Shown: in pieces, positions 1-64,000 of the stretch
How positions within the stretch are numbered: position 1 is the first letter of the stretch
How the letters are laid out: the number at the start of each line of letters is the position of its first letter
Assembly: GCA_963555985.3 (NCBI GenBank)
Contig: OY820591.1
Span: forward strand, 64,001-128,000
Length of the DNA: 64,000 bases
Direction: 5' to 3'
Source of the DNA: Dehalococcoidia bacterium
GTDB lineage: Bacteria > Chloroflexota > Dehalococcoidia > Bin125
Program-made: the position numbers and the translations under genes
Notes under the pieces: model-generated
What the model saw: only the letters and a program-made list of their open reading frames with translations
Databases searched by the model: none
What the model was told of the DNA's origin: nothing

Positions 1-1233
1 CAACTGGCGGGCGCGGGCGGTGCGCTTATCGCGCCGCCCGGAGGTGAAGAGATGCAGCGGCACTTCGCAAACCGTGCTGGCGACGCCGATCAGCTCGGCA
101 ATCGTCGGCGGTTGGCGGGTGGGCTGTTCTGCCTGGTAGTTGAGCAGCACGCGCATCGCGAACTCGACGCTGATCAGGCCGCGGTTGGCGCTCGCGCTCG
201 CTGCCTCCACGCGCATCCGGTTCAGAGCGCCGAGCAGCGCGCGCACGTGCGCGCCGGCCTGTTCGGCGATCAGTTGGGCGGCGTCGTCGGTCAGCGTGAG
301 TTGCATTCGCTGCGCTGCGCGTTGCAGGATCGCCACGCCCAACTCGATGTCCGGCTGCTGGATCTCCGCGACGATACCCGCCTCGCAGCGCGTCGCCAGG
401 CGCTGCGTGAAGCCGTGCAAGCGCCAGGGCGGTTGGTCGGCGCTGAAGACGACCTGGCCGCCGCGATCGATGATGGCGTCCATCACCTGAAAGAGTTCGT
501 CCTGAGTGCTCGATTTCTGGGCCAGCAGCTGCACATCGTCAATGATCAGCGCGTCCGCGGCGTGATACTTGTCCGCGAAGTCGCCTCGGCTGACCTCCTC
601 GCGCACTTTGGCGATGTAGTCCTGCAAGAAGCGCTCGGCGCTGCAATAGACCACGTACAGCCCGCGCGCGAGCGTGACGTGCCCGATCGCCTGCAAGAGA
701 TGCGTCTTGCCTTGACCGGGGTCGGAGTAGATGAAGAGCGGATTGTTGTGTTCGCCGGGCGCTTGCGCCGCGCCGAGCGCGGCGTTGGCCGCGACCCGGT
801 TGGCTTCGCCGATCACGAACTCGTCGAAGGTGTGCGTGCGCCGGAGCGTAGGTCGCGTGTGGTTGGCGGAAGTGTGCGCCGGCTGCGACGCTGGCGAGTG
901 CGTCGCCTCTAGCGCCTGAGCGGTCACTTGCAGGGCGGTCCCGGGGTCGGCGGCGTCGGGTACTGGCCGGATCTGGAACTCGATGTTCATCCGCCGCCCG
1001 GAGACTTCCTGGACGGCGCGCGAGATCACGGAGTAGTAGCTCTGGCGCAAAGTTTCGCGCGTGATTGCCTTGCCAACGGCGACGTAGAGCGCGCCCGAAC
1101 GAATCTCGATCCCCTGGGTCTGAGAGAACCACTGCTGGTAGACCTGCTCGGTCAGGGACTGGCGCAAGCGGGTCAGGGCGCGCTCCCAAATCTGCGGGCC
1201 GCTAAGCCAGTCTGCTGAACGTTGGGTCTCCAT
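1..1233 (-). CDS. dnaA: Chromosomal replication initiator DnaA (3' end runs off the window)
   Basis: Not in the ORF track because it has no stop in the window. Manual translation from ATG 1233: METQRSADW..IWERALTRLR..YQQWF; HTFDEFVIGEANRVA; NPLFIYSDPGQGKTHLLQAIG (Walker A); LIIDDVQLL..TQDELF (Walker B). Confidence 0.93.
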   Translation of the reverse strand, partial: METQRSADWLSGPQIWERALTRLRQSLTEQVYQQWFSQTQGIEIRSGALYVAVGKAITRETLRQSYYSVISRAVQEVSGRRMNIEFQIRPVPDAADPGTALQVTAQALEATHSPASQPAHTSANHTRPTLRRTHTFDEFVIGEANRVAANAALGAAQAPGEHNNPLFIYSDPGQGKTHLLQAIGHVTLARGLYVVYCSAERFLQDYIAKVREEVSRGDFADKYHAADALIIDDVQLLAQKSSTQDELFQVMDAIIDRGGQVVFSADQPPWRLHGFTQRLATRCEAGIVAEIQQPDIELGVAILQRAAQRMQLTLTDDAAQLIAEQAGAHVRALLGALNRMRVEAASASANRGLISVEFAMRVLLNYQAEQPTRQPPTIAELIGVASTVCEVPLHLFTSGRRDKRTARARQL

Positions 1234-1402
1234 CGCTCGCCCCTTGTCGGCCGTCTGCGCGACGCAATGCCGCTTGCGTTCAGCGGCTCACCCTGTCTGT
1301 CGGTGAGCCGCTGCAGGCGCATGCGGCCACATTCGTGGCCGCATCCTGTATCCGACCGGAGGGAGGATGCGGCACTGCTCTCACCCTAGCAAACCCGCCC
1401 GC

Positions 1403-1446
1403 TTATCCACCGCCGCGTCCAGATATTCAGAACAAGGTTATCCACA
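1403..1446. promoter_or_regulatory. DnaA boxes upstream of dnaA (autoregulation or part of oriC)
   Basis: TTATCCACA (perfect) at 1438-1446 and TTATCCACC (1 mismatch) at 1403-1411 in the dnaA/coaX intergenic region. Confidence 0.75.
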
Positions 1447-1604
1447 TATGCAAGGAGTGCCGGCCAGCCGCCCCGGACGACTGCTGAGCGCCCCGGGCGC
1501 GTTGCCCAAGCTGCGCCGAATAGAATGACGGCGACCCCGCCGAAGTCACGGCGCGCCAAGCGGCGCGGCGCACTGCCAATCACCTTAGCGCAGGAGGCTT
1601 CCCG

Positions 1605-2381
1605 ATGCTGATCGCCATCGACATCGGCAACACCACTCTCCAGGTCGGCGTCTTCGACGATCGTCGAATCGTCCATACCTGGCGTCTGGCGACCGACCAC
1701 AAACGCTTGGCCGACGAGTACGGCATCCTCGTCGCATCGTTGCTGCGCTCCGAGGGCATCCAGCGCGAACGGATCGACGGCGCGATCATCTCCTCGGTGG
1801 TGCCCGCGCTCGCGCCCGTCTTCCAGGAGGTCTGCCGCAAGTTTCTGCATACCGAGCCGCTGCTCGTCAGCCCGCACATGCGCAAATCGGTCCGAATCGC
1901 GATCGAGCACACCGAAGAGTTGGGCGCGGACCGGATCGTGGACGCGGTCGCAGCGATGGCGCGCTACGGCCCGCCGCCCCTGATCGTGGTCGATTTCGGT
2001 ACCGCCACCGTCTTCGACGCCATCAACGAGCACGGTGTCTATGTCGGCGGCGCGATCTCGCCCGGGATTGGGATTTCGACCGACGCGCTCTTCGCCCGCG
2101 CCGCGCGGTTAGCCCGGATCGATCTCGAGCGGCCGCCGCACGCGATCGGCACGCGCACTGAGACCGCGCTGCAATCCGGCATCCTCTTTGGGTATGTGGG
2201 TTTGGTCGAGGGCATCATCGCCCGCTTCCGCGATGAACTCGGCGGCGGGCGCGTGATCGCTACCGGCGGCTGGGCCCCGCGCATCGCCAAGGAGACCGAT
2301 GTGCTCGATGTGGTCGATGAAGACCTCATCCTCTGGGGTCTGCGGGAGCTGTACTTCCTCAATGCCGAAGGCCACCCATGA
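1605..2381 (+). CDS. coaX: Type III pantothenate kinase
   Basis: IAIDIGNT, LGADR, VVDFGTAT, GGAISPG, IATGG motifs; coupled to coaBC. Confidence 0.96.
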   Translation: MLIAIDIGNTTLQVGVFDDRRIVHTWRLATDHKRLADEYGILVASLLRSEGIQRERIDGAIISSVVPALAPVFQEVCRKFLHTEPLLVSPHMRKSVRIAIEHTEELGADRIVDAVAAMARYGPPPLIVVDFGTATVFDAINEHGVYVGGAISPGIGISTDALFARAARLARIDLERPPHAIGTRTETALQSGILFGYVGLVEGIIARFRDELGGGRVIATGGWAPRIAKETDVLDVVDEDLILWGLRELYFLNAEGHP

Positions 2382-3622
2382 CCACTCAAGAAACTGCACC
2401 GACGCCGCAACCGCTGGCCGGACGCCGAATCACGCTCGGCGTGACCGGCTCGATTTCCGCCTACAAGTCGGTCGAGATCGCCCGCCGCCTCGAGGACGCC
2501 GGCGCAGTCGTTGATGTCGCGCTCACGCCCAGCGCGGCCCGCTTCATCCCCCCGCTCACCTTCCGCAGTCTCGTCCACGGCGAAGTTGCCGCCGATCTCT
2601 GGGATCCTGCCGCACCCGCCGAGCAGCACGTGGCGATGGGCAGACGGGCGGATGCGGTCGTGGTCGCGCCCGCGTCCGCTACCACGATCGCCAAGCTCGC
2701 CTACGGGATCGGCGACAACCCGGTCACGCTGACAGCACTGGCGAGCGCTGCTCCGCTGGTGGTCGCGCCGGCGATGGACGCGGTGATGTTCGCGCAGCCG
2801 TCGGTACAGGCCAATCTGGAACTGCTCAAGGCGCGCGGCGTCGCGATTGCCGGGCCCGCCGAGGGCAGACTCGCCTCCGGTGCACGCGGACTGGGGCGAC
2901 TGCTGGAGCCGATCCAGATCGCCGCCGCCGCTCGCAGCGCCATTGGCCGGGCGCAGGGCCCGCTGCGCGGGCGGCACGTTCTGGTCACCGCCGGCGGGAC
3001 GCGGGAGCCGATTGATCCAGTCCGCTACGTCGGCAACCGCTCCAGCGGCAAGATGGGTTTCGCGGTCGCGGAGGCGGCTCGGGATCGGGGCGCGGCGGTC
3101 ACGTTGATCACGACTCAGCCGCCGCCGGATGGGATGTACGGCGTGGTCGTGCGCCGGGTGGAGACGGCGCTGGAGATGCAGGAGCGGATTCAGCAGGCGG
3201 CGCGGGGCGCGGACGCGCTGATCATGGCGGCCGCGGTCGCCGACTACCGGCCGACCGAAGCGGCGGAATCGAAGCTCAAGAAGCAGGACGCCGACGAGGC
3301 GGGTATGACGCTCGAACTGGTCGAGAACCCCGATGTGATCGCTTCGATTGAGGCTCCGCTGCTCAAAGTCGGCTTCGCCGCCGAAACCGACGACCTGGTT
3401 GCTAACGCGCAGGCCAAGATTGAGAAGAAGGGATTGGCGTTCATCGTTGCGAATGACGTGTCGCAGCCGGACGCGGGCTTCCAGGTCGATACGAACCGGA
3501 TCGTGCTGCTGGATGCGGAGGGCGGGATTGAGCGTTTGCCGCTGCTGCACAAGTACGATGCGGCGGCTGCGATTCTGGAGCGGCTGATGGGCGATCCAGG
3601 TTGGCGCAAACGCCGCGACTGA
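2378..3622 (+). CDS. coaBC: Bifunctional phosphopantothenoylcysteine decarboxylase/ligase
   Basis: GVTGSISAYK, APAM, VTAGGTREPIDPVRYVGNRSSGKMG, AAVADY, VGFAAET motifs. Confidence 0.97.
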   Translation: MTTQETAPTPQPLAGRRITLGVTGSISAYKSVEIARRLEDAGAVVDVALTPSAARFIPPLTFRSLVHGEVAADLWDPAAPAEQHVAMGRRADAVVVAPASATTIAKLAYGIGDNPVTLTALASAAPLVVAPAMDAVMFAQPSVQANLELLKARGVAIAGPAEGRLASGARGLGRLLEPIQIAAAARSAIGRAQGPLRGRHVLVTAGGTREPIDPVRYVGNRSSGKMGFAVAEAARDRGAAVTLITTQPPPDGMYGVVVRRVETALEMQERIQQAARGADALIMAAAVADYRPTEAAESKLKKQDADEAGMTLELVENPDVIASIEAPLLKVGFAAETDDLVANAQAKIEKKGLAFIVANDVSQPDAGFQVDTNRIVLLDAEGGIERLPLLHKYDAAAAILERLMGDPGWRKRRD

Positions 3623-3636
3623 GTTGCTCTCGCCTT

Positions 3637-3668
3637 CGTCATTGCCGCGACGGAGCGAGGCAATGACG
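3637..3668. repeat. CGTC-tagged palindrome (family B)
   Basis: CGTCATTGCC-N12-GGCAATGACG just after the coaBC stop; related to copies at 14528 and 23918. Confidence 0.7.
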
Positions 3669-3751
3669 GAGTTCTTGCGGGAGCGATCGCAGCGTGGGCG
3701 GTTATTCTGGGGGCCGGCTCCGCTCAGGGTCAGAGAGTGAGGGATGGCGCC

Positions 3752-4138
3752 ATGAATGAGGCGGCGACGCGCTACCGCGACCAGGGGCATGTGTATTTGG
3801 CCCAGGCGAGGGAGGAGTTCGCGCGCGAGGACCTGATGCAGGCCTCCGAGAAGGCTTGGGGGGCGGCGGCGCAATTGGTCAAGGCGGCGGCGGCGGATCG
3901 GGGATGGAGGCACGGTCGCCATGCGACGCTCTATCAGGTTGTGCGACAACTAGTGGAGGAGACCGGGGTTGACGCGCTCAGGCTGGAGTTCGCGGTCGCC
4001 GGAGAGTTGCACGCCAATTTCTACGAGGGGTTCCTCGCGCCGGCAGTAGTCGAGGACTACTTGCAAGATGTGGCCCGCTTCGTCGAGCGGGTCGAGGGAT
4101 TGCTCAACGGTACCTCCGACAACGGAGCGGGAGACTAG
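3752..4138 (+). CDS. PaREP1-family HEPN-like protein
   Basis: QASEKAWGAAAQLVKA..H..LHANFYEG signature. Confidence 0.8.
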   Translation: MNEAATRYRDQGHVYLAQAREEFAREDLMQASEKAWGAAAQLVKAAAADRGWRHGRHATLYQVVRQLVEETGVDALRLEFAVAGELHANFYEGFLAPAVVEDYLQDVARFVERVEGLLNGTSDNGAGD

Positions 4139-4476
4139 AGATCGATATCGATCTCCTCCTTGAGCGGTGTCTTGCCTTCGGGGAGGGTGAAGAAGTTGCA
4201 GAAACAGGCGCCCTCGAAGTCGACCAGGCCGTTGAGCACCGGTTCGCAGACGCAGATCGTGTCGTCGTTGTTGGCGGGTTGGCAGGGGCAGTAGAACTTG
4301 CCGAAGCGCAGGCGCATGTTGACGAAGTCGTTGATCGTCTGGTCGGCGTTCATGAGGATGTAGCCGCGCTCTTCGCAGAACTGGTCGGCCAGTTCGGTCA
4401 TTTCGGCGCGGTACTGCTCGCGCAGCGCCCGTTCTTCCTCTTCCGGCAGATCGGTCAGGCGCTCAAACTCGCTCAT
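4135..4476 (-). CDS. Ferredoxin-thioredoxin reductase catalytic subunit-like protein
   Basis: GKFYCPC..ICVC..GACFCNFF three-CxC pattern; overlaps the pepA stop. Confidence 0.8.
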   Translation of the reverse strand: MSEFERLTDLPEEEERALREQYRAEMTELADQFCEERGYILMNADQTINDFVNMRLRFGKFYCPCQPANNDDTICVCEPVLNGLVDFEGACFCNFFTLPEGKTPLKEEIDIDL

Positions 4477-5984
4477 GATCCGTTCCCTTCAGCTTGGGCG
4501 GCGACGCGGCCTTCGGCAAACCGTACCAGCGAGCGTACCGGTACGCCGGTCGCGCCCTTGACTTGGGTGCCGCGCACTTTGCTTGCGTCGTCGGTGCCGG
4601 CCATGTCGAGGTGGGCCCAGGGCGTGTCTCCGGCGAAGCGGGCGAGGAACTTGGCGGCGGTGATCGCGCCCGCCAGGCGGCCGCCGGTGTTCTTGATGTC
4701 GGCGACCTGGCTGCGAATCTGCTCGTCGTATTCGCCGAACATGGGGAGCTGCCAGATCTTCTCGCCGGCGCGCTTGCCGGCCGCGATCACCTCGGCCGCC
4801 AGGTCGTCGTCGTTGACCATCAGGCCGGTGGCGACATCGCCGAGCGCGACCGCGCAGGCTCCGGTCAGCGTGGCCACGTCGATCAGTGGCGAGAGGCCCA
4901 GGTGGTTGGCGTAGGAGAGGGCGTCGGCCAGCACGAGGCGGCCTTCGGCGTCGGTGTTGATCACCTCGATCGTGGTGCCGTTCATCGCGGTCAGCACGTC
5001 GCCGGGCTTGATCGCGTTGCCGCCGGGCATGTTCTCGGTGCAAGGCGCGAGCGCGGTCACGTTGATCGGCAGGCCCAGGTCGGCGATCGCGCCCATCGCC
5101 GCCACGACTGCGGCTGCGCCGGACATGTCTTGCTTCATCGCCTCCATGTTTGCGGCGGGCTTGATTGAAATGCCGCCGGTGTCGAAGGTGATGCCCTTGC
5201 CGCAATAGCCCAGCCCCGGCTCGGAGCCGCCGCCGCGATGGCGCAGGATCAGGAACTTGGCGGGCTGGTGCGAACCCTTGGCTACGCCCAGGAATGAACC
5301 CATGCCCAGCTCCGCCGCCGCCGCCTCGTCGAGGACCTCGATCTCGATCCCGTGATCGCCGGCCCAAGCCTCGGCGCGAGCGGCGAGTTCCGTGGGGGTA
5401 AGCACGTTGGAGGGTTCGTTAGCCAGATCGCGGGCGAAGTTGGCCGCTTCTGCGAGTGCGCGCCCGTGCGCGATCCCCGCCTCGACAGCGGCCACGCTGG
5501 GACTGTGCAGCGAGGCGCGCTCCAGCACATTTGGCGATTGCTCCGGCGTCTGATGGCGGTCGAAGCGGTAGAGGCCCAGCAGCAGGCCCTCGGTGATTGC
5601 GCCTGCGATCTCCTCCGCGGTCAACCCGCATTCCTCGCCGTCGACCGCGATGGCGAGCGAGCCGGAGGCCATTCCCCGCGCTCGGCGCGCGCCGGTCGCG
5701 GCGGCGTTGCGGATCTCGTCCAGCCCCATCTTCTCCGCCGGGCCCAGCCCCGCGATCACCGCGCGCGAGGCTGTTGTCCGGCCCAGCGTGTGCACGACGA
5801 CCGCTTCGCCGGCCTTGCCGGAGAGTTCGCCCGAAGCCGCCAGCGGCGCTAAGCCGCCGTCCAGCGCTTCGTTCAGGGCGCGGACCGCGCCTCCGTCGAG
5901 GATGTCGTCGCCTTTGGTGGCGAATACCAGCAGGTGGTCGGCCGCCGCCTCAATTGCGGGCGCGGCGCTCGCGGTGATCTCCAT
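4473..5984 (-). CDS. pepA: Leucyl aminopeptidase (M17)
   Basis: GKGITFDTGGISIK, MKQDMSG, NTDAEGRLVLAD, WAHLD motifs. Confidence 0.97.
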   Translation of the reverse strand: MEITASAAPAIEAAADHLLVFATKGDDILDGGAVRALNEALDGGLAPLAASGELSGKAGEAVVVHTLGRTTASRAVIAGLGPAEKMGLDEIRNAAATGARRARGMASGSLAIAVDGEECGLTAEEIAGAITEGLLLGLYRFDRHQTPEQSPNVLERASLHSPSVAAVEAGIAHGRALAEAANFARDLANEPSNVLTPTELAARAEAWAGDHGIEIEVLDEAAAAELGMGSFLGVAKGSHQPAKFLILRHRGGGSEPGLGYCGKGITFDTGGISIKPAANMEAMKQDMSGAAAVVAAMGAIADLGLPINVTALAPCTENMPGGNAIKPGDVLTAMNGTTIEVINTDAEGRLVLADALSYANHLGLSPLIDVATLTGACAVALGDVATGLMVNDDDLAAEVIAAGKRAGEKIWQLPMFGEYDEQIRSQVADIKNTGGRLAGAITAAKFLARFAGDTPWAHLDMAGTDDASKVRGTQVKGATGVPVRSLVRFAEGRVAAQAEGNGS

Positions 5985-6157
5985 GTCGTCCCTGTTTCCA
6001 GCGCAGGCGCTTGTGCTCGATGATGATCCTACAGAACGGCTGGGTTGGCGTGGAGGGAGAGGGGAAAGGCACGGTAGGGACTGGACGGTCGCGGTTTGCG
6101 GCCTGACGGGGGCTGTAAGAAAAAAACGAGGTGGGGTCGCCGCTTGCAGTCGGGGGA

Positions 6158-6514
6158 TTACTGCGGCTCTTCCTCTTCCTCGAGGCTGTCGTCGTCGTCC
6201 GGCAGGGGCACGTCTTCGCCGCGCATGAGGGCGACGGCGATGGCGTGGGGATGGAGGTGGAGTTCTTTCTTCTGCTCGGGAGTGAGCGGAGCTTCGGGGA
6301 GTCTGGGGGAGTGGTTGGCTCGGGGTTTGGGCGCGGGTTCGGGGTGGGGTTCGAGGTCGAGCGCGTGGTGGATCTCGCGGCTCTTGGCGTTGGAGGGGGA
6401 GAGTTCGCGGACGAGGAGGGCGAGCGCTTTGATGCGGACGTGGCCGGCTTCGTTGGAGTGGGCGATTTGGCCGACGCCGGTCATGCTGGACTGGTAGGTG
6501 TAGTCGAAGGGCAT
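6158..6514 (-). CDS. 118-aa acidic-tailed hypothetical protein, paralog of 43040..43396 (putative small-terminase-like partner)
   Basis: MPFDYTYQSSMTGVGQIA..RELSPSNAKSREIHHAL..LPEAPLT..ALMRGEDVPL aligns end to end with 43040..43396; AAGGA RBS-like site upstream. Confidence 0.8.
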   Translation of the reverse strand: MPFDYTYQSSMTGVGQIAHSNEAGHVRIKALALLVRELSPSNAKSREIHHALDLEPHPEPAPKPRANHSPRLPEAPLTPEQKKELHLHPHAIAVALMRGEDVPLPDDDDSLEEEEEPQ

Positions 6515-6633
6515 GGCGGGGTGTTCCTTTCTTGGGGAATGAAGGACTCTTGAGCTTATCTGGATGGATGTTCGGATTGCAAGTTGGTTGGATGTGTTGT
6601 GGTTGTCGTTGGGGGGTTGGGTGCTGGTCACGG

Positions 6634-6750
6634 CGAGATACCCGCGACGGGGCGCGGGTATGACGGAGCTTTTTGGGAATGACGGAGTTCTGGGCGCGGG
6701 CATGACGGAGCCTTTTGGGAATGACAGAGGGGGCGCGGGAATGAGAGGGC
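6634..6750. repeat. Array of CGTC-type palindrome halves (family B) upstream of the small ORF
   Basis: CGAGATACCCGCGACGGGGCGCGGGTATGACG followed by repeated ..ATGACGGAG units; homologous to 42625-42745. Confidence 0.75.
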
Positions 6751-6790
6751 GAGGGTTGGGATGGCAGACTTTAGCGGGGAGGGCGGGCTG

Positions 6791-7522
6791 ATGCGTGCGT
6801 TTTTGCGTGAGCTCGTGGCTGTTGGGGCGGCGGGGCTGCTTTATTTTCTTGTGCGCGGGGCTGTTGTTGATCGTATTGAGGAGGCGTTTCAGCGGGGGCG
6901 GGACATTCTTGAGCTTGAGCGACGGCTGGGTCTCGATTGGGAACTGGCGATCCATGAGCTGATCTTGCACTCGCCGGGGCTGATTGATTTGGCGAACGGG
7001 ACGTATTTCTGGGGGCATATGCCGCTGCTGATCGTGCTGGCAGTCTGGCTCTGGCGGAGCCAGCGCCCGATCTGGCGGGTGTTTCGCAATGCGCTGCTGA
7101 TCTCGGCGGTGGCGGGGATGGTTTCGTACTTTCTCTTTCCGACCGCTCCGCCTCGGCTGATGCCGGAGCTTGGCTACGTGGACACGCTCGCGCTGCGGGC
7201 GGCTCCGGCGTATCAGGCGCAGGAGGTGGGGTTGTTCGTTAATCCCTATGCGGCGCTGCCGAGTCTGCATGTGGGCTGGGCGCTGCTGGCGGGGATCGCC
7301 TGTTGGCAGGCCGGACGGCGATCTTTGGGCGCGACGGCCTGGGTTTGGTACGTCCTGGCGCTGCTGATTCCGTTTTCGCAGAGTTGGGCGGTGGTGGCGA
7401 CGGCCAATCACTGGACGTTGGATGCGTTTGCGGGGATCGCGGTCTGCGCGATTGCCTGGTCGATCGTGATCCTGGCGAATAGGCTGAGTTTCAGATCGCC
7501 CGTCCAATTCAAGAGGAGTTGA
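6791..7522 (+). CDS. PAP2-family membrane phosphatase/phosphotransferase (AUR1/IPC-synthase-like)
   Basis: FPTAPPRL, NPYAALPSLHVGW, VATANHWTLDA; several hydrophobic segments. Confidence 0.88.
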   Translation: MRAFLRELVAVGAAGLLYFLVRGAVVDRIEEAFQRGRDILELERRLGLDWELAIHELILHSPGLIDLANGTYFWGHMPLLIVLAVWLWRSQRPIWRVFRNALLISAVAGMVSYFLFPTAPPRLMPELGYVDTLALRAAPAYQAQEVGLFVNPYAALPSLHVGWALLAGIACWQAGRRSLGATAWVWYVLALLIPFSQSWAVVATANHWTLDAFAGIAVCAIAWSIVILANRLSFRSPVQFKRS

Positions 7523-7524
7523 CG

Positions 7525-7839
7525 ATGCTCGTCGTGACCACGCCAACGGTGCCGAACCGCGAGATTTACGAGGTGCTTGGGATCGTGAGCGCGAACAGCG
7601 TGCGCTCGCGGAACGTAGGGCGCGACATCGTCGCCGGCCTCAAGAGCCTGATCGGGGGCGAAGTGCATACCTACACGAGGCTGATGACGGAGACGCGGGA
7701 GCAGGTGCTGGAAAAGCTGGAGGCCTCCGCCGAGCGGATGGGGGCGGACGCGATCGTGGGCGCGCGGATGATGACGTCGGATATCGGCCAGAATATGGCT
7801 GAGGTCTACATGTACGGCACGGCGGTGAAGCTGAGGTAG
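7525..7839 (+). CDS. YbjQ/UPF0145 family protein
   Basis: RNVGRDIVAGLKSLIGGE..GADAIVG..YGTAVK; alternative start TTG 7519. Confidence 0.92.
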   Translation: MLVVTTPTVPNREIYEVLGIVSANSVRSRNVGRDIVAGLKSLIGGEVHTYTRLMTETREQVLEKLEASAERMGADAIVGARMMTSDIGQNMAEVYMYGTAVKLR

Positions 7840-7842
7840 GGG

Positions 7843-8142
7843 TTAGCGCCGGGGGTAGGAGGGCGGGTCGATTCCCTTGTAGGCGATGTCGCGCGGCAAG
7901 ATGCGAGTCACGCTGATAGTTCGACTGCCCTGTTGATTGGCGAAGATCAGGCGATAGCCGTTAATCCGCCGGCGAAAGAGATCGGGGTTGTTGTCCAGTT
8001 GAATCGTGCCCGGCCCAAATGGGTTACGGCGGAGTTCGCGCAAACATTCGTTCACAACGCGCCGAAGTCGCAGTGACAGTTCCGCCCGCTGGCGTTGAGC
8101 AGCCGGTTGCAGCCGAACCTGGTAGTTCAACGACGGAGGCAC
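7843..8142 (-). CDS. RelE/ParE-family toxin
   Basis: YQVRLQPAAQRQ..LRRNPF..FRRRINGYRLIF..VTRILPR pattern; about 100 aa and basic. Confidence 0.7.
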   Translation of the reverse strand: MPPSLNYQVRLQPAAQRQRAELSLRLRRVVNECLRELRRNPFGPGTIQLDNNPDLFRRRINGYRLIFANQQGSRTISVTRILPRDIAYKGIDPPSYPRR

Positions 8143-8145
8143 TGG

Positions 8146-8607
8146 CTAGTCGACAAACTCATCGGGGCAGAGCTGTTCCAGCTCCTCAAGCGAGACTGCG
8201 GCTTTTTCGTCGGGGTCCCACTCGTAGCGGATGTAGTGAATGTCGTCCCAATCTTCCGCGGGCGTGAATACGTAGCTGTACGGCGTTCCCTTTGGCGAAA
8301 GCCGAAACGGCGGCGGCTCCGTCGCGAGCCCGAGCGCCTGATCCCAGCGCCCGTTTGGAGATCGAATTCGGATTCGCTGGATGTACACGTCATCGGGCAC
8401 ACGACTGGCGGGCTCGTCGTCTTCGCGGAAGGTGGCGAAGTCGAAGTCGTGCATGGCGTCATCGGCCAGATGCTCGTCTTGCAGGTGCTCCGCTTCATCC
8501 ATGCGGGCGCGCAGCCAAGCGACCGGATCGTCTCCGGCCTCCGCCCGCAGGCGCGCGCACTCGCTGCGCAGCCACTCCTGCTGATTCTGCTCTTCCTGAG
8601 CGACCAC
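8146..8607 (-). CDS. Acidic hypothetical protein, putative antitoxin of the downstream RelE
   Basis: Ends 3 bp before the toxin; very acidic; C-terminal AVSLEELEQL resembles antitoxin xxxWEEL helices. Confidence 0.55.
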   Translation of the reverse strand: MVAQEEQNQQEWLRSECARLRAEAGDDPVAWLRARMDEAEHLQDEHLADDAMHDFDFATFREDDEPASRVPDDVYIQRIRIRSPNGRWDQALGLATEPPPFRLSPKGTPYSYVFTPAEDWDDIHYIRYEWDPDEKAAVSLEELEQLCPDEFVD

Positions 8608-8618
8608 CAGCGCACTCC

Positions 8619-8963
8619 TCAGTTGTGGTGCTGGAAGATTGGGAGCGGGGCGAGGGGGGCGTAGATCTCGACGGAGAGCTCGTAGACCTGCTCGGCCCAG
8701 CGATCCCAGTCCTGTCTCGCGGCCCGCGCTTCTTCGGACGAGAACGCCTGCTGCACGGCTGACTCGTTCTCGAACATGTAGCCCATCAGGTGGGCTCCGG
8801 CGATCGGGTCTGCGGAGCGGACGCGGAAGGCGGAGACGATGCCCGGGATTTCAAGTACGTGGGGGAGATGGGTCTGGCGATGCCAGCGCTCGAACTCTTC
8901 GAGCACGGAGGGATCGATCCGGGCGCGGACGATCATGATTGGGTGGCGTTGCAATGGCGTCAC
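8619..8963 (-). CDS. EthD/DUF4286-like dimeric alpha-beta barrel protein
   Basis: EEFERWHRQTHLPHVLEIPGIVSAFR pattern. Confidence 0.65.
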   Translation of the reverse strand: MTPLQRHPIMIVRARIDPSVLEEFERWHRQTHLPHVLEIPGIVSAFRVRSADPIAGAHLMGYMFENESAVQQAFSSEEARAARQDWDRWAEQVYELSVEIYAPLAPLPIFQHHN

Positions 8964-9168
8964 CTACACAGTCTCGCACTTCCGGCCCATAGACGGGAGC
9001 GGCGCGGCTGTCCGGGGTGTGCGTAATCCACTTTGCGCTGACTTGTTCCGGTTCGCCCTCAGCGGCTGCGCTCTGATAGTGTGATTGCGTCGCGCAGCGG
9101 GTACAGCGCCGACATCCGGTGGGGGGACAGACAGGAATCCCCAACCGCACCGCAGCCGGTGGGAAGCA

Positions 9169-9435
9169 ATGCTCAGCAAGGACGAGAAAGCCGCAATCGC
9201 CCGGAGATTCGGGCGCAGCGAAGATGACACCGGCTCGCCAGAGGTTCAGGTGGCCGCGCTGACCGAGCGCATCGCCCGCTTGACCGACCATCTCCGCGAG
9301 CACAAGCACGACTACGCCACGCGGCGCGCCCTGATGAAGCTGGTCGGGCGCCGGCGGCGGCAGCTCGCTTATCTCAACCGCGAAGATGTCGGCCGTTACC
9401 GCGCCCTGATCGCCGAGCTTGGCCTGCGCCGCTAG
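9169..9435 (+). CDS. rpsO: 30S ribosomal protein S15
   Basis: [43 protein letters not shown]; lies upstream of pnp. Confidence 0.98.
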
Positions 9436-9630
9436 CGAATCTGGGCCCGAACCCGCTCGCGCCGAACCACCCCCTGTACGGCATTGGCCTGCGGGCCAGG
9501 CAATGTCATGCCGTGCAGCGCGCACCGAAGGCGCAAGCGCGCCGGTGCGCACGACACCTGCTTCGCCGCCCGGAGCCTAGAGCGATTGTCCGCGAGCGCG
9601 AAGCCCGAAAGAGACGAGGAATCCGAAACC

Positions 9631-12330
9631 ATGCCCGATGCCGTTGAAGTTGAAATCGCCGGCCGCAGTCTGAGCATTGAAACCGGCAAGCTCGCCGCCC
9701 AGGCCGGCGGCGCCGTGACCGTGCGCTACGGCGACACGATGATGCTCGGCACCGCCACCGCCTCCAAGCCGCGCCCGGGGATCGACTTCTTCCCCCTCTC
9801 GGTTGAGTTCGAAGAGCGCCTCTACGCCGCCGGCCGCATCCCCGGCTCTTTTTTCCGGCGCGAAGGACGGCCTACTACGGCCGCTGTCCTCTCCGCTCGG
9901 CTGACCGACCGGCCGATCCGGCCGCTTTTCCCCAAGGGTTACAACGACGACACCCAGCTGATCATCACGATCCTCTCGGTGGATATGGAGAACCCGCCGG
10001 ACACGCTGGGCACGATCGCTGCGTCTGCGGCGCTTTGCGTCTCCGACATTCCCTTCGAGGGTCCGGTCGCCTCCGTCCGGATCGGACACGTGGACGGCGA
10101 ACTGGTGCTCCAGCCGACGTTTGCCCAGCTCGAAGCGAGCGACCTCAACTTGATCGTGGCCGGTACCAAGGATGCGATCACGATGGTCGAGGCGGAGGCG
10201 GGCGAAGTGCCCGAGACGCTGCTGGTCGAGGCGCTTGCCCTCGGGCAGGAAGCGATCACCCAAATTTGCCTTGCCCAGGAGGAGCTGGCCGAGGCTGTCG
10301 CGACGCCCAAGCGCGCCTACACCCCGCAGGAGATCGACGCCGACGCGCTCGCCGATGCGGAAGCGCAGATCGGCGCGGAACTGGCCGACGCGCTCAGCAA
10401 CAGCGGCGACAAGACCGAGCGCGACACTCGCCGCGAACAACTCAAGACCGGGCTGCTCGAACCGCTCGATGAAGGCGACCGCGAGACCTATGCCGACGCT
10501 TTCGACACGCTTGAGAAGCGGATCGTGCGGCGCAACATCCTCGAGCACGGCCAGCGCCCCGACGGTCGCGGTACCGCCGACCTGCGTCAACTCTCGGCCG
10601 AAGTCGACCTGATCCCGCGTACGCATGGATCGGGGCTGTTCCAGCGCGGCGAGACACAGGTGCTCAGCATCACCACGCTGGCCGGTTCAGGCATGGCTCA
10701 GCGCCTCGACGACCTTAACCCCGAGGACTCGAAGCGCTTCATGCACCACTACAACTTCCCGCCCTTCTCGACCGGCGAGACCGGGCGGGTGGGCAATCCG
10801 TCTCGGCGCAGCATCGGCCACGGGATGTTGGGCGAGCGCGCGATGCAGGCGATTCTGCCGCCGTTCGAGGATTTCCCCTACACGATTCGGGTCGTCTCGG
10901 AAGTGCTCGCCTCCAACGGCAGTACCTCGATGGCCAGCATCTGCGCGTCGGTGCTGTCGATGATGGACGCCGGCGTGCCGCTGCGCACCCCAATCGCCGG
11001 GATTGCGATGGGTCTGATCAAAGAAGACGACGAGGTCGCGATCCTGACCGACATCGTGGGCATGGAAGACCACCTCGGCGACATGGACTTCAAGGTCGCC
11101 GGCAGCCGCGAGGGCGTCACCGCGTTGCAGATGGACATGAAGGTCAAGGGGATCGACCTCGAGATTCTCGCCCGCGCGCTCAACCAAGCCCGCGACGCGC
11201 GGCTGGAGATCATGGACGTGATGACCAGCTGCATCGCCGAGCCGCGCGAGGAAATGTCGCCGCACGCGCCGCGCATCCTGCGGATCGATGTGCCCCAGGA
11301 CAAGATCGGCCAGATCATCGGCCCCGGCGGACGCAACATCCGCGCGATGGAAGAAGAGACCGGCGCCGACATCTCGGTCGAAGACGACGGCGCGGTCTTC
11401 ATCACTGCGACCGACGCCGCGTCCGGCCAGGCGGCCTACGACCGCATCTCCGCGCTCACCCGCGAGATCGAGCCGGGACAGATTTACACCGGCAAGGTGG
11501 TGCGCATCCTGCCCTTCGGCGCGTTCGTCGAACTCGTGCCGGGCAAGGACGCGCTCGTCCACATCTCCGAGCTCGCCGAGCATCGCGTCGAGCGGGTCGA
11601 AGACGTGACCGCCGTGGGCGAAGAGATGCAGGTCGAGGTGATCGAGATCGACTCGCTCGGCCGGGTCAACGCCTCGCGCCGGCGCTTGCTTGGTCTCGAC
11701 GACGATGCTCCGCGCCGCAGCGACGACGGTCCGCCGCGCCGCCAGCGGCGTGAACGAGGCGATCGTAGTGATCGCGGCGATCGACCGGATCGGGACGGCG
11801 GACCTTCGCGCCGCCCGCCGCGACAGCGCCGCGCACGTCCCCGCAACGAAGTCGAACCGGAAGAAGCCCGCACGGAAGCTCCGCCTGAGCCGGTGGCAGT
11901 CGAGGCCGCTGAAGCCGCCGAAGCCGCCCCCGAACCGGCAACGCCGGAACTCGTCCCCGCCGCCGTGAGCGAGCCGAGCCCGGTCGTGGATGGCGAGGAC
12001 GCCCCGCAGCCGGAGGGTGAGCGCTCCGCCGCCGTCGCTCCGCCGCGCGAGGGCGCGCCGCGCCGCCGCCGCCGCCGTCGCCGCCGTGGAGCGGCTCAGG
12101 CCGACGACAGTGCCCCGCCGAGCGAGAGCGGAGCTCCCCAGGCGCAGCAACGCCAGCCGCAGCCGCGACCGGAACCGGAAGAGCGCCAGCCCGAGAGCAA
12201 CGACGGCGGCCGCCGCCGGGCCAACATCCTCTCCCGCGTCGGCATCCGCCGCAACGAGCCGCCGCCCTCCGACGGCCCGCCTCCGCCCCCGCCTCCGCCC
12301 CGCTCCGACTTCGGAGCGCCCAGCCGCTAG
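9631..12330 (+). CDS. pnp: Polyribonucleotide nucleotidyltransferase with long low-complexity C-terminal tail
   Basis: [55 protein letters not shown] (IIGPGG) and S1 domains; GAGGA RBS before ATG 9631. Confidence 0.97.
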
Positions 12331-12354
12331 CAGCCGCTACAGATTGCAGAGATC

Positions 12355-13152
12355 ATGACCACCCGAGTCGCCATGAGCGGCGCCGGCAATATGGGCCAAC
12401 AGATCATGGCCGCGATTGAGGCCGCCGACGATCTGGAACTCATCGGCGCGCTCGACGGCCTCTCCGACCAAACCAGCATGACCGTCGCCGGCCGCGACAT
12501 CCCGCTCAGCAACTCGCTCGATGCGCTCGCCGACTGGTCGCCCGATGTCGTCGTCGACTTTTCCCACGCCGACTGGACGGCTCAGCTTCTGCCTGCCGCC
12601 GTTGCCGCCGGCGTTCGGCCTGTGGTCGGCACTTCCGGCCTCTCCGACGAGGTGATCGCCGACGCTGAGCGGCGTGTCGCCGACGCCGGACTAGGCGGCG
12701 TGGTCGCCGCCAACTTTGCGCTCGGCGCGGTGATGATGATGCACCTTGCGCGCGTCGCCGCGCCCTTCTTCGATTCGGTTGAGATCATCGAGCAGCACCA
12801 CGCCGGCAAGGTGGACGCGCCCTCCGGTACCGCCGTCGCTACGGCGCAGTTGATGCGCGAGGTGCGCAACTCCGATTTCGAGCGCCGCGAGGCCGAGCGC
12901 GACAACATCCCGGGCGAAGACTCGCGCGGCGCAGCCCTGGGCGGCGCGACGCTGCACTCGGTTCGCCTGCCCGGACTGGTCGCGCACCAGGTGATCATTT
13001 TCGGCGGCACCGACGAGACTCTCACGATCCGCCACGACTCGATGAGCCGCGCTTCGTTCATTCCGCAAATTCTGCGGGCGATTCGGGCGGCTCCCGAACT
13101 TGATCGGCTCGTCGTCGGCCTCGACCGGCTGCTCGGTCTGCGCGACGACTGA
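12355..13152 (+). CDS. dapB: 4-hydroxy-tetrahydrodipicolinate reductase
   Basis: GAGNMG, VVDFS, VVGTSG, EQHHAGKVDAPSGTA, IRHDSMSR motifs. Confidence 0.96.
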   Translation: MTTRVAMSGAGNMGQQIMAAIEAADDLELIGALDGLSDQTSMTVAGRDIPLSNSLDALADWSPDVVVDFSHADWTAQLLPAAVAAGVRPVVGTSGLSDEVIADAERRVADAGLGGVVAANFALGAVMMMHLARVAAPFFDSVEIIEQHHAGKVDAPSGTAVATAQLMREVRNSDFERREAERDNIPGEDSRGAALGGATLHSVRLPGLVAHQVIIFGGTDETLTIRHDSMSRASFIPQILRAIRAAPELDRLVVGLDRLLGLRDD

Positions 13153-13163
13153 CCCGACACGTT

Positions 13164-13240
13164 CGTACCAGCGCGAACGCACTCGAACGTATCCGAACAC
13201 CAGCGAACACATCCGAACACCAGCGAACGCATCCGCACGC
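13164..13240. repeat. 10-bp-period tandem repeat (CGAACRY units) between dapB and asd
   Basis: CGAAC at 13174, 13184, 13194, 13204, 13214, 13224; degenerate units at 13164 and 13234. Confidence 0.85.
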
Positions 13241-13260
13241 ACAAGGGAAGGATTTGCGAG

Positions 13261-14286
13261 ATGTCCCGTGCATTGACCGTGGCCCTGGTCGGAGCGACCG
13301 GCGTCGTCGGCGCAGAATTCCTGCGCTGCATGGAGGAACGCGACTTTCCTGTTGGGGAGCTGCGTCTGCTGGCGACCAAGCGCTCGGGAGGGCGCGAACT
13401 CAGCTTCCGCGGTCAAACACACATTGTGCATGAGACAACCCACGACGCCTTTGACGGCGCCGACATCGCCTTCATCTCCGCCTCCACCGCCGCCTCGCGC
13501 GAGCTGTGCCCGGTTGCGGCCAAGCGCGGCGCGGTCGCGTTCGACGACTCTTCGGCGTTTCGCCAGCAGGAAGGCGTGCCCCTGGTCGTGCCCGAGATCA
13601 ACCCCGAAGACCTGCGCGACCATTCCGGCATCATCTCGACGCCCAACTGCACCACCGTGCCGCTAGTGCTGACCCTGCACCCCCTGATGCAGGAGCGCAC
13701 GGTGACCCGCGTGATCGCCGACACCTATCAGGCCACCTCCGGTTCCGGCAAGGCGGCGGTCGACGAGTTGCAGCGCCAGAACGCCGTCCTGGTCGGCGGC
13801 GAGCCGGTCTCCGACGACCAGATCAACGAGTACCCCAAGCAAATCGCCAACAACGCCCTCCCCCAGGTGGATGTCTTCCTCGACGACGGCTACACCAAGG
13901 AGGAGTGGAAGATGCTGGTCGAATCGCGCAAGATCCTGCACCAGCCGGAGCTGCCGCTGAGCGCGACCTGCGTCCGCATTCCCACCGAACTCTCCCACGC
14001 GATCGCCGTCCACGCCGACTTTGACCGCCCGATCAGCGTCGAAGAAGCACACGCGCTCTGGGCCGCCCAACCCGGTCTCAGCGTGATCGATGGGCGCGCG
14101 GCGGGCGAGTATCCGACGCCGCTCGATGCGAGCGGGATTGACGACACGCTGGTCGGCCGGGCGCGAGTGGATGTGACCAACCCCAACGGTCTCGCCTGGT
14201 GGGTAGTCGCCGACAACCTGCGCAAGGGGTCGGCGCTGAACATGATTCAGATGGTCGAGTGGATGCTTGCGGACGGGTGCCTCTAG
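13261..14286 (+). CDS. asd: Aspartate-semialdehyde dehydrogenase
   Basis: VGATGVVG, SSAFR..VPLVVPEIN, PNCTT, TYQATSGSG, ATCVRIP, DNLRKGSALN motifs. Confidence 0.97.
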   Translation: MSRALTVALVGATGVVGAEFLRCMEERDFPVGELRLLATKRSGGRELSFRGQTHIVHETTHDAFDGADIAFISASTAASRELCPVAAKRGAVAFDDSSAFRQQEGVPLVVPEINPEDLRDHSGIISTPNCTTVPLVLTLHPLMQERTVTRVIADTYQATSGSGKAAVDELQRQNAVLVGGEPVSDDQINEYPKQIANNALPQVDVFLDDGYTKEEWKMLVESRKILHQPELPLSATCVRIPTELSHAIAVHADFDRPISVEEAHALWAAQPGLSVIDGRAAGEYPTPLDASGIDDTLVGRARVDVTNPNGLAWWVVADNLRKGSALNMIQMVEWMLADGCL

Positions 14287-14292
14287 CCCTCA

Positions 14293-14560
14293 CTCCGTCA
14301 TACCCGCGCTCGCCGCGGAGCCTGTCCCCGCGCAGGGAGGCCTGTGCAAATTGGCATTCCCGCTGCTCTCGTCATTCCAGCGAAAGCTGGAATCTCGCCC
14401 GACCAGATAGACCGAACTCCGAACGAGATTCCAGGTCAAGCCTGGAATGACGGAAATGGGGGTTTCGCAAAGGCCTCCGAAGGCGGAGATCACTCGCCGA
14501 CATCTGCACCGTCGTCACCCAACACCGCGAGATTGCCGCGACGAGGCGCGGCAATGACGG
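14293..14560. repeat. Family B CGTC doublet interrupted by nested insertions
   Basis: Outer arms and the spacer GCACCGTCGT match the uninterrupted doublet at 23855-23952. Confidence 0.75.
14337..14477. mobile_element. MITE with 14-bp TIRs carrying a family A palindrome doublet
   Basis: Left end GAGGCCTGTGCAAA, right end TTCGCAAAGGCCTC (12/14 inverted match); flanks CGCAGG and CGAAGG as an imperfect duplication; internal doublet 14370-14452. Confidence 0.7.
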
Positions 14561-14678
14561 ACTCATGCGCCCTATCGCCGAACTGTCACGACAGGTGCGG
14601 AGCTGGTGAACTGAGCAATGTGCGAGCCGCCTGCCGGCGCTTCACTCCCGCTCACACAGGCCCACTATGATCGCCGCC

Positions 14679-15626
14679 ATGAAAGCAACTGACACCGCTC
14701 AAATCGGACGCACCTCCCTGCACGTTACGCGCCTGGGACTCGGTGGCGTCTTCCTGGCCAGCGACGCGCCCCCTGCCGAAGCGGAAGCGCTGATCGATCG
14801 CGCTGCCGCGCTCGGCGTGCGTTACTTCGATACCGCTCCGATGTATGGCGTCGGCGAGAGCGAGCGCCGCTACCGCGCGCCTCTCGCCCGGCTCGACCGT
14901 TCGGAGTTTGTGCTCTCGACCAAGGTCGGCCGCCGGCTCCAGGAGGATGCCGGCGGCACCGAACCCTGGCACTTCGATTTCAGCCGTGACGGCGTCCTAC
15001 GCTGCTTCGAAACGAGCCTCGAACGACTTGGACTCGACCATGTAGACATCCTGCTCGTGCATGACCCCGACGACCACGCCGAGCAGGCGTTGCGTGAGGC
15101 CTTCCCTGCCTTAATCGAACTGCGCGAGCAGGGTCTGGTCGGAGCCATCGGCGCGGGCATGAATCAGTGGGAATTGGAGCTGCGCTTCGCCCTCGAACTG
15201 CCGCTCGACTGTTTCCTGCTGGCCGGGCGCTACACCCTGCTCGAACAGGGCGCGCTCGCCGAGTTTCTGCCCTACTGCGAGGCGAACGGGATCAGCGTGA
15301 TCGCGGGCGGTCCGTACAACAGCGGCATCCTCGCCTCGAACCTCAGCCCCGGCGCGAGCTACAACTACCGCGCCGCGCCGCCGGCGATGCTCGAACGCGC
15401 CCGCTCGATCCAGGCCGTCTGCGACCGCCACGATGTGCCGTTGAAGGCCGCCGCCCTACAGTTCATCCTCGCCCATCCCGCCCTGGCCGCCGTGATCCCC
15501 GGCGCAGCCTCCGTGGCCGAGGTCGAGGAGAACGCGCGCATGGTCGAAACGGCGATCCCGGCTGGCCTCTGGGACGAGTTGAAGCAAGCCGGCCTGCTCA
15601 ACGCTGCGGCGCCGGTTCCGGTCTAG
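14679..15626 (+). CDS. Aldo/keto reductase
   Basis: YFDTAPMYGVGESE, LSTKVGR, SLERLGLDHVDILLVHDP motifs; TATGAT lies 7 nt before ATG 14679 (alternative start 14667). Confidence 0.93.
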   Translation: MKATDTAQIGRTSLHVTRLGLGGVFLASDAPPAEAEALIDRAAALGVRYFDTAPMYGVGESERRYRAPLARLDRSEFVLSTKVGRRLQEDAGGTEPWHFDFSRDGVLRCFETSLERLGLDHVDILLVHDPDDHAEQALREAFPALIELREQGLVGAIGAGMNQWELELRFALELPLDCFLLAGRYTLLEQGALAEFLPYCEANGISVIAGGPYNSGILASNLSPGASYNYRAAPPAMLERARSIQAVCDRHDVPLKAAALQFILAHPALAAVIPGAASVAEVEENARMVETAIPAGLWDELKQAGLLNAAAPVPV

Positions 15627-15777
15627 CAGGCTGCCGCAAAACTCAACCCTCGTCATTCCAGGCTTGACCTGGAATCTCGCTCCCCTCGTCGCCGGATCTG
15701 GCCGGGCGAGATTCCAGCTTTCGCTGGAATGACTGAGAGCAGGGCGATGCCCCGAGGCGGGTTCTTCAGTACCTTGC
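15627..15777. mobile_element. MITE-like element carrying a family A doublet (15651-15733)
   Basis: CGTCATTCCAGGCTTGACCTGGAATCTCG..CGAGATTCCAGCTTTCGCTGGAATGAC; ends CAGGCTGCCGCAAAA and TTCTTCAGTACCTTG are loosely inverted. Confidence 0.6.
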
Positions 15778-15840
15778 AGCGCCCGACCGACGACGAACCT
15801 AGTAGCCTTGATCGACTGCGACCGACGGAAGGCCCGGATC

Positions 15841-16755
15841 ATGACTGTCGAGACAAACTGGGGACGCCTCTACACGGCGATGGTGACGCCCATGCGCGAG
15901 GATGGCGCGATTGATGTGGAGCAGGCGCAGGCGCTCGCGGTCGCATTAATCAAGAGTGGCTCTGACGGCGTGGTCGTGGCCGGGACCACCGGCGAATCGC
16001 CGACCCTGACCCACGAGGAGGAGCGCGTGCTTTTCCGCGAACTGCTGCCGGTCGTGCATGAGCTCGATGCGACCCTGATCGCGGGTACCGGCTCGAACAG
16101 CACCGAGACCGCGGTGGAGGCGTCCGAGCTGGCCGCCGAAATCGGGGTGGACGGTCTGTTGCAGGTGGTGCCCTACTACAACAAGCCCTCGCAGGAGGGG
16201 TTGTACCAGCACTTCAAAGCCGTCGCCGATGCGGTTGAGACGCCGATCATGCTCTACAACGTGCCTGGGCGGACGGGTCTGAACATGACCGCCGCGACGA
16301 CCGTGCGCCTGGCGGAGGACTGCCCCAACATCGCCGGGGTCAAGGAAGCGTCGGGCGACCTGGAGCAGATCGCCGAGATCATCCGCAGCGCGCCGCCCGC
16401 GTTCAAGATCTGGAGCGGCAACGACGGCGATAACCTCGCCATCCTGGCGATGGGCGGCTACGGCGCGGTCTCAGTGTTGAGCCATCTCGTGGGCGGCCAG
16501 ATTGCGGCGATGTACGACGCCTGGGAGCGGGGCGACACGGCCGAAGCGGGACGCCTCCAGGTGCGGCTCGCGCCGCTGGTCAAGGCGATGTTCCTGATCG
16601 GCAATCCCGCGCCGGTCAAGTGGGCGCTGAACGACGCCGGTTTCCGCGCCGGACCGCCGCGCGCCCCGCTGGCCGAACCGGACGCCGGCATCCAGGAGCA
16701 GATTCGCGCCGCCGTCGAGGCCGTGGGCGGCGTCGATCTGGTGATCTCCGAATAG
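15841..16755 (+). CDS. dapA: 4-hydroxy-tetrahydrodipicolinate synthase
   Basis: TAMVTP, GTTGESPTL, PYYNKP, LYNVPGRT, GVKEASG motifs. Confidence 0.96.
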   Translation: MTVETNWGRLYTAMVTPMREDGAIDVEQAQALAVALIKSGSDGVVVAGTTGESPTLTHEEERVLFRELLPVVHELDATLIAGTGSNSTETAVEASELAAEIGVDGLLQVVPYYNKPSQEGLYQHFKAVADAVETPIMLYNVPGRTGLNMTAATTVRLAEDCPNIAGVKEASGDLEQIAEIIRSAPPAFKIWSGNDGDNLAILAMGGYGAVSVLSHLVGGQIAAMYDAWERGDTAEAGRLQVRLAPLVKAMFLIGNPAPVKWALNDAGFRAGPPRAPLAEPDAGIQEQIRAAVEAVGGVDLVISE

Positions 16756-17256
16756 ATGCAGTCCGAGGCGGCGGAGGCCTGGGGCTACGCGCTCCTGCTG
16801 ACCAGGCGCGTGCTGACCACAGCGCTGGCGGGTGCGAGCACCGAGCAGCTGCACGAGCTAACCGCGCTCGGCTCGCTGGCAGAGTGCGCCGCCGCTACCT
16901 GCGCCGAGGAAGCGCGCCTAGTCTGGCCCGAAGACTTGCCCCTGGCGCGGCTCGATCCGCCGCAGACGCAGGTGGAAGCGCTCTACGCGCTGGTGCGTCA
17001 TCGCGCCGTGACCGAAGAGCTGTTGATGCAGGCGACTGATGAGCAGATGTCGTCGCCGCACTGGACGGCGGCGATGCGTCTGGCGGGAGACTCCGAGACG
17101 ACGCTGACCCAGTGTTTGCAACAGCTGGCCCTGGGCGAGTTCGCAGCGGCTGTGAAGGCGACGATGATTCGGACGCGGATTGATCCGGCCTGGTCGCCGC
17201 AGTTGGAGTTGCAGGAGCGGGCGCAGGCAGCGATCGTGGCGGCGCGACGCCCCTGA
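16756..17256 (+). CDS. Hypothetical helical protein (possibly DinB-like fold)
   Basis: Starts immediately after the dapA stop; normal codon usage; no motif recognised. Confidence 0.55.
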   Translation: MQSEAAEAWGYALLLTRRVLTTALAGASTEQLHELTALGSLAECAAATCAEEARLVWPEDLPLARLDPPQTQVEALYALVRHRAVTEELLMQATDEQMSSPHWTAAMRLAGDSETTLTQCLQQLALGEFAAAVKATMIRTRIDPAWSPQLELQERAQAAIVAARRP

Positions 17257-17340
17257 AGCCGCAGCTTCGCCCAAGTATAGGAAGTTTATGGGCTTTTAGC
17301 CGATCTCCTTAAAGTCGCCTAAAGTTGTTATATTTGGTTG

Positions 17341-18513
17341 GTGGATCCCGTCAGCAATCCCTACAGCCCCGGTGCCGGAACGCCCCCGCCCGCCCTGGTT
17401 GGACGTGACGGGGTACGCCGGGAATTTGACATTGCCATCCAGCGATTGACGCTGGGCAGACCGGCTCGCAGCATGATGCTGACCGGCCTGCGCGGCGTCG
17501 GCAAGACAGTCCTGCTGCGCGAGTTCGGGATGATCGGGCAAGGCCGCGACTGGGCCCATCTTCATCTTGAGGCCAGCGAAGATGACCGGTTTCTCGATTC
17601 AGCAGCGACACTCGCCCGCAAGTCCATGCTGCAACTCTCACGCAGGCTGGAGTTCTCTGATCGAGTCCGCCGCGCACTCGGCATCTTGCGCTCGTTCCAG
17701 TTGCGCTGGAACGTGCCGGACGCCGGCAGTGTCGATCTGCGCGTCGATCCCATTCCCGGGTACGCCGATTCCGGCGCGCTCGAGGATGACCTGTCCGACT
17801 TGCTCGCCGAAGTTGGTCAGTTGGCAGCCACGCAGCGGACGGGCGTCCTATTCACGATCGACGAGATTCAGTACCTCTCGCGTGACCATCTCGCGGCTCT
17901 GATCGTCGCCCTGCACCGGATCAGCCAGGAACAGCTGCCCCTGATGCTGGCGGGCGCGGGATTGCCCTCGTTGCCCGCCCTCGCGGGTGAAGCCAAGTCA
18001 TATGCCGAGCGATTGTTTACGTACAACGTCATTGACAAGCTCAGCCCGGAGGAGGCCGAGACCGCGCTCGCCGCTCCAGCACGGCGCGAAGGTGTCGAGT
18101 GGGATGTCGGCGCGTTGGAGCTTGTGGTTAAGCGGTCGGAAGGCTATCCCTACTTTCTGCAAGAGTTCGGGAAGCAAGCGTGGGATGCCGCTCAGTCTGA
18201 TGCAGTCATCAGCCGGCAGGATGTAGAAACGGCGATTCCTATCGCCGTCGATGAATTGGATAGCGGGTTCTTTGCGGTTCGCTTCAACCGCACGACGCCC
18301 GCTGAGCGCGACTATCTCTCGGCGATGGCATCGTTAGGAGGAGGGCCGTATCAATCCGGCGACGTGGCGCGCTCAATAGGCAAGACAACATCTCAAGTCG
18401 GCCCCGTCCGAGATTCGCTGATCAAGCGCGGGCTCTGCTATTCCTCCGGGTACGGCGTCATCGATTTCACAGTGCCAATGTTCGACCAATTCCTGCGCCG
18501 CCAACTGGCCTGA
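17341..18513 (+). CDS. AAA+/P-loop ATPase with probable C-terminal wHTH
   Basis: NPYSPGAG..LVGRD, GLRGVGKT (Walker A), FTIDEIQ (Walker B), GYPYFLQ; extended -10 TGnTATATT ends 6 nt before GTG 17341. Confidence 0.88.
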   Translation: MDPVSNPYSPGAGTPPPALVGRDGVRREFDIAIQRLTLGRPARSMMLTGLRGVGKTVLLREFGMIGQGRDWAHLHLEASEDDRFLDSAATLARKSMLQLSRRLEFSDRVRRALGILRSFQLRWNVPDAGSVDLRVDPIPGYADSGALEDDLSDLLAEVGQLAATQRTGVLFTIDEIQYLSRDHLAALIVALHRISQEQLPLMLAGAGLPSLPALAGEAKSYAERLFTYNVIDKLSPEEAETALAAPARREGVEWDVGALELVVKRSEGYPYFLQEFGKQAWDAAQSDAVISRQDVETAIPIAVDELDSGFFAVRFNRTTPAERDYLSAMASLGGGPYQSGDVARSIGKTTSQVGPVRDSLIKRGLCYSSGYGVIDFTVPMFDQFLRRQLA

Positions 18514-18553
18514 GCGCGTGCGGGCATTTCAGGAGCATGGCACACGCCCTGAG

Positions 18554-18740
18554 TTATTTCGACGACTGACCAAGTTCCCGGATGATCTTGCGCGCTAACT
18601 GCTCGTCGATCTCGCGATGGCGAGGAACAGCCTAGTACACGCCAGTCGTCGGATTGCGATACCAATCGTGGTTGCTGCCGTGACGAACCAGCGCGGCAAC
18701 CCAATCGGCGGATGCGCTTCTCAAGTTCCCTGCGTTTCAC
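18554..18740 (-). pseudogene. hicA: HicA toxin pseudogene (frameshift plus in-frame stop)
   Basis: MKRRELEKRIRRLGC, then after a 1-nt shift ALVRHGSNHDWYRNPTTGVY*AVPRHREIDEQLARKIIRELG. Confidence 0.82.
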
Positions 18741-18928
18741 GCCACGGACAAGTCAACGACACGTCGTACGCCCGGCAGTTCGCCACTGGTCAGGTCTTTG
18801 TACAGATCACGAAGATGTTCCTGTAGGTCTTCAAAAGTCTCTCCCTGTGTCCAATAGTCCGGGAATTCTTCCAGATATCCCAGCCACCATTCCTCGTTCC
18901 GCCAGTAGACCATTTTGGTCGTCGCCAC
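18737..18928 (-). CDS. hicB: HicB-family antitoxin (short form)
   Basis: WWLGYLEEFPDYWTQGETFEDLQEHLRD; AGGAGG RBS; GTGA overlap with hicA. Confidence 0.85.
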   Translation of the reverse strand: MATTKMVYWRNEEWWLGYLEEFPDYWTQGETFEDLQEHLRDLYKDLTSGELPGVRRVVDLSVA

Positions 18929-18996
18929 GCGCAGCCTCCTCGATCGCCGCTGCATCCTACCCTGATCGTAATCCTAACAAAGGACGGAGACCGCCG

Positions 18997-20559
18997 ATGA
19001 CCTGGGAACCTGAAATCGCCGAGATCGCCAAGCGCAAAGAGTTGGCCAAGGGGCGGGGCGGGCCGGAGGGAGTGGCGCGGCAGCGGCGGCGCGGCAAACT
19101 GCTGGTCAACGAGCGAATCGACGGACTGGTCGATCCCGGCTCCTTCACCGAATTCATGTCACTGGTGGGACAGCCACACTTCGACGACTCCGGCGAACTG
19201 GTCGGGTTTACGCCCAAGGGCGCGATTGAAGGCTTTGGCAAGGTCAACGGGCGCAAGCTGGTGGTCTCGGCGGGCGATTTCACTGTGCGCGGCGGATCGG
19301 GCGGCGGCGACGGATCGGGCAGTCTGGGCTCGGAGAAGCGCTCGAACGAGCGGGCCCTGGAGTGGCGGGTGCCCTATGTGCGGATGCTCGATGCGGCCGG
19401 CGGATCGGTCTCGGGCTTCGAGGCGCTGGGGCGAACCTATCTGCCCGACGGCAATACCTGGTCGACGATCGACATGGATTTGCTGCGCGTGGTGCCGGTG
19501 GTCTCGGCGGTGATGGGTTCGGTGGCGGGGTTGCCGGCGGTGAATGCCTGCATGGCCCATTTCACCCTGATGGTGAAGGGCATTTCGCAACTCTTCCCGG
19601 GCGGTCCGCCGGTAGTGAAAGCGGGACTTGGCTACGACATCACCAAGGAAGACCTCGGCGACGAGCGCGTGCATGTGTACCAGTCGGGATCGGTCGACAA
19701 TCTGGCCGAGGACGAGGCGGACGCCTTCCGTCAGATTCGGCAGTTCCTCAGCTATCTGCCGCAAAGCGTCTACGAAATGCCGCCGCGAGCGGAGCCAACC
19801 GACGATCCCAACCGGCGCGAGCAGCGGTTGCGACGACTGGTGCCGCGCGACCGCCGCCGCGCCTACGACGGACACCGCGCGATCAACTGGTGCGTCGATC
19901 AAGGCTCGTTCTTCGAGATCGCGCCCTTCTATGGACGCTCGCGGATTACCGGACTGGCGCGGATCAACGGCTACCCCGTCGGGGTGATGGCGAACAACCC
20001 GATGCACGAGGGCGGCTCCACCGACGTTAAGGGCGGGAGCAAGGTGATCCGCTTGATCCAACTCTGCGACATGTTTCACTTGCCGATCATCTCGTTCGCC
20101 GACGAGCCGGGCTTCATGGTCGGCCTGGAGTCGGAGAAGCAGGGGATCGAGCGCGCCGGCGCGCGCCTGGTGATCGCCACCTGCCAGTCGCGGATGCCTT
20201 GGGCGACGGTCGTGATGGGCCGCGTCTTCGGCGTGGCGGGCCAGTGTCAGCAGCGTCCGACCGGCATGTTCCAGCGCTGGGCCTGGCCTTCCGGCCGCTG
20301 GGGTTCGATGCACATCGAGGGCGGCACCCGAGCCGCCTATGCGAGAGAAATCCGTGAGGCCGACGATCCGGTGGCGAAAGAGGCGGAGATCGAGGAACGC
20401 CTGCGGCAGGTGGCGAGTCCGTTCCGCACCGCAGAAGCGACTGGCCAGGACATTATCGATCCGGCCGACACCCGCCCCCTCCTCTGCGAGTTCGTGGAGG
20501 ACGCGCAGGCGATCTTGCGGACGCAGTTGGGTCCGTGTCCGAATCCGTACATGCCCTAA
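18997..20559 (+). CDS. Acyl-CoA carboxylase carboxyltransferase subunit
   Basis: RGKLLVNERIDGLVDPGSF, DFTVRGGS, GGPPVV, DEPGFMVG, IIDPADTR motifs. Confidence 0.92.
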   Translation: MTWEPEIAEIAKRKELAKGRGGPEGVARQRRRGKLLVNERIDGLVDPGSFTEFMSLVGQPHFDDSGELVGFTPKGAIEGFGKVNGRKLVVSAGDFTVRGGSGGGDGSGSLGSEKRSNERALEWRVPYVRMLDAAGGSVSGFEALGRTYLPDGNTWSTIDMDLLRVVPVVSAVMGSVAGLPAVNACMAHFTLMVKGISQLFPGGPPVVKAGLGYDITKEDLGDERVHVYQSGSVDNLAEDEADAFRQIRQFLSYLPQSVYEMPPRAEPTDDPNRREQRLRRLVPRDRRRAYDGHRAINWCVDQGSFFEIAPFYGRSRITGLARINGYPVGVMANNPMHEGGSTDVKGGSKVIRLIQLCDMFHLPIISFADEPGFMVGLESEKQGIERAGARLVIATCQSRMPWATVVMGRVFGVAGQCQQRPTGMFQRWAWPSGRWGSMHIEGGTRAAYAREIREADDPVAKEAEIEERLRQVASPFRTAEATGQDIIDPADTRPLLCEFVEDAQAILRTQLGPCPNPYMP

Positions 20560-20593
20560 CAGGGTGCTGAAAAATGCTCCTGTCCTTCGGATC

Positions 20594-20677
20594 CGTCATT
20601 CCAGCGAAAGCTGGAATCTCGCCCGGCCAGACACGGCAGCGAGGGAAGCGAGATTCCAGGTCAAGCCTGGAATGACG
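20594..20677. repeat. Family A CGTC palindrome doublet, left flank of the GIY-YIG gene
   Basis: CGTCATTCCAGCGAAAGCTGGAATCTCG..CGAGATTCCAGGTCAAGCCTGGAATGACG. Confidence 0.9.
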
Positions 20678-20723
20678 GATAGTGGTACCGTGCGCAACTC
20701 CAATCATTGAGAAATGAGCGATC

Positions 20724-21014
20724 ATGACGAGACAACCGTGTGTCTACATCCTCGCCAGCCGTGCTGGGGGAGCGACCTATGTTGGCGTCACGTCGGACCT
20801 TGCGCGTCGCGTGCAAGAACACCGAGAGGGCCGCGGATCAGCATTCACCGCGAGATACCAGATTCGCAAGTTGGTCTGGTACGAGTGGCACGATCGGATG
20901 GACGAAGCCATTGCGGGAGAGAAGCAGATCAAATCTTGGGATCGTGCGTGGAAGTCTGACCTCATCGCAGGGCACAACCCGCGCTGGAACGATCTGTACG
21001 ACGAGCTCTCGTAA
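20724..21014 (+). CDS. GIY-YIG endonuclease (small, YhbQ-like)
   Basis: CVYILAS..TYVGVTSDLARRVQEH..FTARY..LVWYE..AIAGEKQIKSWDRAWK..NPRWNDL. Confidence 0.93.
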   Translation: MTRQPCVYILASRAGGATYVGVTSDLARRVQEHREGRGSAFTARYQIRKLVWYEWHDRMDEAIAGEKQIKSWDRAWKSDLIAGHNPRWNDLYDELS

Positions 21015-21041
21015 GGTCGCCGACCGTCATTCCAGCGCGGG

Positions 21042-21188
21042 GAGACCATTGCTGAACGGCCTCTTCTTCCGTCATTCCAGGCTTGACCTGGAATCTCGTT
21101 CGGAATTCCGGTCTATCTGGTCGGAACGAGATTCCAGCGTTCGCTGGAATGACGAGCTGGACCGTTATGCGATCCTTGCAACGGCCTC
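21042..21188. mobile_element. MITE-like element with a family A doublet (21070-21154), right flank of the GIY-YIG gene
   Basis: GAGACCATTGC..GCAACGGCCTC ends; spacer CTATCTGGTC shared with the 14370 and 45068 copies; preceded by a truncated palindrome at 21025. Confidence 0.7.
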
Positions 21189-21228
21189 GCAACACTCGAG
21201 CGGATGAACAAGTGAGCCCCACGCCCAG

Positions 21229-22284
21229 ATGAGCCCGCACGCTGACCGCAGCCGCGTGATCTCAGACAGCCCCCGTCCCTTCCGGGGTCTGGGCCGTTGG
21301 GCGCATACGCGACTCGTCCTGCTGGCATTCGTTGCCGGACTGCTCGCAGCGCTGCTGACGAGCGGATGCAGCGACGACGTTGCCGAGGCCCCGGCCGCCG
21401 AGCCGGCGCCCGTCGCCGAGCCGGAACGAGCCGTCGCGGTCGAGCAGAGCGAGTCCGTGCCCGAGCCAGAACCCCAGCCCGATCCGCCGCCCACCCCCGG
21501 CGAATCCGAAGCCGTGAGCGCGGCGCTGCGCGAGTGGGGCGCGTCGATCTCGACGATCCGCTACGACGGTCAATTCTCGATTCGCAGCGGCGTCAGCACG
21601 ACCGCCGGACGCAGCCGCGTCGCCCGCGACCTGGCGGCCGACCGGTTTTGGGTGCAGGTCGAATGGCCCGCCCTCGCCGGCGCGCTGGGCCGAGAGCTGA
21701 TCGCCGACTTCCTCGATGTCGACGGTGAGCCGTACATGGTGGCGCGCTTCGGTGACGGCTCCAGTCCGCAGTGGATCCCGCTCAACCCAGACGAGCTCGA
21801 CCCGGCGGCGCTGACGTTTCTGACCTTCGTCGCCCGGGCCGCCGGCCAGAATGATGCGCTCAACGCCGCCTGGCTGGAGCAGCGTCTGAGCTGCGCTGCC
21901 GAGGGCCTTGGTCAACTGAGCCCCGTAGAGGAGGAGTCTGGTCCCGTCTGGCGGCTCGGCTGTCGTGCGACGATCGAGGACGTCAGCGCTCTGGACGGCC
22001 CGGCCGAGCGATTCGCGCTGCTGCTGATCGAGGAGTTCGTCGGCGACTGGGAGACCTTGCGAACCTTGCAGGACGACGAATCGGGCTTGCCCGATGGCGA
22101 CCCGAACAGCGTCGAGGACCTGACCATCACAGCCGCCCTCTCGGCGGCGATCAGCCGCGAGACCGGCGCGCCACTCTCGGTCGTCGTCACGATTCGCGCG
22201 ACCGAAGGCGAGAGCCGCATCGATCTCTCGGCCGTCTTCACCCTGGTCGGAACCAACCGCCCGATCAGCTTCCCGGAACCGTAG
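21229..22284 (+). CDS. Putative lipoprotein
   Basis: Hydrophobic signal ending in lipobox LLTSGC, followed by a Pro/Glu linker; start uncertain. Confidence 0.7.
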   Translation: MSPHADRSRVISDSPRPFRGLGRWAHTRLVLLAFVAGLLAALLTSGCSDDVAEAPAAEPAPVAEPERAVAVEQSESVPEPEPQPDPPPTPGESEAVSAALREWGASISTIRYDGQFSIRSGVSTTAGRSRVARDLAADRFWVQVEWPALAGALGRELIADFLDVDGEPYMVARFGDGSSPQWIPLNPDELDPAALTFLTFVARAAGQNDALNAAWLEQRLSCAAEGLGQLSPVEEESGPVWRLGCRATIEDVSALDGPAERFALLLIEEFVGDWETLRTLQDDESGLPDGDPNSVEDLTITAALSAAISRETGAPLSVVVTIRATEGESRIDLSAVFTLVGTNRPISFPEP

Positions 22285-22343
22285 CGCTGGCAGAAGCACT
22301 AGTCTGCGCGCAGACTGGTAGTGCCCACGGAGGAGATTCGACG

Positions 22344-23321
22344 ATGGCAGACGTCACCATTCACATCGGAACCATTGGACAGGGAGTCTGGCGCTCGCCC
22401 GACGGCGGAACCGTCTGGCAGAAGGGGCGCGGCGTCGGCGAACAGTCGGTGCGCTCGCTGACGAGCTTCCCCGACGATCCGCAGCGGCTGCTGGCCGGCG
22501 CAGACGACGCGCTGCTGGAATCGACCAACAACGGCTCCAGTTGGCAGGTCGTGGACTCGTACATGGCCGACCGGCAGACCTGGTCGCTGGCAGTTGACCC
22601 GACCGACACCAGCACGATCTTCGCTGGCGGCCGCCCCGGAGTGCGCCGCTCGCGGGACGGCGGCCAGAGCTGGGACGATCTGGAGACGCAGATCTCCGAG
22701 GAATGCCCGATTGGGATTCCGCGCACGACCGTGGTCGTGATCGATCCGCTCAACTCGCAGCGGGTCTACGCGGGCGTTGAGGTGGACGGCGTGCACAAGT
22801 CGCTAGACGGGGGCGACACCTGGGTGCGCGGCAATCCGCTCGGGCCGGAGACGTTCCAGGGCGACATCCACTGCATGGCGCGGGCGATCCGCCCGGAGGG
22901 AGCGACGACCTACGCCACCTCCCCGTTCGGAGTAGCCCACTCGCAGGACGAAGGCGAGTCTTGGATCCAGCACGAGTTCGCGCCGCTGACCGAGCGCACC
23001 CAGCGCAGCTACTGCCGCGCGATGGTGGTCAGCCCAGACGATCCGCAGACGATGCTGGTCGCCAGCGGAGACGGCATTCCGGGCAGCCGAGGCGCGATCC
23101 AGCGCACGACCGACGGCGGCCAGACCTGGCAAGCGGTCGATCTGCCGACGCCGCCGAACTCGGTGATCTACTGGCTCGCGACGCATCCGCAAGCGCCGGG
23201 CGTGGTCGCCGCAGTCAGTCTCTACGGCTACGTCTACCTGAGCGAAGACAGCGGCGAGTCCTGGCGCAAGCTGGATCGCGAGTTCGGCGAGATTCGAGCG
23301 GTGGCTGTCACGCCGGTCTAG
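22344..23321 (+). CDS. BNR/Asp-box repeat beta-propeller protein
   Basis: Repeated S/TxDGGxT/SW Asp-boxes (about 7). Confidence 0.88.
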   Translation: MADVTIHIGTIGQGVWRSPDGGTVWQKGRGVGEQSVRSLTSFPDDPQRLLAGADDALLESTNNGSSWQVVDSYMADRQTWSLAVDPTDTSTIFAGGRPGVRRSRDGGQSWDDLETQISEECPIGIPRTTVVVIDPLNSQRVYAGVEVDGVHKSLDGGDTWVRGNPLGPETFQGDIHCMARAIRPEGATTYATSPFGVAHSQDEGESWIQHEFAPLTERTQRSYCRAMVVSPDDPQTMLVASGDGIPGSRGAIQRTTDGGQTWQAVDLPTPPNSVIYWLATHPQAPGVVAAVSLYGYVYLSEDSGESWRKLDREFGEIRAVAVTPV

Positions 23322-23325
23322 GCGG

Positions 23326-23790
23326 TTATTCCGGCCGCTTCGGGATCATCACCGCCCGATGAAACGACAGCACCTGCGTCCCGTCCTGATTCGTGGCTGT
23401 GGTGTGGACGGTGACGATCCCGCGATCGGGCTGACTCTTCGACTCCCGCACCTCGAGCACTTCCGTCTGCGCGGTCAGCGTGTCTCCGTGAAACACCGGC
23501 GCCGTATGGCGCAGATCGGTCGTGGCTAGATTGGCGATGGCCTTGCCGCTGATCGTGGGCACGGTGATCCCAAACACGAGCGAGTACACGAACGGCCCCG
23601 AGACCACCCGCTGACCAAACTGCGTCCCCTCCGCGAACTCCTTGTTCGTGTGCAGCGGGTGATGATTCATGGTCAACATGCAGAACATGAGATCATCGGC
23701 TTCGGTCACGGTGCGGGTGGGCCAGTGCTCGATCACTTCGCCCACCGTGAACTCGTCCAGGTAGCGGCCAAACATCTCTTTCGTCGGCAT
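23326..23790 (-). CDS. MaoC-family dehydratase
   Basis: GRYLDEFTVG..RTVTEADD..NHHPLH..APVFHGDTL. Confidence 0.93.
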   Translation of the reverse strand: MPTKEMFGRYLDEFTVGEVIEHWPTRTVTEADDLMFCMLTMNHHPLHTNKEFAEGTQFGQRVVSGPFVYSLVFGITVPTISGKAIANLATTDLRHTAPVFHGDTLTAQTEVLEVRESKSQPDRGIVTVHTTATNQDGTQVLSFHRAVMIPKRPE

Positions 23791-23854
23791 CGTCGTTCCC
23801 TTTCGCGGGGTGTTGGGTCAGCGTCCCCTGAAGAGACCTGCGCTTACATCAAAG

Positions 23855-23952
23855 CTCCGTCATACCCGCGCTTGCCGCGGGTATCTCGCCGCTCTGGCAC
23901 CGTCGTAGCCAGCACATCGAGATTGCCGCGACGGAGCGCGGCAATGACGGAG
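23855..23952. repeat. Family B CGTC palindrome doublet (uninterrupted)
   Basis: CTCCGTCATACCCGCGCTTGCCGCGGGTATCTCG..CGAGATTGCCGCGACGGAGCGCGGCAATGACGGAG. Confidence 0.88.
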
Positions 23953-24013
23953 ATAGGTGACTTCTGCAATGCCTTCCGCACCTTCCAGCCAGGGCGGGCG
24001 CAACGATCTGTCG

Positions 24014-25201
24014 TCAGTCCACCTGGTACAGCTCCAACAGCCGCCGCGCGATCACGATCCGCTGAATCTCGTTCGTACCTTCCGCGACCGCCATCAGCGG
24101 CGCGTCGCGGTAGTAGCGCTCAACCGGCAGCTCTTTCGTGTAGCCGACGCCGCCGTGGACCCGCATCGACTCCAGCGTGCACTCCAGCGCAACCTCGGTT
24201 GCGAAGAGCTTGGCCATGCCCACATCGAGGTCGGAGCGCTGGCCGCTGTCCTTCTTCCGCGCTGCGTCGCGGGTGAGCAGACGCGCGGCCCGGATCTTGG
24301 TCGCCATCTCCGCCAGCTTGAGCTGGATCGCCTGGTGCTGCGCAATCGGACGCCCCATCGTCTCGCGCCGCTGCGCATAGACGATCGCCTGGTCAAACGC
24401 CGCCTGAGCCACGCCCGTCGCCCGCGACGCGACATTGATCCGCCCGATCTCCAGCCCCGAAATCATCTGCTGAAAGCCGCGACCCTCGCGTCCGCCAAGC
24501 AGGTTGCCGGCAGGAACCCGAGCATCCTCAAGAAACAACTCAGCCGTCTCCGGACCCTTGTAGCCCAGCTTGTCAATCGTCCGCGCCATCGTGAAGCCCG
24601 GCGTGTCTTTCTCCACCAGGAAGGCCGAAATCCCCCGGTGCCGAGGCTGCGCCGAAGGATCAGTCTTGGTCATCGCCAGATAGACATCGCCGCGATCGCC
24701 GTTGGTGACGAAGAGCTTGTTGCCGTTGAGCAGGTAATCGTCCCCGTCGCGCGTGGCGGTGGTCCGGATCGCCTGCGCATCCGAGCCGGCGTTCGGCTCG
24801 GTGATCGTGAAGCAGCCCTGCTTTTCGCCCGTCGCCAGACCGGGCAGGAAGCGATCTTTCTGCTCGTCGGTGCCGTGCTCGTCGATGATCCAGCCGTCGA
24901 TCACGTTGGTGTTAATGATCCCGGCCAGCCCCATCCAACCGCGCGAGATCTCCTCGATCACCGCCGAGTACGTCTCAAACGACAGCCCCAGCCCGCCGTG
25001 CGACTCGGGGAAGGTGATCCCGAAGATCCCCATCTCGCACATATCCGCGTGGATCTTGGCCGGGAACTCCCCGGCGTGTTCGAGCTCGTCGGCATAGGGG
25101 ATCACCTGTTCATCAACCCAGCGCCGCACATTGCGCGTGATTTCCACGCCGGTCTCGCCGTCGCCGGCGATAATCTCCCGCACGTCGGACACACCAGCCA
25201 T
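24014..25201 (-). CDS. Acyl-CoA dehydrogenase
   Basis: ITEPNAGSD, LNGNKLFVTNG, HGGVGYTKELPVERYYRDA, EGTNEIQR motifs. Confidence 0.95.
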   Translation of the reverse strand: MAGVSDVREIIAGDGETGVEITRNVRRWVDEQVIPYADELEHAGEFPAKIHADMCEMGIFGITFPESHGGLGLSFETYSAVIEEISRGWMGLAGIINTNVIDGWIIDEHGTDEQKDRFLPGLATGEKQGCFTITEPNAGSDAQAIRTTATRDGDDYLLNGNKLFVTNGDRGDVYLAMTKTDPSAQPRHRGISAFLVEKDTPGFTMARTIDKLGYKGPETAELFLEDARVPAGNLLGGREGRGFQQMISGLEIGRINVASRATGVAQAAFDQAIVYAQRRETMGRPIAQHQAIQLKLAEMATKIRAARLLTRDAARKKDSGQRSDLDVGMAKLFATEVALECTLESMRVHGGVGYTKELPVERYYRDAPLMAVAEGTNEIQRIVIARRLLELYQVD

Positions 25202-25295
25202 CGTCGAGCTCCAATCCCCTGCAACAGCGTCGCTCGGTCAGTGTACGCGCCGATCCGTCGTCGCCAGGCCGCGACCGCCGTACCCTGAGACCGCG

Positions 25296-26477
25296 ATGAC
25301 CTCGAACCTCACTGCCCAACTACGCGAATGGCGCGAACGCACCGAGTCGATCGACACGACGCTGCGAACCGCCGCCGATCGCAACGAAGAGTTGCGCCAT
25401 CTCTCTCCGGCGACGATGGACGCCTTGCGCAGCATCGACGCCTTCGGCATCTGCACTCCGGTCGACCTAGGCGGTTCGGATCTGCACCCGGTCGCGCAAC
25501 TGGAGACCGTCGCAGCCGTCTCCGCCGCCGATCCCGCAGCTGGCTGGAACCTGATGAACGGCTGCCAGGAATCCGCCTGGCTCGCAACCCGCCTGCCTGA
25601 GGAGACTGCCCAGCGAATCTTCGATCCCGGCGCGAGCGCATGGCGATTTCCCGTCACCGCCGGCGGACTGGCGCCCGAGGGCGAGGCCCGGCAGGTGGAC
25701 GGCGGCTGGCTGGTCAACGGGCGCTATGCCTGGGCCTCGGGCATTCACACGGCGGATTACGTGCTGGCGCAGAGCTTCCTCGCCGATCTTGAGCGCGAAC
25801 CAGGACGGCCGCGCCCCACCGTGACCGTCGCTGCCCGCCGTGAGGAAGTGGTGATCGAAGACACCTGGCACACGCTCGGGATGCGCGGTACCGGTTCAGC
25901 CCACTACCGCTTCGATCAGCTCTACGTGCCCGATGCGATGAAACTCCAGAACCTCGAACTGCCGCCCTTGCGCGGCAGTGACTTCGTCACGCGCCCCAAT
26001 CCGATCTTCCTCGTCCCCGCCATGTACGCGACCAGCCTCGGCATCGCCCGCCGCGCGCTCGAGGAGTTTGCGACCCACGCGCCGACTCAGTACCGGCGCG
26101 CCTACCGAGCGCCGATCGCCGAGCGTGAACGAGTGCAGCATGACATCGGCGAGGCGCAAGCGATGCTCGACGCCATCGAGGGCTACGGTCGCCGTCTCTG
26201 CGAACTGCTCCACGACACGCCGATCGCAACGCCCCAGGAAGCCGTCGAGTTGGGCGATCGCGCCCGCTCCGCCTATCGCTGGTGCAACCAGACCACCGAA
26301 CAGATCGTGAGAATCGTTCACCAACACATGGGTGGCGCTGACGTCTTCGAAAGCAGCATGATCCAGCGCTTACAGAGAGACATCCAGACCTCCGCCCAAC
26401 ACGTCATGCCCGGCGACAGCGCCTACGTCCGTCTCGGCAGACACCGCCTCGGCCTTGAAGTCCGCCCGGGGATCTAA
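25296..26477 (+). CDS. Acyl-CoA dehydrogenase-like flavin-dependent monooxygenase (paralog 1)
   Basis: GWLVNGRYAWASG, DTWHTLGMRGTGS, QRLQRDI..QH motifs. Confidence 0.88.
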   Translation: MTSNLTAQLREWRERTESIDTTLRTAADRNEELRHLSPATMDALRSIDAFGICTPVDLGGSDLHPVAQLETVAAVSAADPAAGWNLMNGCQESAWLATRLPEETAQRIFDPGASAWRFPVTAGGLAPEGEARQVDGGWLVNGRYAWASGIHTADYVLAQSFLADLEREPGRPRPTVTVAARREEVVIEDTWHTLGMRGTGSAHYRFDQLYVPDAMKLQNLELPPLRGSDFVTRPNPIFLVPAMYATSLGIARRALEEFATHAPTQYRRAYRAPIAERERVQHDIGEAQAMLDAIEGYGRRLCELLHDTPIATPQEAVELGDRARSAYRWCNQTTEQIVRIVHQHMGGADVFESSMIQRLQRDIQTSAQHVMPGDSAYVRLGRHRLGLEVRPGI

Positions 26478-26511
26478 CGGGCTGCTGAAAAGCAATGTCG
26501 TCGCGCTCTCA

Positions 26512-26569
26512 CTCTCCCCCCGCACCGCGGGGGGAGATGTCGCGTAGCGACAGAGGGGGGGGCGCCCCT
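26512..26569. repeat. Family C double hairpin (CTCCCCC..GGGGGAG-ATGTC..GACA-GAGGGGG)
   Basis: Same architecture at 35016, 42864, 44847, 44930 and reversed at 48874. Confidence 0.82.
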
Positions 26570-26642
26570 ACCTGAGCAGGTTCGCCCACGCCATTGAGTC
26601 GAGTCCGCATACCCTAAGCGAAGCCAGCGGATTGAGGGAACC

Positions 26643-27818
26643 ATGACCAACACCCTGACCGACCAACGAACCGAATGGCGAGACCGCATCGCCGCCATCG
26701 GCGACACCCTGCGCGCCGAATCCGCGACCAACGAGGAACTGCGCCAACTCTCACCGGCGACCGAGGCTGCGCTGCGCAGCGCGGACACGTTTAACCTCTG
26801 TTCGCCGACCGAACTGGGCGGACTGGAAGCGCATCCTGTGCTGCAAACCCAGGTGATCGCGGACATCACCGCCCACGACACCGCCGCCGGCTGGTGCTCG
26901 CTGATCGGTGCCCACGAGTCCGCTTGGCTCGCTTCGCGCCTGCCCGACAGCGCTGCCGAGCGCGTCTTCGCCGACGCCCGTCGGCGCTGGCCGGTCACCG
27001 CCGGATCGATCGCACCCGACGGCGTGGCCGAACCGGTCGAAGGCGGCTGGTTGGTCAACGGACGCTGGGGCTGGGCTTCGGGCATCCACCACAGCGACTA
27101 CGTGCTCGCCCAGTGCCGTATCCCCTCGCGTGAGCCGGAAGCGGGCAAACCGCCGCCGCTGGTCACCGTCGCCGCGCCCAAATCCGACGTGATCGTCGAG
27201 GACACCTGGTACACGATGGGGATGCGCGGCACCGGCAGCACGCATTACCGCTTCGACGACGTGTTCGTGCCCGACGAGATGTGTCTGACCGGCTTCGAAC
27301 GTCCTGTCCTGCGCGGCGACGGCTGGCTCCGGCGTCCGACCGTCACCTTCCTCACCGCCGCCGGCTACGGCTTCCCGCTCGGCGTCGCCAAGCGCGCCCT
27401 GGAGGAGATCACGACGCTCGCCACCACCCGCACCCGCACCGGCCAACGCGCGACGATCGCCGAACAGCAGCACTTCCAGGCCGATCTCGGAGAGTTGGCG
27501 GCGCTCGTCGACGTGATGGAAGGGTTCGGCCATCACTTCTTCGAGGAGACCCTGACCGTCCCGGTGCGCTCGCTGGAAGACGCCGTGCGGATCGACGACC
27601 GCGCCCGCTCCGTGCTGCGTTGGGCTCATCAGACCGCCGAGCACGTCGTCCGCACGGCGCACGAGCACGCCGGCGGCGCAGCCGTCTACAGCGACAACAT
27701 GCTCGCCCGCCTGCTGCGAGACATCCAAACCGTCAGCCAGCACGTGATCCAGACCCAATCCGCCTACATCCGCCGCGGCCAGCACCAGCTCGGCCTCCCG
27801 GTCCGGCCGGGTCTGTAG
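26643..27818 (+). CDS. Acyl-CoA dehydrogenase-like flavin-dependent monooxygenase (paralog 2)
   Basis: Collinear with paralog 1; NGRWGWASG, DTWYTMGMRGTGS. Confidence 0.88.
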   Translation: MTNTLTDQRTEWRDRIAAIGDTLRAESATNEELRQLSPATEAALRSADTFNLCSPTELGGLEAHPVLQTQVIADITAHDTAAGWCSLIGAHESAWLASRLPDSAAERVFADARRRWPVTAGSIAPDGVAEPVEGGWLVNGRWGWASGIHHSDYVLAQCRIPSREPEAGKPPPLVTVAAPKSDVIVEDTWYTMGMRGTGSTHYRFDDVFVPDEMCLTGFERPVLRGDGWLRRPTVTFLTAAGYGFPLGVAKRALEEITTLATTRTRTGQRATIAEQQHFQADLGELAALVDVMEGFGHHFFEETLTVPVRSLEDAVRIDDRARSVLRWAHQTAEHVVRTAHEHAGGAAVYSDNMLARLLRDIQTVSQHVIQTQSAYIRRGQHQLGLPVRPGL

Positions 27819-27860
27819 GGGTAGGCTGCGAGTCCCGCAGGCAGTGGGAAGGACGATTCG

Positions 27861-28295
27861 ATGCTGCGAATCGCACCGAAGCCGGAGGCCGTCGCGCAGT
27901 TGACGCGAATCCTGGAGGAGACGCCGGTGGGATCGACCTACGTGCCCGCCACCGTGATCAACCCCGCTGAACCGGGACGAACGTGGCAAGCCGATTTTCT
28001 GGTTGACACTGGTTCGATGAGCTGCGTCGTGCCTGAATCGGCGTTGCTCTCGATTGGAATCATCCCGCGCGCAGCCACCGAGATCTTCCTCTTTGATGGT
28101 TCAAGCCAGAGGCGCCTGGTTGGGAGTGCCGAGTTCGAGCTACTGGGCGACTCTGCGCCGAGCCGGGTCATCTTCGGCGAGGATGGCGAAGAGCCGATCA
28201 TCGGCTTGACGCTGCTGGAGTCGCTGGGCCTGATCGTCGATCCCTTCGCCGAGCAACTGCATCGACGCTCGGTCATCCGCAACGGCGCCGAGTGA
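27861..28295 (+). CDS. Clan AA retropepsin-like aspartyl protease
   Basis: FLVDTGS catalytic motif and PIIGLTLLESLGLIVDP. Confidence 0.82.
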   Translation: MLRIAPKPEAVAQLTRILEETPVGSTYVPATVINPAEPGRTWQADFLVDTGSMSCVVPESALLSIGIIPRAATEIFLFDGSSQRRLVGSAEFELLGDSAPSRVIFGEDGEEPIIGLTLLESLGLIVDPFAEQLHRRSVIRNGAE

Positions 28296-28675
28296 CGGTC
28301 TCGCCAGACACCGGCGCGCCATTCTGGACGGCCATGACGATCCCCACCAGGGAGATCGGGATCGAGGACAGTTGGCACGTCACCGGCCTCCAGGGCACCG
28401 GCAGTCCGCACTACCGAGCGCATGATCTGGTCCTCTCCGCCGCTTACGAGATGCCCTTCGGGCGAACGGCTCCAAGGCGCGGCGGCGCCTGGGATCAGCG
28501 GCAGCGCGGCGAACCCTCACAGATCTCGCAGGCGGACGAATCGCGCATCCGGGCGATGGGCTCCTGGGTCGATCTCACAGGCGGACGAATCGCGCATCCG
28601 GGCGATGGGCTCCTGGGTCGGAGATGTCTGCCTGGGCACCGTCCGCTTCCCCGCCTCCGGCCTTTCCAGGCGTGA
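28292..28675 (+). pseudogene. Fragmented monooxygenase paralog with internal deletion and 49-bp tandem duplication
   Basis: IEDSWHVTGLQGTGSPHYR and ESRIRAMGSWV match distant parts of neighbouring paralogs; 28522-28570 is repeated at 28571-28619 (1 mismatch). Confidence 0.8.
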
Positions 28676-28910
28676 ACAGGAACCTACCAGAGCACTCGCA
28701 AAACTGAACTTAGGCTGAGAAAACCAACGCTAAACTGACCGCCGCTAACCAACGCTAACCGTCCTGAACACACGATCTCCCGTAAAACACTGGACTTCCT
28801 CATTTTTCGAGCCGGTACAAAGAATTCTCCGCAGAGCGATCGCTCGAACGCACCCAAATGTTCCTGCCCCCGCCCCGCGCAAGTAGTATGAACAGGCCCC
28901 GGAGGTCTAC

Positions 28911-30104
28911 ATGAGCCGCACTAGCCCAGAACGTCAGCGAGAGCGCTCAGACTGGATCGGGCGGGCGGAATCCATCAGCCGGATCCTCAGCGATCACGCG
29001 GCAGAGTCGGCGCAGGCCAAAACACTCGCGCCCGCCGCCGTGACCGCGCTCGAAGACGCCGGCTTCTTCGCCATGGCCTCACCGCAAGAGGTGGGCGGAT
29101 ACGACGTCCACCCGGCTACCCAGGTAGAGGCGTTCGAGCAACTCGCCACCGCCGACGTCTCCAGCGGCTGGGTCGCCATGATCCAGGCCGAGACGCCCGG
29201 CATGGCCGGCTCCCACCTCGCCGACGGCCTCGGCCTCGATACGGTCTTCGGCAACGGCTTCCCTCGCATCGCCGGTACCGCCAATCCCGAAGGCGTCGCC
29301 ACTGCGCTGCCCGACGGCTCGTTTCGGCTCAACGGTCGTTGGTCGTTCGCCAGCGGTATTCGCCATTGCGGCTGGGTGTTGGCGAACTCGATCGTGCACA
29401 AGCAGGATGGATCGCGGCCCGCTCCCGAAGACGGCCTGCCGCCCGTGATCGGCTCCGTCGTGGAGCAGTCGCAAGTGATAATCGAGGACAGCTGGGACGT
29501 GATGGGTCTCGAAGGCACCGGCAGCTGCCATTACCGGATGCAAGACGTCGTTGTCCGCCCCGAGTTCACCACCCCCTTCGGCGGCGTCCACTCCAATCGC
29601 GGCGGACCTTGGTTCGAGAACCCGACGATCACCTTCCTCAGCCCCGGACACACCGGGATCGCGCTCGGATCGGCGCGCCGGGCGCTGGACCTGCTCAGCG
29701 GCGAGCTGACCAGCCGCACCCGCTTCGGCGCCGCCGGCGCAATCGCCGATCGCGGCGCCTTCCAGCGCGACTACGGCGAGATCTGCTGCCGCTACGAGGC
29801 CGCCCGCGCCTACGCCATGAGCGTGCTCGACGAAGCAATGGCCTTCCGCGAGGCAGGCGGACAAACCACGCCGGACCAGGATGCACGGATTCGCGGCATG
29901 GTCACTTGGGTCACCGACACCTGCGTCGACGTCGTCCGCTTCGCTCACCACACCGGCGGCGGAGCCGCCGCCTTCACCAACAGTCCGCTCCAGCAAGTCC
30001 TCCGAGACATCCTCGTCGCCAGCCAACACATCTTCGTCGCCGACAGCGCCTACGAGCGCACCGGAGCCCTGCGTTTGGGCCGCAAACCATCCAGCGTTCT
30101 CTGA
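28911..30104 (+). CDS. Acyl-CoA dehydrogenase-like flavin-dependent monooxygenase (paralog 3)
   Basis: LNGRWSFASG, DSWDVMGLEGTGS, LRDILVASQH motifs. Confidence 0.88.
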   Translation: MSRTSPERQRERSDWIGRAESISRILSDHAAESAQAKTLAPAAVTALEDAGFFAMASPQEVGGYDVHPATQVEAFEQLATADVSSGWVAMIQAETPGMAGSHLADGLGLDTVFGNGFPRIAGTANPEGVATALPDGSFRLNGRWSFASGIRHCGWVLANSIVHKQDGSRPAPEDGLPPVIGSVVEQSQVIIEDSWDVMGLEGTGSCHYRMQDVVVRPEFTTPFGGVHSNRGGPWFENPTITFLSPGHTGIALGSARRALDLLSGELTSRTRFGAAGAIADRGAFQRDYGEICCRYEAARAYAMSVLDEAMAFREAGGQTTPDQDARIRGMVTWVTDTCVDVVRFAHHTGGGAAAFTNSPLQQVLRDILVASQHIFVADSAYERTGALRLGRKPSSVL

Positions 30105-30138
30105 TGACGCGGCCTGTCAGGGTCGCTAGCCTCGGCCT

Positions 30139-30741
30139 ATGGCGCTCGTACCTTTCCGCGGCTATTTTCCCTTCTTTGCGGCGATTGACGCTGCGCAGTA
30201 TTTCCTCTACATCGCCGGTGAGCACGGGGATCAGCTCAATCACCGACAACTCCAGAACCTGCTCTACTACGGTCAGGGCTTCTCTCTCATTTCACCTGGC
30301 AAACTTCTCTTCGACGAGCAGATCGAGGCCCGCCCGGAGGGCCCTGTCGTCGCCTCCGTAGCCGATCAGTACTCCGCCAGCGATGATCGACCGCTCGTGC
30401 TCTCAGAGTCGTTCTCTTCCAGGTCGGACACGATGGTTGCGAGCAGCCTCCTAGCTGAGCGAGTGGTCGCCCCCCTCTACATGCGCTTCAGACAGGCCAA
30501 CTGCGCTGAACTGACCCAACAGATCATGTCCGAACAACCCTTTCGCCGGGCAATAGCGAGTGACGGAATGATCGAACCAAGCGATCTCCTGCGCTGGTGG
30601 AACGAGCAGCTCGCACGCGAGCGCGCCAGCAGACCACGACCGAAGCCGGTGAAGCTGAGCGAATATCTCAAAGAACATCCCGAACTTGCCGCGCGTCTCA
30701 AGCAGTTGAATCCAGAAGCTGACGGGAACAGTCAGCCGTAG
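30139..30741 (+). CDS. Panacea/DUF4065 (SocA/GepA-like) antitoxin-domain protein
   Basis: AAQYFL..LNHRQLQNLLYYGQG..LFDEQIEARPEGPVV pattern. Confidence 0.8.
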   Translation: MALVPFRGYFPFFAAIDAAQYFLYIAGEHGDQLNHRQLQNLLYYGQGFSLISPGKLLFDEQIEARPEGPVVASVADQYSASDDRPLVLSESFSSRSDTMVASSLLAERVVAPLYMRFRQANCAELTQQIMSEQPFRRAIASDGMIEPSDLLRWWNEQLARERASRPRPKPVKLSEYLKEHPELAARLKQLNPEADGNSQP

Positions 30742-31022
30742 TGGAGCGCGAGCCAGCCGGATTCGACTTGTTCTACTCGGACAATGCGATGCGCGATTAT
30801 CAGGCGCTGGACCTCATCTCTATCGCGCGAGTGGACGAGATCATTGAATTCTTGCTGGAAGATCCCACCGAACAGAACCCGCAGGTACGCAATCTCTCAG
30901 GCGATGCCGCCGATGCCGTGTATCAGCTCAGTCGCAACAGCGTCACGGTCTACTACCGCATGGCCAACGCTCTGGTCGCTGAAGTGATCGCCCTGATCCC
31001 GCTCGATTTCGACGCCGACTAA
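30741..31022 (+). CDS. RelE/ParE-like small protein, putative toxin partner of Panacea
   Basis: FDLFYSDNAMRDYQAL..IEFLLEDP..VYQL..VTVYYR; 1-nt overlap with the upstream stop. Confidence 0.55.
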   Translation: MEREPAGFDLFYSDNAMRDYQALDLISIARVDEIIEFLLEDPTEQNPQVRNLSGDAADAVYQLSRNSVTVYYRMANALVAEVIALIPLDFDAD

Positions 31023-31909
31023 CGCGCCGACTCCATCGCCGCGATCTGCTCCGACCAAGCCAATACGTTCTCGGCCTGTTCCAGCACCGGTTTGTCGATC
31101 ATCTGGCCGTCCAGCGCCACCGCGCCGAGGTTCTGGCTCACTCCCTCCTCATATGCATCCACGACCCTTCGCGCCCAGCTCACGTCCTCCTCTGGCGGGC
31201 TGAAGATCCGATTCGCGGGAGCGAGCTGATCCGGGTGAATGCAGAACTTGCCCTGGAAGCCGATCTCCTTCATCCGCCGCAGTTCGCCTTCATAGCCTTC
31301 TGGATCGCGGATATCGGTCCAGGGCGTATCGAGCGGGACGATCCCGGCCGCATGAGCCGCGTTGACCGACGCTCGCCGGGCCAGCTCCAGCTCTGCTCCG
31401 CGCTTGGTGCGGCGGACTCCGATGCTGACCGCATAATCTTCGCCGCCGACGCAGATGCCGACCAGCCGCTCGGAGGCCTGACAGATCTCGTATGCGTTCG
31501 ATACTGCGTGCGTGTTCTCGATCCAGGCTGCAATCGACACTTGTCCGTCGGCCAGGCCCCGCGCTCGCTCCAGCAGCGTCAGATAGTCGTCGATCCGCTC
31601 GATATCGCGCGCCGTTTCCACCTTCGACACGCTCACCCCATCGAGCCAGGGATGCACCAGCGCGTCGAGCTCCTGCTCGATCAGGCCGGTGTCGTAGCCG
31701 TTGGTGCGGACGAAGACGTTGCGCCCGCGCTTGGGGAAATCGGGCAGCACCTGCGCCAATAGCTTGCGAGCGGTCGGCTTGTCGTCCCAGGCGACCGAGT
31801 CTTCGAGGTCGAAGCAGAGCACATCCGCTTCCGCCTCGCGCGCCTTCTCGATGAAGCGCTCACGGATGCCGGGTACCGACAACATCGTTCGCATCACGGT
31901 GGCTGCCAC
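31019..31909 (-). CDS. CitE/HpcH-family CoA-ester lyase (citryl/malyl-CoA lyase-like)
   Basis: LSVPG, FDLEDSV, VRTN, GGEDY, GFQGKFCIHPDQ, DGQMIDKP motifs. Confidence 0.92.
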   Translation of the reverse strand: MAATVMRTMLSVPGIRERFIEKAREAEADVLCFDLEDSVAWDDKPTARKLLAQVLPDFPKRGRNVFVRTNGYDTGLIEQELDALVHPWLDGVSVSKVETARDIERIDDYLTLLERARGLADGQVSIAAWIENTHAVSNAYEICQASERLVGICVGGEDYAVSIGVRRTKRGAELELARRASVNAAHAAGIVPLDTPWTDIRDPEGYEGELRRMKEIGFQGKFCIHPDQLAPANRIFSPPEEDVSWARRVVDAYEEGVSQNLGAVALDGQMIDKPVLEQAENVLAWSEQIAAMESAR

Positions 31910-32610
31910 TACGACGCCTCCTCTGTTTGCACTGCTTCGGACTCCGCTTCGGGCCGAGCGAAGATATCGCGCAGCCGTGCGATGTCGGACGGAAAGATGG
32001 TCGCGCAGCCGCGAAACCCGAATGAGGCGGCGGCTTCAGCGTCGTCTGGATCGTCGTAGACCACGGGTAGGTCGAACGCCGCCGCGGTCAATACAGCTTG
32101 CGCCGACGCCGCCGCGATCGTGGGGCTCGCGGGGTCGACGCCGAGCGTCTGCGCGAGCTCGACATGGTTGAACGCAACCCAAGTCATCCGGTCAGCCGAA
32201 TCCCGCATCGCGCGCAGCGACTCGGCCATGATCACCAATGCGCGGGGGTGCTCGAAGCCAACCGCCATTGCGGTCAATCCCGGCCGAACCCCGGCGCGAA
32301 CCTCCAGCTCTTCCAGCAGACTTTCCAGATAGCGCAGTTGATCCACGCTTTGCGGCGTCCGCGAGGCGACGCCGTACACGCCAGGCATGAGCAGCGATTG
32401 GAGATACGTTTTGATCGAGCCCTCCTCCAGCGGCGGCAGCGCGATGTAGACGGGCGGACCCAGTTCGATTGCCGCTTTGACGTGATCGGCTGAGGCGTCG
32501 AAGTCTTCAGGGTCGGGGACCAGCACGAGCGCGCCAGCGTCGGCGACTTCGTTCGCCTCGGGGAGCGGCTGGCCGGGGAGCAGAATCAGCGTGGCGCGGA
32601 CATCGTCCAT
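31909..32610 (-). CDS. Degenerate CitE-like protein
   Basis: Collinear with the downstream CitE (DPED, LEVRAG, GFE, GFRGCATIFP) but catalytic motifs are altered. Confidence 0.65.
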   Translation of the reverse strand: MDDVRATLILLPGQPLPEANEVADAGALVLVPDPEDFDASADHVKAAIELGPPVYIALPPLEEGSIKTYLQSLLMPGVYGVASRTPQSVDQLRYLESLLEELEVRAGVRPGLTAMAVGFEHPRALVIMAESLRAMRDSADRMTWVAFNHVELAQTLGVDPASPTIAAASAQAVLTAAAFDLPVVYDDPDDAEAAASFGFRGCATIFPSDIARLRDIFARPEAESEAVQTEEAS

Positions 32611-32629
32611 GACAGTTCCCGAGTACGCA

Positions 32630-33931
32630 TCAGTTCGGGCTGTAGCCGAGCGTGCGCTCGCGGAGCGCATCCTCATCGTCGAACGGCCCCACCACCGCCG
32701 CCGCCAGATTACCCTCCCGCACGATCCGCTCGGCGACGCGCTGGATATCAGCGGCGCTGACCGACTCGTAACCGGCGATCGTCTCGTCGACCGGCTCGAT
32801 GAAGCCGTTGCTGATCAGCATCCCGCCGGCGCGATGACACCAACTCGCAGCGGTATCGAGGCTGAGCCGGAACGAGCCGCAGACGTGCTCGCGCGCTCGC
32901 GACAGTTCTTCGTCGCCGACCGGCTCGGCACGCAGCAGTTCGAGCTGTTCGAGCATGACCGTGGCGGTCTCGAGCACGTGCTCGGCGGTGACGCCGGCGG
33001 AGATGCCCAGATGACCGGTGTCGTCAAAGGCGGCGGCGTGCGATCCGACCGAGTAGGCGAGACCGCGGCGCTCGCGGATTTCGAGGAACAGGCGCGAGCT
33101 CATCCCGCCGCCCAGCACCTCATCAAGCAGGCGGAAGGCGTAGCGGTCGGGATCCAGTCGCGGCATCGCCCTCAGCGCGAGCATCAGATTGCACTGCTCG
33201 ATCTCTCGCTGCTCAATCCGCACCGGATCAGCGTCCATCGCGTCCGCCGCCAGCGTACGTGCCGGCGTGCCGGCTGGCGCGGCGTCGCCCCAGTGACGTT
33301 CCGCGAGCTCTAGGACTTCTTCACGAGTGACATTGCCGGCGACGGACAGCACCGTGTTGCTGGGCTGATACCAGGTTGCAATATGGGCGGCGAGGTCGTC
33401 GCGCGTGATCGCGCCGACCGATTCCAGGTCGCCCGCGATCTCCCAGCCCAGCGGCTGCGCGCCATAGGCGGCCTGAGTGATCAGCTGTCCGGCGCGCTGT
33501 TGAGGCTGATCGTGCGCGCGCCGGATCTCGGAGCAGATCACGGTGCGTTCGCGCTCGATCTCAGATTCGGCCAGGGTGGAGTGCTGCACCGAGTCGGCGA
33601 GCACATCCATCGCCAGCGCGAGACGGTCATAGGGAACGCGGTTCCAGTAGGCGGTGAGTTCGCGCGAGGTGAAGGCGTTGAGCGATCCGCCCGCGCCCTC
33701 GATCGCGGCGGAGATGGCGGTTGGCTCCGGCCGTCGCTCGGTGCCTTTGAACAGCATGTGCTCGAGGTAGTGGGAGAGCCCCAGCGTGTCGCGCGCCTCA
33801 TCGCGCGAGCCGACGCCGACATACGCGGCGAGCGTGGCCGCCTGCGAGTGGGGCAGCGAGGTGGTGGCCACACGCAGCCCGTTGGCGAGCGTGTCGACGC
33901 TGGTCAGAGTGGTAGGGGCGGTGGAAGTCAT
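32630..33931 (-). CDS. M16 (pitrilysin-family) zinc peptidase
   Basis: HYLEHMLFKGT (HxxEH), NAFTSRE, GGGMSSRLFLEIRERRGLAY. Confidence 0.95.
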   Translation of the reverse strand: MTSTAPTTLTSVDTLANGLRVATTSLPHSQAATLAAYVGVGSRDEARDTLGLSHYLEHMLFKGTERRPEPTAISAAIEGAGGSLNAFTSRELTAYWNRVPYDRLALAMDVLADSVQHSTLAESEIERERTVICSEIRRAHDQPQQRAGQLITQAAYGAQPLGWEIAGDLESVGAITRDDLAAHIATWYQPSNTVLSVAGNVTREEVLELAERHWGDAAPAGTPARTLAADAMDADPVRIEQREIEQCNLMLALRAMPRLDPDRYAFRLLDEVLGGGMSSRLFLEIRERRGLAYSVGSHAAAFDDTGHLGISAGVTAEHVLETATVMLEQLELLRAEPVGDEELSRAREHVCGSFRLSLDTAASWCHRAGGMLISNGFIEPVDETIAGYESVSAADIQRVAERIVREGNLAAAVVGPFDDEDALRERTLGYSPN

Positions 33932-33967
33932 GTGCGCGGAGTATACGGGCGCTTGGGTTCGGGAGCC

Positions 33968-34993
33968 TTACCCGCCCTCGGCCAGGGCGGCGATGTCCTG
34001 CGCGGTTGCCAGCGCGAGGTCGGTGCAGGGCAGCACGACATTGTCCCCACCGTGCGTGGTACCCATCACCTGCCGGCAGCGAGCGGATTGTCCGGCGCGC
34101 AGGAGCAGCCGATAGAACGCAATCCCCTCGTCGCGCAGCGGATCGCACTCATTGACCGAAATGATGGTGTAGGGAAAGCCCTGGACGTGTTCCTCGTTAG
34201 CGAACAGCGGCCAGGCCTCGGGATCCTCGGCCTCAAATGCCTCCATGCCGTAGCCGAGCGCGCCGAAGTTGCTGTGCAAGTCAAGCAGCAGACCGTTGTT
34301 CTCGGTCGAGGAGGGCAGGTCGTCACGAGGCCAACTGCCGGCGATGTAGGGGCACATCGAGTAGAGGCCTTGGATCAGGCCGGCGTCGCCCTCACGAGTG
34401 AGGCGCAGCCCCACCGCAAGCGTCAGATTGCCACCGCCGCTCTCGCCCGCGACCGCGATCCGGCCCGCGTCGATGCCGAACTCGTCCGCCTGCGAGATCA
34501 ACCAGCGCAGGCCCGACACGCAGTCGTTGAGGCCGGCCGGGAACGGCTCGATCTCCGGCGCCGACGACGGCGTCACGCAGTTGCGGAAGTCGACCATTGC
34601 CACGGCGACGCCCTGATGGGCGATCATCCGGCCCCAGGCCTGGTACATCACGTCGAAACAGGACGCAAACGCCATCCCGCCGCCGTGGATGTAGTAGACG
34701 CAGGGCAGCGGCGCATCGGACTCAGGCCGGATCAGCAACAGCTTGATCGAGTTGCCGTCAGGCTCCGAGACGAACGACTCGGTCGTGATCGTCAGTCCGG
34801 CTGAGGGCGCAACCGCCTGAGCCGCTTCCTCGCTGAAGAAGTCGAGGTTCATCGCCTCCAGCGCCTCCGGCGTGTTCATCGCCGCTACCAGCGCTTCGCG
34901 GGTGTCGAAGTTGGGCAAGGGGAAGTTTGGCATATCGCCGAACGCCTCCTTGATTCGCGGGTCGATGCGTGGGTCTTCACTGATCAGGCTCAT
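33968..34993 (-). CDS. HSL-family alpha/beta hydrolase (esterase)
   Basis: HGGG, GESGGGNL, DPLRDEG motifs; AGGAG RBS before ATG 34993. Confidence 0.92.
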   Translation of the reverse strand: MSLISEDPRIDPRIKEAFGDMPNFPLPNFDTREALVAAMNTPEALEAMNLDFFSEEAAQAVAPSAGLTITTESFVSEPDGNSIKLLLIRPESDAPLPCVYYIHGGGMAFASCFDVMYQAWGRMIAHQGVAVAMVDFRNCVTPSSAPEIEPFPAGLNDCVSGLRWLISQADEFGIDAGRIAVAGESGGGNLTLAVGLRLTREGDAGLIQGLYSMCPYIAGSWPRDDLPSSTENNGLLLDLHSNFGALGYGMEAFEAEDPEAWPLFANEEHVQGFPYTIISVNECDPLRDEGIAFYRLLLRAGQSARCRQVMGTTHGGDNVVLPCTDLALATAQDIAALAEGG

Positions 34994-35015
34994 GTCGTTC
35001 TCCTGGAATTCCTCT

Positions 35016-35063
35016 TCTCCCCCCGCATCGCGGGGGGAGATGTCACGAAGTGACAGAGGGGGG
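35016..35063. repeat. Family C double hairpin
   Basis: TCTCCCCCCGCATCGCGGGGGGAGA-TGTCACGAAGTGACA-GAGGGGGG. Confidence 0.82.
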
Positions 35064-35106
35064 TCCGGTTTCGTCCGCGTGCGTGCAAGCCTTCCACCAA
35101 CAGCAA

Positions 35107-35898
35107 TCAACCATACGCCTCCGACAGCAGCTCTTCGAGGATCGCGTTGAACTCCGCCGGCAGTTCCCAGTAGACCGAGTGGCCGCCGGTCGGCACTTCA
35201 ACGTATCGAGCCTCCGGCACCATCGCCGCCGCTCGCTCAATCACGGCGGCGGGGATGATCGCGTCCTCCTCCCCGGCGAGGAAGACGACCGGCATCGTCA
35301 GCGCCGAAAGCTCCTCGACTGCGATCGCGCCGTCCTCAACGCCGAAGCTGAGCGGACGATCCAAATCGAGCGGCGGATTCAGCGCCCGAATCTGGTTGTA
35401 GAGGAAGACGCCCGTGGGCGAGCGCTCCAGGTAGGCCGGGCCGACCATCCGCGTCATCCCGCCCAGGCGAGCATTCTCGGCGGCGGCTGCGGTGGCGGTG
35501 CGCATGTCGTCAAGCAGCCCCTGGTCGGCGATCCCGAGCATCGTGTCGGCCATCAGCAGGGCGGTCACGCGCTCGGGATTGCGTGCGGCGTAGGGCAGGA
35601 TCGAGAACCCGCCCATCGACTGCCCAACGAGTGCGGCTCGTTCGATCTCCAGCTGATCCATCAGCTCACCCAGGTCGCGTGCGAACGCAGTGCGGCCCTC
35701 GCCGGACAGATCCTGGCTCTGTCCCCAGCCGCGAACCTCGTAGGTGACGCAGCGGAAGCGGTCGCTGAACTGGGGAATCTGGTTCCACCAGCTGAGATGA
35801 TTCCCGCCCGCGCCGTGGACGAAGACGATCGTGTCCGGCCCTTCGCCGAACTCGTCGTAGATCAGCGACGCACCGCTGACGTTGAGGGTCTGAGGCAT
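35107..35898 (-). CDS. Alpha/beta hydrolase
   Basis: VFVHGAGG, GQSMGG, GEEDAI, GGHSVYWE motifs. Confidence 0.9.
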   Translation of the reverse strand: MPQTLNVSGASLIYDEFGEGPDTIVFVHGAGGNHLSWWNQIPQFSDRFRCVTYEVRGWGQSQDLSGEGRTAFARDLGELMDQLEIERAALVGQSMGGFSILPYAARNPERVTALLMADTMLGIADQGLLDDMRTATAAAAENARLGGMTRMVGPAYLERSPTGVFLYNQIRALNPPLDLDRPLSFGVEDGAIAVEELSALTMPVVFLAGEEDAIIPAAVIERAAAMVPEARYVEVPTGGHSVYWELPAEFNAILEELLSEAYG

Positions 35899-36027
35899 GG
35901 GGAGCACTCCCTTCCTGCATGAGGGTCTGGCAAAGGCTAAAGCCTGACGTGGAGACGCGGTTCTGTACTCTCGAAATGCGAGACCACGGCGATCTTGGCG
36001 ATCGCCATCGCTCCGGACGCCAACAGC

Positions 36028-36774
36028 ATGACGACCTCGACCCGGACACATATCGGCAGCCTGGAACCCGTCATCGCGACGATGGTCGACCGCCTCGTGT
36101 CCGAGTTTCGGCCCAAGCGCATCATCCTCTTCGGCTCGCGCGCCCGTGGTGACGCCCGTGCAGGGAGCGATGTGGACTTGCTCGTCGTCGTGCCCGATCT
36201 GACCGACACCAACGAAGCTGCGCTCCAGATGCGAAGCTGCTTGAGCGGCCTGTCCGTCGCCAAAGACATCTTGGTCACCACGCCAGCAGAGATCGCATAC
36301 CGTGGTCATGTCACGGGCAGCGTCCTCCACGCGGCGCTCCGCGAGGGACGGGTCGTGCATGATGGCGACGGCGTGATCGAAACCGAAGCGTTGCAATGGC
36401 TGGAGATTGCCGAGGAAGACCTAGAGGTCGTCCGTTGGGCGCTCTCGAGTGAGCCGCCTCGACTCCGCTCCGCCTGCTACCACGCGCAGCAGGCTGCCGA
36501 GAAAGCCTTGAAGGCGGCGCTCGTGTTCGAGGCAGTCGAGATCCCCTACACCCACGACCTGACGGAGCTGCGTGGTCTCCTGCCCGAAGGCTGGCCGCTG
36601 CAAACTCCGAGCGCCGACCTCAAACTCCTCACTGGATGGGCTGCCGGAGCGAGATATCCCGGCAGTGCGACAGCGCCAAGCGCTGAGGACGCCGCCGCTG
36701 CGGGGGCGGCCGCGGAGTCGGTCTACGATGACATCACCGCTGGATTTGAGCGCCGCGGCGTGCTCGCCGACTGA
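36028..36774 (+). CDS. Fused minimal nucleotidyltransferase (MNT)-HEPN protein
   Basis: ILFGSRARG..SDVDLLVV followed in frame by ACYHAQQAAEKALKA..YTHDL..ARYPG. Confidence 0.88.
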   Translation: MTTSTRTHIGSLEPVIATMVDRLVSEFRPKRIILFGSRARGDARAGSDVDLLVVVPDLTDTNEAALQMRSCLSGLSVAKDILVTTPAEIAYRGHVTGSVLHAALREGRVVHDGDGVIETEALQWLEIAEEDLEVVRWALSSEPPRLRSACYHAQQAAEKALKAALVFEAVEIPYTHDLTELRGLLPEGWPLQTPSADLKLLTGWAAGARYPGSATAPSAEDAAAAGAAAESVYDDITAGFERRGVLAD

Positions 36775-36828
36775 ATGAACATCCGGCGCACCGCCTACCC
36801 TGCGACCGCACCGGATCGGAGTTGTCCC

Positions 36829-37917
36829 ATGACCACTGAGACTCAACCAGCATTCGCATACGCGGACACCGACTGGCCAATCCGCGAGACGACGATTGCC
36901 GCGCACCGCATGAGTTGGGATGTGATTGCCCGCCCGGGTCGTTGGTGGAGCGGAGCCGAGCGGGTGGCGATCGCAGCTGTCACTCGAGCGGCGGCGGAGT
37001 ATCAGCCCGCGCCGGGGGGCACGCCGCTGCCGGAGGCGGCGATTCACGCGATCCAGAAGCTGGTCGTTGATAACGCCAATCTCTCGCGGGAGTGGTACGA
37101 GGAGATGATCGCGCAGCCCGGAATGTCGGACGCGCGCTATGTGGAGTTGGTGGCGGTGGTGGTGCACGCGCTCTCGATCGACGAGTTTCACCGGGGCCTC
37201 AGTTTGCCCCTGGAGCCGCTGCCGGAGCCGATCGCGGGCGAGCCGTCGCAGATTCGCCCCGAGCTGGCGGAGCAGCGCGACTCCTGGCCGCCGCTGGTGC
37301 CTCGCGGCGGACTCAACCCGAGCGATGCGATGCTCTACGGCCCCTGGGAGTGGGGCGCGAACGTGATCTCGGCGCTCTCGCTGGTGCCTGAGAACGTGCG
37401 CTGGCTGCACGATCTCTCGGAGGGGCACTACCTCAGCTTTGCCGAGATGCGAATGCCCGATCCGCTGCGGGCGATCTCGCGTGCGCAGATTGAGTTGATC
37501 GCGGCGCGGGTCTCGGCGCTCAACGAGTGTTTCTATTGAACAACCTCTCATGTGCGGATGCTCCGTGAGAGCAGCCCCAACAACTCGGCCCTGAACATCC
37601 AGGCCACAGTCGATCCGGACGAGGACAGCGGCGTCGCCGAGGGCGAGCTGATGATCGCGTTCGCCGAAGCTGCGGTGCAACGGCGCGAGAACTTGCCAGC
37701 CGTGCGCGATCAGATCGCAAACCGGTTGGGCGCGCAGGCGGCGGTCGACGCGGCCGGCGTGGTGGCGAATTTCCAGCGCATGGTGCGGATCGCGGACGGC
37801 TGTGGGATTCCGCTGGACGAATTCACCGAGCGCGCCTCCGACGACTGGCGCGGTCAGCTCGGGATTCACGAGTACGCTTCGGCGTCGAACTCGCCGTCGG
37901 CGGTGCTGACGGATTAA
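36829..37917 (+). CDS. AhpD/CMD-like protein, probable selenoprotein 1 (UGA 37537-37539 read as Sec)
   Basis: ELIAARVSALNECFY-UGA-TTSH joins two in-frame ORFs into the AhpD CxxC..H motif; SECIS-like hairpin follows. Confidence 0.82.
37540..37578 (+). promoter_or_regulatory. Putative bacterial SECIS element 1
   Basis: Stem TGCTC/GAGCA with loop CGTGA starting 24 nt after the UGA. Confidence 0.68.
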
Positions 37918-37936
37918 CCGAGTTGAGGAGTCTGCG

Positions 37937-39025
37937 ATGACCACCACTACCGCCCCCTTCGCCTACGCGAACACGACTTGGCCCGTGCTTGATCGGATGG
38001 CTGAGGCGCACCGTCGCAGTTGGCAGATGCTGGCGTCGCCGGGCGACTGGTGGACGGGCGCGGAGCGGGTCTCGATTGCAGCTGAGAGCCGGCGCGCCTC
38101 GGCATTGGTAGACGGCTTGCCCGATCCTGGACCGGGACCGGCCGAACTGCCCGAGGCGGCGGCGTTCGCGGCGCATAAGCTGATCGGCGACCTGCCCAAC
38201 GTCTCGCATGAGTGGTACGAGGAGACCACGACCGCCGAGGGGATGTCGGACGCGCACTACATCGAGCTGCTGGGCGTGGTCGTGCACGTCTGGTCGGTAG
38301 ACGAGTTTCACCGCGCGCTCTCGCTGCCGCTGGAACCGTTGCCCGAACCGATCGGAGGCGAACCCACGCGGATTCGGCCAACGGGCGCGAAACAGCACGG
38401 CAGTTGGTCGCCGACCGTCCGGCCCGAAGACCTGGGCGAGCGCGAAGCGGACATCTACGGCGGGGCCGAATACGCCGCCAACGTGCGCGCGGCCATGAGC
38501 CTGCACCCCGACAGCGTGCGCTGGCTGGCCGATCTGTTCGACGCGCACTATCTGAGTTGGATCGAGATCGCCGGCGAGCAGGAGTCGTTCCGCATACTGA
38601 CCCGTCCGCAGCGAGAGTTGGTGGCGGCGAGAGTATCGGCGCTGAACGAATGCTTCTATTGAACGATCTCGCACGTGATGCTGCTCGGTCGGAGCAGCGA
38701 AGGTAACGACGCATTAAACCTGAACGGTACGGTGCGGAACGATATTGATAGCGGCGTCGAACACGGCGAAGTACTGCTTCGCTATTCCGACGCAGCGGTG
38801 GCTCACACATCCGATCTGGCGGCTGCGCGCAATGCGCTGAACGCGGCGATGGGGCCGGACGCAGTCGTGGATTGCGCCGCCACCATCGCCAATTTCCAGC
38901 GCATGGTGCGGATCGCGGACGGCTGCGGCATTCCTCTCGATTCATTCTCCCGCCGCGAGTCGGAGAAGTGGCGAGACGGTCTGGGGATCGACGGCTTCCG
39001 CAGTCGCGGGAACACGTTCGGCTGA
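37937..39025 (+). CDS. AhpD/CMD-like protein, probable selenoprotein 2 (UGA 38660-38662 read as Sec)
   Basis: ELVAARVSALNECFY-UGA-TISH in frame with the downstream ORF; full-length paralog of copy 1. Confidence 0.82.
38663..38700 (+). promoter_or_regulatory. Putative bacterial SECIS element 2
   Basis: Stem GCTGCTC/GAGCAGC with loop GGTCG starting 24 nt after the UGA. Confidence 0.7.
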
Positions 39026-39351
39026 GGAGGTTTTGGGCCGGCGAGCGTGCGAGTTGATCTGGTTTGCCGCTCGCTCTATCGTTGAGCCTTGAGCACCCAG
39101 CTCTGGGTCGCCAAATGTTCGGAGTTGAGCCCACTCTCGGCCTTCGACGTATTCCGGCAGTCCAGTCCCGGTCACCACACCTTCGGTGGTCGGAGCGCCA
39201 CCGAAACCAGGACCGGCGCGTTGGATCGCTCGATGCAGCGCCGAACCACGGGACCTCGCTTGGCTCCATACGAACGTGGCGTCTTACCGCTGGGGAATTC
39301 TCTGGACGCCCCCACTCACTGCGAGCGGGGGCGTCCGGCTGATTGGCGATC

Positions 39352-40005
39352 ATGTCACAACGGGTTTCGTTGTTCATCGACTACCAGAACGCATACGGCC
39401 AAGCACGCGACCTGTTCCACCAGCCGGATGACGATCCCACCTGCGGGCAGTTTCGCCCCTGGGCGCTTGGCGAATTCGTCTGCGGCCAGTACAACGAGCG
39501 ACATCCTGGGGAACCGCCCCTGGAGCTGAATGAAGTGCGGCTCTATCGGGGAGAGCCCGTGCGGCGAATGAGCCAGGTTGCATATGACGCCTTTCAACGC
39601 CAGCGCGCTGCCTGGGAGCAGGCGGGCGTGCAAGTCTTCTCAGCACCATTGCAGTATGACCAGCATGGCGAACCGCAGGCTGAGAAAGAGATCGACGTAC
39701 AACTCGCGATTGACTTCGTCATTGGCGCGGTCGAGCGGACATACGATGTTGGCGTGCTCTTCTCATTCGATCGCGATCTGCTACCGGCACTGCGATACGT
39801 TCGTGCGCAGCAGGCAAGCCACTGCCGGGCCGACGTTGCCGGCTGGGGCGGGATCAGAGACGGTAGATACTTGAGTCCGCCTGGTCAACGCCCTGTTCGT
39901 CATCTGGTTGGCAAGTCGGATTATCAGCGTCTGGCGGACGCCACCGACTATACGAAGCGAAGCTCGAACTATCGCCGAGCTCGACGACAGCGCCGCCGCC
40001 GCTGA
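39352..40005 (+). CDS. NYN (LabA/DUF88, PIN-like) domain protein 1
   Basis: LFIDYQN, EKEIDVQLAIDFV, LFSFDRDLLPAL motifs. Confidence 0.9.
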   Translation: MSQRVSLFIDYQNAYGQARDLFHQPDDDPTCGQFRPWALGEFVCGQYNERHPGEPPLELNEVRLYRGEPVRRMSQVAYDAFQRQRAAWEQAGVQVFSAPLQYDQHGEPQAEKEIDVQLAIDFVIGAVERTYDVGVLFSFDRDLLPALRYVRAQQASHCRADVAGWGGIRDGRYLSPPGQRPVRHLVGKSDYQRLADATDYTKRSSNYRRARRQRRRR

Positions 40006-40009
40006 CCAC

Positions 40010-40498
40010 CTATTTCACCGTCCCCAACACTCGCACCACCTCGATCGCGGCCTGCGCAGCTTCTTCGCCTTTGTTGCCGGCTTCGCCTCCGGCTCTGGCG
40101 AGGGCGAGGGCGACGGTTTGGGTGGCGAGGACTTCGAAGATGATGGGGACGCCGGTGTCGAGGCCGACTCGGGCGATGCCTTGAGTGGCTCCGTCTACGA
40201 CGAGGCGGTAGTGGTCGGTTTCGCCCTCGATCACGGCGCCCAGGCAGATGACGGCGTCGAAGCGTCCGGTTTGGGCGCACTTCTGGGCGACCAGCGGAAT
40301 CTCGAACGCTCCGGGCACCCAGTAGACGTCGATTGCATCCGAGTCTGCGCCGCTGGCTTCGAGGTGATCGAGGCAGCCGTCCAGCAGTTTGCCGGTGACG
40401 AAGTCGTTGAAGCGGGAGACGACGATGGCGAAGCTGAGGCCGGCGGCGGGGCCGCGTTCGGGGTCGGGCGGGAGTGCGCCGTCGTGGATGCGGACCAT
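40010..40498 (-). CDS. ribH: 6,7-dimethyl-8-ribityllumazine synthase
   Basis: IVVSRFN, VPGAFEIP, LGAVIEGETDHY, NKGEEAA motifs. Confidence 0.97.
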   Translation of the reverse strand: MVRIHDGALPPDPERGPAAGLSFAIVVSRFNDFVTGKLLDGCLDHLEASGADSDAIDVYWVPGAFEIPLVAQKCAQTGRFDAVICLGAVIEGETDHYRLVVDGATQGIARVGLDTGVPIIFEVLATQTVALALARAGGEAGNKGEEAAQAAIEVVRVLGTVK

Positions 40499-40507
40499 GG
40501 GCGGCTC

Positions 40508-41902
40508 CTAGCCGATGGCGGCTCGGCGCGGAGGACGGGGCGGTTCGTCGTCGGCCGGTTCGGTCGAGCGAATGTCGTCGGCGTCGAGCATGTGCCCCAT
40601 CTTCTCGTGTTTGACCGAGAGATAGCGCACGTTGTGGGGGTTGGCGCTGGCGATCACGGGCACGCGCTCGACGATTTCGAGGCCGTAACCGGCGAGACCG
40701 TGGCGCTTGGCCGGGTTGTTGGTCATCAGGCGGATGCGGGAGACGCCGAGGTCGCGCAGAATCTGCATCCCGATTCCGTAGTCACGGCGGTCGGGGGCAA
40801 AGCCGAGCGCGAGATTGGCTTCGACCGTATCCATGCCCTGATCCTGGAGCGCGTAGGCGGCGATCTTGTTGTGCAGACCGATCCCGCGGCCCTCCTGAGC
40901 CATGTAGACGATCACGCCGCGGCGCTCTTCGGCGACCATGCGCATAGCCAAGTCCAACTGCTCGCCGCAGTCGCAGCGCTGGGAGCCGAAGACGTCGCCG
41001 GTGAGGCATTGCGAGTGGACGCGGACGAGGGTGGGATGTTCGCCGTTGACGTGACCCATCACCATCGCTACGTGCTCTTCGGCGTGGTCCGAGGTGCGGT
41101 AGCCGATCAGCCGCCAGGTGCCGTGCGCGGTCGGCAGCTTGGCCTCGGAGACGCGCTCGACCAGCTGCTCGGTGCGCAGGCGATACTGGATGATCTGCTC
41201 AACCGAGACAATCTTGAGCTTGTGGCGCTTGGAGAAGCGAACGAGCTCAGGCAAGCGCGCCATCGTGCCGTCGCGCTTCATGATCTCGCAGATCACCGCA
41301 CCCGGCTGGAGTCCGGCCAGACGGCAGAGATCGACCGAAGCCTCGGTCTGGCCGGCGCGGACGAGCACGCCGCCGTCGCGGGCGCGGAGCGGGAACATAT
41401 GCCCCGGCCGCACGAGGTCGTCGGGGCCGGAGTTGAGATCCATCAAGACTTGAATCGTGCGGGCGCGGTCGTGGGCGGAGATGCCGGTGGTGACGCCGGT
41501 GCGAGCTTCGACGCTGACCGTGAAGGCGGTGCCGAGCGGCGCCGTGTTCTGTCCGACCATCGGGTAGAGGCTGAGTTGATCGAGCCGATCGCCGTCCATG
41601 GGTACGCAGATCAGTCCGCGCGCGTGGGTGGCCATGAAGTTGATCGTGTCGGCGGTCACGAACTGGGCGGGCAGCGCGAGATCGCCCTCGTTCTCGCGAT
41701 CCTCGTCGTCCGTGATGATCAGCATTTCGCCCTGGGCGAAAGCCTCGATCGCCTCTTCGACGGTGCAGAAGGGAGACTGCCTGCGCTTGGACGCGCGGCG
41801 CTTGGCGGGCTTGCGCCGCGCGCGCGGCTGCTTCGCCGCCGCTTCCCGGCCGGCGCTCTCATTGGCGGGAGCGGATTCAGGGACGGACTCGGCCTCAGTC
41901 AT
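40508..41902 (-). CDS. ribBA: Bifunctional DHBP synthase/GTP cyclohydrolase II
   Basis: DDEDRENEGD, RPGHMFPL, VRVHSQCLTGDVFGSQRCDC, QEGRGIG, MTNNP; start 41902 overlaps the ribE stop (alternative 41941). Confidence 0.96.
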   Translation of the reverse strand: MTEAESVPESAPANESAGREAAAKQPRARRKPAKRRASKRRQSPFCTVEEAIEAFAQGEMLIITDDEDRENEGDLALPAQFVTADTINFMATHARGLICVPMDGDRLDQLSLYPMVGQNTAPLGTAFTVSVEARTGVTTGISAHDRARTIQVLMDLNSGPDDLVRPGHMFPLRARDGGVLVRAGQTEASVDLCRLAGLQPGAVICEIMKRDGTMARLPELVRFSKRHKLKIVSVEQIIQYRLRTEQLVERVSEAKLPTAHGTWRLIGYRTSDHAEEHVAMVMGHVNGEHPTLVRVHSQCLTGDVFGSQRCDCGEQLDLAMRMVAEERRGVIVYMAQEGRGIGLHNKIAAYALQDQGMDTVEANLALGFAPDRRDYGIGMQILRDLGVSRIRLMTNNPAKRHGLAGYGLEIVERVPVIASANPHNVRYLSVKHEKMGHMLDADDIRSTEPADDEPPRPPRRAAIG

Positions 41903-42536
41903 GGATTCCCCCTCCGGCGAGATCGAGTTGGGGTCGGTCATGGCTTTCCCGTTCCGCTTCTCTGGCGCTGATCAGCGCGTCCACATAGCGCGCGAGGATG
42001 TCGGTCTCCAGATTCACCTCGTCGCCCGCTCGGCGGTCGAGCAGGTTGGTGTGCTCCTGAGTGTATTGAACCAGGGAGACGGCAAAGCCCAATTCGTCCT
42101 TGTCAATAATCGTGAGCGAAACGCCGTCGATGCAGATGGGCCCTTTGACGATCATGTAGCGAAGCAGTTCGGGCGGCGCGTCGTAGGAGACGACGATCGC
42201 GTCGGCCTCCGGGCGGGTGTCGCGGAAGGCGCCGCGCCCCTCAACCACGCCGCGCACCAGATGCCCGCTGAGCCGATCCATCGGCCGCACCGATCGCTCC
42301 AGGTTGACCCGCGCTCCCGCTCCGAGTTGGCCCAGATTGGAGCGGCGGTAGGTCTCGGGCATCACGTTGGCGAGGAAGCGATCGCCGTCGATTGCAGTGA
42401 CGGTGAGGTCAACGCCGTTAATGGCGATGGAGTCGCCGAGCTTGGCGTCTGCGAGGATGAGGGGAGCGTGGATCCAGAGGAGTCCGTCGTCGGCTTGGTC
42501 GATCAGGCCGACTTCTTCGATGATGCCGGTGAACAC
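41895..42536 (-). CDS. ribE: Riboflavin synthase alpha chain
   Basis: MFTGIIEE, GDSIAINGVDLT, VNLER, KGPICIDGVSLT, VNLETD motifs. Confidence 0.97.
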   Translation of the reverse strand: MFTGIIEEVGLIDQADDGLLWIHAPLILADAKLGDSIAINGVDLTVTAIDGDRFLANVMPETYRRSNLGQLGAGARVNLERSVRPMDRLSGHLVRGVVEGRGAFRDTRPEADAIVVSYDAPPELLRYMIVKGPICIDGVSLTIIDKDELGFAVSLVQYTQEHTNLLDRRAGDEVNLETDILARYVDALISAREAERESHDRPQLDLAGGGIHD

Positions 42537-43039
42537 GTGCGCCTCCTGGGTTTGGGGTCATGGTACCTGGGAGGCTGGCTTTTGGGCGTTGGGGCGTCCC
42601 CTCGCCCCAGCTCCTTCCGCCTACCTCCGTCATACCCGCGCCCAGAGCTCCGCCATCCCCGCCCCAACAAGCTCCGTCATACCCGCGCCCCGTCGCGGAG
42701 CCTGTCCCCGCGAAGGCGGGGATCACTCGCCGCGACCAGCACCCCAGCCCCGGCCGCCTCCCATTTCCGTCATTCCTGCGCAGGCAGGAACCACGAACCT
42801 CCCAACCCCCAAACGCAAATCAAAACCCCCGCCGTACCCCGACCGCCCCAAACCCCAACTCCCCTCTCCCCCCTCCGCGGAGCCTGTCCCCGCGTAGGCG
42901 GGGAGGGAGATGTCCCGTAGGGACAGAGGGGGGGGCGCCCCTCAAATGCCAACCACGACACACCCCCAAATTACCCACCCGAACACCCATCCATATAAGA
43001 TCAAGTGTCCTTCATTGAGCAAGAGAGGAACCCGGACCC

Positions 43040-43396
43040 ATGCCCTTCAACTACAGCTACCAGTCCGCCATGGCCGGCGTCGGCGAGCTCGCCTTCTCCA
43101 AGCGCGAACCCGGCTACGTCCGCGCCCAAGCCTTCGCCATCCTGCGCCGCGAACTCTCCCCCGCCAACCCCAAGAGCCGCGAGATCCACTACGCGCTCGG
43201 CATCGAACCCCACCCCGAGCCCCCGCCCCGGCCCAACCATTCCCCCCACCTGCCCGAAGCCCCGCTCACCGCTGAGCAGCAGAAGGAGTTCCACCTCCAC
43301 TCGGTCCACGCCCAAGCAGCCGCCCTCATGCGCGGCGAAGACGTCCCCCTGACGGAGGACGAGGAAAGCGAAGAGGAAGAGGATGAGCCACAGTAA
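43040..43396 (+). CDS. 118-aa hypothetical protein, putative small-terminase-like subunit
   Basis: Overlaps the TerL start by 14 nt; GAGAGGA RBS; paralog at 6158-6514. The TerS role is inferred from position. Confidence 0.75.
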   Translation: MPFNYSYQSAMAGVGELAFSKREPGYVRAQAFAILRRELSPANPKSREIHYALGIEPHPEPPPRPNHSPHLPEAPLTAEQQKEFHLHSVHAQAAALMRGEDVPLTEDEESEEEEDEPQ

Positions 43397-44804
43397 TACC
43401 CCCAGCTCAAAGCGGGCGGTCGTTGCGTTCGACCGCTTGCACAAGTCTCGCGGTTTTTTTCCGACGGACAGACAGCGCGAGCTCTGTTGCGCAGTCGCTA
43501 CCGTGCCCAATCCCGGCCTCGCCCTGGTCGGCTACGGCGGCGCCATGGGCGGCGGCAAGACCCGCGCCCTGGCCGAGCTCGCCCTGGACGCGGCCTTGAT
43601 CTTCCCGGGCAACAACATCCTGCTCGCACGCGACACGTTCACAGACCTCTACACCACGACCATGGGCGAGTTCCTGCGCATCTGCACCGCAGACCCCGAC
43701 CTCACTGTCCAACGCCGCAGTTCACCCACCCATTCCCTCACGGTCAGCAGCCTCCAGTACTCGAGCGAACCCTCCACGATCCACTTTCGCCATCTCTCCG
43801 ACTGGACCGGACTCGGCTCCCAGCAGTACGGAACCGTGCTCATAGACGAAGCCGGCGAAGTGGCCGAAGAAGCCGCCCAAATGCTCTTGACCAGACTCCG
43901 CCACCCGGCCCAACCGCAACGCTGGTTCGTGGCCGCCTCCAACCCCCATCCAGGCTGGTTCGAGCGCTGGTTCGTCCAACGCGAACTGAACAAAGCTGAA
44001 CTGGAGCACGCCGGCGGACAAGCCCGCTTCATCCCCGCCAAGATCGAGGACAACCCCTATCTCCCGGACAACTACGCCGAGCAGCAGCGCGCCCTGCTCC
44101 CGCCCGACTGGGTCGAACGCTTCATCGAGGGCCGCTTCGACGCCTTCGACGGCCTCGTCTACCCCAAATTCGACCCCAAGCTGCACTGCTGGACGGGACG
44201 CCTACCCAGCTTCGAGCGCTACATCGGCGGCCTCGACTTCGGCGCTCAGACCGAGCAAGCCCACTACACCGCCGGCATCGTCGCCGGCCTCACCGCCCGC
44301 TACGCCGTCTGCGGACCCAACGTCTTGATCCGCCTGGCCGAGTTCGAGGACAGAGGCCCCGGCGTCACCCAGCGGCTCGAACAGTGGATGCTCCAGTGCC
44401 GCCGGCGCTTCGGCTCAATCAGTTGGAACGCCGACCGCAGCCAATCCGCCTGGATCGACCATCTTCACCGCCGCGGCCGCGACATCCGTCCCAGCCGGGG
44501 CGGGCCCGGCTCCGTCCACCAGGGCATCGGCCTGGTCCAAGAGCGGCTCGCCGCCGACCCGCCCCAGTCCTTCTACACCCCCGAGCTCGTCCAGTTCCCG
44601 CGCCGCATGAGGGAGTACCAGTGGCGAGACCCCCGCGCCGCCAACCCCCAACCCCGAGACCGCGACGACGACCTCCTGGACGCCGACCGCTACTGCCACG
44701 AGCTGGCCCAACCCCAGCCCCAAGCCCCAACCACCCGGATCGAGTTCTTCCACCTCCCGCCCGTCGACCGCGGCCGCATCGCCAGCATGAGAAACCAGCT
44801 CTAA
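43383..44804 (+). CDS. Phage terminase large subunit-like protein (ATPase plus RNase H-like nuclease)
   Basis: PTDRQ adenine-binding motif, GGAMGGGKT (Walker A), VLIDEA (Walker B), ASNP coupling motif, DNPYL, GLDFG and DDDLLDADRY nuclease motifs. Confidence 0.92.
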   Translation: MSHSNTPSSKRAVVAFDRLHKSRGFFPTDRQRELCCAVATVPNPGLALVGYGGAMGGGKTRALAELALDAALIFPGNNILLARDTFTDLYTTTMGEFLRICTADPDLTVQRRSSPTHSLTVSSLQYSSEPSTIHFRHLSDWTGLGSQQYGTVLIDEAGEVAEEAAQMLLTRLRHPAQPQRWFVAASNPHPGWFERWFVQRELNKAELEHAGGQARFIPAKIEDNPYLPDNYAEQQRALLPPDWVERFIEGRFDAFDGLVYPKFDPKLHCWTGRLPSFERYIGGLDFGAQTEQAHYTAGIVAGLTARYAVCGPNVLIRLAEFEDRGPGVTQRLEQWMLQCRRRFGSISWNADRSQSAWIDHLHRRGRDIRPSRGGPGSVHQGIGLVQERLAADPPQSFYTPELVQFPRRMREYQWRDPRAANPQPRDRDDDLLDADRYCHELAQPQPQAPTTRIEFFHLPPVDRGRIASMRNQL

Positions 44805-45067
44805 CCCATGCCCACCCACAATTCCGTCATCCCCGCCCCCAAGAATCTCCCCCTCAAGGGGGAGATGCCCCAACGGGGCAGAGGGGGTGAAACGCCACCC
44901 CCAGCACAAACGCCCCCAACCAACCTCCCCTCTCCCCCTCTGCGGAGCCTGTCCCCGCGCACGCGGGGAGGGAGATGCCGCGCAGGCGGGGGACAGAGGG
45001 GGGTACCCACCCCCAGCATCCAAGCCCCAAGCAACCCCCAAGGAGACCTGCGCGTAATCCCAAATTC

Positions 45068-45172
45068 CGTCATTCCAGGCTTGACCTGGAATCTCGTCCA
45101 GAATTGCAGACTATCTGGTCGGAGCGAGATTCCAGCGTTCGCCGGAATGACGAGAGCAACGGGAATAGCCAA
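45068..45172. repeat. Family A doublet, inverted copy of 14351-14452
   Basis: Both palindromes, the spacer CTATCTGGTC and the flank GAGAGCAACGGGAAT match the 14351-14452 element. Confidence 0.88.
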
Positions 45173-45180
45173 GTGAGGCG

Positions 45181-46773
45181 CTACTCGGTGAGGGCTTTGA
45201 TGAGGGTGTTGAGGCCGTTGGGGGATTTTCGGTAGTAGCGGTAGCCGGCCTTGCGCCAGCTATCGGCGGTGGGGGCGTTTCGGGAATGGAGCGGGGCTGT
45301 GATCCATTGGCGCTCGCGGCCTTGTGCGGAAGCTTCGGAGGCTTCGCGGAGGCGTTCGGCGGCGCTGGGAGCGGCGCCTGCTCGGAGAGTGAGGCAGACC
45401 AGTTCGGCGCTCTCGCGCTCGGCCGGCAGACGCAGCGCGGCCACGCCGAGCGCGGGACGTCCGCGCTCGGCGCTTGCCATCCAGAGCACAGCCTCGCCCC
45501 GCCGAGCCTCTTCGAGCAGGGTTGCGGCCATGGGCGGAAGTTGGGCGGCGGCCAAGAGTTCATCGATCTCAGCTGCGTCGGCGGGGCCGGCGGGACGCAG
45601 GCGGATATCGAGTTCGTGCTCGGGCGGCGTGGGATAGCCGCTGATCAGGAGGTCGTCGCCCAGCTGCTCGACGCTGAGGCCGGAGAGCCGGAGCGCGTCG
45701 CGCATCCGCTCGGCGCCGCGCCCGCGCACGGCGGTCTGAGCGTCGCCGCCGATCAGCATCGGCGCGACGACGGCGTGGACTTTGTCGATCAGGCGTTGGT
45801 CGAAGAATGCGCCCAGGACTTCGCCCCCGCCCTCGACCAGCAGGTGGACGACGCCGGCCTGCTGTCCGAGCTGGTCGAGCAAGGGTTCGAGGGGGACGCG
45901 CCCGTGCTCGGCGGGGAGCGTGAGCACGCTGACGCCGCGCGCTTCGAGGCTGACGCGCCAGTCTTCGGGCGCAGCCTCGGTAGTCGCGATCAGAGTGGGG
46001 GAAGTGTCGATCCCGTCCAGGATGCGCGCATCGAGAGGAGTGCGGCCGCGGCTGTCGAGCACGACGCGGAGCGGTTGGGGCACGGGTCCGCGCCAGTCGG
46101 CGGGGCGGGCGGTGAGTTGAGGGTTGTCGAGCAGGATCGTGCCGACGCCGACCAGGATGGCGTCGAAACGGGGTCGGTTCTGGTGCGCCCAAGCGAGCGT
46201 CTGAGGACCGGAGATCCAGCGGGAGTCGCCGCTGACGGCGGCGATCCGTCCGTCGAGCGAGGCGGCGAACTTGGCCGAAACGAAGGGGCGTCCGCTGCGG
46301 CGGTGATGTTGGTACGGCTCGTAGTGTTGCGCGGCCTGGGCTGCGTCGTCGCCGACGCTGACGCTGATGCCGGCCTTGCGGAGTTGTTCGAGTCCGCGTC
46401 CGGCGACTTGGGGATCGGGGTCGAGGCAGGCGACGACGACTTGGGCGACGCCGGCGCGGATCAGAGCGTCGGCGCAGGGCGGGGTGCGTCCCTGGTGGGC
46501 GCAGGGTTCGAGGGTGACATAGAGGGTGGCGCCCCGGGCTTGGGCGCCAGCCTGGCGCAGGGCGACCGCTTCGGCGTGAGGGCCGCCCGGGGGCTGGGTC
46601 GCGCCTTCACCGACGATCCGGATCGATTGGCGGCGCTCGTCGCTGCGGGGGTGTTGGACGAGGACTGCGCCGACGGCGGGGTTGGGGCTGGTCCAGCCGA
46701 GCGCGGAGCGGGCGAGTTCGAAGGCTCGCGCCATGGGGCGGGAGAGTGCGGGTTGGGCGGGCGTGGTCGTCAT
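45181..46773 (-). CDS. ribD: Riboflavin biosynthesis deaminase/reductase RibD with C-terminal GNAT-like extension
   Basis: SPNPAVG, HAE, TLEPCAHQGRTPPC, ASLDG, DNPQLT, LVEGG motifs; about 150 extra C-terminal residues. Confidence 0.95.
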   Translation of the reverse strand: MTTTPAQPALSRPMARAFELARSALGWTSPNPAVGAVLVQHPRSDERRQSIRIVGEGATQPPGGPHAEAVALRQAGAQARGATLYVTLEPCAHQGRTPPCADALIRAGVAQVVVACLDPDPQVAGRGLEQLRKAGISVSVGDDAAQAAQHYEPYQHHRRSGRPFVSAKFAASLDGRIAAVSGDSRWISGPQTLAWAHQNRPRFDAILVGVGTILLDNPQLTARPADWRGPVPQPLRVVLDSRGRTPLDARILDGIDTSPTLIATTEAAPEDWRVSLEARGVSVLTLPAEHGRVPLEPLLDQLGQQAGVVHLLVEGGGEVLGAFFDQRLIDKVHAVVAPMLIGGDAQTAVRGRGAERMRDALRLSGLSVEQLGDDLLISGYPTPPEHELDIRLRPAGPADAAEIDELLAAAQLPPMAATLLEEARRGEAVLWMASAERGRPALGVAALRLPAERESAELVCLTLRAGAAPSAAERLREASEASAQGRERQWITAPLHSRNAPTADSWRKAGYRYYRKSPNGLNTLIKALTE

Positions 46774-48095
46774 GTCGCGCGGCGGCGGTTGAGGTTCCAG
46801 AGGAAGGCCCAGAGCAGGAGGGCGGCGACGGTGACGGCGGCGAGCGCGATCTGGACGGGGGTTTCCCAGCTCGGGTCGGCGCTGAATTCGCCTGCCGCCT
46901 GGGGCCGGGCGGGGATGGGCCAGTCGTCGGCGTGGCGATCGGCGCTGCGGTGGACGGTGCGCTGGTCGTGGTCGGGGATCTGGATGCGGCGGACGCGCTC
47001 TCCGTCCTGTCCGGCTGTGGAGACGACGATCACGCGAACGGGTTGGGGATCGTCCGGTTGGTCGTCGCTGAGGGCGGCGGGTTCGCTCTGCTGCTCGGGC
47101 TCGGCGACGGGTTGGCTCTGCGCTTCGGCTTCGGGTTGGGCGTCGGCGTCAGTGGAGGCGGTGTCTGCGCCGGCGTCGTCTGCCACGTCTACAGCGTCCG
47201 CTGCCGGCTCAGCTTGGGCCGTCTGGTTGGTGTTGGGCGCGTCGTGCTCGGGGGTGGCGGACTGGGACTGGGACTGCCCGGTGTTGATGCCGGCGGTGAC
47301 GGCGCCGCGAGCGGGATCGCGGGCGGCCTCCTGTTGCTCGGCGGTGATGGCAGGAGGCGTGTCTTCGGCGGCGGTCTGTTCGGCTTGGGCGAGCGGCTGC
47401 GCTTGCTCTGTTTCGGCTTGCGCTTCTTCGGCTGCCGCCGGCGCAGCGGTTGGTTCAGGTGCTTGGGATTGCACCGCTGCGGTCGCCGACTGTTGGGCCG
47501 GTTCGCTTGAGGCGGCGGCGACAGTCGCGGTTTGTTCGGCCGGTTCGGTTTCGATTGGAGCGGCGGGCGGATCGGCGGCCTGGGCTGCGGACTGTTGGGC
47601 GGTCTGCGCGTCGGCGGTTGCAGCGGTCGTGACTGCGGCGGCGGTTGGTTCCGGAGTCGCGGCGAGCGGTGCGGAGCCGTCGGGATCGTCGAGCATGTCG
47701 AAGCCGCTGACGGTGGCGAGCGCGACCAGGGAGGCGACGGCGCCGGCGGTGGCGAGCCGCAGGGGGATGGCGCGGACGGCGGTCGCGCGTTCGTTGAGGG
47801 GTTGGGCATGGGCGGCGCGGGCGGCGGCGAACTGGGTTTCACTGAGCTCGAAGCTGCGGGGCAGTTCGGCCGTGGAGAGCAAGGCGAGGGTTTGCTGGAC
47901 GTGTTCGATCTCGGCGAGCCACTGGCGCCGCTCCGGAGAGTCGTCGAGGCGGGCCTGGGCGCGTTCGCGTTGGGCGGAGGTGAGTTCGTCGTCGGCGTAT
48001 GCGGAGAGTTCGGCGCGCCAGGCGCGGGTCCAGGGTAGGCGCGGCCGGAGCCGGAGTCTGAGCCCAGATCGGCGGGGTGGATTCGGACCTCTCAC
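46770..48095 (-). CDS. Putative anti-sigma factor with long Ala/Gln/Pro-rich linker
   Basis: ELSAYADDELT..RAQARL zf-HC2-like start lacking His/Cys, PRSF motif, two hydrophobic helices; downstream of the ECF sigma; start uncertain. Confidence 0.7.
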   Translation of the reverse strand: MRGPNPPRRSGLRLRLRPRLPWTRAWRAELSAYADDELTSAQRERAQARLDDSPERRQWLAEIEHVQQTLALLSTAELPRSFELSETQFAAARAAHAQPLNERATAVRAIPLRLATAGAVASLVALATVSGFDMLDDPDGSAPLAATPEPTAAAVTTAATADAQTAQQSAAQAADPPAAPIETEPAEQTATVAAASSEPAQQSATAAVQSQAPEPTAAPAAAEEAQAETEQAQPLAQAEQTAAEDTPPAITAEQQEAARDPARGAVTAGINTGQSQSQSATPEHDAPNTNQTAQAEPAADAVDVADDAGADTASTDADAQPEAEAQSQPVAEPEQQSEPAALSDDQPDDPQPVRVIVVSTAGQDGERVRRIQIPDHDQRTVHRSADRHADDWPIPARPQAAGEFSADPSWETPVQIALAAVTVAALLLWAFLWNLNRRRAT

Positions 48096-48133
48096 GGTTG
48101 CTGCTCCTGTACAGCTAGACGCTGAAGCATTGG

Positions 48134-48718
48134 TCAGAGTTCCCCTCGCTCGGGCAGCAGCTCGCGCATTTTGGCGCGGGCGCGGGCGATGCGCGACTTC
48201 ACCGTACCAACTGAGACATTGGTGGCGCTGGCGATTTCCTGGTAAGAGAAGCCGTCGATGTCGCGCAGGGTCAGGGCTTGGCGCTGATCGTCGGGCAATT
48301 GGGCGAGAGCGGCGACGATTACGCGACGTAACTCGCTATCGAGCGCGCGGCGTTCGGGGGAGCGCTCTCGGCTCGGCAGGGCGTAGGCGTCGCCAAAGGT
48401 CTCCATTTGCTGGTCGATGGAGTCGGTCGGTCGGCGTTTGCGGCGTCGCAGTTCGTCGCGGCAGCGGTTGCCGGCGATGGTCAGCAGCCAACCGGCGAAA
48501 TTTCCACCGCGATAACGATCGAGCGAGCCGAGGGCGCGAATGAAGGTGTCCTGGGTGATGTCTTCGGCGGTGTCCGGTCCGACCATGCCGGCGCAGAGTG
48601 CGAAGACGCGGCGCTGGTAGCGGCGGACGAGGGTGTTGAAGGAGGCGCGGTCGCCGGCGCGCGCGGCGGCGGCGAGATCGTCGTCGCTGGGAGGCGGTTG
48701 GTCGGCTGCGCTGCTCAC
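48134..48718 (-). CDS. ECF sigma-70 factor
   Basis: AEDITQDTFIRA, WLLTIAGNRCRDELRR, FSYQEIA..GTVKSRIARAR motifs. Confidence 0.95.
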   Translation of the reverse strand: MSSAADQPPPSDDDLAAAARAGDRASFNTLVRRYQRRVFALCAGMVGPDTAEDITQDTFIRALGSLDRYRGGNFAGWLLTIAGNRCRDELRRRKRRPTDSIDQQMETFGDAYALPSRERSPERRALDSELRRVIVAALAQLPDDQRQALTLRDIDGFSYQEIASATNVSVGTVKSRIARARAKMRELLPERGEL

Positions 48719-48873
48719 CCTGTCCTCCGCCGCCCCGCGCCGCGCAGTCGCCCCCTGTTCACGCCAGGGGCAGGCAGTGGAGCGGAGCAGCGGCCAACGT
48801 GAATACGGGGGAATTTTATCAGGGGGCGGGGGTGTTGTGCGAGACTGGATGGAGGCTGGATTCCGGTCTCGGA

Positions 48874-48918
48874 CCTCCCTCTGTCCCTGCGGGACATCTC
48901 CCCCCGCAAGGGGGGAGA
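48874..48918. repeat. Family C double hairpin (reverse orientation)
   Basis: CCTCTGTCCCTGCGGGACATCTCCCCCCGCAAGGGGGGAGA. Confidence 0.8.
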
Positions 48919-48932
48919 GATTTGGAGTTGTG

Positions 48933-49769
48933 ATGGTGTTGGTTGATCCTCGTCCGGTGGTTGCTGCGGCCTATGAGTCGGGGCGGGCGGTGGTGGCGGG
49001 GAATGTGTCGACAGTGGAGATGGTTCGGGGGTTGGTTGGAGCGGCTGAGGATGCGGAGCGGCCGATCTTGATTCAGTTCAACCGGGCGGGCTTGGGGCAG
49101 ATTGGGGGACTGGAGCTCGCGGCGGCGGCGGTGCGGGCGGCGGCGGGAGAGTCGGTTGCGGAGGTTGGTTTGCACCTGGATCACGCGGATTCATTGCAGG
49201 AGTTGTCGGACGCGATCAATGCGGGCTTCGGCTCGGTGATGATCGACGGCTCGACCTTGCCGTATGCGCGTCATGTGCAGCTGGCGCAGTCGGCGCGGGG
49301 GCTGGCGGCGTGGAGCGGTCTGCCGCTGGAGGCAGAGTTGGGGCACGTGGCGGGGACGGAGGAGGGAGTGACGATCGGGGCGGCGTCGTGGACGGATCCG
49401 GACGAGGCGGCGGCGTTCGTGTCGGCGACGGAGGTGGACTGGCTGGCGGTGGCGGTGGGGAACGTGCACGGGGGCGCGCCGATCGGTGGTCTGCACGTGG
49501 AGCGCTTACAGGCGATCCGGGAACGGGTGGCGGTGCCGCTGGTGCTGCACGGCGCGAGCGGTCTGGGGGAGGCGGAACTGAAGCTGGCGGCGGAGTTGGG
49601 GGTGGCGAAGATCAATGTGGGCACGGCGCTGCATGAGGCGATGGCGGAAGGGATGGGTTCGAGTCTGCGTGAGCGTCCGGGCGATTTGCGGCGGGCGTTG
49701 CGGAGCGGAGAGGCGGCGGTGCGAGAGGTTGGCCGGGGGTTGTTGTTGTCGAGTTGGGCGGTGGGGTGA
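48933..49769 (+). CDS. Class II fructose/tagatose-bisphosphate aldolase
   Basis: LHLDH, GFGSVMIDGS, EAELGHV, AVAVGNVHG, PLVLHGASG, KINVGT motifs. Confidence 0.92.
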   Translation: MVLVDPRPVVAAAYESGRAVVAGNVSTVEMVRGLVGAAEDAERPILIQFNRAGLGQIGGLELAAAAVRAAAGESVAEVGLHLDHADSLQELSDAINAGFGSVMIDGSTLPYARHVQLAQSARGLAAWSGLPLEAELGHVAGTEEGVTIGAASWTDPDEAAAFVSATEVDWLAVAVGNVHGGAPIGGLHVERLQAIRERVAVPLVLHGASGLGEAELKLAAELGVAKINVGTALHEAMAEGMGSSLRERPGDLRRALRSGEAAVREVGRGLLLSSWAVG

Positions 49770-50142
49770 GAGACGGATGTAAAGCTTGTACTTGATATAG
49801 AACGAAGGTGATTCTCGGTTGTAGTGTTCGCTGCACAGATGTTAGACTGGTCTACGTACACCGATGGCGTTTGCTCCCTGCGTGGATGGTGTACAAAGTC
49901 GAGGGAGTTCCACTCTTCCCCGCTTCCGGCGCTCACGACGGCGCTGGACTGGCGGGGAATATTCGAAGCCTCAGCTTGCGGCGATCTGAAGCTTGAACAC
50001 GGTCTGTTCCTGATAGGAGTGCAAATGGTTCGGCGGCTTGTCTCTGCGGAAGCTCGCGTGCTAAGGTAAGGAGCACTCCTCCCCGCCCTTCGGCGTCCAC
50101 CGAGGCGTCGACCTGGCGGGGGTTGTTTGCGTCCAGCCAAGT

Positions 50143-50763
50143 ATGCCTCAGCGCGTCGCCCTGTTCATTGATTGGCAGAATGCCCTGATCGGGGCTCGAA
50201 ACCTCTATCACTCCAGAAGAGGCTCGCGGCTTCCAACCGATGGCCAGTTCGATCCGGTGCAGCTGGGCGAACTGATCTGTCAGCGAGCCGGAGGAGGTGA
50301 GGACCGTCAGCTCAGTCAGGTGCGGGTCTACTGCGGGTTGGCGGATCGTCGTCTTGATCCCAAAACGCATCAGGCACGGTCACGTCAGGCGGCCGCGTGG
50401 CGAATGGCTGGCGCGACGACTGTCATGCGTCCACTGCAGTACCTGCGGGATCGTGAAACCGGCTTTCGGCGGGCACGCGAAAAGGGTATCGACGTCGCAA
50501 TCGCTGTCGACTTCGTCACGATGGCTGTACGAGGAATTTACGATGTCGGAGTCCTCTTCTCCGCTGATACAGATTTGCGTCCGGCGCTTGAGTACGTCGC
50601 ATATTTTCACCCCGAAGTCCGGGTGGAGACGGTGGCTTGGCGCGCGGACGGACGCAGCCGTCCACTCACATTTGACTCGCCGTACTCCACCTGGTGTCAC
50701 CAACTCGATGAAGTGGACTACGACCGGGTGCGCGATCTGACCGACTACCGCCCGGCTCGCTGA
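50143..50763 (+). CDS. NYN (LabA/DUF88, PIN-like) domain protein 2
   Basis: LFIDWQN, REKGIDVAIAVDFV, LFSADTDLRPALE; paralog of 39352-40005. Confidence 0.9.
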   Translation: MPQRVALFIDWQNALIGARNLYHSRRGSRLPTDGQFDPVQLGELICQRAGGGEDRQLSQVRVYCGLADRRLDPKTHQARSRQAAAWRMAGATTVMRPLQYLRDRETGFRRAREKGIDVAIAVDFVTMAVRGIYDVGVLFSADTDLRPALEYVAYFHPEVRVETVAWRADGRSRPLTFDSPYSTWCHQLDEVDYDRVRDLTDYRPAR

Positions 50764-50801
50764 GGCTTCGCTAGCCTGAGGGGGTTGAGAGGGGGTGTCG
50801 C

Positions 50802-53174
50802 ATGTTGCGGGACTACCGGATTCTTGATCTGGCGGATGAGCGGGGGTTGATTGGGGGGATGATTCTGGCTGATTTGGGGGCGGATGTGATTGCGGTGGAG
50901 CCTCCGGGCGGGAATGCGGCGCGGCAGCGGGGGCCGTTTGCGAATGGGGCGGGAGTTGAGGATTCTCTGATCTGGCAGGCGTGGGCTCGAGGGAAGCGGT
51001 CGGTGGTCTTGGATCTGGACACGGAGGAGGGACGGGCGGCGTTTCGGGAGTTGACTCGGGGGGCGGACGCGATCATCGAGTCGGACGAGGTTGGGGCGAT
51101 GGCGGCGCGGGGGCTGGGATACGAGGAGCTAGCGGCGGAGAATCCAGGCCTGGTCTACGCGGCGATTACGCCGTTTGGGTCGAGCGGTCCCAAGGCGGGT
51201 TGGGCGGCGACAGATATCACGGTGGCGGCTGCGGCGGGGCCGATGGCGCAGAGCGGAGACCGTGATCGTGCGCCGTTGCGGGTCGACTTGCCGCAGACGG
51301 GGTTGCACGCCGGAGCGGAGGCGGCGATCGGGGTGCTGATGGCGCTGCACGAGCGGCGGCGGTCAGGACGGGGACAGTTTGTGGATGTGTCGGCGCAGGC
51401 GGCGTATGCGCAGGCGACCCAATCGGGGATTCTGGCCGCGCCCAATCATGCAACGCTGTTTGGGCGATCGGCGATCGGCGCTGCGATGGGTCCGCTGGAG
51501 ATTCGGTTGTTCTGGCCGTGCAAGGACGGGCATGTTGCTATTACATACTTGTTTGGCGCTGCAATTGGTCCGTTTTCGGCTCGCTTAATGCAGTATGCGT
51601 ATGAAGAAGGCTTCTGCGATGAAGCAACGCGAGACAAGGATTGGTTAAACTATACGAACTTGCTACTGACCGGGCAGGAGCCGATTACCGAATACCTTCG
51701 CTGTTGCGAAGTGGTGGGAGCGTTGTGCGCGGAGAAGACGAAGGCGGAACTGTTTGCCGTCGCGCAGGAGCGGCGTTTGCTGCTGGTGCCGGTTTCGACC
51801 GTGGACGATCTGGATCAGAACGCGCACCTGGCGGCGCGCGAGTACTGGCGCGAGTTGGAGCTGAACGGTCAGACGGCGCGCTTTCCGGGGCCGTTCGCGC
51901 GGCTTTCGGGGACGCCGATCCAATACGAGCGCCCCGCGCCGAAGCTGGGCGAGCACACGGACGAGGTGCTGGGCGAATCGCGTTCGGCGGCGAGCCTGCA
52001 CGGCGCGGACTCGGACAACACCGATCCGCCGCTCTCCGACCTGAAGATGCTCGACCTGATGTGGGTGATGGCGGGTCCGGCCGGTACCCGCGCGCTGGCC
52101 GATTTCGGCATCGACACGGTGCGGGTGGAGTCGAGCGTGCGGATCGATACGGCGCGCACGCTGCAACCGTTCATCGACGACGATCCGACCCAGCCGGAGG
52201 GGTCGGCGATGTTCCACAACATGAACGCGAACAAGCGGATGACGACGGTCGATCCGGCCAATCCGGCCGGGCGCGAGCTGCTGCTCGACCTGGTGCGCTG
52301 GGCTGATGTGGTGACGGAGTCGTTCACGCCGCGCGCGATGCGGGGCTGGGATCTGACCTGGGAGACGATCCACGAGGTCAACCCGCGCGTGATCATGATG
52401 TCGTCCTGCCTGATGGGTCAGAACGGGCCGCTGGCGGAGTTTGCGGGGTTCGGCAACCTGGCGGCGGCGTTTGCCGGATTCACGCCGCTGTGCGGCTGGC
52501 CGGATCGGTCCCCGGCAGGTCCATTCGGGGCCTACACGGACTACGTGGCGCCGCGCTTCGCCTCGGCGGCGCTGCTGGCGGCGTTGGAGGAGCGGGAGCG
52601 AACGGGTCAGGGACAGTACATCGACGTCTCGCAGATGGAGGCGGCGATTCACTTCCTCACACCGGCTCTGCTGGACTACCACCTGAACGGGACGATCTGG
52701 TCGCCGAGCGGCAACGACGATCCACACATGTCGCCGCATGGGGTGTATCCGTCGGCAGGAGCCGACCAGTGGGTCGCGATCGCGTGCCGCGATGACGCCG
52801 AGCGAGCGCAACTCGCTTCGCTGACAGGCGAACTGACAAGCGAGGCGATCAGCGCCTGGACGCAAGCGCGTTCGCCGGAAGAGGCGACGGATGCGTTGCA
52901 GGCCCTGGGCGTGCCGGCGCACGGCGTCCAGACGAGCGCGCACCTGGCGATGGATCCGCAGTTGGCGCATCGCGGGCACCTGGTCGAGATGCGCCACCCG
53001 ACCCAGAATCACTCGGTGGTCGAAGGGGCGCGGATCGTGATGTCGCGGACACCCGCGCGAGCGCCGACGGTCGCGCCGACGATGGGCGCGGACAGCGACA
53101 CGGTGCTGCGGGAGTTGCTGGGTTACAGCGATGAGCAGGTCGTGGAGCTGGTGGCGTCGGGGGCGTTGCAATAG
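50802..53174 (+). CDS. Family III CoA-transferase (CaiB/BaiF), two-domain fusion
   Basis: Two repeats: LADLGADVIAVEPP..GKRSV..APKLGEHT and MAGP..LADFG..NKR..APTMG. Confidence 0.93.
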   Translation: MLRDYRILDLADERGLIGGMILADLGADVIAVEPPGGNAARQRGPFANGAGVEDSLIWQAWARGKRSVVLDLDTEEGRAAFRELTRGADAIIESDEVGAMAARGLGYEELAAENPGLVYAAITPFGSSGPKAGWAATDITVAAAAGPMAQSGDRDRAPLRVDLPQTGLHAGAEAAIGVLMALHERRRSGRGQFVDVSAQAAYAQATQSGILAAPNHATLFGRSAIGAAMGPLEIRLFWPCKDGHVAITYLFGAAIGPFSARLMQYAYEEGFCDEATRDKDWLNYTNLLLTGQEPITEYLRCCEVVGALCAEKTKAELFAVAQERRLLLVPVSTVDDLDQNAHLAAREYWRELELNGQTARFPGPFARLSGTPIQYERPAPKLGEHTDEVLGESRSAASLHGADSDNTDPPLSDLKMLDLMWVMAGPAGTRALADFGIDTVRVESSVRIDTARTLQPFIDDDPTQPEGSAMFHNMNANKRMTTVDPANPAGRELLLDLVRWADVVTESFTPRAMRGWDLTWETIHEVNPRVIMMSSCLMGQNGPLAEFAGFGNLAAAFAGFTPLCGWPDRSPAGPFGAYTDYVAPRFASAALLAALEERERTGQGQYIDVSQMEAAIHFLTPALLDYHLNGTIWSPSGNDDPHMSPHGVYPSAGADQWVAIACRDDAERAQLASLTGELTSEAISAWTQARSPEEATDALQALGVPAHGVQTSAHLAMDPQLAHRGHLVEMRHPTQNHSVVEGARIVMSRTPARAPTVAPTMGADSDTVLRELLGYSDEQVVELVASGALQ

Positions 53175-53195
53175 CGAAGAGGAAGAAGGACTGAG

Positions 53196-54080
53196 ATGGC
53201 AACGCATCACGACGAGCGAATGATTGAGGCGAATGGGATCGAGATCTGCGCCGACGCCTTTGGCGATCCGGCCGATCCGGCGATCCTGCTGTTCTCGGGC
53301 GGATCGGCGTCGATGCTGCTCTGGGAGGAAGCGTTCTGCGAGCTTCTGGCCGACGGCGGGCGCTTTGTCGTCCGTCACGACCAACGCGACACCGGCAAGA
53401 CCACGTCGTGTCCGCCAGGCGAACCGAACTACACACTCAACGATATGGCTGCGGACGGCGTGGCGGTGCTCGACGGCTATGGAATCGAGCGGGCGCATAT
53501 CGCGGGCATGTCGATGGGCGGCTTCATCACTCAATTGGCCGCGCTTGAGTATCCGGAGCGGGTGCTGACCCTGACGCAGGTCATGTCCACGTCTGACCTG
53601 CACGGGTTCCTGGCCCCGTTGCTGGGCAATCCCGAGGGGGCGAAGCTGCCGCCGCCTAGGCCTCAGGTGATGGAGGCGTTCGCCGCGGTCGGCGAGATCG
53701 ACGGGAATGACCGGGACGCCGTCCTGGCTGGCAGAGTCAGGTTGTTTCAGTCGCTACAGGGCTCGAAGTACCAGGGTCAGGGCCGCAGCGAGGAGCTGCT
53801 GCGCGCAGAAATCGACCGCGCGATCAGCTTCCAGAGCAACATGAACCACGTCGGCGCAGAGCTGCAGACCAAACCCTGGGTCCACCGGCTCGGCGAACTG
53901 GACCTGCCCACGCTGGTGATCCACGGCGACGAGGATCCGATCGTGCCAATCGAGCACGGCGAGGCGGTTCAGGCTGCCATCAACGGCTCGACGATGCTCA
54001 CCCTTGAGGGAGTTGGTCACGAGCTGCCCAGAGGCGTGTGGGACGTAGTCGTGCCCGCGATCCTGGAGCACACCAACTGA
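53196..54080 (+). CDS. Alpha/beta hydrolase (RdmC/methylesterase-like), paralog 1
   Basis: FGDPADP, DQRDTG, GMSMGG, VIHGDEDP, GVGHEL motifs. Confidence 0.9.
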   Translation: MATHHDERMIEANGIEICADAFGDPADPAILLFSGGSASMLLWEEAFCELLADGGRFVVRHDQRDTGKTTSCPPGEPNYTLNDMAADGVAVLDGYGIERAHIAGMSMGGFITQLAALEYPERVLTLTQVMSTSDLHGFLAPLLGNPEGAKLPPPRPQVMEAFAAVGEIDGNDRDAVLAGRVRLFQSLQGSKYQGQGRSEELLRAEIDRAISFQSNMNHVGAELQTKPWVHRLGELDLPTLVIHGDEDPIVPIEHGEAVQAAINGSTMLTLEGVGHELPRGVWDVVVPAILEHTN

Positions 54081-54187
54081 GGGCTCGCGTCTGCGGCCGG
54101 TCTGACGCTCTCACGGTTGCGCGAGCGCACTGTTAGCGTCATCAGCACAGCGACCGACTTCAGACGACTCTGGAGTGGAGACAGACC

Positions 54188-55084
54188 ATGGCGACCCATC
54201 ACAGCGAGCGAATGATCGAAGGCAACGGGATCGAGATCTGCACCGACTCCTTCGGCGACCCTAACGATCCCTGCATCCTGCTGGTCATGGGCGCCGGAGC
54301 GTCGATGCTGCGCTGGGACAACGACCTCTGCAGCCAACTGGCCGACGGCGGCCGCTTCGTGATCCGCTACGACAACCGCGACACCGGACGCACGACCTGT
54401 TACCCGCCGGGTGAGCCCAACTACACGCTTACCGACATGGCCGCCGACGGGGTTGCGGTGCTGGATGCTTACGGGGTCGAGCGTGCGCACATCGCGGGCG
54501 CGTCGATGGGCGGCATGATCACGCAGATGATCGGTCTCAACCACCCCGAGCGGGTGCTGACCTTGACGCCGATCATGTCGACTCCGGATCCCGGCGCGAC
54601 GCTGGAAGCGTCGGACGCCTTCGAGAGCGGAGGGCACGGGGAAGCGCTGTCGCCGCCGAGGCCTGAGATCCTGGAGGCGATCGGCGCGATGGCGGGCCTC
54701 GACTGGAGCGACCGTGAGGCTGTGATCGCGGTTCAGGTGCAGATGGTGCGCGCGCTGGCCGGGTCGGGCTACCCGGATGACGGCTCACTCGACGAGGAGT
54801 TCTTTGGGGCCGACTTCGACCGCTCGATCAGCTACGTCAGCAGCTTCAATCATGGGCCGGCGATCGCGCAGTCGGAGCCGTGGGCGCAGCGGCTGAGCGA
54901 ACTGGACGTGCCGACGCTCGTGATCCACGGCGACGACGATCCGATCCTGCCCTACGATCACGGCCAGGCTCTACACGCTGCGATCCCGGGTTCGACGATG
55001 CTCACTCTCGAGGGGGTCGGGCACGAACTGCCGCGCGGCGTCTGGGATGTGGTGATTCCGGCGATCCTGGAGCACACGAGCTGA
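54188..55084 (+). CDS. Alpha/beta hydrolase (RdmC/methylesterase-like), paralog 2
   Basis: YDNRDTG, GASMGG, VIHGDDDP, GVGHEL; tandem paralog. Confidence 0.9.
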   Translation: MATHHSERMIEGNGIEICTDSFGDPNDPCILLVMGAGASMLRWDNDLCSQLADGGRFVIRYDNRDTGRTTCYPPGEPNYTLTDMAADGVAVLDAYGVERAHIAGASMGGMITQMIGLNHPERVLTLTPIMSTPDPGATLEASDAFESGGHGEALSPPRPEILEAIGAMAGLDWSDREAVIAVQVQMVRALAGSGYPDDGSLDEEFFGADFDRSISYVSSFNHGPAIAQSEPWAQRLSELDVPTLVIHGDDDPILPYDHGQALHAAIPGSTMLTLEGVGHELPRGVWDVVIPAILEHTS

Positions 55085-55144
55085 GTCGCAAGACGACCAA
55101 CACGCCGCTACGCTGAATCGCAGCAAGCGAAGGAGCGGGGTCTG

Positions 55145-55453
55145 ATGTCCGAGACCGTCAGTGTTGAGTCGGTCGAGTCACTGAGGAATCCCTATTGGGT
55201 GATGGACTCGCAATCGCCGGATTGGGTCTGGTATCCGGAAGTGTTGGCTCAATTTCCGCCGATCGAGGAGTGGACGGACGAGGTTCGGGAAGACGCGGAG
55301 CACATGCAAATGTCCGAATGGCGCCGGCGTCATCCGCAGCCGGGGTCATCGGTTCCTTGGGAGGAACTCAAGCGGCGGTGGGCGGAGCGTCTGGCACAAA
55401 TCGACGATCCAGAAGCGGCAGAGTTGCTACGAGAGCTCGAATCAGAGCGTTAG
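55145..55453 (+). CDS. Acidic hypothetical protein, putative antitoxin
   Basis: Upstream of RelE; SVPWEELKRR motif typical of addiction-module antitoxins. Confidence 0.6.
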   Translation: MSETVSVESVESLRNPYWVMDSQSPDWVWYPEVLAQFPPIEEWTDEVREDAEHMQMSEWRRRHPQPGSSVPWEELKRRWAERLAQIDDPEAAELLRELESER

Positions 55454-55494
55454 CCGTCGCCGGTTCAGAGAAGAACCAGGAGTGAGTCTGCACG

Positions 55495-55767
55495 ATGTCG
55501 GCGGGCTACCTGGTTGACATTCCAGATCATGTCCGCGAGACGATCGATGATCTGCCGGATCGGGATTTTATGGTGGTCTTTCGGCGATTGCACCGCTTAC
55601 AACTCGATCCATGGGCGGGAGATGTGCGCCGTCTGCAGGTGAGGGGTGAAGTCGAGTTCCGCGTGCGTGCGGGTGACTACCGCATTGTCTACACGGTTGA
55701 CGAGGAGCGGAGGATTGTGCAGGTCAAGCAGGTCGGGCTGCGCAGGGATGTCTATCGCCGGCGGTAG
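55495..55767 (+). CDS. RelE/ParE-family toxin
   Basis: LQLDPW..VRRL..FRVRAGDYRIVYTVDE..VGLRRDVY pattern. Confidence 0.9.
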   Translation: MSAGYLVDIPDHVRETIDDLPDRDFMVVFRRLHRLQLDPWAGDVRRLQVRGEVEFRVRAGDYRIVYTVDEERRIVQVKQVGLRRDVYRRR

Positions 55768-56333
55768 ACCGTCATGGCGACGCCGTTTGGGGTGGAGCCG
55801 GTTCGGACCAAGCTGAGCTCGGCGGGACTGACGCTGCGCTCGAATAGATGCTTGCCGCCTCCGACGACGACGGGGAACGTCCAGAGTCGGTATTCGTCGA
55901 TCAGATGGTGGCGGTGCAGGGTTTGGTTTAATCGCCAACTGCCGTGTACCTGGAGCAGCGGGCCGTTCTCGCGCTTGAGCCGGCGGATGTCTTCGACGGT
56001 GTTGCCGTTGATGCGGATGCTGTTGCTCCAGGTCAGCGGGCGGCGCGAGTTGGAGACTACGTACTTGCGTGCCTGGTTGAGGCGGGCGGCGACTGGGTCG
56101 GAGTCGGGTTGGTCGGGCCAGTGGGCGGCGAAGATGTCGTAGGTCTTGCGGCCGAGGAGCAGGTCGTAGGGCTGGGACATGAACTCGGCGTAGACCCGGG
56201 GCATGGCTTGTTCCCAGAAGGGGGCGGCCCAACCGCCGCCGGTGAAGCCGTTGGAGGTGTCCTCTTCGGGGCTGGTTGGGCTTTGCACCACGCCGTCGAG
56301 GGTGATGAAGCTGAGGATGGCGAGTTCACGCAT
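55752..56333 (-). CDS. Dihydrofolate reductase-family (RibD C-terminal-like) protein
   Basis: FITLDGVVQSP, LLLGRKTY, VHGS, LIDEYRLWTFPVVVGGGK motifs. Confidence 0.92.
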   Translation of the reverse strand: MRELAILSFITLDGVVQSPTSPEEDTSNGFTGGGWAAPFWEQAMPRVYAEFMSQPYDLLLGRKTYDIFAAHWPDQPDSDPVAARLNQARKYVVSNSRRPLTWSNSIRINGNTVEDIRRLKRENGPLLQVHGSWRLNQTLHRHHLIDEYRLWTFPVVVGGGKHLFERSVSPAELSLVRTGSTPNGVAMTVYRRR

Positions 56334-56409
56334 GTCGAGGTCAGCCTACTCGGGTCATGGTGTTAGCGGCGGCGGGCAACGACAAATCGCAGATTGGCGA
56401 GGGCGGGCT

Positions 56410-56467
56410 GCTGGCGACGACGGTACTGATCACGGCGAGATACCCGCGGCAAGCGCGGGTATGACGG
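56410..56467. repeat. Family B palindrome (half doublet)
   Basis: CGAGATACCCGCGGCAAGCGCGGGTATGACG plus spacer ACGACGGTAC match the 23858 element in reverse. Confidence 0.8.
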
Positions 56468-56504
56468 TGTTGTGTGCGGTAACGACGGAGTTCTGTGGTC
56501 GCGG

Positions 56505-57605
56505 TTAGAGGCTGTCCAGGTTGATTGGGCTTCCCGACTTGGCCGACTCGTAGATGCCGAAGACGATTTTCATCGTTTCGAGGTTGTCGCGGCCGCTGCT
56601 GATTGGTTCTCCGCCGTCTTCGCAGCAGCGGGCGAAGTGCTGGATTTCGTTGATGTAGGGGTTGTCGGTGGGCAGTGTGAGGTCGCTGGTGTCGATTGGC
56701 TGGAAGCTCGTGTCCAGACTGAAGCTGTTCTCGCCGTCCTGCTGGGCGCTGGCGATTACGGCGGGGGTTCGGTGCCACATCAAGGGCGTGTTTTCGGCGG
56801 GCGGGGGAGTCCAGGCTGCGCCTTCATCGCCGAGGATCAGGATTTGGAAGAGCCAGGGCGCGCGGCTGGTGAGACTGGCGGTGAGTTGGCCGACGGCGCC
56901 GTTGGCGAATTCGAGGGTGGCGACGGCGCGGTCTTCGGCGTCGTTGGTGAAGCTGGGGTGTCCGCGCCAGGCGCGGGCGTCGACGCGGGCGACTTCGCCG
57001 ACGAAGTAGCGCATGAGGTCGAGGTGGTGGACGGAGAGCAGGGTGACGACTCCGCCGCCGCCGCGCTTGCCGTCGAAGCCCCACCAGCCGGCGCGGGGGG
57101 CGATGGGCTGGTTTGGGTCGTCGAGGGCGGCGGTGAGGAAGGTGTCGACGCGGGCGGACCAGATGCGGCCCAGTTCGCCGGCCTGGATGCGCCGGCGGAG
57201 GGCCATGTAGGTGGGGACGTGGCGGAGATGCTGGGCGACCATGAAGGTGACGCCGGCTTGGTCGGTGGCTTCGACGATGGCGCGGCATTCGTCGATCGAG
57301 ACGGCCATCGGTTTTTCGAGCAGGACGTGTTTGCCGGCGCGGGCGGCGGCGATGGCGAGCTCGGCGTGGGTGTCGTGGATGGTGCAGATGTCGACGGCGT
57401 CGATGTCGGCGTGTTCGAGCATTGCGTCGGCGCTGGTGAAGATGCTGTCGACGTTGGCTTCGGCGGCGAACTCTCGGGCGGCGTCTTCGCGGATGTCGCA
57501 GACGGCGCTGAGGCGGATGTCGTCGGGTTTGAGTTGGTAGCCGGGGAGGTGCTGGCGGGAGATGCCGCCGGTACCGATGAGGCCGACCTTGAGCGGTTCG
57601 GGCAT
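56505..57605 (-). other. Gfo/Idh/MocA-family oxidoreductase
   Basis: VGLIGTGGI, DAVDICT, GKHVLLEKP, HHLD motifs. Confidence 0.93.
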
Positions 57606-57687
57606 GGTCTGAGTCCTGCCAAGCTGGGGCGCGGGGAGCGGGGGCAGGATAGCGATTTGGGAGTTGAGGTCGGCGTAGACTGGATTT

Positions 57688-57764
57688 GGGCCCTTAGCTC
57701 AGTTGGCCAGAGCAGCGGACTTTTAATCCGAAGGTCCTGGGTTCGAGTCCCAGAGGGCCCACCA
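57688..57764 (+). tRNA. tRNA-Lys (anticodon UUU)
   Basis: Acceptor stem GGGCCCT/AGGGCCC, D arm GCTC/GAGC, anticodon loop CTTTTAA, T loop TTCGAGT, encoded CCA. Confidence 0.97.
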
Positions 57765-57823
57765 CTCGCGCTTGGGCAGGCGGGGATATCTTGGCGTTGC
57801 GGTAGCGGAGATTAGAGGTTGTC

Positions 57824-58240
57824 ATGGGCGAGATTGTGGTGGAGATTGAGTTGGAGAACATCGGCGATCGGAAGCTGGCTGAGGCGGGGATTCGAGCTGA
57901 GGCGGATGTGCGGCGGGAGACGCTTCGCGCGGTGGCCGATACCGGAGCGGTGATGTTGGCGCTGCCGGCGGATGTGGTGGAGCGGCTCGGCGTGCCCGTG
58001 GTGGACACGATTACGACGACGTATGCCGACGGTCGCCGGGGGGAGCTGCCGGTGTCCGACACGCTGACGATTCGGATTGGGGATCGGCGCATGGGGACGG
58101 AGTGCATCGTCGTGCCGGAGGGCGCGGAAGCGCTGGTCGGGCAGGTGGTGATGGAGGTGCTGGATCTGATTGCGGACCCGGTGAACCAGACGCTGGGCCC
58201 GAGGCCGGAGTCGCCCGATCGGCGGTTGTTGCGGGTGTGA
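57824..58240 (+). CDS. Clan AA retropepsin-like aspartyl protease, tandem copy 1
   Basis: AVADTGAVMLALP, YADGR, ALVGQVVMEVLDLIADP motifs. Confidence 0.88.
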   Translation: MGEIVVEIELENIGDRKLAEAGIRAEADVRRETLRAVADTGAVMLALPADVVERLGVPVVDTITTTYADGRRGELPVSDTLTIRIGDRRMGTECIVVPEGAEALVGQVVMEVLDLIADPVNQTLGPRPESPDRRLLRV

Positions 58241-58315
58241 GGGGTCGGCCCTTCATCGTTCGTGACAGGGGCGGCGGGTATATTGGGGCTGTGAGCGCGG
58301 CGTTTGGAGGTTGTC

Positions 58316-58732
58316 ATGGGCGAGATCATCGTTGAGATCGAGTTGGAGAATCGCGAGGATCGTTACGACGCGCTCAGGGGGCGGATAGACGAGAATTCGG
58401 TGCGGCGGGAGACGATTCGCGCGGTGGCCGACACCGGGGCGGTGATGTTGGCGCTGCCTGAGGATCTGGTGGAGCGGCTCGGCGTGCCCATGGTGGACAC
58501 GATTACGACGACGTATGCCGACGGTCGCCGGGGGGAGCTGCCGGTGTCCGACACGCTGACGATTCGGATTGGGGATCGGCGCATGGGGACGGAGTGCATC
58601 GTCGTGCCGGAAGGCGCGGAGGCATTGGTTGGTCAACTGGTGATGGAGCGCCTCGATCTGATCCCCGACCCGTTGAATCAGACGCTGGGTCCGAGGCCGG
58701 AATCGCCCGATCGGCCGTTGTTGCGGGTGTGA
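58316..58732 (+). CDS. Clan AA retropepsin-like aspartyl protease, tandem copy 2
   Basis: Near-identical paralog of copy 1; GGAGG RBS. Confidence 0.88.
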   Translation: MGEIIVEIELENREDRYDALRGRIDENSVRRETIRAVADTGAVMLALPEDLVERLGVPMVDTITTTYADGRRGELPVSDTLTIRIGDRRMGTECIVVPEGAEALVGQLVMERLDLIPDPLNQTLGPRPESPDRPLLRV

Positions 58733-58742
58733 GGGGCACCAA

Positions 58743-59120
58743 CTAGTCGGTGATGTAGGTGTGGGTGATTACTTCCCAGACGTGGCCGTTTTCACAATCG
58801 AAGTAGAAGCCGCGCCCCTGATGGCGGTGATTGATCCGGCCGTCCGTGCGTGAACCGGGACCGCTGCCGAACACCACGCCCTCATCCTTGACCCGCTGCA
58901 AGATCGCATCGAACTCCTCGTCGGAGGCGAGGAAGGCGTAGTGATTCGAGCCCGGGCTGTCTGAATGATCGAAGTCCAGGGTCAGGGTGTCGTTGATCTT
59001 GACCGGGGCGAAGTGTCCCCAATTTCCCTCATAGGTCAGGCCGAAGATGCGAGCGATGAATTTCGCCGAGCGTTCCTTGTCGTAGGCCGGCACGATGGTG
59101 TGATCGAGCTGCAATGGCAT
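58743..59120 (-). CDS. VOC/glyoxalase-family protein
   Basis: LDHTIV, HYAFL, GRGFYF..GHVWEVIT motifs. Confidence 0.92.
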   Translation of the reverse strand: MPLQLDHTIVPAYDKERSAKFIARIFGLTYEGNWGHFAPVKINDTLTLDFDHSDSPGSNHYAFLASDEEFDAILQRVKDEGVVFGSGPGSRTDGRINHRHQGRGFYFDCENGHVWEVITHTYITD

Positions 59121-59138
59121 GGCGTCCCTCCTGGCGAC

Positions 59139-59447
59139 TCAGCAGGCGTCGTCTGCTGCCAATGTATCGATTTGGCCGCAGTCCGGAGCAGGCGTCGCGA
59201 GCCGGGCGGGCCGCCAGGCCATCTTCATGTAGACGTCTCCGCGCTCCAACTCGTCCAGCATCTGCTGGAGGCGGCGCTGCTTCGTCTGCGCTCGCTTGGC
59301 GCGGTTGATCCAGCCCAGATAGTCGTTCCGCTGATAGGGCGGTCGAGCGCGGTAGGCCGCCATCAAGCCGCGCTCAAGCAGGGCGCGCTCAACGGCGGAC
59401 GGCATGGACTGGATCGGGCGGGTGAGCCGAGAGCCGGGTTCAGTCAC
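59139..59447 (-). CDS. YdeI/OmpD-associated family protein
   Basis: YRARPPYQRNDYLGWINRAKRAQTKQRRLQQMLDELERGDVYMKMAW. Confidence 0.82.
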   Translation of the reverse strand: MTEPGSRLTRPIQSMPSAVERALLERGLMAAYRARPPYQRNDYLGWINRAKRAQTKQRRLQQMLDELERGDVYMKMAWRPARLATPAPDCGQIDTLAADDAC

Positions 59448-59467
59448 CGCTCGCCCCTTGCGGTTGC

Positions 59468-60541
59468 TCAGCGTTGGCTGGCGGCGGTTGGGTGCGGATC
59501 GGCCACGCTCGCGTGGACTTCCAGCAGAGCGGGAATGGTCTCGGCAGGCCGGCGTCCGAAGCCGCACTCGGTGGCGACGCCGAAGCCTGCGACCGCCGTC
59601 TGCGCTGCCATAATCCGGGCGCGCGTCCCGTCGGCGCCGTCGGTCAAGTGAACCAGGCCCAGGTAGAGCTCCGTCTGCGGCGGCAGCCGTAGGTCTCGCA
59701 GCGGCGCGAAGTAGGCTGCGTCGCTGCGATCTCGGGGGACCGGCAGGTGCAGCCACTGGAGCGGGCGGGCAATGCCCTCGGCGAGCCCGCGCGCAATTGT
59801 GGCGAGCTTGCCCGCATCGGCCGGCTGAATGAAGTGCTGGTGTTCGACATCGCCGTAGCAGAGGTGGTAGCCCAGTTCGACCGCCTCGGGCACGTGATTG
59901 CCGAGCCGGACGAGGCGCTCCAGGATGTCCCGCTCCGGCTCCGCGAGGAACGAGTCGACCAGTCCCTCCAAGATGGCGAACTCGACCGCGGTGTCCCACT
60001 GGATCGCCAATTCGCCGGCGGGGATCGCGGCGGCGATGCCGTCTAGCTCCTCCAGCAGCTTGCGCTCGTAGGCCTGCTCGACCGCTTCCTGATCGCGCGG
60101 GACGAAGCGGACGTGAATCACCGCCAGCGGCGTCGGCAGACAGACCTGGAACCTGACTCCGGCCGGGATGATGCCATCCTGCTTGAGCCGCGAGAAGACC
60201 GCATACGACTCGAGCGCCGCCGCCTGATAGCCGAGTTCGGGAAAGGCGATCTCTGCGCGGCTGACTCCGCTTCGAAGCTGGAGCCTGGGACCAAAGGGGC
60301 CGGGCGTCTCATCGGCCGGCTCGAACTCCGGGACCTGGGTCAGCAGCGGGAACTGCCACTGGATCCAGTTGGTGCGAATGCCGGTCTCGCCGTCGGGTAT
60401 GCGGCGGAGGCAGGCGCCGAGCCCGGCCGAGACTGCGCGAAAGACAGTCTCGCTGTCGGCGAGCGGAACGCTGCCGACAAGATGCGCGCCGCGCGGCCGT
60501 GGGGCTGCGCTCGCGCTCTCAGCGCCGGACGAGTCGGCCAT
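59468..60541 (-). CDS. Cobalamin-independent methionine synthase II-like (URO-D/MetE fold) protein
   Basis: HLVGSVP, PDGETG, QWD, GYHLCYGD, TECGFGR motifs. Confidence 0.82.
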   Translation of the reverse strand: MADSSGAESASAAPRPRGAHLVGSVPLADSETVFRAVSAGLGACLRRIPDGETGIRTNWIQWQFPLLTQVPEFEPADETPGPFGPRLQLRSGVSRAEIAFPELGYQAAALESYAVFSRLKQDGIIPAGVRFQVCLPTPLAVIHVRFVPRDQEAVEQAYERKLLEELDGIAAAIPAGELAIQWDTAVEFAILEGLVDSFLAEPERDILERLVRLGNHVPEAVELGYHLCYGDVEHQHFIQPADAGKLATIARGLAEGIARPLQWLHLPVPRDRSDAAYFAPLRDLRLPPQTELYLGLVHLTDGADGTRARIMAAQTAVAGFGVATECGFGRRPAETIPALLEVHASVADPHPTAASQR

Positions 60542-60644
60542 CTCGAGCCTCCATACCCCAAGACACTCCGTCGTCCCGCCGCCGGCGGGATTACGAAGCG
60601 TGGTCAGGATATCGGAGCATCGCCAGCGCGTGCCAGCCGTCTGC

Positions 60645-63119
60645 TCAGAGGACCTGATCGTCCGAGGCGGCCGCGAGCAGGTTGATCAGAGGGGGATTGG
60701 GATGTGGGGGGGGGGGGGGGGGTACGTGTGTTCGGCTTTCAGGCTCGGGCATGCGGTAGCCGAGGCCGGGCTCGGTGAAGACGTAGCTGGGGCGGTCGGC
60801 GTCGTCGTTGAGCTTGCGCCGCAGCCGCCGGACCAGGGAGCGGACCGGGCGGGTGTCGTCGAAGCGGCGTCGGTGCCAGACGCGGCTGAGCAGGCGTTCG
60901 TAGCTGATCGTCTCTCCGGCGTGGAGGGAGAGTTCGCGCAGCACGGCGTATTCGGTAGCGGTCAGCTGGACGGTTTTGCCGGCGACAGTGACGGCGCGTT
61001 GAACGTAATCGATGCGGAGTTGGCCGAGTTGGAAGGGCGGTTCCGCTTCGGGTGCAGGCGCGGCGGGCGCGGCGGGGATCGTGGAGGACGTTTCTTGGCG
61101 ATTGAGGACGATTTGGAGTCTAGTGATGAGTTCGGTGGGCGAGATTGGTTTATTGAGATAGTCGGCGGCGCCCTGTTGGAGTGCGCGGGCGATGCGTTCG
61201 TCTTGGCCGGGCCGGGAGAGCAGGAGTACTGGGACCTTGAGACGCCCGGTAATTTTGGAGATCAGTTCGTCTTGGTCGATCTCGGGCAGCATCAGGTCGA
61301 GGATGGCGGCCTGGGGCCGGTGACGTTCGATCAGGTTGAGGACGTCCGCCGGATCTTCGGAGGCGATCGGCGCATACTGCGCTTGAGCGAGCTGTTGGTG
61401 GAGGATGCGCAGACTCTCCGGGTCTCTGTCTACCAGCAGGACGGAAGCGCGAGCGGTCGGGTCTGCTGCGGGCGGCTGGGCGGCGGCGAAGGGGAGGGTG
61501 AAGCTGAAGTGGCTGCCTCGCCCGGGTCCCTCGCTCTCGACCCAGATGCGGCCGTCGTGAGCCTCGACGATGCCGCGGCAGACGGACAAATCGAGGTCGG
61601 TTGCGAGGGACCCGGGTTGCTCGTCGTTGTTCGAGAAGTCGAGCTTGCGGAAGACTTGGCGCAGGCGTCCGGGGGCGATGCCCTCGCCCCGGTTCGTGAC
61701 CGTGATGGCGACGTGCGCGTCGTTGATTGCGGCGCGGAGCAGGATCGGCGTATTGGCGGGGGAATGCAGGACGGCGATGGTGAGCAGGTCGTGGAGGACG
61801 CGGGTGATCCGCTGACGGTCGGCGAGCACCGGGGGCAGCTGCGGTTCGAACTCGAGCACGATGCGGCGTCCGCCCGGGAAGGCGTTGCGAGTCTCGCTCA
61901 GAAGCAGCGCGACATCAACGGTTTCGCGGTTCAGCGAGAGCGTGCCGGACTGGGCCTGCACTTGTTCCAGCAGGTCTTGGATCAATCTCTGCAAGTGCTC
62001 CGCCTGGTCGTTGATGATGCGCAAGAACTGGCGCATCTCGTCCGCCCGGAAGTCGTCGCGCTTGTCCAGCAAGGCAGCCGCTGCGCCTTTGATCGAAGTC
62101 GCCGGGAGGCGCAGTGCGTCGGCGGCAAAGGTGGCGAACTCGCCAAACCGGCGTGTCACTTCCTCGATCGGCTGCATATCCTGGAAGGTGACGACGACGG
62201 ATTCGACCTCGCCTTCAGCTGAGCGGATTGGAGCGACGTTGAGGATCGTGGTGACCGATTGACCGTTGGGCAGTTTGAGTACGATTTCCTCGGCGCGGGT
62301 CCGCAAGATGTTGGTGTTGCGCAGGACGCGGGGGAGGGAGATTTCGTTGAGCGCCTGCTCGCGTCCGTCGCCGCGCCGGATCGTGCCTCGCTGCATCAGC
62401 TCATCGAACAGTTTCTCCGTCGGGCGGCCGGGCTGGTTCACCTTGGCGAGGATGTGCCGCGCTCCGCGGTTGAGCCAGGGCGTCGCGCCGGTCTTGGCGT
62501 CCAGGATGATCACGCCGACCGGCAAGGCCTCGAGCAGATCGCTGGTGTCGATTTGAGCGTGCGCCTGCTCGGCCTGACGGCGCGCGTTGGCGAGCGCGAG
62601 CGCGGCCTGGTCGGTGAAGAGACGCATCAACTCTTCGTCTTCGAGGCTGTAGCCGCCCGTTGCCTTGGTCGCGTGCAGGACGGCCATGGGCGTATCGCCG
62701 TCGCGCAGGGGGAAGGCGAAGATCGCACTGATCGGCATGGGCAAGTTGAGCCAGTCGAGCGGGGTGGGGTTGCTCTCGATCTCACCTACGCGCATCGGCG
62801 TGCGCAGCCCCGGTACCGGCGTGTAGGACTGCCGGTGCATGTCCAGGGCGCGCAGGGCCTCGTGTTCGTCGGGCGTGAGCCCCGAGGAGTACAATTCCTC
62901 CAGCGCTTCGCTGGGGTCGTAGAGGCCGAGGGCGGCGTAGTCGGAGCCGAGCAGACTGCGGACGCTCTCCATGATCACATTCGGCAGCGTCTCCAGATCG
63001 AGGTTCGCGTGGAGCTTCAGGATCGCCTCGCTGAGCCTGGACAGGCGCTCGCCGGGTGACGTCTCGGTCTGCTCTGCGATCTGCGCTGCCTGCTCTATGA
63101 GCTCCGTTGACTGATTCAT
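60645..63119 (-). CDS. Hybrid GAF-PAS-(pseudo)histidine kinase-REC-OmpR wHTH regulator
   Basis: GAF and PAS segments, HATPase-like GRIWVESEGPGRGSHFSFTLP, REC ILDLMLP..DYLNKP, wHTH LTATEY..LRRKL..TEPGLGYR. Confidence 0.9.
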   Translation of the reverse strand: MNQSTELIEQAAQIAEQTETSPGERLSRLSEAILKLHANLDLETLPNVIMESVRSLLGSDYAALGLYDPSEALEELYSSGLTPDEHEALRALDMHRQSYTPVPGLRTPMRVGEIESNPTPLDWLNLPMPISAIFAFPLRDGDTPMAVLHATKATGGYSLEDEELMRLFTDQAALALANARRQAEQAHAQIDTSDLLEALPVGVIILDAKTGATPWLNRGARHILAKVNQPGRPTEKLFDELMQRGTIRRGDGREQALNEISLPRVLRNTNILRTRAEEIVLKLPNGQSVTTILNVAPIRSAEGEVESVVVTFQDMQPIEEVTRRFGEFATFAADALRLPATSIKGAAAALLDKRDDFRADEMRQFLRIINDQAEHLQRLIQDLLEQVQAQSGTLSLNRETVDVALLLSETRNAFPGGRRIVLEFEPQLPPVLADRQRITRVLHDLLTIAVLHSPANTPILLRAAINDAHVAITVTNRGEGIAPGRLRQVFRKLDFSNNDEQPGSLATDLDLSVCRGIVEAHDGRIWVESEGPGRGSHFSFTLPFAAAQPPAADPTARASVLLVDRDPESLRILHQQLAQAQYAPIASEDPADVLNLIERHRPQAAILDLMLPEIDQDELISKITGRLKVPVLLLSRPGQDERIARALQQGAADYLNKPISPTELITRLQIVLNRQETSSTIPAAPAAPAPEAEPPFQLGQLRIDYVQRAVTVAGKTVQLTATEYAVLRELSLHAGETISYERLLSRVWHRRRFDDTRPVRSLVRRLRRKLNDDADRPSYVFTEPGLGYRMPEPESRTHVPPPPPPHPNPPLINLLAAASDDQVL

Positions 63120-63390
63120 CTTGCCTCCTCCGTCACGCCATCACTCAACTCGACACGGACTGTGCTCGATTCAGCACGGATTGTGTGACAGTAGCCGATA
63201 ATTCGCGTCTGTCAAGCGGGCTGCCCGTCACGGCGGCGGCGCCAGATCGTCACAGAGCGCTTTGGGGCTGTGACACAGTGTCTTCGGGTTGTCGCTTTCA
63301 CTGCTCAAAAGTGAACAGACACCCAGAACGGGCGGCGTTCGCTAGACGGTAATATCACAGATCTGATGTGATATGGCAAGGAGCGCAGCG

Positions 63391-64000
63391 ATGCGGATTA
63401 CAGACGACGCCGGTATTTCCGATTTGCTGATTGGCGAGGAAACGCGGCTTTGCGGCGGTTTTGGGTTCATTGAGGGGCCGATCTGGATCGCCTCCGACAA
63501 CGCACTCGTCTTCAGCGACATCCCGGGCAACCGCCAGCACATCTGGCGGCCGGGCGACTCCGAGGCGGAGGTCTACCGCGAGCCGAGCGGCTGGTCGAAC
63601 GGGCTAACGCTCGATGCAGCCGGCAACCTGCTCGCCTGCGAACACGGCGGCCGCCGCGTCTCGAGCGCGCCCTACGGCTCGCCCGGCAGCGAGACCGCGC
63701 TCGCCGACAGCTGGGACGGCAAGGCGCTGAACAGCCCCAACGACCTCGTCGTTCACTCCTCGGGCGCGATCTTCTTCACCGATCCGGCCTACGGCGTCGA
63801 CACGGGACGCACCCCCCGCTTCGGCCAGGAGGGTCAGACCCAGGAGCTCGACTTCCAGGGTGTCTACCGGATCGACCCCGACGGCTCGCTCCACTGCGTC
63901 GCCCCCGCCGGCTTCTCCAACCCCAACGGCCTCGCCTTCAACCCCGACGAGTCCCAGCTCTACATCGGCGACTCGCAGGAGGGGCTGATCTGGCGCTACG
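63391..64000 (+). CDS. SMP-30/gluconolactonase family protein (runs off the window)
   Basis: Manual translation: GFGFIEGPIW..LVFSDIP..SNGLTLD..LNSPNDL..FFTDP..PNGLAF; AGGAG RBS. Confidence 0.92.
   Translation, partial: MRITDDAGISDLLIGEETRLCGGFGFIEGPIWIASDNALVFSDIPGNRQHIWRPGDSEAEVYREPSGWSNGLTLDAAGNLLACEHGGRRVSSAPYGSPGSETALADSWDGKALNSPNDLVVHSSGAIFFTDPAYGVDTGRTPRFGQEGQTQELDFQGVYRIDPDGSLHCVAPAGFSNPNGLAFNPDESQLYIGDSQEGLIWRY

Follow-up and report, generated by a model that had tools for sequence, protein, structure and literature searches.

A reduced, probably terminase-derived cassette ahead of pepA belongs to a multicopy family in a Dehalococcoidia genome

The intergenic region common to pepA and a PAP2-family phosphatase gene in a Dehalococcoidia bacterium contains a reduced cassette (positions 6068-6750, minus strand, of the 64,000-nt stretch of DNA that was analysed, here called the window), whose full counterpart lies at 42950-44816 on the plus strand. 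With rather more belief than doubt, we regard this copy as a reduced member of a lineage-specific multicopy family that would derive from a phage terS-terL module, spread at the DNA level and provide partner subunits in trans. Cassettes of this family inserted into intergenic DNA of the lineage, and the reduced form multiplied once it had been shortened. Selection keeps the five terL genes, and almost every small gene, intact, and the small genes swap modules via recombination between copies.

A reduced and a full cassette in the same window

The features of both cassettes are collected in Table 1. As the sequence-only reading had claimed, the 118-aa paralog of the reduced cassette is intact: the two small ORFs of the window, 118 aa each, are identical at 81 of 120 residues (68% amino acid identity, BLASTP E 1e-48), and their DNA is 79% identical over 485 nt (E 1.5e-110). 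Both cassettes also have in common the leader block CCGAACA.CCATCCA.ATAAG.TCAAG.GTCCTTCATT and the ribosome-binding site AAGAAAGGAAC. Consensus scans called neither a sigma-70 promoter nor a terminator in either window cassette; what points to a promoter in the leader is its conservation.

Table 1. Coordinates of the two cassettes and their neighbouring genes in the window
Feature	Position	Strand	Evidence or remark
pepA (M17 leucyl aminopeptidase), host gene	4473..5984	-	Pfam Peptidase_M17 3e-121
Tail end motif CAGTCCCTACCGTGCC	6068-6083	-	
Conserved non-coding tail, 5' remnant of terL	6068..6157	-	
T7 run of the tail	6120-6126	-	
Small-gene stop TAA	6158-6160	-	
118-aa small gene, B type, putatively TerS-core-like, no DNA-binding domain predicted	6158..6514	-	
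AAG replacing the terL ATG, within the end of the small ORF	6169-6171	-	corresponds to ATG at 43383
Cassette leader with CAACCACAACACA box	6515..6620	-	conservation, leader profile
Ribosome-binding site AAAGGA in leader	6525-6530	-	
Promoter-like leader boxes TTGCAA and GATAAG, 16-17 nt spacer	6577-6582, 6555-6560	-	
Tandem CCGTCAT-type REP array, leading to hairpin TCCGTCATACCCGCGCCCCGTCGCGGGTATCTCG (6634-6667) and CCGTGACCAGCAC	6621..6750	-	
PAP2-family phosphatase, host gene, divergent from pepA	6761..7522	+	Pfam PAP2_3 8e-41
ribE, host gene	41895..42536	-	
Upstream REP array, broken by nested small palindromic repeats	42620..42949	+	
Leader: TTACCC, 17 nt, TATAAG; ribosome-binding site	42950..43039	+	
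118-aa small gene, A type	43040..43396	+	14-nt overlap with terL start
Intact TerL, 473 aa	43383..44804	+	
REP arrays 3' of terL	44817..45180	+	
ribD, host gene	45181-46773	-	

The full cassette lies inside the 2645-nt gap between ribE and ribD. Its TerL matches Terminase_6N (33.3 bits, cut-off 22), Terminase_3 (32.1 bits, cut-off 23.2) and phrog_2 (1.6e-26), and residues G50-T60, D155-E156, D285, D351 and D429/430/433/435, which we take to be the Walker A, Walker B and acidic nuclease motifs, are invariant among seven sequences from four genera. The REP arrays that follow terL share at least 230 nt in four of the five full copies.

None of these TerL motifs is present in the reduced cassette. 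Here the terL start has changed from ATG to AAG, and 6068-6126 translate into the remnant FFSYSPRQ..VPTVPFP, both as originally noted. The remnant shares the T7 run and CAGTC(C/G)CTACCGTGCC with terL codons 25-43 and amounts to about 43 codons' worth of terL, out of frame and without a start; it stops ahead of Walker A (GGAMGGGKT, terL codons 52-60). The 16-mer at its end is specific, since 26 of its 27 genome matches with at most 2 mismatches sit behind a small ORF. B-type tails fold no better than shuffles as RNA or DNA (z 0.0 to 0.3) and DNA folding gave no conserved right-end hairpin, while the upstream hairpin TCCGTCATACCCGCGCCCCGTCGCGGGTATCTCG is predicted to form a stem of 9-12 bp. The co-oriented pepA begins 83 nt past the cassette end, and contigs covering this junction (5184-6115) are identical in three sequencing runs.

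A family of 30 cassettes at 29 loci

Other copies do exist, and full and reduced versions coexist, as had been supposed. In all, the genome has 30 cassettes, which occupy 29 loci and comprise 28 small-ORF matches and two cassettes with a third ORF type. Five copies are full with intact TerL and about 25 are reduced; four carry longer terL remnants. The ORF is intact in 29 of the 30. An nhmmer profile of the 100-nt leader gave 30 strong matches (E up to 4e-9), 28 of them preceding small ORFs and two preceding the third ORF type, and both leader variants retain -35/-10-like boxes.

Nineteen of the 27 tabulated copies have the identical 3' end ...TACCGTGCC, also written ...TACCGTGC(C), and the flanks of these 19 are unrelated, the common end indicating that the reduced form multiplied as such. 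The remaining truncations end at terL residues ~55, 57, 62 and 69, which makes five independent end points inside about 80 nt of the 1.4-kb terL. In other genomes, truncated TerL matches end at residues 63-88 in five of seven cases, and one in genome G018 ends at residue 52. Such clustered ends could also arise if a dead remnant were gradually eroded by deletions until only a constrained tail was left; the copy C1:759471 looks as if an internal deletion had reached into the 3' REP array.

Neither window locus is occupied in relatives; a check for empty sites had been suggested for pepA/PAP2. This site lacks a cassette in 23 of 23 relatives, with start-to-start distances of 53-375 nt compared to 777 nt here, and ribD directly adjoins ribE in 23 of 23, which identifies the cassettes as insertions. 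The direction of change rests on other genera, because no empty allele was found within the species. Contigs from four runs of one study contained no joint that skips a cassette; short contigs break at the repeat and are hence uninformative on empty alleles. The small contigs C2-C11 are variants of C1 regions at 95-99% identity, and only C9 spans a cassette locus, with the cassette present.

The CTCCGTCAT.CCCGCGC repeats upstream are members of a REP/REPIN-like family spread over the whole genome. Its hairpin occurs 65 times, with 27 copies ahead of a small ORF, the 16-mer repeat core has 432 matches at up to 2 mismatches, and away from cassettes the hairpin forms REPIN-like doublets. Since the repeats are found genome-wide, the array alone is no evidence of shared descent; leader, ORF and tail are. 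Of the shared upstream elements cited in the sequence-only reading, the promoter-like block therefore holds as a sign of common origin and the array does not. Likewise, repeats, promoter and genes move as one unit only in part: the left end is fuzzy, consisting of a variable tandem array of this family in which unit number differs even between two haplotypes of a single locus.

Terminal inverted repeats were not found (best left-versus-right local alignment score 7). Neither was a target-site duplication, the 5- and 6-mers after the right end having no consistent upstream position and counts mostly below, and never clearly above, those of swapped-partner controls. With no inverted ends, no target duplication and no sign that TerL moves DNA, the proposed division into autonomous and non-autonomous elements is an analogy only. 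An IS200/IS605-like mechanism, suggested by the end hairpins, was dropped for want of a Y1 transposase and of a conserved right-end hairpin; the Y1 transposase model (RAYT, PF01797) found nothing in this genome and matches 6 of 14 control genomes. Retro-copying was dropped as well, as the copies include the promoter-like leader and run past the T-run.

Selection on, and reshuffling of, the small gene

All 10 coding indels have a length divisible by 3, compared to 1 of 16 non-coding indels, and the dN/dS medians of the small ORFs are 0.32, 0.38 and 0.57 (overall 0.3-0.6), with no positive selection shown. The ORF is thus kept open. The further claim that selection acts on the small ORF alone is wrong, because the 88-nt non-coding tail is better conserved (median p-distance 0.057 vs 0.10 for the ORF) and it is the ORF that has been shuffled among copies. 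Among the five genome copies of TerL, dN/dS is 0.10-0.28 at dS 0.12-0.31. A selfish element of which only active copies propagate would likewise yield low dN/dS between copies.

Each of the four middle modules of the small genes is found with both N-terminal types. In two haplotypes of one locus the flanks are near-identical and the ORFs differ over the bulk of the coding sequence, with different middle and C-terminal modules.

A candidate small-terminase core

The small genes span 107-126 aa across the family and gave no Pfam, PHROG, NCBIfam or PADLOC match. Their link to small terminase subunits (TerS) is transitive: a profile of the small protein reaches P0024, P0030 and P0032 (186-196 aa) at 1.5e-4 to 6e-4, and these three match the small terminase family phrog_51 at 2e-9 to 5e-9. 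When compared to viral phrog_51 TerS by hhalign, the VR..A..LL helix was aligned with a probability of 45%. The sole PDB sequence match is SF6 TerS at E 0.46. Foldseek found no PDB match at E up to 0.001, and its rows for the PaP3 and SF6 TerS cores, with E 5.8-6.6 and probability 0.51-0.54, are far from significant. The predicted structure starts at a helical hairpin of residues 7-38 (helices 7-18 and 24-38, pLDDT ~90), while the relatives of 186-196 aa and a viral TerS of 190 aa are extended at the N terminus by about 90 residues; by predicted structure and by this comparison, the N-terminal DNA-binding domain is lacking. These data weakly suggest that the small protein is a TerS core without its DNA-binding head.

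In other genomes, the small ORF lies directly upstream of terL in 48 of 62 full TerL loci. Prediction of the small protein-TerL complex reached a score of 0.45 (runs 0.02, 0.46 and 0.45; best control 0.00), which is weak support for binding. Among 157 solved pairs 116 attained this mark, and among 215 mismatched pairs 2 did; at 0.60 or under, only 18 of the 157 solved pairs attained it, as did the two mismatches. At least 45% of contacts agree between runs, and partner pLDDT is at least 51. In viral contigs, a single-sequence scan gave no match and an alignment scan gave 12 loci at 26-45% identity; the nearest phage relatives carry full TerS plus TerL.

Cellular surroundings of the cassettes

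The next host gene is co-oriented with the cassette at 24 of 29 loci and lies 87-264 nt downstream in most. Metabolic or housekeeping Pfam domains are carried by 19 of 20 tested downstream neighbours, which have no function in common (rpoD, ndk and pepA are examples). All genes called beside the 28 copies are cellular; neither an integrase nor any other phage gene adjoins a copy examined. In the 96%-complete genome no portal (PF04860, PF05133) was found, and the capsid model PF05065 reached only 18.7 bits, at C1:1976379, in an ORF without PHROG match. This genome (G000) has no homologue of the large ORF located after TerL in one related viral contig; such ORFs of two viral contigs belong to no Pfam or PHROG family, are mutually unlike and were unsuitable as portal probes. 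GC skew gave no clear origin or terminus.

Proposed origin and spread, and alternative explanations

In the favoured reading, the complete cassette consists of a REP-type array, a promoter-like leader, the small gene and terL, and the reduced cassette of about 0.6 kb stops 90 nt past the small gene, inside the old terL start. The small gene may encode a small terminase reduced to its helical core and acidic tail, minus the DNA-binding head. If its product is a partner of TerL, the reduced copies would supply extra, diversified subunits in trans to the five TerL proteins, and the conserved leader and tail could serve as cis sites for expression or recognition. Spread at the DNA level might be anchored on the left by homology in REP arrays, with the right end falling in a break-prone zone at terL codons 43-69, for which TerL's own nuclease would be the most likely source of breaks. 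No terminator was detected behind the small gene, so transcription probably continues into the next host gene, which has the same orientation.

A somewhat unlikely further reading holds that a chromosomal element family runs on TerL and the head-less TerS and nothing else, as a selfish or transfer system made of a terminase only. It would serve the reduced copies in trans, either as non-autonomous mobile units arising from the TerL cut zone or as some 29 dispersed packaging starts from which host DNA is loaded into borrowed capsids. Unlikely, too, is a packaging network built on a terminase of the gene transfer agent (GTA) or satellite type with capsids from elsewhere, either from a helper phage or from head genes that escaped detection, in which about 29 leader/tail sites would initiate headful packaging of neighbouring chromosome and the terL ends would mark the cut zone. 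The ragged ends within ~80 nt would suit it, as cut zones of pac phages look similarly ragged, and so would the conserved tail and leader, the five intact and strongly selected TerL copies and nearest phage relatives that carry both full-length subunits; moreover, a passage of PMC6854486 names a missing DNA-binding domain as a hallmark of the RcGTA small terminase. The genome, however, yielded neither portal nor capsid, nor a homologue of the viral ORF after TerL, and packaging alone leaves the arrival of copies at new loci unexplained. The opposite view, that nothing moves and the copies are independently decayed remnants of many prophages or old segmental duplications, can appeal to the truncation of TerL in most copies and to the one copy that looks like an internal deletion; it is very improbable given 19 copies with one exact end in unrelated flanks, ORFs intact in all but one cassette and no phage genes beside the copies examined.

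Two further readings are improbable. In PICI/SaPI systems, satellites are known to make proteins that bind subunits of the phage terminase, and the diversified TerS-core proteins of the reduced copies might similarly act as decoys that poison or redirect the terminase of an infecting phage, kept by the host as a defence repertoire. Many intact, expressed-looking paralogues, shuffled modules, a turnover between strains that falls mainly on the ORF, and an acidic C-terminal tail typical for TerL-binding ends would fit such a role; the missing PADLOC match and dN/dS values without positive selection speak against it, and a pure decoy would have no need of five conserved cognate TerL genes. Of similarly low probability is that the unit is a portable promoter kept for driving the downstream host gene, the small ORF being a passenger or leader. 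Co-orientation at short distance, -35/-10-like boxes in both leader variants and B-type tails without terminator or stable hairpin are consistent with this; but an ORF that stays in frame under purifying selection is unlike a passenger, the downstream genes are functionally unrelated, and the orientation bias would arise equally from selection against antisense insertions.

Comparison with known systems

All terminases known to us belong to a virus, a satellite or a gene transfer agent, each of which supplies its own capsid or borrows one. The two-gene terminase module described here lives alone, occupies about 29 places in a single genome and is seen again across dozens of Dehalococcoidia genomes, with the motor gene kept in few copies and the diversified partner gene in all. 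Literature searches, judged from their listings, brought up no account of terminase cassettes that stand alone or occur in multiple copies, and the sponge/SAR202 literature found by search contains the word 'terminase' 0 times. If TerL cuts or packages DNA from cassette sites, this would be a new kind of intragenomic DNA movement with a phage nuclease-ATPase as the element's enzyme, or else a new minimal gene-transfer route in abundant uncultured marine and sponge bacteria. Read at its most modest, the finding is that a large family of selected small genes lies ahead of housekeeping genes, which matters for annotation and regulation.

The cassettes resemble the terS-terL pairs of pac-type phages (SPP1/SF6, P22 and the viral contig L117) in gene order, overlapping stop and start, and the Walker A/B and nuclease residues of TerL, and their small protein can be aligned with phrog_51 TerS at its conserved core helix. 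Phage pac regions have repeats upstream of terS, and the cassettes likewise have upstream repeats. In these phages, however, TerS is full-length (190 aa in L117) with its N-terminal domain, and portal and head genes follow. SaPI/PICI and PICMI satellites also have their own small terminase, and are single-copy islands of 5-15 kb with integrase, regulation and replication genes. They share with the cassettes a chromosomal location and packaging-specificity genes without a full virion set; the cassettes differ in their size of 0.6-2 kb, their number of about 29 per genome and the absence of an integrase beside the copies examined.

Like MITEs and REP/REPIN-RAYT systems, the cassettes comprise many short and few long intergenic copies with a precise shared end and hairpin repeats. 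Unlike them, they have no inverted ends, target duplication or transposase/RAYT, and a protein gene under selection is retained in the short copies; the right ends of short and long forms also differ, which sets the cassettes apart from classical autonomous/non-autonomous pairs. Correia elements of Neisseria are about 150 bp long, with inverted ends and no coding content. They too are dispersed units upstream of, and co-oriented with, host genes and carry promoter-like boxes, whereas the cassettes encode a protein.

A further parallel is RcGTA, whose small terminase gp1, according to a passage of PMC6854486, lacks the N-terminal DNA-binding domain and starts with the helical oligomerisation part. 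The RcGTA terminase is single-copy and heads a head-tail cluster, whereas the cassette pair occurs five times, the small gene alone about 25 times more, and neither portal nor capsid was found. Likened by description rather than by gp1 sequence, the RcGTA gp1/gp2 pair and the full cassettes share a small subunit without DNA-binding domain encoded directly before terL, in the chromosome and outside an infectious phage.

The reduced cassette and its full sibling

The layout of the full cassette between ribE and ribD (REP array, promoter-like leader, small gene, terL) recurs in reduced form on the opposite strand between pepA and the PAP2 phosphatase gene. The two 118-aa small ORFs are 68% identical at the protein level (E 1e-48) and 79% identical over 485 nt of DNA (E 1.5e-110), and the copies share both leader block and ribosome-binding site. 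The 473-aa product of the sibling is a bona fide TerL, with Terminase_6N and Terminase_3 over cut-off and a phrog_2 match at 1.6e-26. In the reduced copy the terL ATG is changed to AAG, and past the stop codon a T7 run and CAGTCCCTACCGTGCC, equivalent to terL codons 25-43, are retained before similarity stops short of Walker A. The sequence-only reading had described an intact 118-aa paralog, this start codon change and this remnant, and its description and translations were right.

An 11-bp hairpin (GCGGGCGGUCG...CGACCGCUUGC) lies within the first 25 terL codons of the sibling, 14 nt ahead of a conserved U7 run (fold z-score -1.97), and may be an attenuator of terL expression. The hairpin is deleted from the non-coding terL remnants (tails) of B-type copies, B being the small-ORF type of the reduced copy and A that of the sibling.

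Positions of the features (window = C1:64001-128000 of the source genome G000)
Feature	Sequence	Position	Strand	Remark
Reduced cassette	window	6068-6750	-	similarity to sibling ends at 6068
Changed terL start	window	6169-6171	-	AAG
pepA-side junction	window	5184-6115		
PAP2 to REP array	window	6642-9000		
133-aa ORF	window	3737-4138		
Full cassette	window	42950-44816	+	
terL ATG	window	43383	+	
terL hairpin	window	43410-43470	+	
ORFs of ~210 aa	window	39343-40005, 50143-50763		
790-aa ORF	window	50802-53174		
Truncated cassette	C1	2481080		last terL residue about 55
Truncated cassette	C1	776k		about 57
Truncated cassette	C1	906k		about 62
Truncated cassette	C1	759471		about 69
Divergent 107-aa form	C1	2321710		
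Small-ORF fragment	C1	677633		
REP doublets, examples	C1	308140, 447087, 633494		
Cassette-free stretch	C1	923000-1690000		
PaREP1-family gene	G000, C1	723842-724189		
PaREP1-family gene	G018, L042	7584-7943		
Split TerL match	G018, C1	3458744-3460189		
Split TerL matches	G006, C4	98619-100133, 326787-328232		
Split TerL match	G013, C38			

Census and insertion sites

In the source genome 28 sequences match the small ORF: 26 open frames of 116-126 aa, one divergent form and one fragment. A 100-nt leader profile recovered these cassettes and two extra (906k and 776k), each with a third small-ORF type and a terL stump. Because contig C9 carries a 95-99% variant of the C1:421721 locus, the 30 cassettes counted in total occupy 29 loci. 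Five of them encode a full-length TerL (87-100% aa identity), so full and reduced versions coexist as proposed, and no TerL without the small gene was found in this genome. Each of the ten small contigs C2-C11 is 95-99% identical to some region of C1, so that pieces of a second strain are present in the assembly and probably explain its 7.5% 'contamination'. A 767-kb stretch is free of cassettes at a mean spacing of ~108 kb (chance ~0.01, a rough estimate).

The cassettes were inserted at many intergenic sites. ribD lies directly next to ribE in 23/23 relatives, which represent nine other genera of the family, against a gap of 2645 nt here, and pepA and PAP2 are divergent neighbours in 23/23 relatives with starts 53-375 nt apart, against 777 nt. 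Both window cassettes are therefore insertions in the G000 lineage, the relatives supplying the empty pepA/PAP2 site. The rib-site cassette sits within the operon, pointing against its direction. Contigs of three public runs from one study reproduced the pepA-side junction without difference, and those of two of these runs join PAP2 to the REP array.

Neighbours are unrelated cellular genes (among them sulfite reductase, purQ-like, rpoD-like, ndk and acyl-CoA dehydrogenases); of 20 tested, 19 carry Pfam domains. The next downstream host gene is co-oriented at 24/29 loci (20/24 reduced, 4/5 full; binomial p ~3e-4 by our own estimate), starting 87-264 nt past the small ORF in most, and neither a terminator nor a stable fold was found after the B-type ORF. 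No portal, capsid or Y1 transposase gene was found in the 96% complete genome. PaREP1-family genes adjoin cassettes in two genomes, and near the reduced cassette is a 133-aa ORF of similar appearance. Two paralogous ORFs, alike at their start (M..QRV.LFID.QNA), flank the rib region with its full cassette; the 790-aa ORF resembles two CoA-transferase family III units joined in tandem, to judge by its length and by matches to family III in the neighbouring loci of relatives.

Boundaries of the cassette

Pairwise BLAST among all loci set the common ends. Reduced copies share a right end ~88-93 nt past the small-ORF stop and full copies one at 1420 nt, 12 nt beyond the terL stop; at C1:922813 the terL match runs ~6 nt further than the shared end. 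The right end reads ...TACCGTGC(C) in 19/27 tabulated copies, followed by unrelated sequence. Beyond terL, 4/5 full copies have REP arrays in common over at least 230 nt. Five independent end points fall within ~80 nt of the 1.4-kb terL gene (chance ~1e-5, a rough estimate assuming even spread past codon 43). A terL stump in the relative G018 ends at residue 52, and in other Dehalococcoidia MAGs 5/7 truncated TerL matches end at residues 63-88, in a scan that detects only stumps bearing the Walker A or ASNP motif. Such clustering can arise with no special cut if a dead terL eroded gradually until a constrained tail was left, but erosion fails to account for 19 identical ends: the reduced form multiplied once it had been shortened.

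The left boundary is fuzzy. Most copies carry upstream of the leader a REP hairpin (TCCGTCATACCCGCGCyCCGyCGCGGGTATCTCG) plus CCGTGACCAGCAC, preceded by one to five half-units with other small palindromic repeats sometimes nested between. This REP occurs genome-wide in 65 copies, 38 of them away from cassettes and often in REPIN-like inverted doublets of ~110 nt (TCCGTCATTGCCGCG...CGAGATACCCGCG...ATGACGGA). Of the single moving unit proposed earlier, the leader and ORF part held and the repeat part only partly. The genome yielded no RAYT (PF01797), and neither inverted ends nor a target duplication were detected at cassettes. The cassettes may have spread by way of homology in the REP arrays at their left side and of a break zone early in terL at their right.

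Constraint and reshuffling

Both the small gene and the non-coding tail are constrained. Median dN/dS of the small ORF was 0.38 within A type, 0.32 within B type and 0.57 between types (dS 0.21-0.35), and 10/10 coding indel events were multiples of three, versus 1/16 in leader and tail; absence of stop codons was only weakly informative (P 0.03 and 0.08). Among 17 B-type copies the 88-nt tail was less diverged than the ORF (median p-distance 0.057 versus 0.10), which contradicts the earlier proposal of selection on the small ORF alone. TerL copies gave dS 0.12-0.31 and dN/dS 0.10-0.28.

The small gene is also rapidly reshuffled. The leader exists in two swapped versions, and the ORFs are mosaic, all four middle modules being seen with both N-terminal types (13 combinations in 27 copies). 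Between the two 421721 haplotypes, flanks and leader differ by 0-1 per 50 nt in most bins and the ORF by up to 21, with middle and C-terminal modules exchanged; their REP arrays differ by three additional units and by a stretch of 14 nt. Two cassettes have identical small ORFs, yet TerL genes at dS 0.15, a further sign of conversion.

Distribution in other genomes

TerL of this lineage was found in 11/40 other genomes sampled, from three genera of the family, with no phage genes nearby in the four with annotated TerL surroundings; a short overlapping ORF precedes TerL in 5/6 translated loci. Five relatives each carry 1-8 copies matching the small-ORF profile, exceeding the TerL count in G018 and G006. 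In some relatives ~85-110 nt interrupt the TerL match near residue 305-312, with the frame open overall. A scan of species-representative genomes gave 73 TerL loci, up to five per genome, and apart from one they all lie in MAGs with Dehalococcoidia, Chloroflexota or Chloroflexi in the title. A locus with 68% identity on a 2.5-kb contig binned as Gammaproteobacteria (L185, VXNE01000402.1) probably reflects misbinning, not transfer. The small ORF lies upstream in 48/62 full loci, and is open in 5/6 truncated loci with enough upstream sequence.

The small protein and possible roles of the cassettes

The cassette family is of phage-packaging origin. The small protein itself had zero matches in Pfam, PHROG, NCBIfam and PADLOC, and a 14-member family profile, run against 1.84 billion proteins, retrieved no more than 35 representatives. 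Among them, three proteins of 186-196 aa are matched by the profile in their C-terminal halves and themselves match the phrog_51 small terminase (2e-9 to 5e-9); a viral contig with a 42%-identical TerL encodes a 190-aa phrog_51 TerS directly upstream. In hhalign the viral TerS core helix pairs with the cassette VRIKALALL helix (probability 45%), and the sole hit of a PDB sequence search was the SF6 small terminase (E 0.46). In the AlphaFold model (pLDDT 68.8) residues 7-38 form a helical hairpin, predicted with confidence, and are followed by a proline-rich linker, a pair of short helices and an acidic tail; Foldseek returned nothing significant, with small-terminase cores among the weak rows. 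On this evidence the small protein resembles the core of a TerS that lacks its N-terminal DNA-binding domain.

Complex prediction of the B-type protein of the reduced copy with TerL scored 0.45 against 0.00 for the best control, a score that is oftener wrong than right unless the pairing is already likely, and so lends weak support to TerL binding. If the small protein partners TerL, the reduced copies would depend on the five TerL genes. A packaging network, a decoy defence and a portable promoter are rival readings that differ mainly in the role of TerL, and sequence alone cannot separate them. An architecture like the one proposed for the cassette protein, with no N-terminal DNA-binding domain, is reported for the RcGTA small terminase (PMC6854486).

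Follow-up and report, generated by a model that had tools for sequence, protein, structure and literature searches.

In Mycobacterium tuberculosis AhpD, which reduces the peroxiredoxin AhpC, His137 and Glu118 assist the nucleophile Cys133. Selenocysteine-containing relatives of such proteins have been on record for two decades: passages of Zhang, Fomenko and Gladyshev (2005; PMC1088965) describe, for the Sargasso Sea selenoproteome, a 'hypothetical protein 1' family with a CXXU motif and a selenocysteine insertion sequence (SECIS), and a 2026 review (PMC13188914) equates this family with NF041238 and lists it as 'AhpD-related protein'. Metagenome-assembled genomes of Dehalococcoidia with 49 and 46 selenoproteins are reported in a further source (PMC13326102). 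Here we analysed a pair of neighbouring genes in a 64,000-nucleotide stretch of DNA from this group (hereafter the window). Both are members of NF041238 ('AhpD_rel_CFYUT', alkylhydroperoxidase-related (seleno)protein), a family known since 2005: gene 1 scores 356.5 bits (E 1.7e-106, model positions 1-356 of 357) and gene 2 scores 344 bits (E 1e-102, model positions 3-357 of 357) against a cutoff of 175, and the C, U/C, T and H of the CFYUT motif region are invariant in all 41 aligned members. These matches bear out the proposal of the first-pass annotation that the locus holds two AhpD-related CxxU selenoprotein genes of about 362 amino acids. Its description of them as 'hidden' holds for generic gene callers, which miss them, and not for the literature, in which the family is published and represented by a curated NCBI model. 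We conclude that the locus very probably encodes two paralogous, two-domain selenoproteins of 362 residues, in which UGA is read with the help of a downstream hairpin.

More general family models match less well. PF02627, which has a cutoff of 23, gives 26.5 and 23.6 bits, marginal scores confined to about 30 residues around the motif, and TIGR00778 (AhpD core) gives 27.4 bits, just under its cutoff of 27.8, and 28.4 bits, above it. Scores fall well short of the cutoffs for TIGR00777 (M. tuberculosis-type AhpD; 16.7 bits against 191.95) and for TIGR01926 (peroxidase-related; 33.6 and 33.2 bits against 81.8), the latter a related but distinct family.

Four plus-strand open reading frames (ORFs; 36775/36829-37539, 37552-37917, 37937-38662 and 38675-39025) form two in-frame pairs, as had been noted at first reading, and the only separator within each pair is a TGA placed between NECFY and T(T/I)SH. 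Read-through translation of this TGA as selenocysteine (Sec, U) yields exactly 362 residues in both cases. Gene 1 (36829..37917, + strand; 362 codons and TAA) then contains NECFYUTTSH, with its in-frame UGA at 37537..37539 (+ strand) as predicted U237, and gene 2 (37937..39025, + strand; 362 codons and TGA) contains NECFYUTISH, with its UGA at 38660..38662 (+ strand) as predicted U242; both assignments draw on the sequence and on comparison with homologues. The two proteins share 53% identity, and a gene 1 start at 36829 is consistent with the N termini of homologues. Putative ribosome-binding sites precede each ATG: GGAG (36818..36821, + strand) 7 nt upstream of gene 1, and GAGGAG (37925..37930, + strand) 6 nt upstream of gene 2, inside the 19-nt intergenic gap. 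A scan of positions 36300-39500 returned zero promoter-like sites and a single terminator-like site, on the minus strand and at chance level, leaving no promoter-like and no plus-strand terminator-like site between the genes; the two co-oriented paralogues are probably co-transcribed. Three further same-frame ORF pairs in the window were considered as TGA-split candidates and proved to be adjacent genes.

Downstream of each UGA lies a SECIS-like hairpin at a matching position. GCTC occurs 21-24 nt and GAGC 30-33 nt after the TGA in both genes, and the 5-nt loops between them (CGTGA in gene 1, GGTCG in gene 2) begin 24 nt after the TGA and have G at position 2, while the residues encoded there differ (RMLRESS versus MLLGRSS); the stem, the 24-nt distance, an early loop G and the differing residues had been noted in the first-pass annotation. 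Delineated by homologue comparison, the gene 1 element (37556..37576, + strand) consists of five core pairs, an A/G mismatch and two more pairs, with the loop CGUGA at 37564-37568, and the gene 2 element (38679..38699, + strand) is an 8-bp stem with the loop GGUCG at 38687-38691. As a control for chance, we asked how often a stem-loop of this type follows a TGA. The window has 1573 TGA trinucleotides, both strands included, and 10 of them are followed at exactly this spacing by a stem of 5 bp or more with a 5-nt loop that has G as its first or second base; two of the ten are the sites in gene 1 and gene 2.

Constraint on the hairpin is evident among homologues. In an alignment of 103 distinct sequences, 87.9% of the cells of the 8-bp helix are paired, and sliding the 3' partners lowers this to 29-53%. 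The helix has a covariation score of 0.185 compared with 0.112 for shuffles, with none of 500 shuffles reaching it; four pairs are changed on both sides. Alignment columns 24, 27 and 33, which are third codon positions, do not vary among the 103 sequences, whereas third positions outside the hairpin have entropies of 1.3-1.8 bits, and the codon at columns 31-33 specifies A, R, E, V or G although its last base is fixed. All 103 sequences also have G as the second loop base. Covariation and invariant synonymous sites thus uphold the SECIS assignment made at first reading. By the bSECISearch criteria, the loop of a bacterial SECIS reportedly lies 16-37 nt after the UGA and has G as its first or second base, a description that fits this covarying element with its loop at 24 nt, invariant G and invariant synonymous sites.

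Folding energies are less informative. The helix core is present in 85/103 single-sequence minimum free energy (MFE) folds and a 7-bp helix emerges from the 103 sequences when RNAalifold uses RIBOSUM scoring, whereas its default scoring of the same set returns an empty structure and single sequences fold no better than shuffles (z -0.45 to -1.9). The MFE fold of gene 1 is a competing hairpin (-14.7 versus -8.5 kcal/mol for the conserved one), and core-pair probabilities for the conserved hairpin are 0.009 in gene 1 and 0.998 in gene 2. Because of these non-significant single-sequence folds and the competing fold in gene 1, the case for the hairpin rests on homologue comparison and not on thermodynamics. 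As a conserved element the competing helix (columns 9-16 with 28-35) was rejected: it is 76.8% paired, yet 346/500 shuffles do as well, and its covariation score is 0.099 versus 0.102 for shuffles. Rfam at gathering threshold reports only a tRNA-Lys in the whole window, and an E-value scan of 37480-38760 gives two chance-level matches unrelated to SECIS.

These features suggest how the UGA may be decoded. On meeting it, the ribosome would have the apical loop 24 nt further on, with the invariant G at loop position 2; a SelB-type elongation factor carrying Sec-tRNA(Sec) would bind the hairpin, Sec would be inserted at the UGA, and translation would then run for 125 or 120 more codons. One alternative is read-through without Sec, in which an organism lacking the Sec machinery would place Cys, Trp or some other residue at the codon through suppressor or near-cognate decoding. 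Consistent with this, a scan confined to the 64-kb window found no selA, selB or selD among its 61 ORFs (NCBIfam), and ARAGORN found no tRNA-Sec gene (selC) in the window or in any of the 60 related loci scanned (of 77). A SelB-dependent site is, however, expected to carry a hairpin of this kind, conserved and fixed in position with an unvarying G in its loop; the family is curated and in passages of PMC13188914 and PMC1088965 treated as a selenoprotein family; and the Dehalococcoidia genomes with 46-49 selenoproteins point the same way (PMC13326102). We therefore regard decoding without Sec as very unlikely.

The UGA itself is nearly universal in the family. Related loci from about 10 phyla (77 loci, 107 sites) and the two sites in the window provide 109 sites, and in 108 of them (E/Q)CFY is followed by TGA (106/107 in the related loci and both in the window). 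The sole exception, a TTA, lies 30 nt from the end of a contig; TAA, TAG, TGC and TGT are absent from the 109 sites. Read-through ORFs continue in frame in 101/101 cases, for 117-163 codons, so that neither another stop codon at this site nor halves in different frames, either of which would have spoken against read-through, occurs. Among the best 150 representatives of 50%-identity clusters, 104 terminate directly ahead of the site and 31 continue through it with Cys, the residue that the first-pass annotation had suggested seeking there; 1 reads on with Gly, 1 with Ser, and 13 are unclassifiable. Since 104 of the 150 stop just before the site, gene callers do split genes of this family, as had been anticipated, and all of the 120 homologue matches listed are likewise N-terminal pieces.

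Generic gene calling yields exactly the pieces expected if the TGAs were ordinary stops, namely an N-protein of ~236-241 amino acids and a C-protein of ~116-121 amino acids starting from a GTG a few codons downstream, and the N-terminal pieces are abundant in public protein sets. Such a division would nevertheless cut the invariant E-x11-C-x-x-[U/C]-x3-H motif between its Cys and His, and Cys homologues run straight through the site. It would also leave unexplained a site that is TGA in almost every sequence and never TAA or TAG, even though TAG and TAA together end 28/55 ORFs of the window, and the structural model forms one domain across the site with a pLDDT of 96-98. We consider genuinely split genes extremely unlikely. 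The in-frame stop in each gene could also mark a pair of pseudogenes with nonsense mutations, a reading that the comparative data effectively refute and to which we assign next to no probability, given the same codon at the same site in 53%-identical paralogues and at 106 of the 107 sites in other genomes, coding composition in both halves of each gene (GC3 0.74-0.86) and protein-level conservation of both halves, including downstream of the stop. Reassignment of TGA throughout the genome to Trp or Gly (NCBI tables 4 and 25), for which two in-frame TGAs and nothing beyond them speak, has an equally negligible probability and is refuted by stop-codon usage, since TGA is the commonest stop in the window (27/55 ORFs, including 14/32 with an NCBIfam match and gene 2 itself; it also ends 51/101 family genes) and homologues carry Cys and not Trp at the site, with Gly in 1 of the best 150 representatives.

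In an AF2 model with an overall pLDDT of 94.9, the C-terminal half of gene 1 (residues 159-350; 37303..37878, + strand) is predicted to be a catalytic domain with the all-helical AhpD fold, carrying an active site with the motif E-x11-C-x-x-U-x-x-x-H. Deinococcus radiodurans AhpD (6k40) is the best structural match of the model (Foldseek, TMt 0.77), and a PDB profile search with this domain gives E 4.1e-15 for the same entry; in that alignment NECFYC-T-SH faces NRCVYC-V-SH, U falls on the second CxxC cysteine, and E and H are conserved. The corresponding residues of gene 1, all on the + strand, are E222 (37492-37494), C234 (37528-37530), U237 and H241 (37549-37551), and these positions are invariant in 41/41 aligned sequences. 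With Sec standing where AhpD has the second Cys of its CxxC pair, the proteins are most likely selenol/thiol oxidoreductases, which would cycle through a Cys-Sec selenenylsulfide and might serve as hydroperoxide reductases or as reductases of a peroxiredoxin-type partner.

The first-pass annotation had also proposed an extra N-terminal CMD-like region. An extra domain is present, with five predicted helices (gene 1 residues 1-158; 36829..37302, + strand; AF2 pLDDT 95.2), and its likeness to AhpD/CMD proteins is weak: the best Foldseek matches all have an AhpD fold (6k40, 2oyo, 2prr, 3lvy and 6e8l), with TMq of 0.39-0.56 and E of 0.3-0.7, a PDB profile search reaches 6k40 at E 0.021, and a test for internal duplication, in which hhalign compared the profiles of the two domains, gives 6.5% probability. 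A bolder interpretation is that these are prokaryotic two-domain AhpD-fold proteins with the overall architecture of eukaryotic sestrins, whose degenerate N-terminal half has its own CxxC in most members outside Dehalococcoidia, and that the Dehalococcoidia tandem paralogues form a hetero-oligomeric selenoenzyme; we think this unlikely. Passages of PMC1088965 and PMC13188914 mention neither the sestrin-like architecture nor a hetero-oligomer.

Phylogenetic analysis places gene 1 in a Dehalococcoidia 'copy-1' clade and gene 2 in a 'copy-2' clade (support 96/94), and a tandem paralogue pair is kept in 28/77 related loci; this pair is not mentioned in passages of PMC1088965 and PMC13188914. The nearest Dehalococcoidia loci are syntenic with the window, having an alpha/beta hydrolase upstream and a riboflavin operon downstream. 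No peroxiredoxin, ahpC or other conserved redox partner lies beside gene 1 and gene 2 in the window, and neither a peroxiredoxin nor a partner conserved across phyla appears in the flanks of 19 diverse loci out of the 77 (100 ORFs, Pfam). The substrate named above is thus a guess, given that no peroxiredoxin or conserved redox partner adjoins the genes. The flanks of those 19 loci contain scattered GST, MAPEG and family III CoA-transferase genes and one pyridine-nucleotide disulfide oxidoreductase.

The main value of these results lies in annotation. Generic callers cut each gene into 'hypothetical protein' fragments of 236-241 and 116-121 amino acids, and fragments of this kind dominate public protein collections, as the survey of the best 150 representatives illustrates. 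Under the correct reading, a Dehalococcoidia-like (Chloroflexota) genome would gain two selenoproteins, and the organism would require both selenium and the Sec machinery. Nothing about gene 1 and gene 2 alters established knowledge of the NF041238 family. Selenoprotein researchers could reasonably begin from its Sec-dominant active site, from the domain added at the N terminus or from the tandem duplication, which is conserved.

The two proteins can be compared with several known systems. Sestrins consist of two AhpD-like helical halves, and eukaryotic Sestrin2 (5dj4, 5t0n and 9lvj) gives whole-length Foldseek matches to the model (344-404 columns, probability 0.98-0.99), with TM of 0.42-0.47, rmsd of 10-15 Å, 11-13% identity, E of 0.03-0.06 and no sequence-level sign of kinship. 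M. tuberculosis AhpD (1knc, 1gu9 and 1me5; TIGR00777) shares the CMD/AhpD superfamily and the CxxC..H arrangement, but its sequence match is marginal (PDB profile search E 0.016) and gene 1 and gene 2 have no adjoining ahpC. D. radiodurans AhpD and the 'peroxidase-related' proteins 2oyo, 2prr, 2pfx and 3c1l (TIGR01926 type) have the fold of the C-terminal domain in common and match the motif residue for residue as E-x11-C-x-x-C-x3-H; these are single-domain Cys proteins of about 190 amino acids, whereas gene 1 and gene 2 add an N-terminal domain of ~160 residues and have Sec for the second Cys. The marine metagenome selenoproteins 'AhpD-like 1' (COG2128/TIGR01926) and 'AhpD-like 2'/CMD (PF02627) likewise carry CxxU with Sec second on an AhpD/CMD fold, according to passages of PMC2398784 and PMC1088965, but have neither the N-terminal domain nor the CFYUT signature, and a table in PMC13188914 keeps them as families separate from AhpD-related protein. 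With NF041238, the hypothetical protein 1 of those passages, the two proteins share the full-length match, CFYUT, CxxU, the downstream SECIS and the existence of Cys homologues, and they show no essential difference from it.

Two adjacent genes on the forward strand, at window positions 36829–37917 and 37937–39025, each encode a protein of exactly 362 residues when a single in-frame TGA is read as selenocysteine (Sec, U). The first-pass annotation had joined four apparent ORFs in this way, and the sequence bears out the arrangement: plus-strand ORFs at 36775/36829–37539 and 37552–37917 form the two halves of pair 1, plus-strand ORFs at 37937–38662 and 38675–39025 form those of pair 2, and the sole break in each pair is one plus-strand TGA (37537–37539 and 38660–38662) within ...NECFYUTTSH... 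and ...NECFYUTISH..., respectively. The two proteins are 53% identical over their full length, and a 19-nt spacer containing GAGGAG separates the genes. Gene 1 has a second possible start, an ATG further upstream, that overlaps the TGA stop (36772–36774) of the immediately preceding gene (35995–36774); the 259-aa product of that gene weakly matches MntA-type nucleotidyltransferase antitoxins in its N-terminal part (NF047752, E 1.4e-8, under cutoff). Both 362-residue proteins far exceed the 175-bit cutoff of NCBIfam NF041238 ('AhpD_rel_CFYUT, alkylhydroperoxidase-related (seleno)protein'), an equivalog model with the CFYUT motif in its name, at 356.5 and 344 bits, and cover nearly the entire 357-position model. 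The Pfam CMD match is marginal (26.5 and 23.6 bits, cutoff 23) and spans about 30 residues around the motif. A 2005 paper (PMC1088965) describes hypothetical protein 1, which a 2026 review (PMC13188914) identifies with NF041238; it gives four Sec sequences plus Cys homologues, notes that a CXXU motif is conserved and shows a predicted SECIS (its Figure 3). Given this description and the NF041238 model, the family has been on record for some twenty years and has a curated model; the gene pair is a typical case of a selenoprotein family already published and curated, and the initial interpretation is essentially correct and the finding real. No tRNA-Sec, selA, selB or selD was found within the window, and no tRNA-Sec in the 60 of 77 related loci scanned; Dehalococcoidia MAGs listed with 49 and 46 selenoproteins (PMC13326102) lend indirect support to Sec decoding.

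Relatives carry UGA at the same position across distant phyla. A protein search returned 872 matches; all 120 listed are 229–272 aa long with 61–65% query coverage, and 18 of 18 sampled among these 120 stop exactly at ...NECFY. Scanning one genome per species yielded 416 relatives, the best 80 matches of which were retained as 77 loci, the nearest from Dehalococcoidia/Chloroflexota MAGs (67–73% identity) and the more distant from Myxococcota, Binatia, Acidobacteriota, Pseudomonadota, Actinomycetota and others. The codon after the motif is TGA in 106 of 107 occurrences (105 in the loci and 2 in the window) and TTA in one; a looser motif adds two NQCFY-TGA sites, in loci L041 and L075, for a total of 108 of 109. 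TAA, TAG, TGC and TGT are found at none of these 109 sites, a set drawn from the best 80 matches and therefore no proof that Cys forms are missing. Only 30 nt separate the TTA (Leu) codon (positions 2267–2269 of locus L011) from the end of its 2,297-nt contig, so that it may reflect an error in assembly or sequencing and not a genuine Leu form. Beyond the TGA, the frame is kept for 117–163 codons in 101 of 101 ORFs that could be delimited. Cys homologues, the comparison proposed at the outset, emerged when 1.84 billion cluster representatives were searched with a profile: among the best 150 of 3,429 relatives, 31 read through the site with Cys, establishing a Sec/Cys pair, and one each with Gly and Ser. 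Another 104 terminate right before the site, which shows that most members are cut short by gene callers, and 13 are unclassifiable (mostly fragments; two stop at the site with Q for E at position −12). Reassignment of TGA to an amino acid is ruled out by its use as a stop: TGA ends 27 of 55 window ORFs, including 14 of 32 family-matched ones, and it is the stop of gene 2 and, in other genomes, of 51 of 101 family genes. Locus L041, from a Binatia MAG, also has a tandem pair of AhpD-related genes. A 157-aa ORF there (11129–11599) matches the C-terminal part alone (200–345 of 347) of Pfam GRDB, glycine/sarcosine/betaine reductase selenoprotein B, and may be a further selenoprotein gene cut at UGA.

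Downstream of each TGA lies the SECIS-like hairpin noted from the sequence, a GCTC/GAGC stem round a 5-nt loop starting 24 nt after the TGA, with the loop sequence CGTGA in copy 1 and GGTCG in copy 2 and with different encoded residues in the two copies. Such a hairpin follows at identical spacing for 10 of 1,573 TGA trinucleotides on both strands of the window, and 2 of these 10 are the gene-pair sites. In a gap-free alignment of 54 nt from each TGA (103 distinct sequences), helix columns 20–27 with 33–40 are paired in 87.9% of cells versus 29–53% after a shift of the 3′ partners by 1–3 columns, the covariation score is 0.185 versus 0.112 ± 0.009 after shuffling (reached in 0 of 500 shuffles), both members vary at four pairs (pair 22–38, for instance, is CG in 63 sequences, AU in 12 and GC in 2) and the five inner pairs are retained in 96–100% of sequences. 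Figures of this kind are prone to inflation by sequence kinship and by deriving the structure from the same sequences. Codon-level evidence is independent of this inflation. All 103 sequences have the same third-position base at columns 24 (G), 27 (C) and 33 (G), the Leu codon at 25–27 is always CUC, and codon 31–33 always ends in G despite encoding Ala (39), Arg (31), Glu (25), Val (7) or Gly (1); third positions beyond the hairpin have entropies of 1.3–1.8 bits. Column 29, the second loop position, is invariably G. When the sequences are folded singly, 85 of 103 MFE structures show the helix core, and a 7-bp helix is recovered by RNAalifold under RIBOSUM scoring. Other results speak against the hairpin: RNAalifold with default scoring returned no structure, single-sequence z-scores were unremarkable and Rfam gave no family match. 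Also against it, in copy 1, a competing hairpin at 37545–37571 (CUCUCAUG with CGUGAGAG; columns 9–16 with 28–35) has a predicted energy of −14.7 versus −8.5 kcal/mol for the conserved one, a gap of about 6 kcal/mol. The competing helix is without covariation support across the family, its pairing being reached by 346 of 500 shuffles. The ribosomal mRNA channel covers a stretch of mRNA of known extent; with UGA in the A site, the 5′ arm of the competing helix would, judging by this extent, lie inside the ribosome and, sequestered there, would not prevent the conserved hairpin from folding.

Tandem organization recurs, with two same-strand TGA sites 1,100–1,250 nt apart in 28 of 77 loci. A maximum-likelihood tree was built from a full-length alignment of 41 sequences (the 2 window proteins and 39 of the 101 read-through ORFs). 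In it, the 19 Dehalococcoidia rows group together in a single clade (support 100/100), within which copy-1 types (8 rows, 81/73) stand apart from copy-2 types (10 rows, 96/94), a separation indicating, from phylogeny, that the duplication predates the divergence of these Dehalococcoidia genomes. The pair is flanked by an alpha/beta hydrolase gene and a riboflavin operon, as in the closest Dehalococcoidia loci. Riboflavin synthase (41895–42536, minus) and ribD (45181–46773, minus) lie about 2.6 kb apart (42537–45180) versus adjacent in related locus L005; a plus-strand gene in this gap (43383–44804) weakly matches phage terminase large subunit (TIGR01547, E 9e-10, under cutoff), and the stretch may be a mobile-element remnant. 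The window is chromosomal, with 66% G+C, and begins inside dnaA (1–1233, minus; TIGR00362, E 3.8e-93), so the region is probably close to the replication origin. It also holds paralogue sets, every score under its own family cutoff: three HsaA-like flavin-dependent monooxygenase genes (25131–30104), three small clan-AA aspartic-protease-like genes (27861–28295, 57824–58240 and 58304–58732) and an adjacent pair of genes for alpha/beta-fold esterases akin to macrolide esterases (53196–55084).

The proposed extra N-terminal CMD-like region is plausible but weakly supported. Folded alone, the N-terminal 158 residues give a model with pLDDT 95.2, and AhpD-fold proteins are the best Foldseek matches, at low values (TM 0.39–0.56, E 0.3–0.7); in a profile search of the sequence 6k40 comes up at E 0.021, and hhalign relates the N- and C-terminal domains at 6.5% probability. 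In that comparison, the N-domain CxLC aligns with CFYU, a hint of an ancient internal duplication whose first redox site may have been lost in the window copies. Most non-Dehalococcoidia members carry C-x-L-C-x-x-R followed by ALSP in this domain (alignment A5; for example, L039:6001–6504 and L040:5992–6495); the segment is absent from both window copies (36829–37302 and 37937–38422) and from the nearest Dehalococcoidia copy-1 and copy-2 types.

The C-terminal half receives all leading PDB profile matches, first Deinococcus radiodurans AhpD (6k40, E 4.1e-15), then 2oyo, 2pfx, 3c1l and 2prr. E222, C234, U237, T238 and H241 (copy-1 numbering) are invariant in the 41-sequence alignment. Neither the adjoining genes in the window nor 100 flanking ORFs at 19 of 77 loci include a peroxiredoxin or other conserved partner, and the substrate therefore remains inferred. 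An AlphaFold full-length model (pLDDT 94.9, pTM 0.93) has 6k40 and 2prr as its top Foldseek matches (TMt 0.77, ~195 columns), whereas Sestrin2 matches weakly over the whole length (TM 0.42–0.47) and Mycobacterium tuberculosis AhpD reaches E 0.016 at best in the profile search. Against 6k40, the family sequence ELvAaRvSalNECFYCTtsH aligns with ELLAVVVSGLNRCVYCAVSH, which places Sec on the second Cys of CxxC. In M. tuberculosis AhpD, which reduces the peroxiredoxin AhpC, this second Cys is the nucleophile and is aided by His and Glu; by analogy, Sec would make the attack in a selenol/thiol redox pair.

Follow-up and report, generated by a model that had tools for sequence, protein, structure and literature searches.

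A terminase gene pair between ribE and ribD

The DNA analyzed here, a stretch of 64,000 nucleotides referred to as the window, carries ribE, which encodes riboflavin synthase (41895–42536, minus strand; Pfam Lum_binding, 2.6e-39), and ribD (45181–46773, minus strand; Pfam RibD_C, 5.5e-49, plus a deaminase domain), separated by 2,644 nt. Between them, and antisense to both, lies one of five intact two-gene cassettes of ~1.9 kb that are present in this genome (42945–44816, plus strand). It begins with a leader of ~95 nt (42945–43039, +), which is common to all 28 units described below, as seen by aligning the five full copies with one another and likewise the whole set of 28. ORF1 follows (43040–43396, +) and encodes a TerS-like protein of 118 aa whose N-terminal helix motif is conserved and whose acidic tail ends in EDEPQ; it overlaps by 14 nt the gene for a 473-aa TerL-like large terminase with ATPase and RNase H-like nuclease domains (43383–44804, +). 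The right end common to the full cassettes is reached ~9–12 nt past the TerL stop codon (44805–44816, +). These open reading frame coordinates and the Pfam assignments of the rib genes bear out the original prediction, which was made from the letters of the DNA and described a 118-aa ORF overlapping a 473-aa TerL antisense between ribD and ribE. The cassette is bordered by a left array of REP-like hairpin modules in its own orientation (42597–42944, +), with TCCGTCAT hairpins at 42626, 42673, and 42766 and one GGGAGATG..GACAGAGGGGG module, and by a right array of REP-like modules (44817–45172, +) that is partly common to four of the five full copies.

A second, "solo" unit lies at 6068–6614 on the minus strand of the window and consists of the leader, an intact ORF1 (6161–6514), and a decayed 5′ stub of TerL. 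TCCGTCAT modules are found upstream of it (6660–6702), and gene calling by GC frame places the start of a co-oriented gene 84 nt past its right end. The C-rich coding strand noted earlier for the full cassette was confirmed (GC skew −0.17 to −0.36) but is not a peculiarity of the cassette: neighboring genes on the opposite strand have mirror-image skew, so that C-richness is largely a habit of the genome. Inspection of the leader by eye revealed TTGCAA-17-ATAAG-like hexamers; a strict scan of 42500–45250 found neither a promoter nor a terminator, and an Rfam search of 41800–47000 gave no match.

Several lines of comparison predict that the 473-aa ORF is a complete large terminase with the two-domain TerL fold. 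Its product matched Pfam Terminase_6N (4.9e-8, 33.3 bits against a cut-off of 22) and Terminase_3 (1e-7, 32.1 bits against a cut-off of 23.2), as well as PHROG_2, "terminase large subunit" (1.6e-26, residues 51–440), and its nuclease half could be aligned with D6E TerL (E 3.7e-11). The Walker A and B motifs and the acidic residues of the nuclease (G50–K59, D155–E156, D285, D351, and D429–D435) are invariant among 43 family members. An AF2 model (pLDDT 84.2) retrieved large terminases as its top Foldseek matches in the PDB, namely D6E (the best, 2.6e-21), Sf6, HK97, T4, and P74-26. The claim that all ATPase and nuclease motifs of TerL are present is thus upheld by profile, residue, and structural searches alike. 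The family is, on the other hand, distant from phage: among 50,697 phage records the best TerL was only 24–28% identical, versus 55–73% for homologs that are chromosomal genes of Chloroflexota, and the cassette family is restricted to Dehalococcoidia/Chloroflexota genomes. The closest homologs therefore do not lie in complete prophages, an outcome that had been named beforehand as one that would count against a terminase-only unit.

The assignment of ORF1 is less firm. No match to ORF1 was found in Pfam or PHROG; for the ORF1-type ORFs of relatives the best PHROG match was PHROG_51, at an E value of only 0.1, and the nearest named ESM-Atlas cluster, Terminase_2 (29% of members, 0.89), is a lead only. 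Prediction of a TerL–ORF1 complex gave a score of 0.28 (mark 0.32) and counts neither for nor against the pairing. At 51 or more of the 74 family loci, TerL has a small homologous ORF beside it, and in nine more this ORF lies on the opposite strand; these nine belong to the 23 of 74 loci that regular-expression typing of upstream ORFs had left unclear. The pair resembles the TerS–TerL module of pac-type phages (Pfam Terminase_3/Terminase_6N; D6E TerL, PDB 5OE8/5OEA) in the fold of its ATPase and RNase H-like nuclease domains, in its catalytic residues, and in a small upstream gene that overlaps the TerL start and encodes a protein with an acidic C-terminal tail. It differs in that it stands outside any TerS–TerL–portal–head module and is multicopy on a chromosome, in the distance of its TerL from those of the phage collection, and in that ORF1 matches no TerS family.

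Copies, truncated derivatives, and insertion

The genome (3.33 Mb) contains five full, intact TerL copies, with protein identities of 100, 97, 97, 97, and 87%, plus fragments. These five are its only Terminase_3 matches, TerL_ATPase (PF03354) had no match in it, and no portal or capsid gene adjoins any of them. The five copies are alike from ~95 nt upstream of ORF1 to ~9–12 nt past the TerL stop codon; the one at C1:2030941(−) departs from the other four at this right end. ORF1 is more abundant, with 28 copies, 26 of them intact. Approximately 20 of these are solo units in which ORF1 stands between a leader and a decayed stub of the TerL 5′ end; all of them stop at a common right end that corresponds to TerL codon ~43 in the alignment, and the stub is 93% conserved. 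A 3′-truncated derivative has thus spread to ~20 sites, most of them a short way upstream of unrelated, co-oriented host genes. The flanking genes differ at each copy site, and the right end of most solo units is joined directly to unique DNA and lacks a REP module. Spacing along the chromosome is uneven (no unit lies between 0.92 and 1.69 Mb) and orientation is mixed, with no replichore pattern apparent by eye.

Both genes of the cassette are under purifying selection. Pairwise dN/dS among the five intact TerL copies is 0.10–0.28 at dS 0.12–0.31, and among 17 solo copies ORF1 has a dN/dS of 0.32, its variable columns being distributed over the three codon positions as 33/16/57. Single-copy occurrence with neutral dN/dS, which had likewise been set down in advance as speaking against a terminase-only unit, is therefore not what the genome contains. 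Given the dS between them, none of the copies is a fresh transposition. In a tree of the family the five copies form one clade (SH-aLRT 100), and the copies of a single genome are spread over several subfamilies.

The palindromes that flank the cassette on both sides, as originally described, are genome-wide REP-like modules rather than features specific to this site. Genome-wide counts are 197 for TCCGTCATTCC (1.3 expected), 46 for CCCCTCAAGGGGG (0.5 expected), and 474 sites in ~328 arrays for TCCGTCAT. Their relation to the units is oriented: each of the 57 TCCGTCAT sites found in the 500 nt ahead of a unit shares that unit's strand, and such sites precede 26 of the 28 units. The REP modules blur the left boundary of the cassette, and no element-specific terminal inverted repeats or target-site duplication could be defined, only REP palindromes. 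Abundant intergenic palindromic repeats are also typical of REP/RAYT systems, but a search of this genome, which is 96.4% complete, gave no match to the Y1 transposase (PF01797, RAYT), and mobilization of the RAYT/IS200 type was dropped for this reason.

Comparison with relatives shows that the copy between ribD and ribE is an insertion, in which REP-like hairpin modules of the same orientation entered, together with the cassette, a junction that is intact elsewhere. The two genes are adjacent in 22 of 23 loci of relatives, from which the insertion follows, and in g8 and g3 relatives the ribE start codon overlaps the ribD stop codon; the possibility that ribD and ribE are simply not neighbors in this group, raised beforehand as a third adverse outcome, is thereby answered. 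In sequencing data from four runs of one study, no contig bridged ribE to ribD without the cassette, and the reads revealed neither an empty ribD–ribE site nor excision. Contigs from these runs break at REP arrays, and the joints 42743>44844 and 42744>45041 have sides of only 20–47 nt and resemble REP-to-REP joins.

The family is conserved across four genera, and the duplicated unit elsewhere in Dehalococcoidia/Chloroflexota again consists of just an ORF1-type gene and TerL. The loci of the paralog pair L092/L093 have only the cassette in common (2,437 nt at 96%), and the same is true of L101/L107 (~2.2 kb). In these genomes the duplicated unit begins at a TCCGTCAT-type hairpin, and similarity within the paralog pairs runs as far as the TerL stop codon (±3 nt). 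Solo units with TerL stubs also occur outside the genome of the window (L073/L146, 619 nt; L084/L145; L140/L141); an intact type-a ORF precedes six of eight TerL stubs, and at a seventh (L142) the ORF runs antisense to the stub. Because truncation points vary between genomes, some solo units may be simple deletions. Genes in the flanks were called with a GC-frame heuristic of our own, which replaced greedy longest-ORF calls that are unreliable in GC-rich DNA, and counts of neighbors depend on this heuristic. Within these limits, the 74 family loci contained no defense-island neighbors and no other satellite genes. An IS-type transposase gene, named by eye only, adjoins one copy and weighs against self-propagation.

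Capsid-like, portal-like, and endolysin genes elsewhere on the chromosome

The original prediction had recognized no portal, capsid, or integrase gene in the 64 kb, and whole-genome searches agree: Phage_portal had no match, Phage_capsid had one sub-threshold match far outside the window, and Phage_integrase had two, both outside the window, which are the only two tyrosine recombinases. Its description of TerL as an orphan, however, holds only locally. The same four genera, including the genome studied here, carry capsid-like, portal-like, and endolysin genes in single copy at other places on the chromosome. Among 40 relatives, TerL-like genes are present in 11, MCP-like genes in 10, and the portal-like family fam9 in 11, all of them in genera g3, g7, and g8, and the three are absent from the other 29 genomes. 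A block composed of scaffold-like, MCP-like, F3, F8, F4, membrane protein, and Amidase_2 endolysin genes recurs across genera, and in 11–12 of 74 loci it lies within 10 kb of TerS–TerL in one syntenic arrangement. The MCP-like gene matched Phage_capsid at 1.5e-3, below the Pfam cut-off. For fam9, the ten best named ESM-Atlas matches were all viral portal clusters (score 0.96); its AF2 model reached a pLDDT of 46.7, SPP1_portal was matched by one of 42 family members sampled across the ranking (3.2e-3), PHROGs gave nothing useful, and its profiles had no match in the PDB. The portal assignment of fam9 is accordingly a lead only, and tblastn against the phage collection returned no match for either fam9 or the MCP-like protein.

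Since these genes are kept, a packaging role of the cassette is possible, in the manner of a gene transfer agent (GTA). The pair would then be a domesticated packaging module, the capsid-like, portal-like, scaffold-like, and endolysin genes would build particles, the dispersed TerS-like units would serve as packaging-initiation (pac) sites and so distribute packaging along the chromosome, and copy number would have risen by recombination rather than through the terminase. Pac-type phages have their pac sites inside terS genes. The shared distribution of TerL-like, MCP-like, and fam9 genes, the conserved block near TerS–TerL, the viral portal clusters matched by fam9, and the lack of any terminase in this genome beyond the five copies all favor such a role. 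If the capsid-like and portal-like genes are what they resemble, the lineage would share with GTAs of the RcGTA type a set of phage-derived head, packaging, and lysis genes that are intact, syntenic, vertically inherited across genera, and partly dispersed among host genes. Unlike in GTAs, no tail marker was found (PhageMin_Tail), and the portal and capsid assignments are weak; the uneven spacing and mixed orientations of the units also fit poorly, and the precise common ends and the arrival of copies at new sites are left unexplained. We know of no GTA with a multicopy terminase module or with TerS-only derivatives, and the titles and abstracts of the matches listed in a literature search on gene transfer agents in Chloroflexi named no such system. 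We regard this explanation as unlikely; it is compatible with a cassette that is mobile.

Proposed mobility of the cassette

The reading we prefer, to which we give a probability of roughly 55%, is that the cassette is a mobile, self-propagating two-gene unit, probably a packaging module that escaped from an old phage-derived system which the lineage has retained; it is the retained set of capsid-like, portal-like, scaffold-like, and endolysin genes that makes such an escaped module its most likely origin. Of the three functions first proposed for the cassette (a selfish element, a device that redirects packaging, and an anti-phage decoy), the selfish element gains most support, given multiple copies, an insertion here, and derivatives that are truncated. 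The unit contains ORF1 and TerL only and no recognized transposase family; no Y1 transposase was found in the genome, and its two tyrosine recombinases lie elsewhere. The cassette's own proteins would do the moving. ORF1 may recognize the left part of the element, either the leader or the hairpin, as a pac-like site; TerL would provide the cuts and the motor; full copies would provide TerL in trans for solo units; and new copies would land at or beside REP-like hairpin arrays.

Insertion sequences with MITE-like derivatives, and REP/RAYT systems, offer a close parallel in behavior, as they too are multicopy, occupy unrelated contexts with an empty site in relatives, form several subfamilies per genome, have shorter derivatives that outnumber full copies, and lie near short palindromic repeats. 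The cassette is unlike insertion sequences in having no recognized transposase, terminal inverted repeats, or target duplication, and, unlike MITE-like derivatives, its solo units retain coding capacity in the form of an intact ORF under selection. To our knowledge, no terminase is known to catalyze transposition, and a full-text literature search, as judged from titles and abstracts, yielded no account of a comparable cassette. Terminases ordinarily serve as packaging enzymes bound to a virus head module, whereas here a TerS-like/TerL pair multiplies alone. If its proteins do move their own DNA, they would define a class of mobile element built on a packaging ATPase-nuclease and an extant link from viral terminases to RNase H-fold transposases; if the units instead serve the capsid-like and portal-like genes, they would belong to a Chloroflexota system that resembles a GTA and is unusual in how it chooses the DNA to package. 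Under both readings, the element alters the layout of operons, the riboflavin operon in this instance, and of promoter regions in little-studied, uncultured bacteria. A bolder version, which we hold only tentatively, combines the two: TerL and the TerS-like protein would form a transposition machine, a 2-kb "terminase transposon" with TerS-only non-autonomous derivatives, and the ~28 scattered TerS/pac-like units would also convert the retained, tailless capsid–portal–lysis set of sponge-type Dehalococcoidia into GTA-like packaging of the whole genome.

The cassette and its solo units might also be passive cargo, copied by a REP-mobilizing activity or by recombination between REP arrays, with ORF1 and TerL kept for another role. 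The sheer number of TCCGTCAT arrays, the REP-like modules on both sides of units, the part of the right array shared by four of the five full copies, and the left–right array joints in contigs are all consistent with this. It is nonetheless rather improbable, because a genome that is 96% complete has no Y1/RAYT transposase, most solo units meet unique DNA at their right end, the sequence shared by paralogs in other genomes runs only to the TerL stop codon, and both proteins are under purifying selection in all copies.

An anti-phage device, in which the TerS-like and TerL proteins interfere with packaging by an infecting phage or divert it in the style of a decoy or satellite, appears highly improbable. 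Some phage satellites carry terminase subunits of their own, and packaging genes stand apart from a complete phage both in these (PICI TerS and capsid-forming PICIs) and in the cassette, but the cassette has no integrase, replication, or regulatory module, is only ~2 kb long, and is multicopy. Only its intactness and selection speak for a defensive role; the nearest phage TerL is only 24–28% identical, the neighborhoods of the 74 loci hold neither defense islands nor satellite genes, and the proliferation of solo units would go unexplained. An ordinary decaying prophage remnant, in whose favor stands the membership of TerL in a phage gene family, has a negligible chance; it is contradicted by five intact copies under purifying selection (dN/dS), ribD–ribE adjacency in relatives, conservation of the family across four genera, and a precise two-gene unit with no integrase nearby. 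The original view of a minimal terminase-only unit distinct from a decayed prophage has accordingly withstood all three comparisons on which it was staked: homologs that are chromosomal, copies that are several and selected, and a riboflavin gene junction that is closed in relatives.

The terminase cassette at the riboflavin locus

A two-gene terminase cassette has been repeated in this genome, inserted and maintained under selection, and is accompanied by truncated derivatives. In the window, it comprises ORF1 (43040-43396, plus strand, 118 aa) and TerL (43383-44804, plus strand, 473 aa), which overlap by 14 nt and run antisense to the flanking ribE (41895-42536, minus strand) and ribD (45181-46773, minus strand, 530 aa); ribBA and ribH lie beyond, and all four rib identities are supported by Pfam. 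TerL matches Terminase_6N and Terminase_3, both over the Pfam cut-off, its residues 51-440 match PHROG_2 'terminase large subunit' (1.6e-26), and a 43-member TerL profile retrieved the phage D6E large terminase from the PDB (3.7e-11). With the AF2 model (pLDDT 84.2), the top Foldseek matches were solved large terminases, namely D6E (2.6e-21) followed by Sf6, HK97, T4, and P74-26. Walker A (G50-K59), Walker B (D155-E156), and the nuclease acidic residues (D285, D351, and D429-D435) are invariant among the 43 family sequences. Judged from sequence and predicted fold, the 473-aa ORF is a complete large terminase, and ORFs, motifs, and families all agree with the original prediction of an intact TerL with an overlapping 118-aa upstream ORF. 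ORF1 itself matched no family in Pfam or PHROG. The C-rich coding strand that had also been pointed out is present but not special, since the neighbouring genes mirror the skew.

The proposal that the cassette splits the riboflavin genes was borne out by comparison with relatives, in which ribD and ribE are neighbours in 22 of 23 loci, with gaps of ~5-184 nt between the matched segments (the remaining locus has no ribD inside the 1.5-kb flank). In two genera of relatives, g8 and g3, the end of ribD runs into ribE, stop codon overlapping start codon; in the window, the two genes are 2,644 nt apart. By this comparison, the window cassette is an insertion into the ribD-ribE junction.

Several neighbouring features were also recorded. 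RibD carries a C-terminal extension of ~150 aa past RibD_C, which same-family relatives match, while matches from other families stop near residue 380. Directly upstream of ribD lie an ECF sigma factor (48134-48718, minus strand) and then a 441-aa Ala/Pro/Gln-rich protein (46770-48095, minus strand) with no Pfam match, whose position suggests an anti-sigma factor. An NYN-domain protein (39343-40005, plus strand; 1.1e-8) sits beside ribH.

Full copies, solo units, and selection

A search of the 3.33-Mb assembly (96% complete), in which the window is C1:64001-128000, returned five full-length intact TerL copies (100, 97, 97, 97, and 87% identity), together with short N-terminal fragments; these five are the only Terminase_3 matches in the genome, and TerL_ATPase (PF03354) had no match there. 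ORF1 is present in 28 copies, so the cassette is not a single relic. Identity to the query is 80-100% for eight ORF1 copies (five with full TerL, two with a TerL stub, and one with no TerL) and 55-71% for the remaining 20, which lack TerL and precede ordinary host genes such as purQ/purL-like, ndk-like, and dehydrogenase genes. The five full copies have common sequence from ~95 nt 5' of ORF1 to ~9-12 nt beyond the TerL stop codon, where one copy diverges exactly; the other four share part of the downstream repeat array too. The solo units begin with this leader too and all stop at a single right end, which aligns with ~codon 43 of full TerL, so that each consists of the leader, ORF1, and the decayed 5' stub of a TerL gene. 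By these alignments, the solo unit has spread in already truncated form.

Across the five TerL copies, none of which contains a stop codon, pairwise dN/dS is 0.10-0.28 at dS 0.12-0.31. ORF1 is intact in 26 of 28 copies (116-126 aa); among 17 solo copies, a set that excludes two degenerate copies and a duplicate on contig C9, its dN/dS is 0.32, and the variable columns by codon position (33/16/57) follow a coding pattern. Solo units share 80% nucleotide identity over the leader, against 90% for ORF1 and 93% for the non-coding 3' stub. By these figures, the copies have evolved non-neutrally and are not of very recent origin.

According to a GC-frame gene heuristic, the next downstream gene is co-oriented with 16 of 20 solo units (15 of 19 minus the C9 duplicate), mostly starting 50-150 nt past the right end, and with four of five full copies, the exception being the window copy. 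A strict scan of that copy found neither promoter nor terminator, and a mobile promoter is accordingly not claimed.

The palindromes noted around the cassette are present but are not confined to this site, since such REP-like modules occur genome-wide: TCCGTCATTCC is found 197 times (1.3 expected), TCCGTCATACC 119 times, and CCCCTCAAGGGGG 46 times (0.5 expected). Even so, the modules show a polar link to the units. TCCGTCAT has 474 sites in the genome, 57 of which lie within 500 nt upstream of units, all 57 on the unit's strand; within that distance, 26 of 28 units are preceded by one site or more. In other genomes, the left start of a duplicated unit falls exactly at such a hairpin. No Y1/RAYT transposase was found in the genome.

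One solo unit lies in the window (6068-6614, minus strand; intact ORF1 at 6161-6514). Three TCCGTCAT modules in the same orientation lie just 5' of it, and a co-oriented 503-aa gene begins 84 nt past it. The small contig C9 duplicates the purQ/purL-like locus with its solo unit (C9:12029-12382 versus C1:421721-422086), probably reflecting strain heterogeneity in the assembly (contamination estimate 7.5%). Beside the copy at C1:1954540, a 338-aa ORF (L147:6915-7931, plus strand) whose N terminus carries an HTH was named by eye as a putative IS-type transposase.

The family in other genomes

TerL-like genes occur in 11 of 40 relatives, that is, in g3 (2/2), g7 (5/5), and g8 (4/4), and in none of the other 29; RibE identity places these genera closest to that of the window (78-82%, versus 60-69% for the other members of the family). 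A protein search returned at least 200 homologs at 55-73% identity, the named ones from Chloroflexota and many on Mb-size contigs, and a survey of species-representative genomes detected the family at 74 loci, which belong to Dehalococcoidia/Chloroflexota MAGs except for one 2.5-kb contig binned as Gammaproteobacteria. The closest homologs are chromosomal genes rather than parts of complete prophages, the best phage TerL among 50,697 phage records being only 24-28% identical. No description of such a terminase cassette was found among the titles and abstracts that literature searches listed.

In a quick tree of 69 TerL sequences, the five own copies group together as a single clade (SH-aLRT 100); copies from one genome are spread over several subfamilies, and a few pairs are recent. 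Recent paralog pairs share the cassette only (L092/L093, 2,437 nt at 96%; L101/L107, ~2.2 kb), with similarity stopping at the TerL stop codon. Other genomes, too, contain solo units with a TerL stub, whose truncation points vary from genome to genome. Some TerL copies (G018:C1:3458744-3460189, G006:C4:98619-100133, and G006:C4:326787-328232) align in two pieces around residue 305-313, with ~85-110 extra nt within one open frame.

At E<=1e-3, ORF1 homologs are confined to the own genome and a single metagenome contig of 3.4 kb, on which a 70% identical TerL is also encoded. A divergent small ORF accompanies TerL across the family, as type a at 30 loci (including window ORF1) and type b at 21; 23 of the 74 loci were ambiguous by regex, and in nine of those the small ORF lies on the opposite strand. 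Every type shares a helix motif in the N-terminal part and an acidic tail (..DEDEPP), the latter being retained even without TerL overlap. PHROG_51 (E 0.1) and an ESM-Atlas cluster (0.89; Terminase_2 in 29% of members) offer a lead, but only a lead, towards a small terminase subunit (TerS). In one TerL subfamily (L076, L090, L092, L093, L100, L101, L107, L110, and L142), the ORF1-like gene is divergent on the opposite strand and keeps the ..DEDEPP tail.

Possible self-movement or packaging, and phage-derived genes

We infer that ORF1 and TerL may themselves move the cassette, because the unit carries no other genes, catalytic residues are kept in every copy, derivatives hold on to the left end and to the ORF of recognition type, and the searches turned up no further mobilising enzyme. 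Counting against self-movement, neither terminal repeats nor a target duplication could be defined for the cassette, fresh copies were not found, and the sequencing reads contained no empty ribD-ribE site. A live alternative, compatible with self-movement, is that the cassette serves packaging in a GTA-like system.

The description of the terminase as orphan holds locally, where the cassette stands apart, but the same genome keeps capsid-like, portal-like, and endolysin genes elsewhere. The capsid-like gene (C1:1976280-1977218, 313 aa) matches Phage_capsid below the cut-off (1.5e-3) and its ortholog matches PHROG 'major head' (1.8e-3), so that a capsid assignment is tentative. It belongs to a conserved block of scaffold-like, MCP-like (capsid-like), F3, F8, and F4 genes, a membrane protein, and an Amidase_2 endolysin (4.4e-17). 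The portal-like candidate fam9 (C1:1960835-1962796, 654 aa) gave next to nothing in Pfam, PHROG, PDB, and phage searches and no usable AF2 model; its ten best named ESM-Atlas matches are all viral portal clusters (0.96). A tape-measure marker was not found. The MCP-like gene (10/40 relatives) and fam9 (11/40) occur in g3, g7, and g8 only, in single copy and at 61-74% identity to the own genes; their presence in these kin genomes reflects one shared history, not independent support. At 11-12 of the 74 loci, a type-b putative TerS-TerL pair shares a single syntenic block with the capsid-like/fam9 gene set, host CoA-transferase genes lying between them. In the own genome, the conserved single-copy phage-derived set spans C1:1960835-1979500 (outside the window; loci L039 and L147), and comprises portal-like fam9, the scaffold-like and capsid-like genes, the Amidase_2 endolysin, two small proteins, and membrane proteins. 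Host CoA-transferase, RecF, and MFS genes lie in between, and in four genera the set is found together with the terminase cassette.
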